A stretch of DNA of 33,665 bases from an uncultured Oscillibacter sp. (GTDB lineage Bacteria > Bacillota > Clostridia > Oscillospirales > Oscillospiraceae). Location: assembly GCA_964519775.1 (NCBI GenBank), contig CAZFJB010000001.1:1-33665 (forward strand). The letters are read 5' to 3'. The translations under genes and the position numbers were made by a program. The notes under the pieces are model-generated. The model ran no database searches and had not been told where the DNA came from. It worked only from the letters and a program-made list of their open reading frames with translations. Positions 1 through 33,665 of the stretch are shown here, piece after piece; the first letter of the stretch is position 1; each line of letters opens with the position of its first letter.

Positions 1-68
1 TGCCTTTTGGTATTTACGCGTTTGATTTGGAACGATCATCTGAATGATAGAAAGAGGAGGAAACGATC

Positions 69-755
69 ATGAAACGCAGTGAGATCAACGCCGCTTTGAA
101 AGAGATGGAAGCGATGGTGAAGGCGTACCGCTTCGCTCTGCCGCCCTTCTGCGATTTTACGCCGGAGGAGTGGCTGGAAAAGGGTCACGATTATGATGAA
201 ATCCGGGAGAATATGCTGGGCTGGGACATCACTGACTACGGCCTGGGTGATTTTGAGAAGGTCGGTTTCTCCCTCATCACCATCCGCAACGGCAACCTGA
301 GTATGCCTGAGAAGTACACCAAGAGCTATGCGGAAAAGCTCCTGTACATTAAGGAGGGCCAGTACTCTCCCATGCACTTCCACTGGTCAAAAATGGAGGA
401 CATCATCAACCGCGGCGGCGGCAACGTGCTGATCCGTGTCTACAACTCTTTGCCCGATGAGGAGATGGATCGGGTCAACGACGTCTGTGTCCATGTGGAT
501 GGCCGTGAAATGGTGGTTCCCGCCGGCTCCCAGGTGCGCCTGACTCCTGGCGAGAGCATCTCCATCTATCCTTATATGTACCATGATTTTGAGGTGGAAA
601 AGGGCAGCGGCCCCGTTTTGCTGGGTGAGGTCAGCCAGTGCAACGATGACAATACCGACAACCGCTTCTATGAAAAAATGGGGCGCTTCCCCGCCATTGA
701 GGAGGATGAACCGCCCTACCGCCTGCTGTGCAATGAGTATCCCGCCGCAAAGTAA
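69..755 (+). CDS. D-lyxose/D-mannose family sugar isomerase (cupin)
   Basis: MKRSEIN start, GWDITDYG, YAEKLL, metal motif PMHFHWSKMEDIINRGGG; RBS GAGGAGG at 54-60. Confidence 0.9.
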   Translation: MKRSEINAALKEMEAMVKAYRFALPPFCDFTPEEWLEKGHDYDEIRENMLGWDITDYGLGDFEKVGFSLITIRNGNLSMPEKYTKSYAEKLLYIKEGQYSPMHFHWSKMEDIINRGGGNVLIRVYNSLPDEEMDRVNDVCVHVDGREMVVPAGSQVRLTPGESISIYPYMYHDFEVEKGSGPVLLGEVSQCNDDNTDNRFYEKMGRFPAIEEDEPPYRLLCNEYPAAK

Positions 756-1672
756 GAGAAACGCGGCTGCGCGGAAAAATATCCTGTTTCTCTTTTCGGA
801 CCAGCACCGGGGGGACACTGTGCACTATGCCAACCCGGATGCCCCGTGCCTGACACCGGCGCTGGACGCGCTGGCGGCGGAGAGCCTGTGCTTTGGAAAC
901 GCCTATACCAACGCGCCGGTCTGCACGCCGGCCCGCTCCGCCCTGTATACGGGGCTGTACCCTTCCGTCACCGGTATGTGCACCAACATCTACCAGCACG
1001 GCTGCTCGACCCATGAACTGGCAGACGCGCCATATCTGCTCAGCCGCCGCCATTACCGGCATCGACCGGCAGATCGGCCGCCTGATGCGACATCTGAAGG
1101 ACAGCGGCGTGTATGAGGACAGCTATATCATCTTCTGCGCTGACCACGGCGATTCGCAGGGCTGTCACAACGGTATGGAAAATAAGTCCGGACACATGTA
1201 TAATGAGATCACGAAGATCCCTCTGATGATCAAGCCCCCCAAGGGTATGGCCCATACCCTCACGGAGCAGTTGGCCTCCACGGTGGATATTTACGCCACT
1301 GTGCTGGACGCGGCGGGACTTGCGGCGGACACCTGGCAGAGCGGCCACTCCCTGCTGCCGCTGCTGGCGGAGCCGGACAAGCCGGTGCGGGATTACGCCG
1401 TGTGCGAGTGTGTCAGCGCTTTTCCGCTGATCGGTATGCAGCGGATGTACCGCCAGGGCGACTTTAAATACGTCTTTAATTGCGGCGGCGCGGACGAATT
1501 GTATGACCAGAAAAACGATCCCTATGAGATGCGGAACCTGATCGACGATCCGGCAAGCCAACCGCTGCTCAGGGAACTGCGGGAAGGCCTTGCGGCAGCC
1601 ATGTACCACCACGGGGACGATAACGCGCCGTGGTTCTGCAAGGTGAATCACATTGGCGACTGGGCGCTGTAA
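733..1672 (+). pseudogene. Formylglycine-type sulfatase, internally deleted and frameshifted
   Basis: Frame +1 has NILFLFSDQHR and the CTPARSALYTG signature (CTPAR 922-936). At GCCGCCGCC (1043-1051) homology moves to frame +2 with the C-terminal part (AAITGIDRQIG, IIFCADHGD, ELYD..NDPYEMRNL). The central GKWH region is absent. Start position is uncertain. Confidence 0.8.
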
Positions 1673-1722
1673 TGAACGCCGTGAAAATAGAAAAATACTT
1701 TGAAACTGTGAGGGTAAGAGCG

Positions 1723-2688
1723 ATGAAACGATATGATATTGTGGCACTGGGCGAATGTCTGATCGACTTTATACCCGCCGGCCTTTCACCGGCAGGGATG
1801 CTGACCTTTGAGCGCAACCCCGGCGGCGCGCCGGCCAATATGCTGGTGGGCGCCACGCATCTGGGCAGAAGTACGGCTTTTATCGGTAAAGTGGGTACGG
1901 ATATGCAGGGCGAATTTCTCAAACAGACCATTGAGAATGCCGGCGTGGATACGTCTGCCATGATCATGAGTGATGAGTTTTTCACCACACTGGCGTTCGT
2001 GACGATCGATGAGCATGGCGAGCGGTCCTTCGCGTTCGCCAGAAAGCCCGGCGCGGATACACAGATATCTGTGGAAGAGCTGGATATGGATATGCTGAAA
2101 AACACGGGCATTTTCCATGTGGGCTCCTTGTCCATGACAGACGAGCCGGCCCGCTCCGCGACGCTGGCGGCCATTTCCGCCGCGAAAGAGGTCGGTGCCA
2201 TGATCTCCTACGATCCCAACTACCGCCCGCTGCTGTGGAGTAGTGAAGAGGCGGCACAGGAGCAGATACGGGTGCTGCTGCCCTACGCGGACATGATCAA
2301 GGTCTCGGACGATGAGTGCGAGATCGTCACCGGATACACAGATCCCGTGGAGGCCGCGGAATATCTGAAGGCACAGGGGATCTCCTGCGTGGTCATCACG
2401 CTGGGTGCCGACGGCGCGTACATTTCCACGGCGCAGGGCGCGTGCAAGGTGGACGGCTACAAGCCTGCCGCGGTAGTGGACACGACCGGAGCGGGGGACG
2501 CGTTCTGGGGCGCGTTCCTGGCCTGCGTGTCTGAGAGCGGAAAAAAGATCGGCGAGTTGACGCTGGATGAGCTGCGGGGGTACGGCGATGTGGCCTGCGC
2601 CGCCGCTAGCCTTGTGGTGGAGAAGCGGGGGGCCATTCCCGCTATGCCTGACCGCGCGCAAGTGAAGGAACGCCTTGCGGAGCGCTGA
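1723..2688 (+). CDS. PfkB family carbohydrate kinase (fructokinase-like)
   Basis: GECLIDF, PGGAPAN, YDPNYRPLLW, VDTTGAGDAF; start moved to MKRYDIV. Confidence 0.9.
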   Translation: MKRYDIVALGECLIDFIPAGLSPAGMLTFERNPGGAPANMLVGATHLGRSTAFIGKVGTDMQGEFLKQTIENAGVDTSAMIMSDEFFTTLAFVTIDEHGERSFAFARKPGADTQISVEELDMDMLKNTGIFHVGSLSMTDEPARSATLAAISAAKEVGAMISYDPNYRPLLWSSEEAAQEQIRVLLPYADMIKVSDDECEIVTGYTDPVEAAEYLKAQGISCVVITLGADGAYISTAQGACKVDGYKPAAVVDTTGAGDAFWGAFLACVSESGKKIGELTLDELRGYGDVACAAASLVVEKRGAIPAMPDRAQVKERLAER

Positions 2689-2719
2689 GCGCTGAAAGCG
2701 GCATAAAGGGGGAGACGCT

Positions 2720-3661
2720 ATGGAACGAAACGCCATTTGCGGCAAGCTCGGTCATATCGAGCAGTTAGCCGGTATCCGGGAAGTGCGTGACAGCGTTACG
2801 GGAACACGGCTGATCGAAGTATGGAACGGTGCTTTGCAATTCACCGTTTTGGCGGACCGGGGTTTTGACATCGGCCCCCTGTTCCTGAACGGCAAAAATC
2901 GGGTGTTTCTTGCCAAGGGCGGTCTTGGGCACCGCACGGAGAGCGACATTATGGGCGGACTGTTTTTCACCTGCGGCCCCGATAACGTGGGACCCGCTGA
3001 GGGAGACCTCCCGATGCACGGCAGCTTTCGCGCGACACCCGCCTCCCATATCGAAACGAGAGCCGCCTGGGTGGATGGAAAATATCGCCTGCGTGTTTGC
3101 GGTGAAGTGCGCTACGGCAGCCTTTTTGGCGGCAGCATCGTGCTGCGCCGTGTCATCGAAACGGAATATGGCAGTTCTGAGCTGACGGTATCGGACACGA
3201 TCACGAACGAGGGCTTCACGCCCTGGCCGCTGATGCTGCTCTACCACATCAATGCCGGCTTCCCATTCCTGGACGAAGGCGTGGAGATCCATCTTCCGAA
3301 GTGTGTTTCCTATCTGCGGGAAGCAAAGCGGCAGCCGGTGGCGGATGACGCCTGGAACCGTATGCCTGCCCCCGCGCCCGGGGCACCGGAGCGGGTCTAT
3401 TATCATGAGGGGATCAGCGGCATGGCACGGCTTCGGATCAAGAACCCCGCCAATGGCGCTGAAACGACCGTTTCCTATGACGCGGAACAGCTTCCTGTAT
3501 TGACACAGTGGATCTCGCCTATGGCGGGGGACTACGCGCTGGGGCTGGAACCGGGCAACTGCCATGTGGAGGGCCTGTCCGGTGAGGCACAGTGGAATGG
3601 CGCGGAAATACTGGAAAGCGGTATGAGTAAGCGGACGAACCTCCATTTCACCTTCTGTTAA
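2720..3661 (+). CDS. Aldose 1-epimerase-like / DUF4432 family protein
   Basis: DRGFDIG, GGLFFTCG, PMHG, MLLYHINAGFP, YALGLEPG; RBS GGGGAG. Confidence 0.75.
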   Translation: MERNAICGKLGHIEQLAGIREVRDSVTGTRLIEVWNGALQFTVLADRGFDIGPLFLNGKNRVFLAKGGLGHRTESDIMGGLFFTCGPDNVGPAEGDLPMHGSFRATPASHIETRAAWVDGKYRLRVCGEVRYGSLFGGSIVLRRVIETEYGSSELTVSDTITNEGFTPWPLMLLYHINAGFPFLDEGVEIHLPKCVSYLREAKRQPVADDAWNRMPAPAPGAPERVYYHEGISGMARLRIKNPANGAETTVSYDAEQLPVLTQWISPMAGDYALGLEPGNCHVEGLSGEAQWNGAEILESGMSKRTNLHFTFC

Positions 3662-3684
3662 CGGACTTAAAAAGGAGAGAGCTT

Positions 3685-6600
3685 ATGCCAATACACCAGC
3701 TGGACGCGCGGGCAAACCAGATGGTTCGCGTTCTGAAAGAACTGATGATTCGGGACTCTGTATCTGTGACAGGGATCCGCGCGGCGATCAGAGACGGATC
3801 GGAGGAGACCCCGTTTGAAAACGGCGGTGAGTGGGGCTGGGACACGGCTCATGACTGGATGGACTTCCGCTTCTCGGTCACGACGCCGGAAACCTACCGG
3901 GGAAAAGTGACACTGTCTGTCGCGACTGGCCGGGAAGGTATGTCTGAGGCCACAAATCCGCAGTTTGTGGTCTGGGTCAACGGTCGAATTGAACAGGCGT
4001 TTGACACCCGCCACACGACTCTGACCCTTGCGGATCAGGCGCTGCCGGGTCAATCGTATGAGATCCTTCTGCAAGGCTATGCCAACAGTGAATATCCGGG
4101 GCAAGGGCCGAGGCACTTTGCGCCGCCGAGATTGAAGCTCTCCCTCAACGATGTGTGCGAAGATGTGCAGCAGTTGGTTTACGATCTGGACGTGATCTTA
4201 CAGGCGGTACAGATGGAGGACGAGGGAAGCCGCGGCAGGGAAACCGCCCTGTATACCGTCTCCGCCGCTTTGAATTTGCTGGATCTGCGGGATCCCTACA
4301 CGGAGGACTTCCATGCCTCTGTGGCGGCGGCCAGAGCGTATCTCCGTGAAAATTACTATGAGCCGTTGCTGAATATAGAACCGGAAGCCTACGCGGATGT
4401 TGTGGGACACACGCATATCGATGTCGCGTGGCTGTGGGATCTCTATCAGACACGGCATAAAGCTGTTCGCTCCTTTTCCACTGTTTTGAAACTGATGGAG
4501 CGGTATCCCGAATATACCTTTATGTCCTCGCAGGCACAGCTCTATCAGTTTGTCAAAGAAGACCAGCCGGAATTGTATGAGCGGATCCGACAGGCAGTGG
4601 AAAGCGGCCGCTGGGAAGTGGAAGGCGGTATGTGGGTCGAGGCGGACTGCAATTTGACCGGTGGGGAGTCGCTGGTGCGGCAGCTTCTTTACGGAAAAGA
4701 ATTTTTCGAAACGGAGTTTGGCAAGCGCTCCCGTGTTTTGTGGCTGCCGGATGCGTTCGGCTATTCTGCCGCCCTGCCGCAGATCTTGAAAAAGAGCGGC
4801 ATCGACTATTTCTTCACCAGCAAGCTCTCATGGAGCGAGTTTAACTGTGTGCCATACGATACCTTCCTTTGGAAGGGGATCGATGGGTCCGAAGTGCTGA
4901 CCCATTTTACGCCGGCCCGGGATTATGTGGAGGAAACGGGAAAAGAAAGGCCGTTCTATACGACCTATAACGCAAAACTCGCACCCGCCCAGATCAAGGG
5001 CGGCTGGCAGCGCTTCCAGCAGAAGGGGCTGGATAATCATTTCCTTGTCACCTACGGCTACGGCGATGGCGGCGGCGGACCTACGGAGTGGATGCTGGAA
5101 AATGCCCGGCGTATGCGCGCGCCCGTACAGGGGCTGCCGGCGGTGCGCAACACCTTCGCGAGACCCTTTTTTGAAGCGCTGGAAAAGCGGGTGAAGGGGA
5201 ACAAACGCCTGCCCAAATGGTCCGGTGAGCTTTATCTGGAATATCACCGCGGCACCTACACGGCTATGGCACGGAATAAGCGAAGCAACCGCTTGATGGA
5301 GCGGGAGTTGCGGGAGGTCGAACTCTGGCGGGAATATGCGTACAGACACAAGGCCCTCCCATATCCCCACGAACAGCTTCGCGACATCTGGCGACAGGCG
5401 CTGACGCTTCAGTTCCACGACATTCTGCCTGGTTCCTCCATCAAAAAAGTCTACGACGATTCCAGGGAAATGTACGAGCGGCTGTTTGCCCAGACACGCG
5501 CCTTGCGGGACGAGGCGTTTGCCGCCCTGAGCGGACCCTCCGGCGATAGTGTGCTGCTGTATAACTCTCTGCCGAGAGAGCGTGATGACATCGTGTATTT
5601 CACGGCGGAACGGGAGGTCACCGCGCTGGAGGATACGGCTGGCAACCGGTATCCGGTGCAGCATCTCTCAGATGGCGCCTGCGCGTTTGTCAGAGGCATG
5701 GTGCCCATGGGCGCCACGCGGATGCGCGTGGCGCGGGGGACGGCGCGAAGCGACTGCATGGATATCAGCACGAAGCGTTTCCGCACGCCGTATTTTGAGG
5801 GAACATTTGACGACGCGATGCGCATCACCTCTCTGGTAGATCGGCGGTGCGGCCGCCAACTGGTCAAAGAGGGACAGGCGCTCAACCGCATCGTGTGCTA
5901 TGAAAATCGCCCGCATAATTACGACGCGTGGGATATCAATATTTACTATGACGAACGGTTTTGGGAGGTTGACGAGCTTCTGTCCGCGCGGATCGTGGAG
6001 CAGGGACCTGTGCTGACAAAGATCCGCTGTGAATACAGCTTTAACCGCTCCAAGATCATCCAGCACATTGTTTTTTATCGGGAGATCGACCGCATTGATT
6101 TTGAAACGCGGGTGGATTGGGCAGAGACGAATTATCTGCTGAAAGCCCATTTCCCTGTGGATGTTTTTTACAATGAGGCCACCTATGACATTCAGTTCGG
6201 CAATGTGAAGCGTCCTGTTCATCGGAATACCTCCTGGGACGCGGCACGGTTTGAAGTCTGCGCCCATAAGTGGATGGATGTGTCGGAGGGGAACTATGGA
6301 TTCAGCCTGCTTAACGACTGCAAATACGGGCACAGCGCCAATGAAAACGATATCGCGCTGACCCTTTTGAAAAGCTCGACTTCGCCCAATCCGGAGGCGG
6401 ATCAGGAAACGCATCAATTCACCTATTCCATCGTCCCTCACAGCGGCGATTGGCGCGCGGCACGCATACCGGACGCGGCGTATCGCCTGAATGTGCCGGT
6501 GACGGCAATGACCGGATGTGCCGGGGAACTGGCTCCTTTCGCACGGGTGGACTGCGAGAATGTCATGATCGAAGCGGTAAAGCAGGCACAGAACGGCTCC

Positions 6601-6789
6601 GGAACGGTGATTCGCCTGTATGAGAGCTTTGGGCAGCGGAGCCATGTCAGACTGGAACTGGGATGGGTGCCCGGGGAAGTGTATCAGGCCTCTTTGATGG
6701 AGGACTTGCTGGAACGTGTGCATCCGTCAGGAAATGTGATCGAATTTGATATCCGACCTTATGAGATCGTGTCGTTTGTCGCGCGGTGA
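3685..6789 (+). CDS. GH38 alpha-mannosidase
   Basis: GHTHIDVAWLW, GGMWVEADCNL, WLPDAFGYS, GYGDGGGGP, ELYLEYHRGTYT, QFHDILPGSSI; 1034 aa; RBS AAGGAG. Confidence 0.93.
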   Translation: MPIHQLDARANQMVRVLKELMIRDSVSVTGIRAAIRDGSEETPFENGGEWGWDTAHDWMDFRFSVTTPETYRGKVTLSVATGREGMSEATNPQFVVWVNGRIEQAFDTRHTTLTLADQALPGQSYEILLQGYANSEYPGQGPRHFAPPRLKLSLNDVCEDVQQLVYDLDVILQAVQMEDEGSRGRETALYTVSAALNLLDLRDPYTEDFHASVAAARAYLRENYYEPLLNIEPEAYADVVGHTHIDVAWLWDLYQTRHKAVRSFSTVLKLMERYPEYTFMSSQAQLYQFVKEDQPELYERIRQAVESGRWEVEGGMWVEADCNLTGGESLVRQLLYGKEFFETEFGKRSRVLWLPDAFGYSAALPQILKKSGIDYFFTSKLSWSEFNCVPYDTFLWKGIDGSEVLTHFTPARDYVEETGKERPFYTTYNAKLAPAQIKGGWQRFQQKGLDNHFLVTYGYGDGGGGPTEWMLENARRMRAPVQGLPAVRNTFARPFFEALEKRVKGNKRLPKWSGELYLEYHRGTYTAMARNKRSNRLMERELREVELWREYAYRHKALPYPHEQLRDIWRQALTLQFHDILPGSSIKKVYDDSREMYERLFAQTRALRDEAFAALSGPSGDSVLLYNSLPRERDDIVYFTAEREVTALEDTAGNRYPVQHLSDGACAFVRGMVPMGATRMRVARGTARSDCMDISTKRFRTPYFEGTFDDAMRITSLVDRRCGRQLVKEGQALNRIVCYENRPHNYDAWDINIYYDERFWEVDELLSARIVEQGPVLTKIRCEYSFNRSKIIQHIVFYREIDRIDFETRVDWAETNYLLKAHFPVDVFYNEATYDIQFGNVKRPVHRNTSWDAARFEVCAHKWMDVSEGNYGFSLLNDCKYGHSANENDIALTLLKSSTSPNPEADQETHQFTYSIVPHSGDWRAARIPDAAYRLNVPVTAMTGCAGELAPFARVDCENVMIEAVKQAQNGSGTVIRLYESFGQRSHVRLELGWVPGEVYQASLMEDLLERVHPSGNVIEFDIRPYEIVSFVAR

Positions 6790-6806
6790 ATGAAGGAGGA
6801 AAAAAT

Positions 6807-7376
6807 ATGAAGATCTCAGCGGCGACCGGCCTTTATCAGCAGCGGGGCGACACGGCTTATCACCTGTCTCCCAAAGATTACGGAGACTTCCTGATCCGTG
6901 TGTTTGACCTATGGTACCAGGACCTGCGAAAAGGGGAGTATGTCAGTGTCCGCCATCTGGATAACTGGCTGGCTATCTTGCTGGGAGAACCGCCGGAATC
7001 CTGCGACATGACAGGCCGCTGCTCTGTTCAGTTCGTGGTGGAGGGCGACGGCGGAGTCTATCCATGCGACTTTTATGTGCTGGACGAATGGAGACTGGGT
7101 ACGGTTGGCCAACAGAGCTTCTCGGAAATGGCGCGGAGCGATGCGGCAAAGCGTTTTATAGCCGAATCCACACGGATCCCGGAGACGTGCCGCGGCTGCT
7201 CCATTTATGGCGTCTGCCGCAACGGCTGCCGCAGGAATCGCCTTGTTCAGGATGGATGGATCGACCGGAATTACTACTGTGAGGCGTACCGCCGATTCTT
7301 TACGGAGCGGCGGCAGGAGCTGATCGGAGCGGCCAATGTAATTATACGGATGCGAAGAGAGCGGAACGTGTGGTGA
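6807..7376 (+). pseudogene. Truncated anaerobic sulfatase maturase: SPASM domain only, behind a short foreign N-terminus
   Basis: C-x5-C, QFVVEGDGGVYPCDFYV, CxxC-x5-C-x3-C, NYYC match the anSME C-terminus; no radical-SAM CxxxCxxC; strong RBS AAGGAGG before ATG 6807. Confidence 0.8.
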
Positions 7377-7423
7377 CCGTGAGCTTATCAAGTGGATCGC
7401 TGGAAAAAACGGCGGAAAAGGGA

Positions 7424-7452
7424 TTGTAAACGGGGGAAAAAGCGTGTATAAT
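7424..7452 (+). promoter_or_regulatory. sigmaA promoter of the small protein gene
   Basis: TTGTAA-17bp-TATAAT. Confidence 0.7.
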
Positions 7453-7495
7453 ACACCATATCGCAACTGCGTTTACAAAGGGCAAGGAGGAACTG

Positions 7496-7678
7496 ATGAT
7501 GAATAAAACGGCTCGTTTTGTGTTGAAGCTGGTGGCTGCGGGATTGGCTTTTTCCGCCCTCGTCTGCCTGATCGTGGGGAGCTGGAGCGATGTTTTTGAG
7601 GCTGTGGAGCGCCGCAAGGCCTGTCGGCTGTCGAAAAAGGAGTGCAGCGACTACGCGGATGAGGAGCTGTATCAGTAA
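7496..7678 (+). CDS. Small single-pass membrane protein (60 aa), unknown function
   Basis: Own promoter, RBS AAGGAGG (7484-7490), hydrophobic stretch LVAAGLAFSALVCLIVG, acidic tail, terminator directly downstream. Confidence 0.75.
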   Translation: MMNKTARFVLKLVAAGLAFSALVCLIVGSWSDVFEAVERRKACRLSKKECSDYADEELYQ

Positions 7679-7686
7679 GAGACGGA

Positions 7687-7725
7687 AATAAAAAAGGATG
7701 CACGGACTCGTGCATCCTTTTTATT
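7687..7725. terminator. Bidirectional intrinsic terminator
   Basis: AAAAAGGATGCACG-gact-CGTGCATCCTTTTT between convergent genes. Confidence 0.85.
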
Positions 7726-7857
7726 ATGCCAAGAAAAAAAGAACTTATAGCGAGGGACCAAGCGGACAAAAAAGCTTCCAGGTCAGAGCGCATAAAGGGT
7801 TACGACCAGATCCATAAAATCTGATCATTCCGCTGGCCGCGTACGCTTCAGCAGCCT

Positions 7858-8757
7858 TTACTGAAAGCGGGCTGTCCACCAATCCGTGAACGCCTCGGCG
7901 TAGTTCGTCTTGAAGCCCATCACGTCCATGCCGCACAGTTTCTCCCACCAGGCGGGGTGATCGCCCAGATTGGAGAGTACCGCGATGCCCTGGTCCCGCA
8001 GCCACAGAACGTCCTCCTGGGTAAAATGCTCCGCGTTCAGTCCAATCTCAAACAGATCCCACGCGCTGACAGCACGGCGGGTCTCCTCGTTCATAAAGCG
8101 CAGGTTGGCACCCAGACGCAGTCCCTTTGGCTTGCCCTGCCCACGGCAGGCGCTTTGGATCTCCTCATTGATCGCGGGCACGCCGGAAAACAAAATATAA
8201 CGGCCCGTATTGGGGGAGCGATCCAAGATCTCCAGCATCCGGGGCATGACACCCAGACTCTTGATCTCGACCTCCACCGTGACATCCGCGCGCTGCCCGG
8301 CATACCAGGCGTCAAAATCGCAAAAGCGCGTCAGACGGGCCATGCGGCCATCCCGGGCCAAAGCGTCCGTGTAGTCGCTGCCTTCCATTTGACCCAATAC
8401 CTGTTGGGGCATTAGAGTCGCCAGCGCCTCCACCTCTGAATGAGGGGGCAGCGCCGTGGGCAGCAGGTGGTTGGCATAGGGCAGCTCCACCTGAGACAGC
8501 TCCTCCCAGGTCATCTCCCGGATCCGGTTATAGTTGACAGCGCTGGGATGCCCCAAGGTCATGCGGGTCAGGTTTGCGTCGTGGACCACAATGATCTCGC
8601 CGTCTTTCGATAGTTGGACATCCAGTTCTATGCCCTCAAGACCGTGGTCCACAGCGTTCTGAAAGGCATCCAGCGTATTGTCCGGGCCATATTGGACCAG
8701 GCCGCGGTGGGCAAAGCGCATGGGCCCGGTATAGTTCACTGTATGGTTCATATTCAT
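7858..8757 (-). CDS. Glycerophosphodiester phosphodiesterase family protein
   Basis: FAHRG, PDNTLDAF, IELDVQLSKDGEIIVVHD, VEIK; no signal peptide. Confidence 0.85.
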   Translation of the reverse strand: MNMNHTVNYTGPMRFAHRGLVQYGPDNTLDAFQNAVDHGLEGIELDVQLSKDGEIIVVHDANLTRMTLGHPSAVNYNRIREMTWEELSQVELPYANHLLPTALPPHSEVEALATLMPQQVLGQMEGSDYTDALARDGRMARLTRFCDFDAWYAGQRADVTVEVEIKSLGVMPRMLEILDRSPNTGRYILFSGVPAINEEIQSACRGQGKPKGLRLGANLRFMNEETRRAVSAWDLFEIGLNAEHFTQEDVLWLRDQGIAVLSNLGDHPAWWEKLCGMDVMGFKTNYAEAFTDWWTARFQ

Positions 8758-8801
8758 CTCACCACAACAAAATCAGCAGACGGGCTTTCGCGGACAGGGC
8801 G

Positions 8802-9701
8802 TCAGGCGGTCCAATCCCGCAAAAGTGCCGTAAGCGCGTTGCTTTTTTTATAGTTCAGCAGCAATGTGGAGATCTGGTCCCGAACCTCCTCCAGACTTTT
8901 CTCACGGGCCTCCAGCCGGCGTGCCAACTGGATTATTTCATAGCCTGCGGGGGTCCGAACAATGCCGCTGTAGTCTCCCACTTCACGCAAAGTCAGGGCC
9001 GCTCCTTTAAATTCCTCATAATAATCCACCGTGGATTCGTAAGGGCCTACCAGATAACCTAAAGTGGCGTAAGGCTCCTCCAGCATACCGGGGTCGGTAC
9101 CATACGCTTTTAGTAAGTCCTCAAATTTCTCACCCTGATCCAGCTTTGCCAACACTTCTTTGGCAGTCTCCTCGCTGTCTGTCAGAATATGGCGGACATA
9201 GACATACCCCTCCGGCACGACCAATGGCTCCACACCGCCGTGCTTGTCGTAGAGATCCTGCTGGGATTTGAATACGCCGGGATTTTTTTCAAACGAAGCG
9301 CGCAGCGCCTCCAGACGGACGTCATACCATTCCCGGATCTCCTCTTCGGAAACGCTCGCTTGCAGCGGCAGCTCCCGGCACAGCTTATCAAACAGCCGCA
9401 GCTCCCGCTCTTCCTCTGCCAGCTCCTCCAGTGTGTAGGACTCGCCGAGCATGGCGTATTGCGCTTTGGCATCCTCACTCGCCCGCAGGACCGCTTCCTC
9501 CTCCGTCTCATTCAGTGTAATGCCCCGTGCCGCGCATTCGGCGAAAAGCGCCTCCCGGGTGGTCATCCCCTGATAATCGCCGGAGGGCTTCAGCGCCTTG
9601 CTTTCATTGAACAGCGGGGCAATGCCGACTGCCAGAAGAACAGCGATGACCGCCAGCAGCGCCCAGAGATACCAGCCCGTCCTTTTTCCTGCTATTTTCA
9701 T
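8802..9701 (-). CDS. Membrane-anchored parvulin-type peptidyl-prolyl isomerase (PrsA-like)
   Basis: N-terminal TM helix; VRHIL..SEETAKEVLAKLDQGEKFEDL, EEFKGAALTL, IVRTPAGYEII. Confidence 0.75.
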   Translation of the reverse strand: MKIAGKRTGWYLWALLAVIAVLLAVGIAPLFNESKALKPSGDYQGMTTREALFAECAARGITLNETEEEAVLRASEDAKAQYAMLGESYTLEELAEEERELRLFDKLCRELPLQASVSEEEIREWYDVRLEALRASFEKNPGVFKSQQDLYDKHGGVEPLVVPEGYVYVRHILTDSEETAKEVLAKLDQGEKFEDLLKAYGTDPGMLEEPYATLGYLVGPYESTVDYYEEFKGAALTLREVGDYSGIVRTPAGYEIIQLARRLEAREKSLEEVRDQISTLLLNYKKSNALTALLRDWTA

Positions 9702-9713
9702 GGCTGTTCCTCC

Positions 9714-10145
9714 TCAGACGCGAAGTTTCCAATACCCCAACCAGGCGATCAGGTTGCCGGGAAGGATACAGGGCAAGGCATACAGGCTGATGATATAAAT
9801 GTCCAGCCCGGGATCTGCCGCTATTTTGGACGTCTTAAACGCGATGACGAGAACCGCATAATACAAGATCAAAAATGCCATAGCGCCTGGAATGACATAC
9901 TTGTTTTTCATAAACTTCATGGGAATACACACCAGGATCGATACCGCCGCGCCCATCAGGAGCGGCGGCAGCCATACCGATAACAGCGAGCCGGTATCCG
10001 GGCCTCCGCCTGCCAGCAGGGTCAGCCCGGCGTATCCGACAGCATATACCACCAGGAGGCCTATGCTGGCCACGAACATTTGCAGCAGCGCGGAGCTGTT
10101 GGGATCACGCGGCCCGTCATTGTAGAGCCGATCTGCTTCAGACAT
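9714..10145 (-). CDS. Hypothetical membrane protein (about 4 TM)
   Basis: Four hydrophobic segments, RBS AGGAGG, operonic spacing. Confidence 0.7.
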   Translation of the reverse strand: MSEADRLYNDGPRDPNSSALLQMFVASIGLLVVYAVGYAGLTLLAGGGPDTGSLLSVWLPPLLMGAAVSILVCIPMKFMKNKYVIPGAMAFLILYYAVLVIAFKTSKIAADPGLDIYIISLYALPCILPGNLIAWLGYWKLRV

Positions 10146-10167
10146 AGAAGAACCTCCTGAGGTGTTT

Positions 10168-10193
10168 TAGGGAGAGGCCGAAGCCTCTCCCTA
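10168..10193 (-). other. GC-rich stem-loop downstream of the binding-protein gene
   Basis: Perfect 11-bp stem TAGGGAGAGGC/GCCTCTCCCTA with a C(UUCG)G loop on the minus strand; no U-tract in the sense direction. Confidence 0.65.
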
Positions 10194-10232
10194 TTTGGTT
10201 AAAAGTTATGTGATACGCGATTTAGATTTCTG

Positions 10233-11435
10233 TTAGGAAATGGACAGGCAGAAGTCCAACAGGTTGGAGACTTCGCCATAGACGTAAGTGGGATCCTCAG
10301 CAACAATGTTCATGGCTTCCAGAGTCTTCATGCCCTCCGTGTCGGCGATGTCATCACGGACACTCCAGCCGCCCAGGGTCTGGAAGGGCTTGTTGCCTTC
10401 GGCGGTGCCGTCGCTCTCACCGCAGATCCAGCGGACCAGCAGCTTGGCGGCGTTGGGATGGGGGCAGTTATCAACGATGTAAACAACGTTGGTGGCGGGG
10501 ATGCCGACGGCAGGCTCGATCTCGATAGCCTCCAGCTTCCAGCCCTTGGAATCGTTGTTGCGCAGCTTGGAGGAGGGACCCATGGAGACGATGATCTCAT
10601 CAGACATGGACAGAGCCTCCAGAGAGTCGTCCGTATCCATCAGCAGGGGATTGTTGTTGGCCAGACGATAGATCAGCTCATAGACAGCGTTCTCAACACC
10701 GCAGGTGTACTCAATGGGCTCGCCGAAGACTTCCTCATAGTTGGCGGCGAACTCGTCAGAATAAGCGGTCAGCGCGGTCAGAGAAGCGGTGACGTCACCG
10801 GTAGAGGTGGGGAGCTTGAAGTTGAATCTGCCAGCCCACTCAGGCTTGGTCAGCTCCCACCAGGAGGTGATGGGCTGCTTGTCAGAAAGCTCATAGTTAT
10901 AGAACCAGTTCTGCAGCTCAATGTAAACGGGCATGGTGTACTGACGCAGGGACTCGTCGATATGGGAGACGATGTCATCGGGATAGTACACATGGAAGAT
11001 GCCGGTCTGAACGAACTCGTTATAATAGGCACCATCCATGTCCTTGCAGTGGACAACGTCGCAGTTCTGGATGCCGGAGTCATACTCGCGCATGACCTTC
11101 TCCACGATCTCGCCGGAGTTCAGGTCGTAGGCCTCGCAGACAACGCCGGGATACTGGGCGTTGAAGCTGTCAGCCACTTTCGTGCAGCGGGAGGAGATGG
11201 AGTACAGGACAACAGAGCCTTCCTGCTTTGCCAGCTCATAGAGCTCCGCGGCAGTCTGACTGCCGTCGTTGATCTTGTTGACGGTAGCCCAGTCGTCAGC
11301 GACAGGTGCCTCAGCGGGGGTTTCGGCGGGAGTTTCGGCCGGAGTTTCGGCGGGTGCCTCTTGCTTGCCGCCGCAAGCAGCCAGGGACAGCACCATCATC
11401 AATGCCAGAACAAGAGCCAAAAGTTTCTTTGCCAT
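10233..11435 (-). CDS. ABC transporter substrate-binding lipoprotein (AfuA/FbpA-like class)
   Basis: Lipobox LAAC, ELAKQEGSVVLYS, ITSWWELTKPEWAGR, PHPNAAKLLVRW. Confidence 0.85.
   Translation of the reverse strand: MAKKLLALVLALMMVLSLAACGGKQEAPAETPAETPAETPAEAPVADDWATVNKINDGSQTAAELYELAKQEGSVVLYSISSRCTKVADSFNAQYPGVVCEAYDLNSGEIVEKVMREYDSGIQNCDVVHCKDMDGAYYNEFVQTGIFHVYYPDDIVSHIDESLRQYTMPVYIELQNWFYNYELSDKQPITSWWELTKPEWAGRFNFKLPTSTGDVTASLTALTAYSDEFAANYEEVFGEPIEYTCGVENAVYELIYRLANNNPLLMDTDDSLEALSMSDEIIVSMGPSSKLRNNDSKGWKLEAIEIEPAVGIPATNVVYIVDNCPHPNAAKLLVRWICGESDGTAEGNKPFQTLGGWSVRDDIADTEGMKTLEAMNIVAEDPTYVYGEVSNLLDFCLSIS
11305..11360 (-). repeat. 12-bp tandem repeat encoding a (PAET)n linker
   Basis: GGRGTTTCGGCS x3 plus degenerate flanks; protein APAETPAETPAETPAEAP after the lipobox. 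Confidence 0.7.
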
Positions 11436-11499
11436 AATGATCCTTCTTCCTTATAAAATTTTATTTTACAGTTTCCACTGAAAAATAACAACAGTTTTT

Positions 11500-12618
11500 T
11501 TACTCCTTGTCTACGGAGCGCTTGATCAAAAGCTCGCTGGCCTTATCGTATACGGTGATCAGATCGGGATCCACCATCATACCGACCTCCTGGCCGTGGC
11601 TGAAATGCTTCAGTCCGATCAGCTTCATCAGCAGACGGTGGCTGCCGATCTCCAATTGGACCAGTGTTTCGGAGCCGGCGGGCTGGGAGGCGTAAACCGT
11701 GGCGGGGATGCCGCCTTCACCCGGGGCCAGATGCTCCGGGCGCAGCCCCAGCACGCAGTCAAACTCACCGTCAGGGATGGGATTGTCCGTGCGGTCAGCG
11801 GCAGGGAAACGCATGGTGCCCAGATCGGATTTTACCACCAGATCGCCGCCCTCAATATGTGCCTTGCCGTCCACAAAATTGATGCCCGGGTTGCCGATGA
11901 AGTCTGCCACCTTCAGATTCGCGGGATTGGTATAGATGTCGTTGGGGGTATCCACCTGAGTCAGCACGCCGTTGAAGAAGATAGCCACGCGGGTGGACAT
12001 CGTCATGGCCTCCACCTGATCGTGGGTCACATAGACGATGGTGGTACCCAGCTCCTCATGCAGACGCTTGATCTCAGAGCGCATATCCAGACGCAGCTTG
12101 GCGTCAAGGTTGGACAGAGGCTCATCCAGCAAAAGCAGGGACGGCTCACTGACAATAGCACGCGCGATGGCCACACGCTGCTGCTGGCCGCCGGACAGCT
12201 CAGAGGGGAACCGCTCGGCATATTCCAGGATCTGCATACGATCCAGAGCGCTGTTTACCTTGGCGTCGATCTCCGCCTTGGAGAGTTTCGAGGTATTGCT
12301 CAAGCCAAAGCCAACATTGCCGCGGACCGTCATGTGGGGCCACAGGGCGTAAGACTGGAACACCAGATTCAGATTCCGCTTGCTGGGGCTGGTGAAGAAC
12401 ATCTGCTCGCTGTCCACGATGGTCTCACCGTTGACTTCAATGGTGCCGTGCTGGGGATTCTCCAGACCGGAAATGACACGCAGAGTCGTGGTTTTGCCGC
12501 AGCCGGAGGGGCCAAGCAGGGTCATAAATTCGCCATCCTCGATGGTCAGGTTCAAATCTTTCAAAACGTGGTTTTTGCCATAGAATTTATCAATGTGCTT
12601 TAATTCTATCTTGCTCAT
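11500..12618 (-). CDS. ABC transporter ATP-binding protein (AfuC/FbpC/PotA class)
   Basis: GPSGCGKTT, FQSYALWPHM, LSGGQQQR, LLLDEPLSNLD, C-terminal TOBE-like region. Confidence 0.92.
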   Translation of the reverse strand: MSKIELKHIDKFYGKNHVLKDLNLTIEDGEFMTLLGPSGCGKTTTLRVISGLENPQHGTIEVNGETIVDSEQMFFTSPSKRNLNLVFQSYALWPHMTVRGNVGFGLSNTSKLSKAEIDAKVNSALDRMQILEYAERFPSELSGGQQQRVAIARAIVSEPSLLLLDEPLSNLDAKLRLDMRSEIKRLHEELGTTIVYVTHDQVEAMTMSTRVAIFFNGVLTQVDTPNDIYTNPANLKVADFIGNPGINFVDGKAHIEGGDLVVKSDLGTMRFPAADRTDNPIPDGEFDCVLGLRPEHLAPGEGGIPATVYASQPAGSETLVQLEIGSHRLLMKLIGLKHFSHGQEVGMMVDPDLITVYDKASELLIKRSVDKE

Positions 12619-12620
12619 GT

Positions 12621-14447
12621 TTAACCTCCCATTCCGCCGGTGAGATCGATATCAAAGAATTTGCTGGCGATCACATAGGTAGCCAGAACGATGATAAACA
12701 AAATGACCGTGATGACGTTGGAATACGGCTCCTGAAAGGAGTTCGTGTACTGATGGGCCAGCAGAGGCAGGTTGTAGTCCGCGGGTGTGGCTACCAGCAA
12801 AATCAGATCCAGTTCCTTGATGACGCCGATAAAGGTGACCATAAAGCTGGACATGAAGCCGCCCTTGGCCAGAGGGATGATAATGCGGACGAAACGCTTG
12901 AAAAAGCCGATGCCCTCAATTTGAGCCGCTTCTTCCAGCTCCGTGCTGATCTGCATCATGTTGGCCTGACCGGTCCTGGCGGCGAAGGGAATGTTTTTCA
13001 CCACGCTGACCAAAACGACCAGTGCAAAAGTACCGTACAGAGACGGGATAATACCATGAGACTTGGAGAACATGGTCAGGTAAATGGCGCCGAATGCCAG
13101 AGAGGGCATCAGATAGGGCACAAACACGACCTGTTCCAGCAGGATACCGCTCTTTTTGCCCCGCAGACGGGAGGTCAGATAGCCCACCAGCTGGCCGATG
13201 CAGGTAGCAAACACAGAGGTGAGAATGGTGATCTTCAGGGTGCTCCACAAAGAGCGGAAGAATCTTGGATTCAGAAGCACGCCGGGTTCGCCCTCATAAA
13301 TGTTGGGATCGCCCTTGCTGAACCAATAGTGCAGGGTGATGTTGTCCAAACTGTAGCTGCCGGGACGCAGCAGAAACGTCTCGAGGAACAGGATCACCAT
13401 GGGCATCATGGTCATCACAACGGTAAAAACGCCCAGCGCGATGGTGCAGGGGGTACGGGCGTGACCCAGCTTTGCCAGGGTGCTGCGGCCGCCCTTGCCG
13501 CCGATGGTGGCATAACTCCTGCGCTTGCCCACGGCAATGCTGTTGAGCAGCAGCGCGACAGCGGAGATAGCGATCATGACCAGGGCTACGCAGTAGCCAA
13601 CGTTCTGATATTTGGTGCCGGAGATGTAGTCCTTCATGATGACGGACAGATTCTTGAAGCCCACAGGTCCGCCCAGATAGAAGCAAATAAAGTAGCCGCC
13701 CATGGTCTTGGACAGAGTCAGGATCGTGGCGGACAGGATGGTGGGCAGCACCAGCGGCATGGTGATCTTGGTCAGGATCTTGACACGGCTGACGCCGGTG
13801 ATCTCGCCCATCTCCTCCAGCTCGCTGTTAACAGACTTCAGCGCGCCTGATACCAGAAGGAAAGAGTATGCGTAATAGTGCATGACGAACACGCAGATGA
13901 TGGGGACCACACCATAACTGAGCCACTCAGGCACCGGAATACCGATGGATTCCAGCAGACCTGAATAACCGCCCAGGCTCTTCACACGGAACACGGCGAC
14001 CCAGGCCTTTGCTTTGCACCAGCTTGGCAGCATATACGGGATCAGGATGGCCAGGTTAAAAAACTTCTTGCCGGGTATATCGGACCGGATCAGCAGCCAA
14101 GCCACCAGCGCGCCGATCAGAACACTGAAGATCGTGGAGAAAAACGCCACGGTCAGAGAGTTCATAAACGGCTTGAAGAACAGGGTCTTGCTGACATTGG
14201 AGAACAAGCAGCGATTCCAGTAATACACCGTGAAGGCGCCGGTATCCATTTTCAGCGCGGCGGATTCGCCGCGGGCTACGGAGAATGTCGTGTCGATGAT
14301 CTCCACCAGGGGATAAACCATCAGGATACCCAGAACTACCAGACACGCGATCAGCAGGATGTTCATGGGGTTCATCAGGAACCTCTTCACCACGTTGGCT
14401 GTCCGCTTGAGTCGGTATGTATTGGAGCTTCTCTGAGGCTTTAACAT
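12621..14447 (-). CDS. ABC transporter permease with two fused TM domains (AfuB/FbpB class)
   Basis: 608 aa hydrophobic protein with two EAA loops (ELEEMGEITG, ELEEAAQIEG). Confidence 0.88.
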   Translation of the reverse strand: MLKPQRSSNTYRLKRTANVVKRFLMNPMNILLIACLVVLGILMVYPLVEIIDTTFSVARGESAALKMDTGAFTVYYWNRCLFSNVSKTLFFKPFMNSLTVAFFSTIFSVLIGALVAWLLIRSDIPGKKFFNLAILIPYMLPSWCKAKAWVAVFRVKSLGGYSGLLESIGIPVPEWLSYGVVPIICVFVMHYYAYSFLLVSGALKSVNSELEEMGEITGVSRVKILTKITMPLVLPTILSATILTLSKTMGGYFICFYLGGPVGFKNLSVIMKDYISGTKYQNVGYCVALVMIAISAVALLLNSIAVGKRRSYATIGGKGGRSTLAKLGHARTPCTIALGVFTVVMTMMPMVILFLETFLLRPGSYSLDNITLHYWFSKGDPNIYEGEPGVLLNPRFFRSLWSTLKITILTSVFATCIGQLVGYLTSRLRGKKSGILLEQVVFVPYLMPSLAFGAIYLTMFSKSHGIIPSLYGTFALVVLVSVVKNIPFAARTGQANMMQISTELEEAAQIEGIGFFKRFVRIIIPLAKGGFMSSFMVTFIGVIKELDLILLVATPADYNLPLLAHQYTNSFQEPYSNVITVILFIIVLATYVIASKFFDIDLTGGMGG

Positions 14448-14499
14448 TTTCTCAACTCCTTTAACTCGTCTACCTCATTTTCTGTCAGATCCCGCGGTC

Positions 14500-15363
14500 T
14501 CAGATCCGCAATCCGTCATACGCCGCGCGGATCTGCCCGGCGTAAAGCTCATGAAGCTGGGCCTCAAGCTCTGAGTGGAGCAGCCCGCCCTTGTGCCCGA
14601 TATGGGTCACATAAATGGAGGTCTCGGCATCAATGGTCTCCTGAGCGGTCAGCTGCTCCAGTGTCTCGCGCAAAAATTCCAGATTCATATGCTGTTTGTC
14701 ACGAGACTGGGAAGCCTTGCCGAAGGTACACTCTATGATCAGCGTATCCAGCCGGAAATCCTTCAGGTACTCAAAGGCCTCTGGATAGAACAGGCCCGTG
14801 TCACAGGCATAGAACATGGTTTTGCCGTTTCGCCGGAACAGATAGTTCAAACTGTTCTCTCCCTCAAACATACCGGGATGCCGCCCATATACCGCGGATA
14901 CCATCATGTCATCCACCTGGAACTCCCTGAAGGGTTCTACCGGGATGAAGGTGCACTGTGTTGGCCACCGTTTCACAGTGACGGGGAAGTTGGTGTACGT
15001 CTGGGCGGCCAGCACTTCTCCAAGCCGCGTAAAGCCATCATATGCCGCCGGGGAAAGATAGATCTCCAGACGTGGTGCCTCTGTGATGCACATCTGCAAA
15101 TTTTCCATAGTCGCTGAATTAAAATGATCCAAATGACTGTGGGTCAGGAAGATGCGCTTCAGATTTTGCAGGGAGATCCCCTCTTTGACGCAGGCGGGCA
15201 GCACGTCCGCGCCGCAGTCAATAAGATTCTCCTCATCCAGCAGAAACGCTGTGCGATTTCGCTTTTCACGGGGATCTTTGCTGGCAAGCGCGCGTCTGCA
15301 TACATCGCATCCGCACATGGGGTTGGGGATCATTTCGGCTGCTCCGGTTCCTAAAAAGATCAT
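14500..15363 (-). CDS. MBL-fold metallo-hydrolase, PhnP-like phosphodiesterase
   Basis: FLGTGAAE.IP, CGCDVC structural Zn motif, THSHLDH, YACDTG, THIGH, AYDGLRI. Confidence 0.8.
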   Translation of the reverse strand: MIFLGTGAAEMIPNPMCGCDVCRRALASKDPREKRNRTAFLLDEENLIDCGADVLPACVKEGISLQNLKRIFLTHSHLDHFNSATMENLQMCITEAPRLEIYLSPAAYDGFTRLGEVLAAQTYTNFPVTVKRWPTQCTFIPVEPFREFQVDDMMVSAVYGRHPGMFEGENSLNYLFRRNGKTMFYACDTGLFYPEAFEYLKDFRLDTLIIECTFGKASQSRDKQHMNLEFLRETLEQLTAQETIDAETSIYVTHIGHKGGLLHSELEAQLHELYAGQIRAAYDGLRI

Positions 15364-15405
15364 GTGACATCACCACACACGTTAAATTCATGTTAGCATA
15401 CTATC

Positions 15406-15434
15406 ATGATACAATGAAATAAGTTTTATTTCAA
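15406..15434 (-). promoter_or_regulatory. sigmaA promoter of the PhnP-like/ABC operon with overlapping palindromic operator
   Basis: Minus strand TTGAAA-17bp-TATCAT; palindrome TGAAATAA-gtt-TTATTTCA at 15415-15433. Confidence 0.65.
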
Positions 15435-15513
15435 TACTTAATTATGCAATAAAATTTCTTTTCGCTTTTGTGCATATTGTACCCAACTTTTGATTTCCTT
15501 TTTTTGGATTGTA

Positions 15514-15522
15514 TGGTATGAT
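15514..15522 (+). promoter_or_regulatory. Extended -10 promoter of the RpiR gene
   Basis: TG-G-TATGAT about 40 nt upstream of the TTG start. Confidence 0.45.
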
Positions 15523-15559
15523 GTGAAAAATGTTTCTTGTGTTCGGGAGGTGCTTTATT

Positions 15560-16399
15560 TTGGAAAAGAATCCCCTGCTGATCATGCAGACGCAGTATGA
15601 GTCTTTTTCTAAGGTCGGTCAGAAGATCGCCACATATATTATGGAGGACCCAAACCGCGCCATCAACAACAGCATCCAGCAGATGGCCAAGGATCTCTCT
15701 GTCTCTGAAGCCAGCATCGTCCGCTTCAGCCGCGCGATCGGCTTGTCCGGCTTCAGCGATCTGCGGATCCAGTTGGTGAAGCACACAGTCGCCTCTCCGC
15801 TCCCTTCCTTTTTTGAGGAGATCAAGGATGATGACTCCATGGAATCCGTCGCGCAGAATGTGTTCATCCGCAATATTTCCACTCTGCAGACAGCCATGCA
15901 GCAGATCGACTTCTCCACCATCAGTGCCGCGGCGGAGCTGATCCGTGATGCCAAGCGCATCGTCGTCTGCGGTATGGGTACCTCCGCTGGTGTGGCGGAG
16001 AGCCTCTATGTTCGTCTGTTCCGTGTGAGTATGCCCGCGATCCTGGAGACAGACCCGGAATTTATGCAGATCGCCGCCCGGATGGCAGAGCCGGGGACCG
16101 TCTTTGTAGGCATCTCCCGCAACGGCCGCACCACAGCCGTGGTAAAGGCTTTTGAGGAGGCCCAGCGAAACGGGGCCAAGACCATCAGCATCACAACCCA
16201 GACGCAGACCCCGTTGGATCGTGCCTCTGATATCTCGATCATCCATTACGCACCCACGGCGGTCATGGTCTCCACCCGTATCGTGCAGAACACCATCATT
16301 GACTGTCTATATATCTGCGCGACCCGGCACCACCAGCAGGATGTGCTGAATCAGATCGCGGAGAACCGCCGGGTGGCGGAGTTCCTGCGGATGAAATAA
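15560..16399 (+). CDS. MurR/RpiR family transcriptional regulator (HTH + SIS)
   Basis: SVSEASIVRFSRAIGLSGFSDL, CGMGTS, GISRNGRT; TTG start after GGAGGTG. Confidence 0.9.
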   Translation: MEKNPLLIMQTQYESFSKVGQKIATYIMEDPNRAINNSIQQMAKDLSVSEASIVRFSRAIGLSGFSDLRIQLVKHTVASPLPSFFEEIKDDDSMESVAQNVFIRNISTLQTAMQQIDFSTISAAAELIRDAKRIVVCGMGTSAGVAESLYVRLFRVSMPAILETDPEFMQIAARMAEPGTVFVGISRNGRTTAVVKAFEEAQRNGAKTISITTQTQTPLDRASDISIIHYAPTAVMVSTRIVQNTIIDCLYICATRHHQQDVLNQIAENRRVAEFLRMK

Positions 16400-16555
16400 C
16401 CGCTTTGCGCCGTAGTGGATCAGGGAACTATATCGCGCCCTGGACGTTGCCCATGCGCGGAATGATTTTTCGGCAGTATGGAAGGACGTGGGGGAGGGGA
16501 CCTGTCTGAGGTTTCCACGCATTGGAAATCAAAACCACGTCAAAAGCACGAGCAC

Positions 16556-16593
16556 AAAAAGGGAGGACAGGCATAAGCCTGTCCTCCCTTTTT
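16556..16593. terminator. Bidirectional intrinsic terminator
   Basis: AAAAAGGGAGGACAGGC-ataa-GCCTGTCCTCCCTTTTT between convergent genes. Confidence 0.9.
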
Positions 16594-16681
16594 GACGTCA
16601 ACAGCGGGATATCTCCGTGTCAGGAACCGCCGCTCGCGGCGGCCGCGCTTCCACGTACCTGTCTGCGGGTAGACGACAGCA

Positions 16682-17620
16682 TTACTTCTTGCCGAGCGTC
16701 TGGAGCTGCTTCATCGAGCCGTACAGCTCGACCATGTGGGCGAACTCGGCCTCGTCGTAGAATTTAAACTCGCCGCGGCCGTAAGACTTAGCAGCCTCGA
16801 GCACGAAGCGCGCGGCCTCCTCCACATCGGCAAAGTGACTGCACCCGGTCGCGCAGCCGGGGACCATGGTTTCGGTTGTGATGGCAACGCCGACAACGGG
16901 CGCGTCGGTGCAGGTGCAGGGCTGCATGATGCTGTTGATATGGTGGACATCATTGCCGTAAGGAGTGATATCCTGCATATTGACGGGGAAGACATAGGGG
17001 AGCTTGCCGGTCGTGCGCTGCATAATGTCCAGCAGGCCTTCGCTCGCGCGCAGGATATAGCCTTCCTTGACGGGCTGGGAGATCGCGAAGCCGCGGGTGT
17101 TGATCACACGGTTGCCCTTGGTCGTATCGATGGAGAAGATGGCGTCCAGCTCCGGCGAGACCTCCTCCTGGTTGACCTGATAGATCTCCACCGGCGAGCC
17201 CATGAAGGGGACGGGATCATGCGGCTTGGTCGGCGCGTCCGGGCAGATGTGAGTGGAGATGAAGATGTCACCGGGCAGCACATCGCCCTTGTTTTTCATG
17301 TCGAGCAGCTTCGCGGCGATGGCGAGCGCGGCAAGCGCGCCGTCACCATCGGAAACATAGCCGATCATTTCAGGCCGCGCGCCGAGACCGCCGAGACGGC
17401 CGAGAATGCCGAGCGTCGGGACGGGGCCGCCGGAGGACTTGCCGTTCGAGCCGGGAATGCGGACCTTGAGCATATGCGTGGTCCCGCGCGGACCGGTGAG
17501 CGGATAGGTCTCGACATTGGCTTCGGGGTCGATGTTTTTGAGGAAATCAACGACCGCCTGGCCGTCTACCTGACCGTTGTCGAGAAGTTCATAGACATCA
17601 ATGATTTGTTTGAGCAGCAT
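16682..17620 (-). CDS. DUF1177 family protein
   Basis: PTLGILGRLGGLGARP, VSDGDGA, THICPDAPT.PH.PV.FM, SIDTTKGNR, QDITPYGN..HHINSIMQP, VPGCATG. Confidence 0.85.
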   Translation of the reverse strand: MLLKQIIDVYELLDNGQVDGQAVVDFLKNIDPEANVETYPLTGPRGTTHMLKVRIPGSNGKSSGGPVPTLGILGRLGGLGARPEMIGYVSDGDGALAALAIAAKLLDMKNKGDVLPGDIFISTHICPDAPTKPHDPVPFMGSPVEIYQVNQEEVSPELDAIFSIDTTKGNRVINTRGFAISQPVKEGYILRASEGLLDIMQRTTGKLPYVFPVNMQDITPYGNDVHHINSIMQPCTCTDAPVVGVAITTETMVPGCATGCSHFADVEEAARFVLEAAKSYGRGEFKFYDEAEFAHMVELYGSMKQLQTLGKK

Positions 17621-17722
17621 GATAATACCTTCCTTTCATTCTTTTAAGCTTCTGCGCAGATATGCTCTTTGTGAAATGCGGGGAACGATCGACCGGGGAG
17701 AGGCGCGCTTGCTTCCGATAGA

Positions 17723-18664
17723 TCAGATCCTGAATTCGCCCTTCTCCATGATGAGCTGATCGTCCAGATACAGTGTGGGATTTTTGATGATGCCGTCCAT
17801 GTGGCAGTCGGCCTTGTTCGTGCCGCCAAAGCCATTGTTGGTGCCAAAGGCGATGTGCACGGTGTGATATGCTTTCTCGTCCTCAAGGATCACGCCGATG
17901 AGCTTCGCGGCGTAGTTCGTGCCGATGCCGAGCTCACAGAGAGTGCGGTTGTTGTCGTTTCGAAGCAGGATGGAGAGCTTGTCGGCGTCGGGGCCGTCGA
18001 TACTTTGCAGCTTTCCATTTTCGACCCTGACCGTGAGCGGCTCACGCAGCAGTCCAACGCCGACCATGCTGCCGTCGATGACCATGGAGCCGTTGGAACC
18101 GTCCTCCAGCGGAGCGATGTAAGCCTCACCGGAGGGGAGATTGCCCGATTGCCCTTTCTCCCGGTAGACGCCGGGGCTGGGGATACCGGGGCGGCCGTTC
18201 AGGTCGAGCGTGAGGACATGACCGTTCTTTTCGATCCGTGCTGTCTTTGCCTGAGTGAGAAGCTCTGTCACACGGTTCGTCAGATCCATGACGGTGGAAT
18301 AGTCCGCTGTCATGGCACCCTGGCGGAACATGGATTCCGTGATGCCGGGCATGGTGGCAACACGCGCGCCGGCTTTTACCGCGGCCTTTTTGGCATTTGT
18401 ATGGGTGATGGAGGTGCTCATCGGGCAAAGAATAACATCTGCAGCCGCCATCGCGGCGGCGATCGCGGCAGGGGGCTCCTGACCGGAGACCTCGCGCGGC
18501 CGCATCGTCACCAACAGCGCGTCTGCGCCAAGCTCCTTGGCGGCCTCGTAGAGTGCCTCGCCGATGGGATACTTCTCATCGTCCGTGATCACAAGAACGC
18601 TTTCGCCTGCCTTTACATCCATACAGGTGGTCAGTACGGATTTTCCAATCTCTACCAGATTCAT
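17723..18664 (-). CDS. M29-like (aminopeptidase T type) metallohydrolase
   Basis: GARVATMPG, GNLPSGEAYIAP, ELGIGTN, ILEDEK...TVHIAFG, CHMD. Confidence 0.8.
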   Translation of the reverse strand: MNLVEIGKSVLTTCMDVKAGESVLVITDDEKYPIGEALYEAAKELGADALLVTMRPREVSGQEPPAAIAAAMAAADVILCPMSTSITHTNAKKAAVKAGARVATMPGITESMFRQGAMTADYSTVMDLTNRVTELLTQAKTARIEKNGHVLTLDLNGRPGIPSPGVYREKGQSGNLPSGEAYIAPLEDGSNGSMVIDGSMVGVGLLREPLTVRVENGKLQSIDGPDADKLSILLRNDNNRTLCELGIGTNYAAKLIGVILEDEKAYHTVHIAFGTNNGFGGTNKADCHMDGIIKNPTLYLDDQLIMEKGEFRI

Positions 18665-18702
18665 GGATCCACGCCTTCTTTCTTCAATTTGTTTTGTTTG
18701 GT

Positions 18703-19371
18703 TCAGGCCAGTAATTCCATCACAACGCGCGCGGCAATGGTGCGCGAGAGGATAACAGGCTTTCCCGTGCGCTCACGCACATAGTCCTTCATAGCCGCCG
18801 TATAGCCGATGCAGTCAAGCACCACAAGGTCAGCCGACGAACCGGCGATGCGCTCACAGGCAAGCTCCAGCTCTTTGGGGTCGCCGTAGGGGGAGGCGGG
18901 GACGACCAGCACGCTGTCGACATAGTTCTGCCATTTCTCCGCACACTGCGCTTCCTGCTCCGGTGTCGGAGTCACGACCGCGATGCTGGAATGGTTGGAA
19001 AGCGCGGGGACGATCCCGTTGAGAACCTGGCAGGGGAAGACCAGCGGAACATGGCTCAGGAACGAGGGAAAACTGCCGGTGCAGAGAAACAGGATCAGCT
19101 CCGCGCCCTGCTCTTCCAGAAGGTCGATGCAGTTTTGAAGGCGCGGGAGGATAAACTTTTCGGCAAAGACAGCGGAACTTCCGTCACGGAGACGGGAGAT
19201 GAGCACATAGTCCCCGGGAGCGGGGGCGAATGCCGCGATGTCCTGCGCCGTCAGGCCATCCAGCGCGCCGGCCTGCAAAAGCGTGACGTCCGGGGAGAAG
19301 AGCGGACCGATGTCTGCAATGACATCGGCGCGAGGACTTTGCCCGATGGTGATCAATCCGATTTTTTTCAT
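18703..19371 (-). CDS. aroM: AroM family protein
   Basis: ITIGQSPR.DV, GALDGL, LISRLRDG, LCTGSFP, ASPY, VLDCIGYT; RBS AAGGAGG. Confidence 0.85.
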   Translation of the reverse strand: MKKIGLITIGQSPRADVIADIGPLFSPDVTLLQAGALDGLTAQDIAAFAPAPGDYVLISRLRDGSSAVFAEKFILPRLQNCIDLLEEQGAELILFLCTGSFPSFLSHVPLVFPCQVLNGIVPALSNHSSIAVVTPTPEQEAQCAEKWQNYVDSVLVVPASPYGDPKELELACERIAGSSADLVVLDCIGYTAAMKDYVRERTGKPVILSRTIAARVVMELLA

Positions 19372-19465
19372 GCTAACGATCCTCCTTCTGAAAAATGGCT
19401 ATATGCCGCGGTATACAGAAGCTGTTAAAAGACTGAACGGCTCTGCCCTGAATGTTGGATGGGGC

Positions 19466-19494
19466 TTTACAAAACGGGCTGAGTGCGTTAGACT
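19466..19494 (+). promoter_or_regulatory. Putative sigmaA promoter of the IclR gene
   Basis: TTTACA-17bp-TAGACT. Confidence 0.5.
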
Positions 19495-19553
19495 GACAGA
19501 GTATCAAGATAACGAGGTGATAGGGTAGATCGATTCGAATCAGGAGGTGGGCC

Positions 19554-20306
19554 ATGAAACATGAGCCAGACGCAAGCTACATGCAGACCGCAGGGCGCGC
19601 GCTGGATGTCCTGAACTGCTTTATGAAAGGGGAACCGCTGTCTCTCACCGCCATCGCTAAGCGAACGGGACTGAGCCCATCGGTGACATTTCGATTACTC
19701 TATACGCTGATGGAGCATGGCTTCGTGAAGCAGCTTCGGGGGAGCAAGCTCTATTTCATCGGCGATCGGGCGGTCCTCCTCGGCCTGACCGGCATGAACG
19801 GACAGAAGATCGTTCGGGTCGGATACGACCTGATCTGGGATTGGGCACGGCAAACGGGCCACAGCATTATCATCTCCGCGCCGTTTGACAATCGGGCGGT
19901 GGTGGTCGCGCGGATCAACACGCTGAAGGACGACCGGGATATGACATACACGGGCCGCTCGGCACCGCTGCATCTGGGGGCCTCACAGCGCATCCTCCTG
20001 GCCTATATGCCGGAGGATGCGAGGAACGCCTATGTGGACTCCCTCTTCATTGAGCGCTCGGCAAAGGCCGCGATGCTTCAGGAGTTGGACGCCATTCGGG
20101 CACGTGGCTATGACTACACGGAGGGAATGCTGACAAAGGGCGTGTGGGCCCTCGCGCTGCCGATCTTCAACATCTCCCGCGAGATCGCGGGGGGAGTTTG
20201 CACGAGCGGGGTGATCGGCGAGACGGGCAGAGAAGAGATCGAAGAATGTCTGGCGCAGCTCCGCCAGCTGCAAACGCTTTTGCAGGAAAAAATGGATACG
20301 GAGTAA
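19554..20306 (+). CDS. IclR family transcriptional regulator
   Basis: RALDVL..LSLTAIAKRTGLSPSVTFRLLYTL HTH; PLHLGAS.RILLAY; ELDAIRARGY; ALALPIF; RBS AGGAGG. Confidence 0.9.
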   Translation: MKHEPDASYMQTAGRALDVLNCFMKGEPLSLTAIAKRTGLSPSVTFRLLYTLMEHGFVKQLRGSKLYFIGDRAVLLGLTGMNGQKIVRVGYDLIWDWARQTGHSIIISAPFDNRAVVVARINTLKDDRDMTYTGRSAPLHLGASQRILLAYMPEDARNAYVDSLFIERSAKAAMLQELDAIRARGYDYTEGMLTKGVWALALPIFNISREIAGGVCTSGVIGETGREEIEECLAQLRQLQTLLQEKMDTE

Positions 20307-20315
20307 AACTTTTAC

Positions 20316-20349
20316 AGCCTGCCGCAGTGATCTGCGGCGGGCTTTTTTT
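20316..20349 (+). terminator. Intrinsic terminator of the IclR gene (U-tract on plus strand only)
   Basis: AGCCTGCCGCAG-tgat-CTGCGGCGGGCT followed by TTTTTT. Confidence 0.8.
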
Positions 20350-20567
20350 CCGTGTGGCGGGGTGAGATCTGTCTGCCTTTTCCGAAGGATCGACCGACGG
20401 CGGAAAATTTTTTCATATCGATAAATACGCACAAATCGTGGAAATGAAATCGCTTTTCCACATATCGAAAAAATGATTTCTTATTCCGGAATAAATGCAT
20501 ATAAAAACCAACGCGCACTGTAAAAGATGGATAAAGCACAGCGGCATATTAAACTTTTTTCGAGGAG

Positions 20568-20596
20568 ATTCTACTATATTTTTGCGCAAGAGTCAA
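20568..20596 (-). promoter_or_regulatory. Leftward sigmaA promoter, back-to-back with the OPT promoter
   Basis: Minus strand TTGACT-17bp-TAGAAT. Confidence 0.55.
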
Positions 20597-20600
20597 GATA

Positions 20601-20629
20601 TTGACATTTTTCATAAGCTAACCTATAAT
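20601..20629 (+). promoter_or_regulatory. Consensus sigmaA promoter of the OPT-DUF917 operon
   Basis: TTGACA-17bp-TATAAT; inverted repeat CATTTTC-N9-GAAAATG just downstream (20640-20662). Confidence 0.85.
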
Positions 20630-20745
20630 GTGCGTGTAACATTTTCTTGTGTGCGGAAAATGCGTATTATTCGCTCGCTTGTCCCGAATCTGCATATCCC
20701 CAAAGTGAAAACCGGGCGACGGGCAGAGAACAAGGAGGAGACCCA

Positions 20746-22425
20746 ATGGACAATGAGAAAAAGACCCAGGATCTGGAGCAGTTGAATATTACTGCCGCGG
20801 AACATCCGAAACTGTGGGAGCCCGGGCTGCTGGTGCTGAACGTGCTGATGTGCGTTCTCGGCTGCATCATCGGCCTTGAACTGATCGCGAATACGGGCAC
20901 CACACCGAACACCTCTCTGGTCGGCGCGCTCATCGCGATCATCATTTCCCGTATCCCGATCGCAAAGTTTTCGAAGCTGCGCAGCGTCCACCGTCAGAAT
21001 CTGATCCAGACTTCCATCTCCGGCGCCACCTTCTCGATCGCCAACTGTATGTTCCTTACGGTCGGCGTGCCGCTGCTGATGGGGCGGAACGATCTGATGA
21101 TCCCCATGCTCATCGGCGTCACGCTGGCGACTGCCATCGACGCCACGATCCTCTACAAGTGCTTTGATACGCCGATGTTCCCCGCCGAAGGCGCATGGCC
21201 TCCGGGTGTCGCTACCGCGGAGACGCTCCTCGCGGTCGTCCGTAAGGGCAAGCGCGCGCTGCTCCTGCTCGTTGGTATGGGCATGGGCATTGTCGGTAAA
21301 GCGATCGGCCTTCCGATGGATCTCCTTGGTGTTTCCTGGTTCGGCAACTTTGCCGCCATGATGGGTCTCGGTATCGGCAGCCTTGTGATCGGCATTGTGA
21401 AGACGAACAGCATCGGCTTTACGCTCTTCGGCCACAGCTTCACCTTTGTCTCCGAACTGTTCGGCGCCGGTTTCGACAGCGGCTCCCTGGCGGTCACCTA
21501 CCTCGGCCACGGCCTGATGATCGGTGCCGGCATGGTCTCCCTGTATCAGGCGGCCCGTATGCTGATGAAGAAGGACGACGAAAATTCCTCCGCGGTCTCC
21601 CGCTTCACCTCCAGCATGAAGGATATGCGCAACGCGATGGGCTGGGGCTATGTCGCTTACGCGGCCGTGGCGCTTGGCATTGCCATCGTCAGCGGCTTCC
21701 TCTATGAGATGAGCATCGGTATGTTCATTCTCTGGGTGCTGTTTGCCGCGGTCGCCGCGCTCGTTTCCGAGATCATGGTCGGTATCGCCGCCATGCATTC
21801 CGGCTGGTTCCCCGGCTTTGCCACGGCCTTCGTGTTCCTGATCATCGGTATGCTGATCGGTTTCCCGTCGCTGCCTCTCGGCATTCTGGTCGCCTACACG
21901 GCTGCGACCGGCCCGTGCTTCTCCGATATGGGCTATGACCTGAAGACCGGCTACATCCTCCGCGGCTGCGGCAAGGACAAGGAACTGGAGCTGTTTGGCC
22001 GCAAGCAGCAGTGGTATGCGGAGTTGCTCGGCTTTGCCGTCGCGTTTGTCATGATGCTCATCTTCGCCAACAACTACTTCGGCCAGGACATTTTCGCGCC
22101 GGTTTCGAGAACCTATGTTTCCACCATCGCTGCCGGCACGACGCCGGAGATCGCCAAGTGGCTGCTGATCTGGGCGGTGCCGGGCGCGATCATTCAGCTC
22201 GCCTTTGGCCACAGACAGGTCGGTATCCTCTTTGCCACCGGTATCCTGGTCGGCAATACGCTCAATGGCCTTACCATTATCCTCGCGCTGCTCCTGCGCT
22301 ACATCCTTGAAAAGAGAAATGAGGAGAATCGCCAGATCCTCACCATCCTCGGCGCCGGCGCGCTGGCAGGCTCTGCGCTCTACAGCTTCTTCACTGCAAC
22401 GCTCGGCCTTGCGAAGAAAAAATAA
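20746..22425 (+). CDS. OPT/YSL family oligopeptide-type transporter
   Basis: Polytopic hydrophobic protein; RQNLIQTSISGATF, WPPGVATAE, AAMHSGWFPGFA, DMGYDLKTG; RBS AAGGAGG before ATG 20746. Confidence 0.82.
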   Translation: MDNEKKTQDLEQLNITAAEHPKLWEPGLLVLNVLMCVLGCIIGLELIANTGTTPNTSLVGALIAIIISRIPIAKFSKLRSVHRQNLIQTSISGATFSIANCMFLTVGVPLLMGRNDLMIPMLIGVTLATAIDATILYKCFDTPMFPAEGAWPPGVATAETLLAVVRKGKRALLLLVGMGMGIVGKAIGLPMDLLGVSWFGNFAAMMGLGIGSLVIGIVKTNSIGFTLFGHSFTFVSELFGAGFDSGSLAVTYLGHGLMIGAGMVSLYQAARMLMKKDDENSSAVSRFTSSMKDMRNAMGWGYVAYAAVALGIAIVSGFLYEMSIGMFILWVLFAAVAALVSEIMVGIAAMHSGWFPGFATAFVFLIIGMLIGFPSLPLGILVAYTAATGPCFSDMGYDLKTGYILRGCGKDKELELFGRKQQWYAELLGFAVAFVMMLIFANNYFGQDIFAPVSRTYVSTIAAGTTPEIAKWLLIWAVPGAIIQLAFGHRQVGILFATGILVGNTLNGLTIILALLLRYILEKRNEENRQILTILGAGALAGSALYSFFTATLGLAKKK

Positions 22426-22452
22426 GTTAGTAAACAAAGCCGTTTAGTACCA

Positions 22453-22512
22453 GCCGTGGGCGTCCGGGCGGGAACTGCAGCCCCTGCCGTTTCCGTCCCG
22501 GGCGCTTACGGT
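22453..22512 (+). other. Long intercistronic stem-loop between the OPT and DUF917 genes
   Basis: CCGTGGGCGTCCGGG pairs with CCCGGGCGCTTACGG (G-U pairs allowed), with further inner pairing; no U-tract. Confidence 0.5.
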
Positions 22513-22562
22513 CTGATGTGGGAAAAATGGGAATCATTTTTCGAACGAAGGAGGAACATGAT

Positions 22563-23672
22563 ATGAGCATCATTCTCACCAAAGGAGATGCGGAAAAGAT
22601 TTTGAGCGGCAGCCTCTTCCTCGGCTGCGGCGGAGGCGGAGACGATGCTGTCGGAAAGAGCATCATCGAAAAGGCGGTGCCGAAGGGCGTGGAACTGGTC
22701 TCGCTGGACGAGGTGCCGCGGGAGGGATTGTTCCTCACGATCTCCCCGGTCGGCTCTCCGGCCTCGACCGAGAGCCACTGCGATGACGATACCTATGCAA
22801 GGATCATCACGCTGTTCAAGCAAAAACAGAAGGAAGATCCGCGTGTCCCTCAGGGGGAGGTCGTGGGCCTGCTTCCGTGTGAGATCGGCGCGCTTTCCTC
22901 CTTCTGCCCCATGATGACGGCTTCGCTTTGCGGCATCCCCGTGGTGGACGCGGCCTGCGACGGCCGCGCGCATCCGTTCGGCTCCATGGGCTCGCTCGGC
23001 CTTGAAAAGCGCGGCGGCGTTGTTGTTCAGGTCTGCGCGGGTGGAAAGCGGGAAAAGAATTACTATGTGGAAGCGAGTGTGATCGCCTCCGTGGATGCCG
23101 CGGCGAACATCATTCGCACCAGCGCGGCAAATGCCGGTGGAATGGTCGCGGTCGCGCGCAACCCGATCGACTATGCGTGGATGAAGAAGACAGCGGCTCC
23201 CGGCGCATACTCTTTTGCGCGGTGCATTGGTGAGAGCTTTGCGCGGGAGGGGAGCGTCACGCAGAAGCTTCAGGCTGTCTGCGATACCATTGGCGGACAG
23301 ATCGTTGCCCAGGGCGTTGTCGGCGACATTCTGATCGAGACGAAAAATGCCCTTGACTACGGCCGCTTTACGATCACGACCGATGCGGGCGAAGTCTACA
23401 CGATGACATTCTGCAATGAGTATATGTCGATGGACGGTCCGGACGGCGAGAGAAAGTTCACCTTCCCTGATTTTATGGCTACCTGTGCGGCGGAGGACGG
23501 CAAGCCCGTCTCCACGGCCAGACTCAAAAAGGGAGACCGCGTCTTCCTGCTTGGATCGAGCAGACACAATATGCGCCTTGGACAAGGACTGCGCAATCGC
23601 GCGCCCTACCTGCGGCTGGAGGACGCGCTTGGCATTGAAATGCTGCGCTATGTCGGCGATATCATTGAATGA
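22563..23672 (+). CDS. DUF917 family protein (thiohydantoin desulfurase-like)
   Basis: GSLFLGCGGGG, SPVGSP, PCEIGA, IPVVDAACDGRAHP, VARNP, NEYM, FPD; RBS AAGGAGG. Confidence 0.8.
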   Translation: MSIILTKGDAEKILSGSLFLGCGGGGDDAVGKSIIEKAVPKGVELVSLDEVPREGLFLTISPVGSPASTESHCDDDTYARIITLFKQKQKEDPRVPQGEVVGLLPCEIGALSSFCPMMTASLCGIPVVDAACDGRAHPFGSMGSLGLEKRGGVVVQVCAGGKREKNYYVEASVIASVDAAANIIRTSAANAGGMVAVARNPIDYAWMKKTAAPGAYSFARCIGESFAREGSVTQKLQAVCDTIGGQIVAQGVVGDILIETKNALDYGRFTITTDAGEVYTMTFCNEYMSMDGPDGERKFTFPDFMATCAAEDGKPVSTARLKKGDRVFLLGSSRHNMRLGQGLRNRAPYLRLEDALGIEMLRYVGDIIE

Positions 23673-23678
23673 ATGAAC

Positions 23679-23726
23679 GCGGCCCATGCTTCAAACTTCT
23701 TATTGGAGCATGGGCTGCTTTTTGTT
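23679..23726 (+). terminator. Intrinsic terminator after DUF917
   Basis: GCGGCCCATGCTTCAA...TTGGAGCATGGGCTGC followed by TTTTTGTT. Confidence 0.75.
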
Positions 23727-23803
23727 CGGAAAACTCTGATCGATCGGGATTTCCTGTTTTTACCGGAGCCGTTCGGCGGCTGCGGCTTGCGGCGCGGGGC
23801 GCG

Positions 23804-23832
23804 TTGACATTTTTTTCGCGGCGTTGTAAACT
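23804..23832 (+). promoter_or_regulatory. sigmaA promoter of the MerR gene
   Basis: TTGACA-17bp-TAAACT. Confidence 0.7.
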
Positions 23833-23864
23833 TGAGAAAAGATCCGGGAAGAGGGGGAGCAGTT

Positions 23865-24650
23865 ATGTATCTGACTGCCAACGAAATATCCAAGGCACTG
23901 AACATGACCACGGAGGCCATTCGACACTATGCCCGCGAGGGGCTTGTGACTCCGCACCGCAATGAGAACAACGGCTATTGGGAATACTCCTCTGAGGATC
24001 TGCTGCGGTTGACGGACATCCTTTTTTACCGCAGTATGTCGCTGACTATACCAGAGATCAAGGCCATCATGGTGGATGAAATGCCGCTGGAGGACATCCA
24101 GCAGGTCATTGAGCGGCGCATAAGCGCGCTGATCGCCGAGATCCGAGAAAAGATGGATACGCTGGGGGAGCTGCAGCGGTGGAGCGAACTGCATATGGAG
24201 GAGATGCGGAGCCTGGGTACATTTCGCACAGGACCGATGCCGCCAAGCTATCGCTGCCGGGGCTGCTATGACAGCAGCCGTCATATGGCGGAGTATCTTC
24301 GCAGCAATTTTGACTTTGAGCGTGGGAACTGGATGGATATGTCCCTCTCATTCTCCTATGACCGCAATGACCCCCAGCCCCACATGGAGCGCTATCTCTC
24401 CTTCAGCGGTTCTGTGCGGCTGAAGCCCTCCAATATGCATGGGGACCTGATCGAAGAGCAGGAGCCGCGCTGCCTGATCACGGAGACGTATTACAGTGAT
24501 GATCCCATGGAAATGCTCCAGCCGATGCTGGACTATGCCGCCGCCAACGGCATCCGTCTGAGCGGAAAATTCTACGGTCATGAGAATACCAATTACTTTG
24601 CCGGCGGAAAACGGAAGGCGATCTACTGCATATATGCCGTGATCGAATAA
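23865..24650 (+). CDS. MerR family transcriptional activator with C-terminal effector (GyrI-like) domain
   Basis: EISKALNMTTEAIRHYAREGLVTPHRNENNGYWEYS, YRSMSLTIPEIK, coiled coil, C-terminal MLDYAAANGIRLSG typical of BmrR-like proteins. Confidence 0.85.
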   Translation: MYLTANEISKALNMTTEAIRHYAREGLVTPHRNENNGYWEYSSEDLLRLTDILFYRSMSLTIPEIKAIMVDEMPLEDIQQVIERRISALIAEIREKMDTLGELQRWSELHMEEMRSLGTFRTGPMPPSYRCRGCYDSSRHMAEYLRSNFDFERGNWMDMSLSFSYDRNDPQPHMERYLSFSGSVRLKPSNMHGDLIEEQEPRCLITETYYSDDPMEMLQPMLDYAAANGIRLSGKFYGHENTNYFAGGKRKAIYCIYAVIE

Positions 24651-24669
24651 AATTTTATAAAAAAAGGTA

Positions 24670-24700
24670 TTGACCTCGGGGTTACCCCGAGGTTTATACT
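24670..24700 (+). promoter_or_regulatory. MerR-type promoter with dyad operator
   Basis: TTGACC-19bp-TATACT containing perfect 10-bp arms ACCTCGGGGT-t-ACCCCGAGGT (24673-24693), directly after the MerR gene. Confidence 0.9.
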
Positions 24701-24774
24701 TTTCGTGTGAAATGCATAATTATCCGTTTTTTAAAACTGGTTATGCAGATTGCGCCAGGAAAGAAGGAATATCT

Positions 24775-25725
24775 ATGCTGAAACCAAAGCTGCTTGCTCC
24801 CGGTGCGACCATCGGTATCGTCGCGCCTGCAAGCCCCGCCGAGTCTCCGTCGGAGCTGCCGCGGGCCAGAGCGTATCTTGAGGAGCTGGGCTTCCGTGTG
24901 GTCATCGCGCCACACGTTGACCTGCGAAAGGGCTTTGTCGCCGCATCGGAGACTGAGCGTGCCGCCGACATCAACGCGATGTTCGCGGAACCTGCCATTG
25001 ATGCCGTGTGCTGCGCCCGCGGCGGCTACGGAAGCGCACAGATCATCCGACATCTGGATTTTGACCTGATCCGACGAAATCCCAAGATCTTCACCGGCTT
25101 TTCCGACATCACGTCCTTGCACCTTGCCATCAACCGGCTGGCAGGGGTGGTGACCTTCCACGGACCGGGTATCGCCCGCTTCAATCCGGAGGAGCTGAGT
25201 GACTATACGAAAAAGCAGTTCTTCAAGGCGCTGACCACCACCGCGCCTTTGGGGGACATTCCTTTGAGCGATTCGAAGAAATGGCTGCACACCATTGTCG
25301 GCGGCGCGGCGGAGGGGGAGCTGATCGGCGGCAATCTGACGCTGCTGTGCGCAAGCCTGGGCACACCGTTCCAGCCGGACACCCGGGGAAAGGTGCTTTT
25401 GCTGGAGGATATAGACACCGAGCCGTGGATGATGGACCACAATATGAGCCATTTGCGCAATGCCGGTGTGCTGGACGGCGTGGCCGCCGTGGTCATCGGG
25501 GAATGTAAGGGCTGCGTTCCCTACGACTATAAACCCGGTTTTCTTTCGGACGTTACGGTGGAAGAGGTGTTTGAATACTACCTGAAGCCACTGAATATAC
25601 CGACGCTGTACGGCCTGCCCCTGGGACACACCGGGGATCTTGCCACGCTGCCGTTGGGCGTGCGGGTGCGGCTGGACGCGACGGAAAAGCGCCTCACCGT
25701 GCTGGAGAGCGGTGTAACGGAGTGA
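24775..25725 (+). CDS. S66 family peptidase (LD-carboxypeptidase/MccF-like)
   Basis: IGIVAPAS, ERAADIN, RGGYGS, GFSDITSL (Ser), GGNLTLL, LLLED (Glu), PLGH (His). Confidence 0.9.
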   Translation: MLKPKLLAPGATIGIVAPASPAESPSELPRARAYLEELGFRVVIAPHVDLRKGFVAASETERAADINAMFAEPAIDAVCCARGGYGSAQIIRHLDFDLIRRNPKIFTGFSDITSLHLAINRLAGVVTFHGPGIARFNPEELSDYTKKQFFKALTTTAPLGDIPLSDSKKWLHTIVGGAAEGELIGGNLTLLCASLGTPFQPDTRGKVLLLEDIDTEPWMMDHNMSHLRNAGVLDGVAAVVIGECKGCVPYDYKPGFLSDVTVEEVFEYYLKPLNIPTLYGLPLGHTGDLATLPLGVRVRLDATEKRLTVLESGVTE

Positions 25726-25774
25726 GCGCCCGCGAAAAAGAGAATATTTACCTGATATAAAAGGAGGAATCCCC

Positions 25775-27364
25775 ATGAAAAAGATCTCTGCAATGGTATT
25801 GACCATACTGCTGGTGCTGGGCGTATGCGCCGGCTGCGGCGGCAGCGGTGAGAGTGGAACGGTCGATGACGAGGTCATCTTCAAGGTCGCCATCAACAGC
25901 GGCTACGATACGCTCAACCCCTTCACCACCGAGTCCAGCATGGTCTATGATTTCCTGAACTTCTGCTATGACTCGCTGATCGCCTATGATGACGATTTCA
26001 ACGCCGTCCCGCGCCTTGCGGAGAGCTGGTCCTGCAGCGATGACGGCCTTGACTGGACCTTCAATCTGCGCCACGATGCCGTCTTCTCCGACGGCGAGGC
26101 CGTTACCTCCGCTGATGTGAAGTGGACATACGAAAACGTGATCGACAGCTATATGTACTCCACGCACGCAAGCGGCTTTGCCGACATCGAGTGTCCCGAT
26201 GACTATACCGTCATCTTCCACTGTGAGGCCCCGAAGCCCGATATGCTCTATCAGATCATTCCCATCCTGCCCGAGCACATCTGGAGCGGTGTGGATGACA
26301 TCTTCTCCTATGAGCCGGACACGCTCGTCGGCTCCGGCCCGTTTATCTACGATGCCGAGCGCAGCATCAACGGCAATGTCGCCTTTGTCCGCAACGACAG
26401 CTATTGGGGGGATAAGCCCTATGTCGATGTGCTGGTCTTTACCCTGTACGATAATTACGACACCATGGCGCAGGCCATGCAGTTGGGCGAGGTGGATGCC
26501 TGCTATGAGCTGGATCGCACGCAGTACGATAAGCTCAGCAGCGATCCCGGCTTCTATGTGGAGCTTTATGAGGGCTTCAGCGAGGAGCACCTTGCCTACA
26601 ACCTGATGAACGAGGTCACAGGTGATCCGGTCATCCGCTATGCCATCGACTATTGCTTTGACCGTGAGAACGCGGTGGAGATGGGCTACGGCGGCCTTGC
26701 CGAGGTCGGCTACGGCATCATCAACAATCCCGGCTACAAGTATGCGCCCCCGACCGACATCTTCCGTGAGCTGAGTACCGACAAGGCCAACGCCCTGCTG
26801 GATGAGGCCGGCTATCTCGATACCGATGGTGACGGCATCCGTGAGCGCAACGGCGAACCCCTCAGCCTTGAGCTTATCACTGCCTCCGAGCGCAGCTCCT
26901 GGCAGTCCGCCGTGGTGAACATGATGATCACCAACTGCGCCAAGGCCGGCATTGAGATCAAGTGGTCAACGCTTGAGAAGGTCACGATGTGGGATACCTG
27001 CTGCGACGGCAATCCCGACTGGCAGCTCTATCTTGATGGCTGGGGCGGCGACGCTGACCCGGGCATGATCCTCTGCCTCTTCCAGGATTGGGAGACTCTG
27101 GGCTACTCCACTACAAGCTATTCAAATCCCGATTTCGACGCGGCCTATGACATCGTCCTCACCACCGTCGATCCCGACGAACGGGCCGCCGCCATCGAGG
27201 AGTGCCAGCGCATTCTCTATGTCGATTCCCCCTATACGGTCATCTGCTATGATCTCAGCGTACAGGCCATCTCCAGGAACTGGACGGGCTATGCCACGAA
27301 CGGCGTGGGCCTCTTCGGCAACGAGCGTATCGACACCTATGTCCATGTAAAGCCAGCGGAATAA
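25775..27364 (+). CDS. Peptide/nickel ABC substrate-binding lipoprotein (family 5, OppA/DppA-like)
   Basis: Lipobox CAGC, PRLAESW..SDDGLDWTFNLR...FSDG..VTSADVKWT, VGSGPF, DTDGDGIRE. Confidence 0.9.
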   Translation: MKKISAMVLTILLVLGVCAGCGGSGESGTVDDEVIFKVAINSGYDTLNPFTTESSMVYDFLNFCYDSLIAYDDDFNAVPRLAESWSCSDDGLDWTFNLRHDAVFSDGEAVTSADVKWTYENVIDSYMYSTHASGFADIECPDDYTVIFHCEAPKPDMLYQIIPILPEHIWSGVDDIFSYEPDTLVGSGPFIYDAERSINGNVAFVRNDSYWGDKPYVDVLVFTLYDNYDTMAQAMQLGEVDACYELDRTQYDKLSSDPGFYVELYEGFSEEHLAYNLMNEVTGDPVIRYAIDYCFDRENAVEMGYGGLAEVGYGIINNPGYKYAPPTDIFRELSTDKANALLDEAGYLDTDGDGIRERNGEPLSLELITASERSSWQSAVVNMMITNCAKAGIEIKWSTLEKVTMWDTCCDGNPDWQLYLDGWGGDADPGMILCLFQDWETLGYSTTSYSNPDFDAAYDIVLTTVDPDERAAAIEECQRILYVDSPYTVICYDLSVQAISRNWTGYATNGVGLFGNERIDTYVHVKPAE

Positions 27365-27380
27365 CGCCGAATACCGATAG

Positions 27381-27412
27381 ACGGGGTGCGCCGCAGCCGC
27401 GGCACACCCCGT
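27381..27412 (+). other. Stem-loop after the binding-protein gene
   Basis: ACGGGGTGCGCCGC-agcc-GCGGCACACCCCGT (one mismatch), no U-tract. Confidence 0.55.
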
Positions 27413-27442
27413 TGCCTAAATGTTACCCGGAGGTGCAAAAAA

Positions 27443-28411
27443 TTGACCAAGCGGATCCTCAAAAAACTCTTTTTCGCCCTCGTTACCATTCTTTTCGTGG
27501 TGGCGTTCAACTTTTTCCTTTTCCGCGTGATGCCCGGAAACGCGGAGACCATCATTGCCAAAAGTACCACCTCACAGGCGGTGAAGGACCGTCTGATCGC
27601 CGAGGCGGGGCTGGATCAGCCCCTTATGACGCAGTTTGCTATCTATATGCGCGGCCTGCTCACCGGCGACTTCGGCAACGCCTTCAATACCTATGACGGC
27701 AAGCAGAACGTGCTCGCCATCATTGCCGGCCGCATCCCCAACACGGTCATTCTCCTCATTGCGGCAGAACTGATCGCTATTGTGCTGGGACTTTTCGTGG
27801 GCGTGATCTGCGCGTGGAAGCGGGGCACGGCGGTGGATACCGGTCTGCTCTCCGGATCGTTGGTGCTGTACTCCATGCCGACCTTCTGGTTCGCCATGGT
27901 GCTGATCTTCGTCTTTTGCGTGGGACTTCGGTGGTTCCCCACCGGCGGCATCACCACTGCCGGCACCCACTATGTCGGCTGGCGCTATGTGCGGGACTAT
28001 CTGCGCCACATGATCCTGCCGATGCTGTGCATGGGCGTTTTAATGCTGGGAAGCTACGCCATCCTGATGCGCAGCACCATGATCGATGTGTTGACCGAGG
28101 ACTACATCACCACCGCCCGGGCCAAAGGCTTTTCTCCGCGCTATATCCTTCTCAAACACGCGATGCCAAACGCCATGCTGCCGATGATCACCGTCATTGC
28201 CATGAACCTTTCCATGGTGGTGGGCGGCGCGATCCAACTGGAAACGCTCTTTTCGTGGCAGGGGTTGGGAAAACTCATGTACGAAGCGCTGATCCGGCGT
28301 GACTATCCGCTCTTGCAGGGCTGCTTCGTTATCACGACTGTCGCGGTGGTGGCGACGAATTTCGTTACCGACAGTCTGTATGCCCTGATCGACCCCCGGG
28401 TCAAAAACTGA
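27443..28411 (+). CDS. Peptide ABC permease (OppB/DppB-like)
   Basis: GLDQPL..QF, MPTFW, DYITTARAKG, RDYPLLQG, LIDPRVK; TTG start after GGAGGTG. Confidence 0.88.
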   Translation: MTKRILKKLFFALVTILFVVAFNFFLFRVMPGNAETIIAKSTTSQAVKDRLIAEAGLDQPLMTQFAIYMRGLLTGDFGNAFNTYDGKQNVLAIIAGRIPNTVILLIAAELIAIVLGLFVGVICAWKRGTAVDTGLLSGSLVLYSMPTFWFAMVLIFVFCVGLRWFPTGGITTAGTHYVGWRYVRDYLRHMILPMLCMGVLMLGSYAILMRSTMIDVLTEDYITTARAKGFSPRYILLKHAMPNAMLPMITVIAMNLSMVVGGAIQLETLFSWQGLGKLMYEALIRRDYPLLQGCFVITTVAVVATNFVTDSLYALIDPRVKN

Positions 28412-28428
28412 AAGGAGGCGCAGAGAAG

Positions 28429-29328
28429 ATGGATTTTTCCTCTGAGAGCCGCGCGCTCCGGCGCACGCTGCGCCGCCGCCGCGGACGCGCGTTTGTCCGC
28501 CGCGCCTGCGGCAATCGCATGGCGCGCATCGGCATGGCCATCATTGCCTTCTTCGTCCTCATGGCGGTGTTTGGCCCGATGGTGATGCCCTTCAAGACCA
28601 CCGACATTGCCGCCAGCCGCGCGGAGATCTTCAATCCCCCCTCCGCTGCCCATCTGCTGGGTACGGACAATCAGGGGAGGGATGTTCTTGCCTACCTCAT
28701 GAGCGGGGCGCGCTCATCGCTCTTCGTTGGCGCAACGGCCACCGTTATCTCCATGGTGCTGGGTACGCTCATCGGCATCACCGCCGGTTATCTGGGTGGC
28801 TGGGTGGATATGCTGCTGATGCGTGTTACCGATTTTTTCCTTGTGCTGCCGTGGCTGCCGTTCTGCATGGTGCTGGCGGCGATCCTTGGCAACAGTATGT
28901 GGAACATCATCCTTGTCATTGGCCTGACGGGCTGGGCAGGCACTGCCCGTGTCATCCGCGCGCAGACACTCTCTGTCAAGGAGCAGCAGTATGTTGAGCG
29001 CACAGTGTCGCTCGGCGCGGGCAAATGGCACATCATGACCCGCCACATCCTGCCGAATGTGTTCCCGCTGGTCTTTTCCGAGAGTATCCTCATCATCTCC
29101 AGCTCCATCCTCACCGAGACCTCGCTGGCCTTTCTCGGCCTTGGTGATCCCACCAACCCAAGCTGGGGCACGATGCTCAACGATGCCTACTCCACCGGTG
29201 CCATGACCAATGGCGCGTGGTGGTACTTCATCACTCCCGGCATATGCGTCATTCTGGTAGCCCTGAGTTTTACGCTGATGGGCTACGCCTTTGATGAGAT
29301 CCTGAACCCCAGGCTGGAAACGAGGTGA
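28429..29328 (+). CDS. Peptide ABC permease (OppC/DppC-like)
   Basis: HLLGTDNQGRDV, RHILPN, LAFLGLG..P.SWGTML, AWWY. Confidence 0.9.
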   Translation: MDFSSESRALRRTLRRRRGRAFVRRACGNRMARIGMAIIAFFVLMAVFGPMVMPFKTTDIAASRAEIFNPPSAAHLLGTDNQGRDVLAYLMSGARSSLFVGATATVISMVLGTLIGITAGYLGGWVDMLLMRVTDFFLVLPWLPFCMVLAAILGNSMWNIILVIGLTGWAGTARVIRAQTLSVKEQQYVERTVSLGAGKWHIMTRHILPNVFPLVFSESILIISSSILTETSLAFLGLGDPTNPSWGTMLNDAYSTGAMTNGAWWYFITPGICVILVALSFTLMGYAFDEILNPRLETR

Positions 29329-29333
29329 GGGCC

Positions 29334-30296
29334 GTGAAACTGCTGGAAGTAAAGAATTTACAGACCTATTTCCACACTGCTGCGGGCGAATTGCGGGCCG
29401 TGGACGGTGTCAGCTTCGAAGTAGAGGCAGGGGAGTGCCTGGGACTGGTGGGGGAGTCCGGCTGCGGTAAAAGCACCAGCGCTCTTTCCATCTGCAACCT
29501 TCTGCCGAAGGAGGGCTATATCCATGGCGGCGAGATCCTTGTGGACGGCGTGGACTACCACAAACTGACGGACAGGGAAATGCGCGCGCACCGCTGGAAG
29601 GATGTTTCCATCATTTTTCAGGGGGCGATGAATTCCTTTAATCCCGTCAGGCGTGTCGGCTGGCAGCTTGCCGAGGCTATGATGCTCCACGATGGGCTGA
29701 CGAAGGAGCAGGCGTGGCAGCGGGCCGGCGACCTCTTTGAACTGGTGGGCATCCCCCGTGAGCGTGTGCGTCAGTATCCGCACGAATTTTCCGGCGGCAT
29801 GAAGCAGCGGGCAATGATCGCCATGGCGCTTGCCTGCAACGCAAAGCTCATCATCGGCGATGAGCCGACCACCGCGCTGGATGTGATGATCCAGGCGCAG
29901 ATTTTGGAGCTGCTTGAAAAGCTGCGCCGTGAGATGCGCATGGCGATGATCCTTATCACCCATGATCTCTCCATTCTCGGTGAGACCTGTGACCGCATCG
30001 CCGTGATGTACGCGGGCAAGATCGTGGAGATGGGTACGGTGGACGATATTTTCCGATCTCCCGCCCACCCCTATACACGCCGGCTCATCGAGTGCTTCCC
30101 CAATGTCAGCGCCGGACGCACCATTCCGGACGGCATCCCGGGCTATCCGCCCGATCTGATCGACCCGCCCAAGGGCTGCCGCTTCCATCCCCGCTGCCAC
30201 TGCCGCTGCGCGGACTGCGACCGGCAGGAGCCGGCGCTGCGCCAGATCGGTGAAAAGCACTTTGTCGCCTGTCATTTGAGGGAGGTGGAGGTATGA
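29334..30296 (+). CDS. Peptide ABC ATPase (OppD/DppD-like)
   Basis: GESGCGKS, YPHEFSGGMKQR, DEPTTALDV, HPYT, GCRFHPRC...VACH; start could be 29325. Confidence 0.9.
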   Translation: MKLLEVKNLQTYFHTAAGELRAVDGVSFEVEAGECLGLVGESGCGKSTSALSICNLLPKEGYIHGGEILVDGVDYHKLTDREMRAHRWKDVSIIFQGAMNSFNPVRRVGWQLAEAMMLHDGLTKEQAWQRAGDLFELVGIPRERVRQYPHEFSGGMKQRAMIAMALACNAKLIIGDEPTTALDVMIQAQILELLEKLRREMRMAMILITHDLSILGETCDRIAVMYAGKIVEMGTVDDIFRSPAHPYTRRLIECFPNVSAGRTIPDGIPGYPPDLIDPPKGCRFHPRCHCRCADCDRQEPALRQIGEKHFVACHLREVEV

Positions 30297-31291
30297 CGCG
30301 GAAAAAGCCACTGGTGGAGGTAAAGGACCTCCAGGTCCATTACCCCATCCGAGACAGTGCCGCAAGCACGCTCTTCGGCAGCAAAAAGGTCCTCAAAGCC
30401 GTGGACGGCGTCAGCTTCACGATCGACCGCGGCGAGATCCTCTCACTGGTGGGGGAGTCCGGCTCAGGCAAAACGACGACCGGCAAGGCTGTCCTGCGGC
30501 TCGCGCCGGTCACAGGCGGCTCCATCCTTTACGACGGCGAGCCGGTCGGCGACAGCGACAGAGAACTGCGTGCTTTCCGCCGGAAGGCGCAGATGATCTA
30601 TCAGGACCCCTATCAGGCGCTGAATCCGCGTATGTATATCTCCGACATCGTTGGCGAAGCACTGGATGTGAACGGCCTTGCCCATAATGCGGCTGATCGC
30701 GCTGAGCGCATCGCCCGCGCGCTGAAGAACGCCGGTCTTACCCCGCCGGAGAACTATCTCTACCGCTATCCCTATGCCCTTTCGGGCGGGCAGCGCCAGC
30801 GTGTGGCCATCGCGGGGGCGCTGGTGATGGAGCCGGAGTTCGTTGTGGCGGATGAGCCGGTATCCATGCTGGATGCCAGTATCCGCACCGGTATTATCAA
30901 GCTGATGCTGGAAGAGCGCGAGCGGATGGGGCTTGCGTATCTTTTCATCACCCACGACCTGTCCCTCTCCTGGCTGATCTCTGACCGCATTGCCATCATG
31001 TACCTTGGCAGGATCATGGAACTCGGCACGGCGGATGAGATCCTGCGCCATGCTGCGCATCCCTATACAAAGGCCCTGATCAACATCATGCCGGTGCCGG
31101 GACAGGCGCGCGGCGGCAAGCGTGAGCTGCTCGAGGGCGAGACGCCCAACGCGGCGGCAGTCGTGCAGGGCTGCAAATTCGCCTCCCGCTGCAAACACTG
31201 CACGGAGCGCTGCCGCCAGGAATCGCCGGCGCTGCGGGAGATCGGCCCAGGCCATCTGGCCGCCTGTCATCTGACGGAGGAATTGGGATGA
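30293..31291 (+). CDS. Peptide ABC ATPase (OppF/DppF-like)
   Basis: KAVDGVSF, GESGSGKTT, LSGGQRQR, DEPVSMLD, HPYTKAL, GCKFASRC; ATGA overlap. Confidence 0.9.
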   Translation: MTRKKPLVEVKDLQVHYPIRDSAASTLFGSKKVLKAVDGVSFTIDRGEILSLVGESGSGKTTTGKAVLRLAPVTGGSILYDGEPVGDSDRELRAFRRKAQMIYQDPYQALNPRMYISDIVGEALDVNGLAHNAADRAERIARALKNAGLTPPENYLYRYPYALSGGQRQRVAIAGALVMEPEFVVADEPVSMLDASIRTGIIKLMLEERERMGLAYLFITHDLSLSWLISDRIAIMYLGRIMELGTADEILRHAAHPYTKALINIMPVPGQARGGKRELLEGETPNAAAVVQGCKFASRCKHCTERCRQESPALREIGPGHLAACHLTEELG

Positions 31292-32535
31292 ACGAACAAC
31301 AGTTTTTCAGTGACCTTGCCGCTCTTGTGGCAATCCCCTCGCTGACAGGCGAGGAGGCACCCTGCCGCGCGGCGCTGGAATTTGTCCTCTCCCGTGCGCG
31401 GGAGATGGGGATGCGCACCGGCATCACCCGGGAGGGCGACGCCGGGTGGGCCGAGATCGGCACAGGCAAGATCACATTGGGTATTCTCGCCCATGTTGAT
31501 GTGGTCGGCATCGGCGACCGGGCCAAGTGGCACAGCGACCCCTTCACGCTGACCGAGCGCGCGGGCGTATTTTACGGCCGTGGCGTGGAGGATGACAAAG
31601 GTCCCGTGCTCCAGTGCCTGCACGCCATGCACACGCTCCTGCTGGAGGGTGTGCCTCTGCGCAAGCGCATCCGCCTTATCATCGGCACCGGCGAGGAGAG
31701 CGCATGGACAGATATGGAACATTATCAGGCACAGTTCGGCACACCGGACTACGGCTTCTCACCCGATGCGGCCTTTCCTGTTTACAACGTGGAAAAGGGC
31801 TGTGTTGACATCAAGCTGTCCTTTGCGGCACCGGAGCTTTCGGCACTTGCCGCCGGTGACAGCGCCAACACGGTGCCCTCCTTTGCCCATCTGCGGCGGA
31901 AGGACGGCACGGAGCTTTCCGCGACCGGTGTTTCCGTCCATTCATCCGCGCCGGAAAAGGGTGATAACGCCATTTTGCGCCTTGCCCAGCAGGCGGGAGA
32001 CGCGCCGCTGTGGCGCTTTCTGCGTGAGAAATTCTCCGGTGCCACGCCCGCCGTGGCGCTGGGGCTGGATGATGGGAGCGACACCTATCGGGGCATCTGT
32101 GTGGGACGGACGGTCTGCGCGCCGACGGTGCTTTCGCTTGAAAACGGCATCGCGTCCGTGAACATCAACATCCGCTCCCGCCCGGGCGTAAGCGCGCGGC
32201 AACTGATCGACGCGCTGGAGCGGCTTGCGCCGGACTATGGATTCCGCGTGGCGCTGGACAGCGCGACCACGCCCATGCTGGTCGAGCCGGACCGCCCCTT
32301 CATCCGATTGATGAATGAGGTCGGCGCGGCGCACGGCATTGCCCCCGGCTGCCTGAACGCCTCCGGCGCGACCTATTGCAGCGCCTTCCCGAATCATGTG
32401 GGCTGGGGACCGACGCTGCCGCCGGATGAGGGCAGCGCGCATGAGGAAAACGAGCATACCTCCCGCGCGGATCTGCTGCGTGTGGCGGAGATCTATACGG
32501 ACTTTCTGCGCCGCAGCGGGCGGGAAGAGGAATAG
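31288..32535 (+). CDS. M20 family metallo-dipeptidase (PepV/Sapep-like)
   Basis: ILAHVDVV, YGRGVEDDKGP, GTGEES, SPDAAFPV..VEKG, HSSAPEKGDNAI, AHEENE; ATGA overlap. Confidence 0.85.
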   Translation: MNEQQFFSDLAALVAIPSLTGEEAPCRAALEFVLSRAREMGMRTGITREGDAGWAEIGTGKITLGILAHVDVVGIGDRAKWHSDPFTLTERAGVFYGRGVEDDKGPVLQCLHAMHTLLLEGVPLRKRIRLIIGTGEESAWTDMEHYQAQFGTPDYGFSPDAAFPVYNVEKGCVDIKLSFAAPELSALAAGDSANTVPSFAHLRRKDGTELSATGVSVHSSAPEKGDNAILRLAQQAGDAPLWRFLREKFSGATPAVALGLDDGSDTYRGICVGRTVCAPTVLSLENGIASVNINIRSRPGVSARQLIDALERLAPDYGFRVALDSATTPMLVEPDRPFIRLMNEVGAAHGIAPGCLNASGATYCSAFPNHVGWGPTLPPDEGSAHEENEHTSRADLLRVAEIYTDFLRRSGREEE

Positions 32536-32593
32536 CGTATTCCATTGTTCCGCTCCGAGGCCCACGGCATGGCACATTTTGCGGCACTGCGGG

Positions 32594-32622
32594 TTGCGTC
32601 CGGGCCGGGTCTATAGTAAAAT
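32594..32622 (+). promoter_or_regulatory. Putative sigmaA promoter of the flavoprotein gene
   Basis: TTGCGT-17bp-TAAAAT. Confidence 0.5.
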
Positions 32623-32701
32623 AACCTGTAGAAATACCCCCCCGCGGTGAAGCCCTGACCATGTGTCGGCGCCGCCGGGAGAACGAGAAGGAGGAGCGCC
32701 C

Positions 32702-33328
32702 ATGAAGATCGTAGCCATCAACGGAAGCCCACGGAAGGATGGGAACAACGCCCAACTGCTGGAGGTCGTGCGCCGGGAGGTGGAAGCCGCCGGCGTGGAG
32801 TTCGAGGTGGTCCAGCCCGGGGCCAATGTGCATCCCTGCATGGCCTGCTATCATTGCCTGAACACCGGTTCCCTCCGCTGTGTCATGGATGATGACGGTG
32901 TCAACGACATCATTGCCAAGTGCATCGAGGCGGACGGCATCCTGCTGACCTCGCCGGTCTACCACGCGGGGATCGCCGGGGGCATGAAGTGCGTGCTGGA
33001 CCGGCTGATGCTGGCGGCGGCCTGCGGGGAAAACCAGTTCCGCCACAAGGTTGGCGGCGCGCTGTGCACCCTGCGCCGCAGCGGCGGCAGCGAGACCTAT
33101 CACCAACTGCTGGCCACCATGGACTGCATGGAAATGGTCATCGTCACCTCCGATTACTGGGGCGCGGCCCACGGCGCGGACCCCGGCGAGGTGCTGGCGG
33201 ACACGGAGGGCGTGGATGTGGCCGCCAAGCTGGGCCGCAATATGGCCTGGATGGTGAAGGTCCTGGCAGAGAGCAAAGTCCCCCTGCCCGCCGTCACTCA
33301 CCGCGCCATGACCAACTTTATCCGGTAA
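32702..33328 (+). CDS. Flavodoxin family / iron-sulfur flavoprotein (NADPH-dependent FMN reductase-like)
   Basis: INGSPRKDGN, CMACYHC-x7-C, ADGILLTSPVY, RRSGG, TNFIR; RBS AAGGAGG. Confidence 0.87.
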   Translation: MKIVAINGSPRKDGNNAQLLEVVRREVEAAGVEFEVVQPGANVHPCMACYHCLNTGSLRCVMDDDGVNDIIAKCIEADGILLTSPVYHAGIAGGMKCVLDRLMLAAACGENQFRHKVGGALCTLRRSGGSETYHQLLATMDCMEMVIVTSDYWGAAHGADPGEVLADTEGVDVAAKLGRNMAWMVKVLAESKVPLPAVTHRAMTNFIR

Positions 33329-33517
33329 GCGGGAGCGCATACCGCACCTGTTAAAAATCATCTGCTCAAATCGCCGTGCCGTGGAAAAAACGCAATGCAT
33401 AGGGGAAAGCCAGCGGACAAAACCTATCTGGAAAAGGATTTGCGGCGCTCCGCCGCTGCCAGCATTGACCGCGGACCAGCAAGAAGGAGAAATGGGGAGA
33501 ATAACTCCATCACCAAA

Positions 33518-33565
33518 GAAAAAGCAGTAAGGAACGGGATTTTCCCGTTCCTTACTGCTTTTTTC
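33518..33565. terminator. Long bidirectional intrinsic terminator
   Basis: AAAAAGCAGTAAGGAACGGGA-ttt-TCCCGTTCCTTACTGCTTTTT. Confidence 0.88.
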
Positions 33566-33603
33566 AGTTTATTTTCGCTGTGTGATGTTCGGGTGACGCG
33601 ACA

Positions 33604-33665
33604 TCATTCGCCCAGCAGACGATACAGCATCGTCACGATCTGCGCTCTTGTGCAAGGCTGACCGG
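33604..33665 (-). CDS. 3' end of an S-layer homology (SLH) domain protein (partial, runs off window)
   Basis: Minus strand translates GQPCTRAQIVTMLYRLLGE*, matching the SLH TRAQ motif; followed by the terminator; absent from the ORF track. Confidence 0.7.
   Translation of the reverse strand, partial: GQPCTRAQIVTMLYRLLGE

Follow-up and report, generated by a model that had tools for sequence, protein, structure and literature searches.

Six neighboring genes (16682..23672) lie in the window, the 33,665-nucleotide stretch of Oscillibacter DNA analyzed here. They encode an OPT-family transporter, an IclR-family regulator, and proteins of the DUF917, AroM, M29-like, and DUF1177 families. Which compound does such a gene set handle, and is this copy of it whole? 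What is new here is that the locus is a reduced variant of a conserved gene set.

Organization of the locus

All six open reading frames are open, and each matched its named family: DUF1177 (E 2.5e-131), Peptidase_M29 (E 1.9e-8), AroM (E 5.8e-81), OPT (E 7e-22), and the N and C domains of S-Me-THD, formerly DUF917 (E ~1e-21). Both the HTH and C-terminal domains of the IclR protein were matched. None of 200 shuffles folded as well as the boundary hairpins, and the one next to DUF1177 carries A/T tails on both sides (z of -9.2 and -9.5). The six intact genes and two boundary terminators described in an earlier, sequence-only reading are therefore all present. Its picture of a single bounded system was right about the bounding hairpins but not about a single unit, since the genes are laid out in three. 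The minus strand carries aroM, the M29-like gene, and DUF1177; on the plus strand, iclR stands by itself and ends in a terminator of its own, and OPT-DUF917 forms a separate unit downstream of a perfect sigma-70 consensus. Probable ATG starts for OPT and DUF917 (20746 and 22563) are each preceded by AGGAGG. Promoter-like elements overall were near chance (9 versus 5.1 ± 2.8), and an Rfam search with the terminator hairpin gave two weak matches, far below thresholds. We did not count the flanking S66-Opp-M20 and RpiR-MBL-ABC blocks as part of the cluster, because related loci either lack them or carry them far away.

Table 1. Features of the gene cluster and its boundaries
Feature	Coordinates	Strand	Remark
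Bidirectional intrinsic-terminator-like hairpin	16556..16593		between DUF1177 and convergent RpiR gene
DUF1177 protein, 312 aa	16682..17620	-	predicted zinc-exopeptidase fold (M28/M42/M20/M17-type), non-canonical active site
Spacer, 62 bases	17660..17721	-	place of racemase in close relatives
Short M29/NicX-fold metalloenzyme, 313 aa	17723..18664	-	family match, ligand residues
AroM family protein, 222 aa	18703..19371	-	racemase-type cysteine pair C97/C187
IclR-family regulator, 250 aa	19554..20306	+	domain matches
Terminator-like hairpin, 3′ of iclR	20316..20343	+	z -5.5
Palindromic operator-like site, TTTTCCG-N5-CGGAAAA, 2 mismatches	20454..20472		candidate IclR site
Promoter-like element	20568..20596	-	10/12; points to second-DUF917 start site of relatives, gene absent here
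Perfect sigma-70 consensus promoter 5′ of OPT	20601..20629	+	12/12
OPT-family transporter, 559 aa	20746..22425	+	family match
DUF917/S-Me-THD-like protein, 369 aa	22563..23672	+	fast-evolving paralogue
Terminator-like hairpin closing OPT-DUF917 unit	23679..23718	+	z -7.9

An operator-like palindrome occurs at the position equivalent to the candidate IclR site in three related loci (L149, L158, and L161); the motif was derived from the window, L149, and L158, leaving L161 as the sole independent check. L069 and L076 had no clear match at the expected position. A second such site lies downstream of the OPT promoter (20642-20660). The candidate is weak because the whole genome holds 33 such sites, and the count in the window was not above that of shuffles (11/100).

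The module recurs in bacteria and archaea

In the window, a regulator accompanies clustered OPT, DUF917, DUF1177, AroM, and M29-like genes, the arrangement that we took to define the module. The earlier reading had staked its proposal on co-occurrence elsewhere, and such sets do recur across bacteria and archaea. We surveyed neighbor families in 118 loci. The five non-regulatory genes occurred together in 9/38 DUF1177 loci of an even phylum sample and in 27 of the best 80 GTDB loci, and the module recurs in Thermococci, Synergistota, Bacilli, a halophile, and enterobacteria. Across the phylum, DUF1177 was found in 38 of 301 genomes, including widespread gut genera such as Blautia.

Importers in the 118 loci included OPT (44), a family-5 peptide-binding protein (29), and NCS1 (4). 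DUF917 accompanied OPT in 42/44 loci (11/11 and 31/33) and was found in 0/10 and 2/17 ABC-only versions, 12/17 of which had M20 peptidases; ABC and enterobacterial versions mostly lack it. Klebsiella and Sodalis plasmid copies carry PepE, an aspartyl dipeptidase, instead of the M29-like gene, and the OPT copies in these genera had no DUF917 within the fetched stretches. A Streptomyces copy has M20 and no DUF1177 in the fetched stretch. AroM was present in 71 of the 118 loci, a racemase in 56, and PucR-type regulators in 57; two DUF1177-AroM fusions were also found (P0123 and P0271).

The hydantoin utilization (hyu) pathway is laid out as permease, racemase, hydantoinase, and carbamoylase. Five loci (L121, L169, L170, L184, and L185) combine an NCS1 permease, a racemase, and a carbon-nitrogen hydrolase in a hydantoin-pathway layout, and hydantoinase/oxoprolinase neighbors also occur. 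A nitroreductase family occurs in 11/118 loci, and the cyclodipeptide oxidase (CDO) family CDO-B, PF19585, adjoined the nitroreductase in 5/5 such loci tested. All eight PF19585 genomes among the 301 had a DUF917 match (base rate, 60/301), and six of the eight lacked a DUF1177 match. This genome gave no PF19585 match, the family being found in five other genomes, and the window has no CDO pair.

A reduced copy of the module

The system had been called complete; that description fails, for two genes of the closest relatives are absent at matching places. There, the M29-like gene and DUF1177 are separated by a PF01177 racemase gene, and IclR and OPT flank a further DUF917 gene. The ~660 bases that hold the racemase gene in relatives correspond to the 62-base spacer here. 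Of 36 further loci that have all five non-regulatory genes, 34 carry a racemase; L089, L114, and L162-L164 are also without one. A tblastn search with the relatives' open reading frames found no remnant of either gene (best E 0.4), and the best match in the genome to a racemase of the 2eq5 type was 27% identical. Contigs of runs X1 and X3 bridge the spacer, and the short form occurs in runs of two studies. Four runs mapped on the fuller relative L166 gave no cover over the racemase or inner DUF917, where lack of cover is not proof of absence.

We infer that this lineage has lost the racemase and second DUF917 and handles fewer substrates as a result. As a natural deletion variant, the copy suggests that the racemase and extra DUF917 are dispensable and serve to broaden the range of substrates. 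A decayed cluster, no longer a working pathway after these losses, would also account for the two missing genes, for the orphan minus-strand promoter that points to one of them, and for the patchy distribution among kin (2/24 genus and 2/150 family genomes). The remaining DUF917 fits decay as well: its branch is long (0.81) and it shares 51-52% identity with its orthologue in relatives, which carry two or three copies, versus 88% for OPT and 92% for DUF1177. Decay is nevertheless very unlikely. All six frames remain open with conserved residues retained, the short form is seen in two studies, a handful of other loci are likewise without the racemase, and, compared with a 92-95% identical relative in run X16, DUF1177 differs mostly at positions spaced three bases apart.

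Predicted activities of the encoded proteins

AroM C97 and C187 are conserved in 64/64 proteins and align with the cysteines of 2eq5, to which the AroM profile is distantly related (E 2e-4); a single AroM sequence retrieved nothing useful from the PDB. The racemization proposed earlier for AroM thus gains a two-cysteine racemase dyad, and AroM is likely, from its residues, to be an epimerase. The best PDB match of the relatives' cluster racemase was also 2eq5, a "hypothetical hydantoin racemase" (E 3.5e-63), followed by OpaE (E 3e-11).

The M29-like profile matched NicX (E 2e-24), PepS (E 1e-10), and AmpT (E 1e-6). E180 (51/57), E244 (52/57), E263 (57/57), H270 (52/57), H288 (57/57), and D290 (57/57) align to AmpT and PepS motifs that form the two-metal aminopeptidase set. 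The protein is likely, by this alignment, an aminopeptidase or amidase, and the ligand pattern led us to reject a NicX-type dioxygenase role. M29 aminopeptidases have a catalytic tyrosine after the HIAFG motif; at positions 277-280, just past the end of the aligned stretch, Tyr was not among the commonest residues.

The predicted DUF1177 model resembled 1rtq (Z 17.4, rmsd 3.2 over 237 aligned residues; Foldseek E 4e-8), placing it in the fold of the co-catalytic zinc exopeptidases M28/M42/M20. The hydrolase role proposed for it and the M29-like protein is in keeping with metallo-hydrolase folds for both, and the model makes DUF1177 a likely amide or dipeptide hydrolase. Zinc exopeptidase ligands are His, Asp, Glu-Glu, Asp/Glu, and His. 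When DUF1177 is read by eye in secondary-structure order, only D91 and D165 fit, with R75 and C126-P127 at the expected His and Glu-Glu places. The mapping stays by-eye because hhalign could not match it to eight M20 proteins (probability 0.55%), and a peptidase role is not secure because the usual two-metal ligand set is apparently absent. The best result of a profile search of the PDB was a short alignment with glutamate racemase that we put down to chance (E 0.045), the ESM Atlas returned only DUF1177 clusters when queried with a DUF1177 homologue, and a DUF1177-AroM complex prediction scored 0.00, uninformative either way.

DUF917 retains the family fold and its GGGG, E, GRAxP, NE, and PD motifs. 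Its predicted model had a sole match, 2o3i (Z 32.9; next rows, Z ≤3.5), while a single sequence gave nothing useful against the PDB (E 0.2). Desulfuration, and not the opening of an amide ring, is the activity named in this family; thiohydantoin desulfurases are enzymes of ergothioneine catabolism. Against the desulfurase models, the protein scored 220.9 of 440 bits (NF058529) and 199 of 450 (NF058532), under the curated cut-offs, and DUF917 reached the desulfurase cut-off in 0/301 genomes. The desulfurase model scored the window clade at 221-331 bits (10 proteins) versus 73-109 for the hydantoinase-linked clade (7 proteins). DUF1177 was also present in 17/20 genomes with a DUF917 of at least 220 bits (cross-read by hand, G000 included). 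DUF917 likely acts on a cyclic amide.

What the module may degrade

We tentatively favor import and degradation of small peptide fragments closed into a ring, with cyclic dipeptides (2,5-diketopiperazines) as the likeliest kind. In this scheme, OPT would import the compound, DUF917 would hydrolyze a ring amide, AroM would invert a D-centre through proton transfer between its two cysteines, the linear product would be cut to amino acids by the M29-like enzyme and DUF1177, and IclR would sense the substrate or an intermediate. The neighborhoods lean to a peptide ring over a sulfur compound: importers are mostly peptide types, with NCS1 in just four loci; the swapped partners, PepE and M20, are peptidases; and related loci carry CDO pairs. 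In excerpts of the respective papers, NozR, a two-cysteine enzyme from the family of Asp/Glu racemases, epimerizes diketopiperazines as a D/L isomerase (PMC10156859), and OpaE, an epimerase of the same kind, acts on peptide ring scaffolds (PMC12661438); AroM shares such a cysteine pair throughout. Diketopiperazines are degraded by bacteria, inducibly in one strain, and the peptidases tested were inactive on them, according to an excerpt of PMC3852281. Set against the ring-peptide reading are the guilt-by-association character of all substrate evidence, the scarcity of nitroreductases, the PF19585 genomes without DUF1177 and this one without PF19585, the desulfurase-like DUF917 clade, the hydantoin-layout loci, the Klebsiella and Sodalis stretches without DUF917, and the apparently non-canonical DUF1177 ligands.

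The clade preference of the desulfurase models and its link to DUF1177 could also point to an amino-acid- or peptide-derived hydantoin, thiohydantoin, or N-carbamoyl form. DUF917 would then desulfurize the five-membered ring or open it, C5 would be racemized by AroM and the racemase, and the hydrolases would free the amino acid. The 2eq5 match, the PucR-type regulators, the NCS1 and hydantoinase/oxoprolinase variants, and a proposal of hydantoinase activity for DUF917, in an excerpt of the CDO paper (PMC11055893), agree with this. It is doubtful, however, since DUF917 stays below the cut-off in every genome, importers are mostly not NCS1, neither a carbamoylase-type nor a classical hydantoinase gene lies in the cluster, and CDO pairs and PepE indicate dipeptides. 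The most recurrent core, DUF1177 with AroM and/or a racemase, would also suit a linear damaged peptide (D-residue, isoaspartyl, or succinimide containing) that resists ordinary peptidases, epimerized by AroM and the racemase and cleaved by DUF1177 and the M29-like enzyme. The fusions, the PepE replacements, and the versions without DUF917 favor it. We consider it unlikely, because DUF917 would then be accessory, yet it accompanies OPT almost throughout and is doubled or tripled in the closest relatives, and because CDO pairs better match a ring. Ergothioneine or methyl-ergothioneine breakdown, with lyase and hydratase encoded elsewhere, draws on the desulfurase resemblance and on a genome merely 70% complete. 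It is extremely improbable: as the earlier reading had noted for the window, no ergothionase or urocanase is found, with no PF00221 or PF01175 match in window or genome in searches whose positive controls did match; DUF917 scores half the cut-off; and the recurrent neighbor families scanned included neither a lyase nor a urocanase family.

Cyclic dipeptides, which are abundant, withstand ordinary peptidases, and the module offers named gene candidates for ring opening, for which the literature searched held no paper naming a gene. If cyclic dipeptides are the substrate, three orphan families (DUF1177, AroM, and most of DUF917) would gain functions. A wider claim is somewhat doubtful: the module might be the missing cyclic-dipeptide catabolic pathway of bacteria and archaea, the DUF917 clade a ring-opening cyclodipeptide hydrolase and source of the ergothioneine desulfurases, AroM a new peptide epimerase family, and DUF1177 a new peptidase class with a zinc-exopeptidase fold and rebuilt active site, with DUF917/racemase duplication and loss tuning which cyclic dipeptides a gut microbe eats. 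The window copy is a poor first test object because it is reduced and its genome incomplete, and full copies would serve better; its main value is as a natural deletion variant.

Comparison with known systems

The thiohydantoin desulfurases (NF058529 and NF058532) share family and fold with the window DUF917, whose clade is the nearer of two, but its score is half the cut-off and the lyase and hydratase were not found in the genome. The M29-like protein is ~100 residues shorter than the M29 aminopeptidases AmpT, AmpS, and PepS and shares their Glu/Glu/Glu/His/His/Asp set, while four of the six ligand places are occupied differently in NicX. NozR and OpaE, as excerpted, share the two-cysteine Asp/Glu-racemase fold and peptide-ring substrates; they are, however, biosynthetic, and AroM is distant from their family. 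Import, racemization, ring opening, and amide hydrolysis parallel the hyu pathway, including the racemase fold (PMC3852281, in part). The cluster differs in its peptide-type importer and has no hydantoinase, N-carbamoylase, or NCS1 among its six genes; AroM has a racemase-type cysteine pair and may act as a racemase, and the PF01177 gene is absent.

No assigned function for the set was found in the literature searched, as the sequence-only reading had supposed, but the set had been partly noticed. Around non-CDPS cyclodipeptide oxidases, Andreas and Giessen report enrichment of DUF917, AroM, hydantoin racemase, OPT, and peptidases, naming the anaerobes Blautia, Clostridium, and Thermococcus; their section on gene neighborhoods mentions neither a substrate nor DUF1177 (bioRxiv 10.1101/2023.09.25.559410; PMC11055893). 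Although the window has neither an adjacent CDO-A/PF19585 pair nor a racemase orthologue, it shares other families of those neighborhoods, and CDO pairs do occur in related DUF1177 loci.

A conserved catabolic module, present here as three transcription-unit-like groups

The six-gene cluster belongs to a real, conserved and uncharacterized catabolic module. All six of the ORFs claimed in the sequence-only reading (OPT, DUF917, AroM, M29-like, DUF1177 and IclR) are open, each matching its named family, and the two terminators placed at its boundaries are strong hairpins (z of -9 and -7.9). The genes fall into three transcription-unit-like groups, not one, and their GC content is close to that of the remainder of the window. 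By gene content, the adjoining plus-strand block would be a separate peptide uptake and cleavage unit, the RpiR block together with the GDPD-like gene is likely to serve phosphoester or phosphonate use, and the sulfatase-like ORF may be truncated or frameshifted.

Features of the cluster and its surroundings
Feature	Position	Strand	Content
First unit		minus	aroM, M29-like and DUF1177 genes
Second unit		plus	iclR; own terminator at 20316-20343
Third unit		plus	OPT and DUF917 genes; perfect sigma-70 consensus 5' at 20601-20629
Adjoining block	23832-32535	plus	MerR regulator, S66 peptidase, Opp-type ABC transporter, PepV-like M20 dipeptidase
RpiR block	10233-16399		RpiR regulator divergent from PhnP-like metallo-beta-lactamase-fold hydrolase and ABC transporter with fused permease
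GDPD-like gene	7858-8757		next after the RpiR block
Sulfatase-like ORF	893-1672	plus	short, 259 aa; family match to the C-terminal part only

An even sample of 301 genomes from the phylum contained 38 with DUF1177 (the window's genome counted), and among 14 control genomes two archaea had it. Haloferax volcanii and Sulfolobus acidocaldarius each match both DUF1177 and DUF917. Its distribution among near kin was patchy (2/24 genus genomes and 2/150 family genomes, at 55 to 60% identity). Up to 20 kb around DUF1177 in 37 other genomes gave 38 stretches, of which 22 contain PucR, 21 a PF01177 racemase, 16 AroM, 14 DUF917, 13 M29-like and 11 OPT. The best 80 of at least 541 GTDB matches, a sample biased toward close relatives, had AroM in 55, DUF917 in 40, M29-like in 39, racemase and PucR in 35 each and OPT in 33; both sets of counts are lower bounds because some stretches stop at contig ends. 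Since related genomes are not independent, none of these locus and genome counts is a statistical test. The commonest gene order was PucR, OPT, DUF917, DUF1177, AroM, M29-like, racemase. Blautia (L075/L076) is one example with the full cluster, and plasmid copies carried variants in Klebsiella, Sodalis, Paenibacillus, Salinigranum, Planococcus and Streptomyces. The co-occurrence that the sequence-only reading had proposed as a check on itself was thus borne out in both locus samples and in the plasmid copies.

Several other arrangements were observed. On a conjugative Klebsiella plasmid (L199, NZ_CP057460.1), insertion sequences flank an IclR-OPT-DUF1177-AroM-PepE-racemase cassette; the module can be mobile. 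Five loci (L169, L170, L184, L121 and L185) combine a carbon-nitrogen hydrolase, an NCS1 permease, the racemase and DUF1177 (broken in L184) without OPT or DUF917, and most also have PucR and M29-like. DUF1177 stands alone within a conserved block in five genomes (L043, L051, L052, L055 and L056), where the surrounding ORFs look like ribosomal-protein, trmD, RNase H and hflX genes. In L062-L064 an aldehyde:ferredoxin oxidoreductase lies next to DUF1177, as does a branched-chain amino-acid ABC transporter, which may connect DUF1177 with the fermentation of amino acids. A 281-aa protein (family f17; L031:6155-7000 and 15 other loci) with no match in Pfam or NCBIfam occurs within the DUF1177 cluster at 16 of the 118 loci; in L143 it forms a fusion with AroM.

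The window carries a reduced variant

The system had been called complete, a description that did not hold: the racemase and the second DUF917 of the closest relatives are missing, and the window copy is a reduced variant of the module. The racemase was also present in 9/9 loci (38-stretch sample) and 25/27 loci (best 80 of at least 541) with all five nonregulatory genes. Among 36 metagenome loci examined, 12 had DUF1177 at 87% identity or more; the racemase lies directly before DUF1177 in 10 of these, and the other 2 end too early. From the M29-like gene to the next aligned block, the relative L149 has 662 bases versus 62 in the window, and its OPT-iclR interval spans about 1,430 bases with the second DUF917 versus about 440. 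The window's interval keeps a promoter and operator-like stretch common to relatives; the ribosome site and start found 3' of it in relatives are gone. The best match to the cluster racemase in the window's genome, which is 70% complete, is 27% identical.

Assembly error was ruled out as the source of the short form because sequencing run X1, which may itself be the source sample of the assembly, spans both sites; the racemase site is also spanned by X3, which comes from a different study. Gene loss in the window's lineage would be the simplest reading of these comparisons, although the inner DUF917 is also missing from L161-L163 (71 to 74% identity). That the cluster is decaying in this lineage we consider quite improbable. 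Pieces of a cluster 92 to 97% similar to the window's occur in RNA run X16; this hints only weakly at expression, as an RNA run may also contain DNA.

In a DUF917 tree of 74 rows (proteins under 320 aa excluded), the window protein is an orthologue of the outer paralogue in L150 and L166 (support 100/99, long branch), and it retains the family-invariant residues. Seven loci (L149, L150, L166, L155, L158, L159 and L069) have two DUF917 paralogues each, from different sub-clades, and L150 and L166 also carry an additional AroM gene behind the outer DUF917. The duplicates in close relatives suggest tuning of substrate range by duplication.

Enzyme folds and conserved residues

The DUF1177 model was confident (pLDDT 93.8) and has a zinc-exopeptidase fold (Z of 17.4 to 1rtq, 5ds0 and 5gne). 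R75, S90, D93, H134, D165, N170, D217, H227, N229 and S230 are invariant in 116 full-length homologues, with D91 in 115 and H124 in 113. By secondary structure and the usual motifs, two of the five usual ligands are presumably kept. Two 733-aa PucR-type regulators (P0160 and P0180) have a C-terminal DUF1177 without H124 and D165, which looks like reuse of the enzyme domain as a ligand sensor.

AroM C97 and C187 are present in 64/64 proteins and align with the cysteines of 2eq5, an entry named hypothetical hydantoin racemase. AroM also occurs in fusion proteins: two join it to DUF1177 and two (P0272 and P0273) to a GntR DNA-binding domain, with both cysteines in P0272. At least three of the PucR-DUF1177, DUF1177-AroM and GntR-AroM fusions are known from single records. 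The M29-like protein is kin to NicX and M29 aminopeptidases and has the six-ligand set of the latter. For DUF917, 2o3i is the only known fold match.

Candidate substrates

We tentatively favor salvage of cyclic dipeptides, a reading that draws together peptide importers, peptidase swaps, cyclodipeptide oxidase (CDO) pairs and racemase-fold epimerases. The importer is of peptide type in most DUF1177 loci, DUF917 accompanies OPT in 42/44 loci and is present in 2/27 ABC-only versions, and partner swaps bring in peptidases (PepE and M20). A small nitroreductase occurs in 11 loci, and a CDO-B gene adjoins it in 5/5 tested (by ORF listing in two, coordinates in three); of the 8 CDO-B genomes among the 301, all have DUF917 and only 2 have DUF1177. 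Cyclic dipeptides are substrates of characterized CDOs, according to a preprint (bioRxiv 10.1101/2023.09.25.559410), and two further papers describe racemase-fold enzymes able to epimerize them (PMC10156859, PMC12661438).

Three findings argue against cyclic dipeptides, and rivals are therefore given weight. The clade of the window's DUF917 scores 221 to 331 bits with the desulfurase model versus 73 to 109 for the other DUF917 clade; the window protein itself reaches half the cut-off, and the chemistry of the related models, judged by their NCBIfam names, is presumably desulfurization. This kinship, together with the NCS1 and carbon-nitrogen hydrolase variants, points to (thio)hydantoins, possible substrates that we nevertheless regard as doubtful; ergothioneine breakdown is highly improbable. 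The OPT copies whose fetched stretches lack DUF917, in Klebsiella and Sodalis, are consistent with linear damaged peptides, an unlikely alternative.

Relation to known systems

The literature searched, which excluded most subscription journals, held no functional study of the module; the gene set has been partly noted in print, in bioRxiv 10.1101/2023.09.25.559410. The window cluster turns an open question on the module into a testable one, for which the fuller copies carried by culturable hosts make better targets than the window copy. By the membership criteria as tested, the cluster falls outside the hydantoin, desulfurase and CDO families; the module would share with the hydantoin pathway the scheme of import, racemization and hydrolysis.
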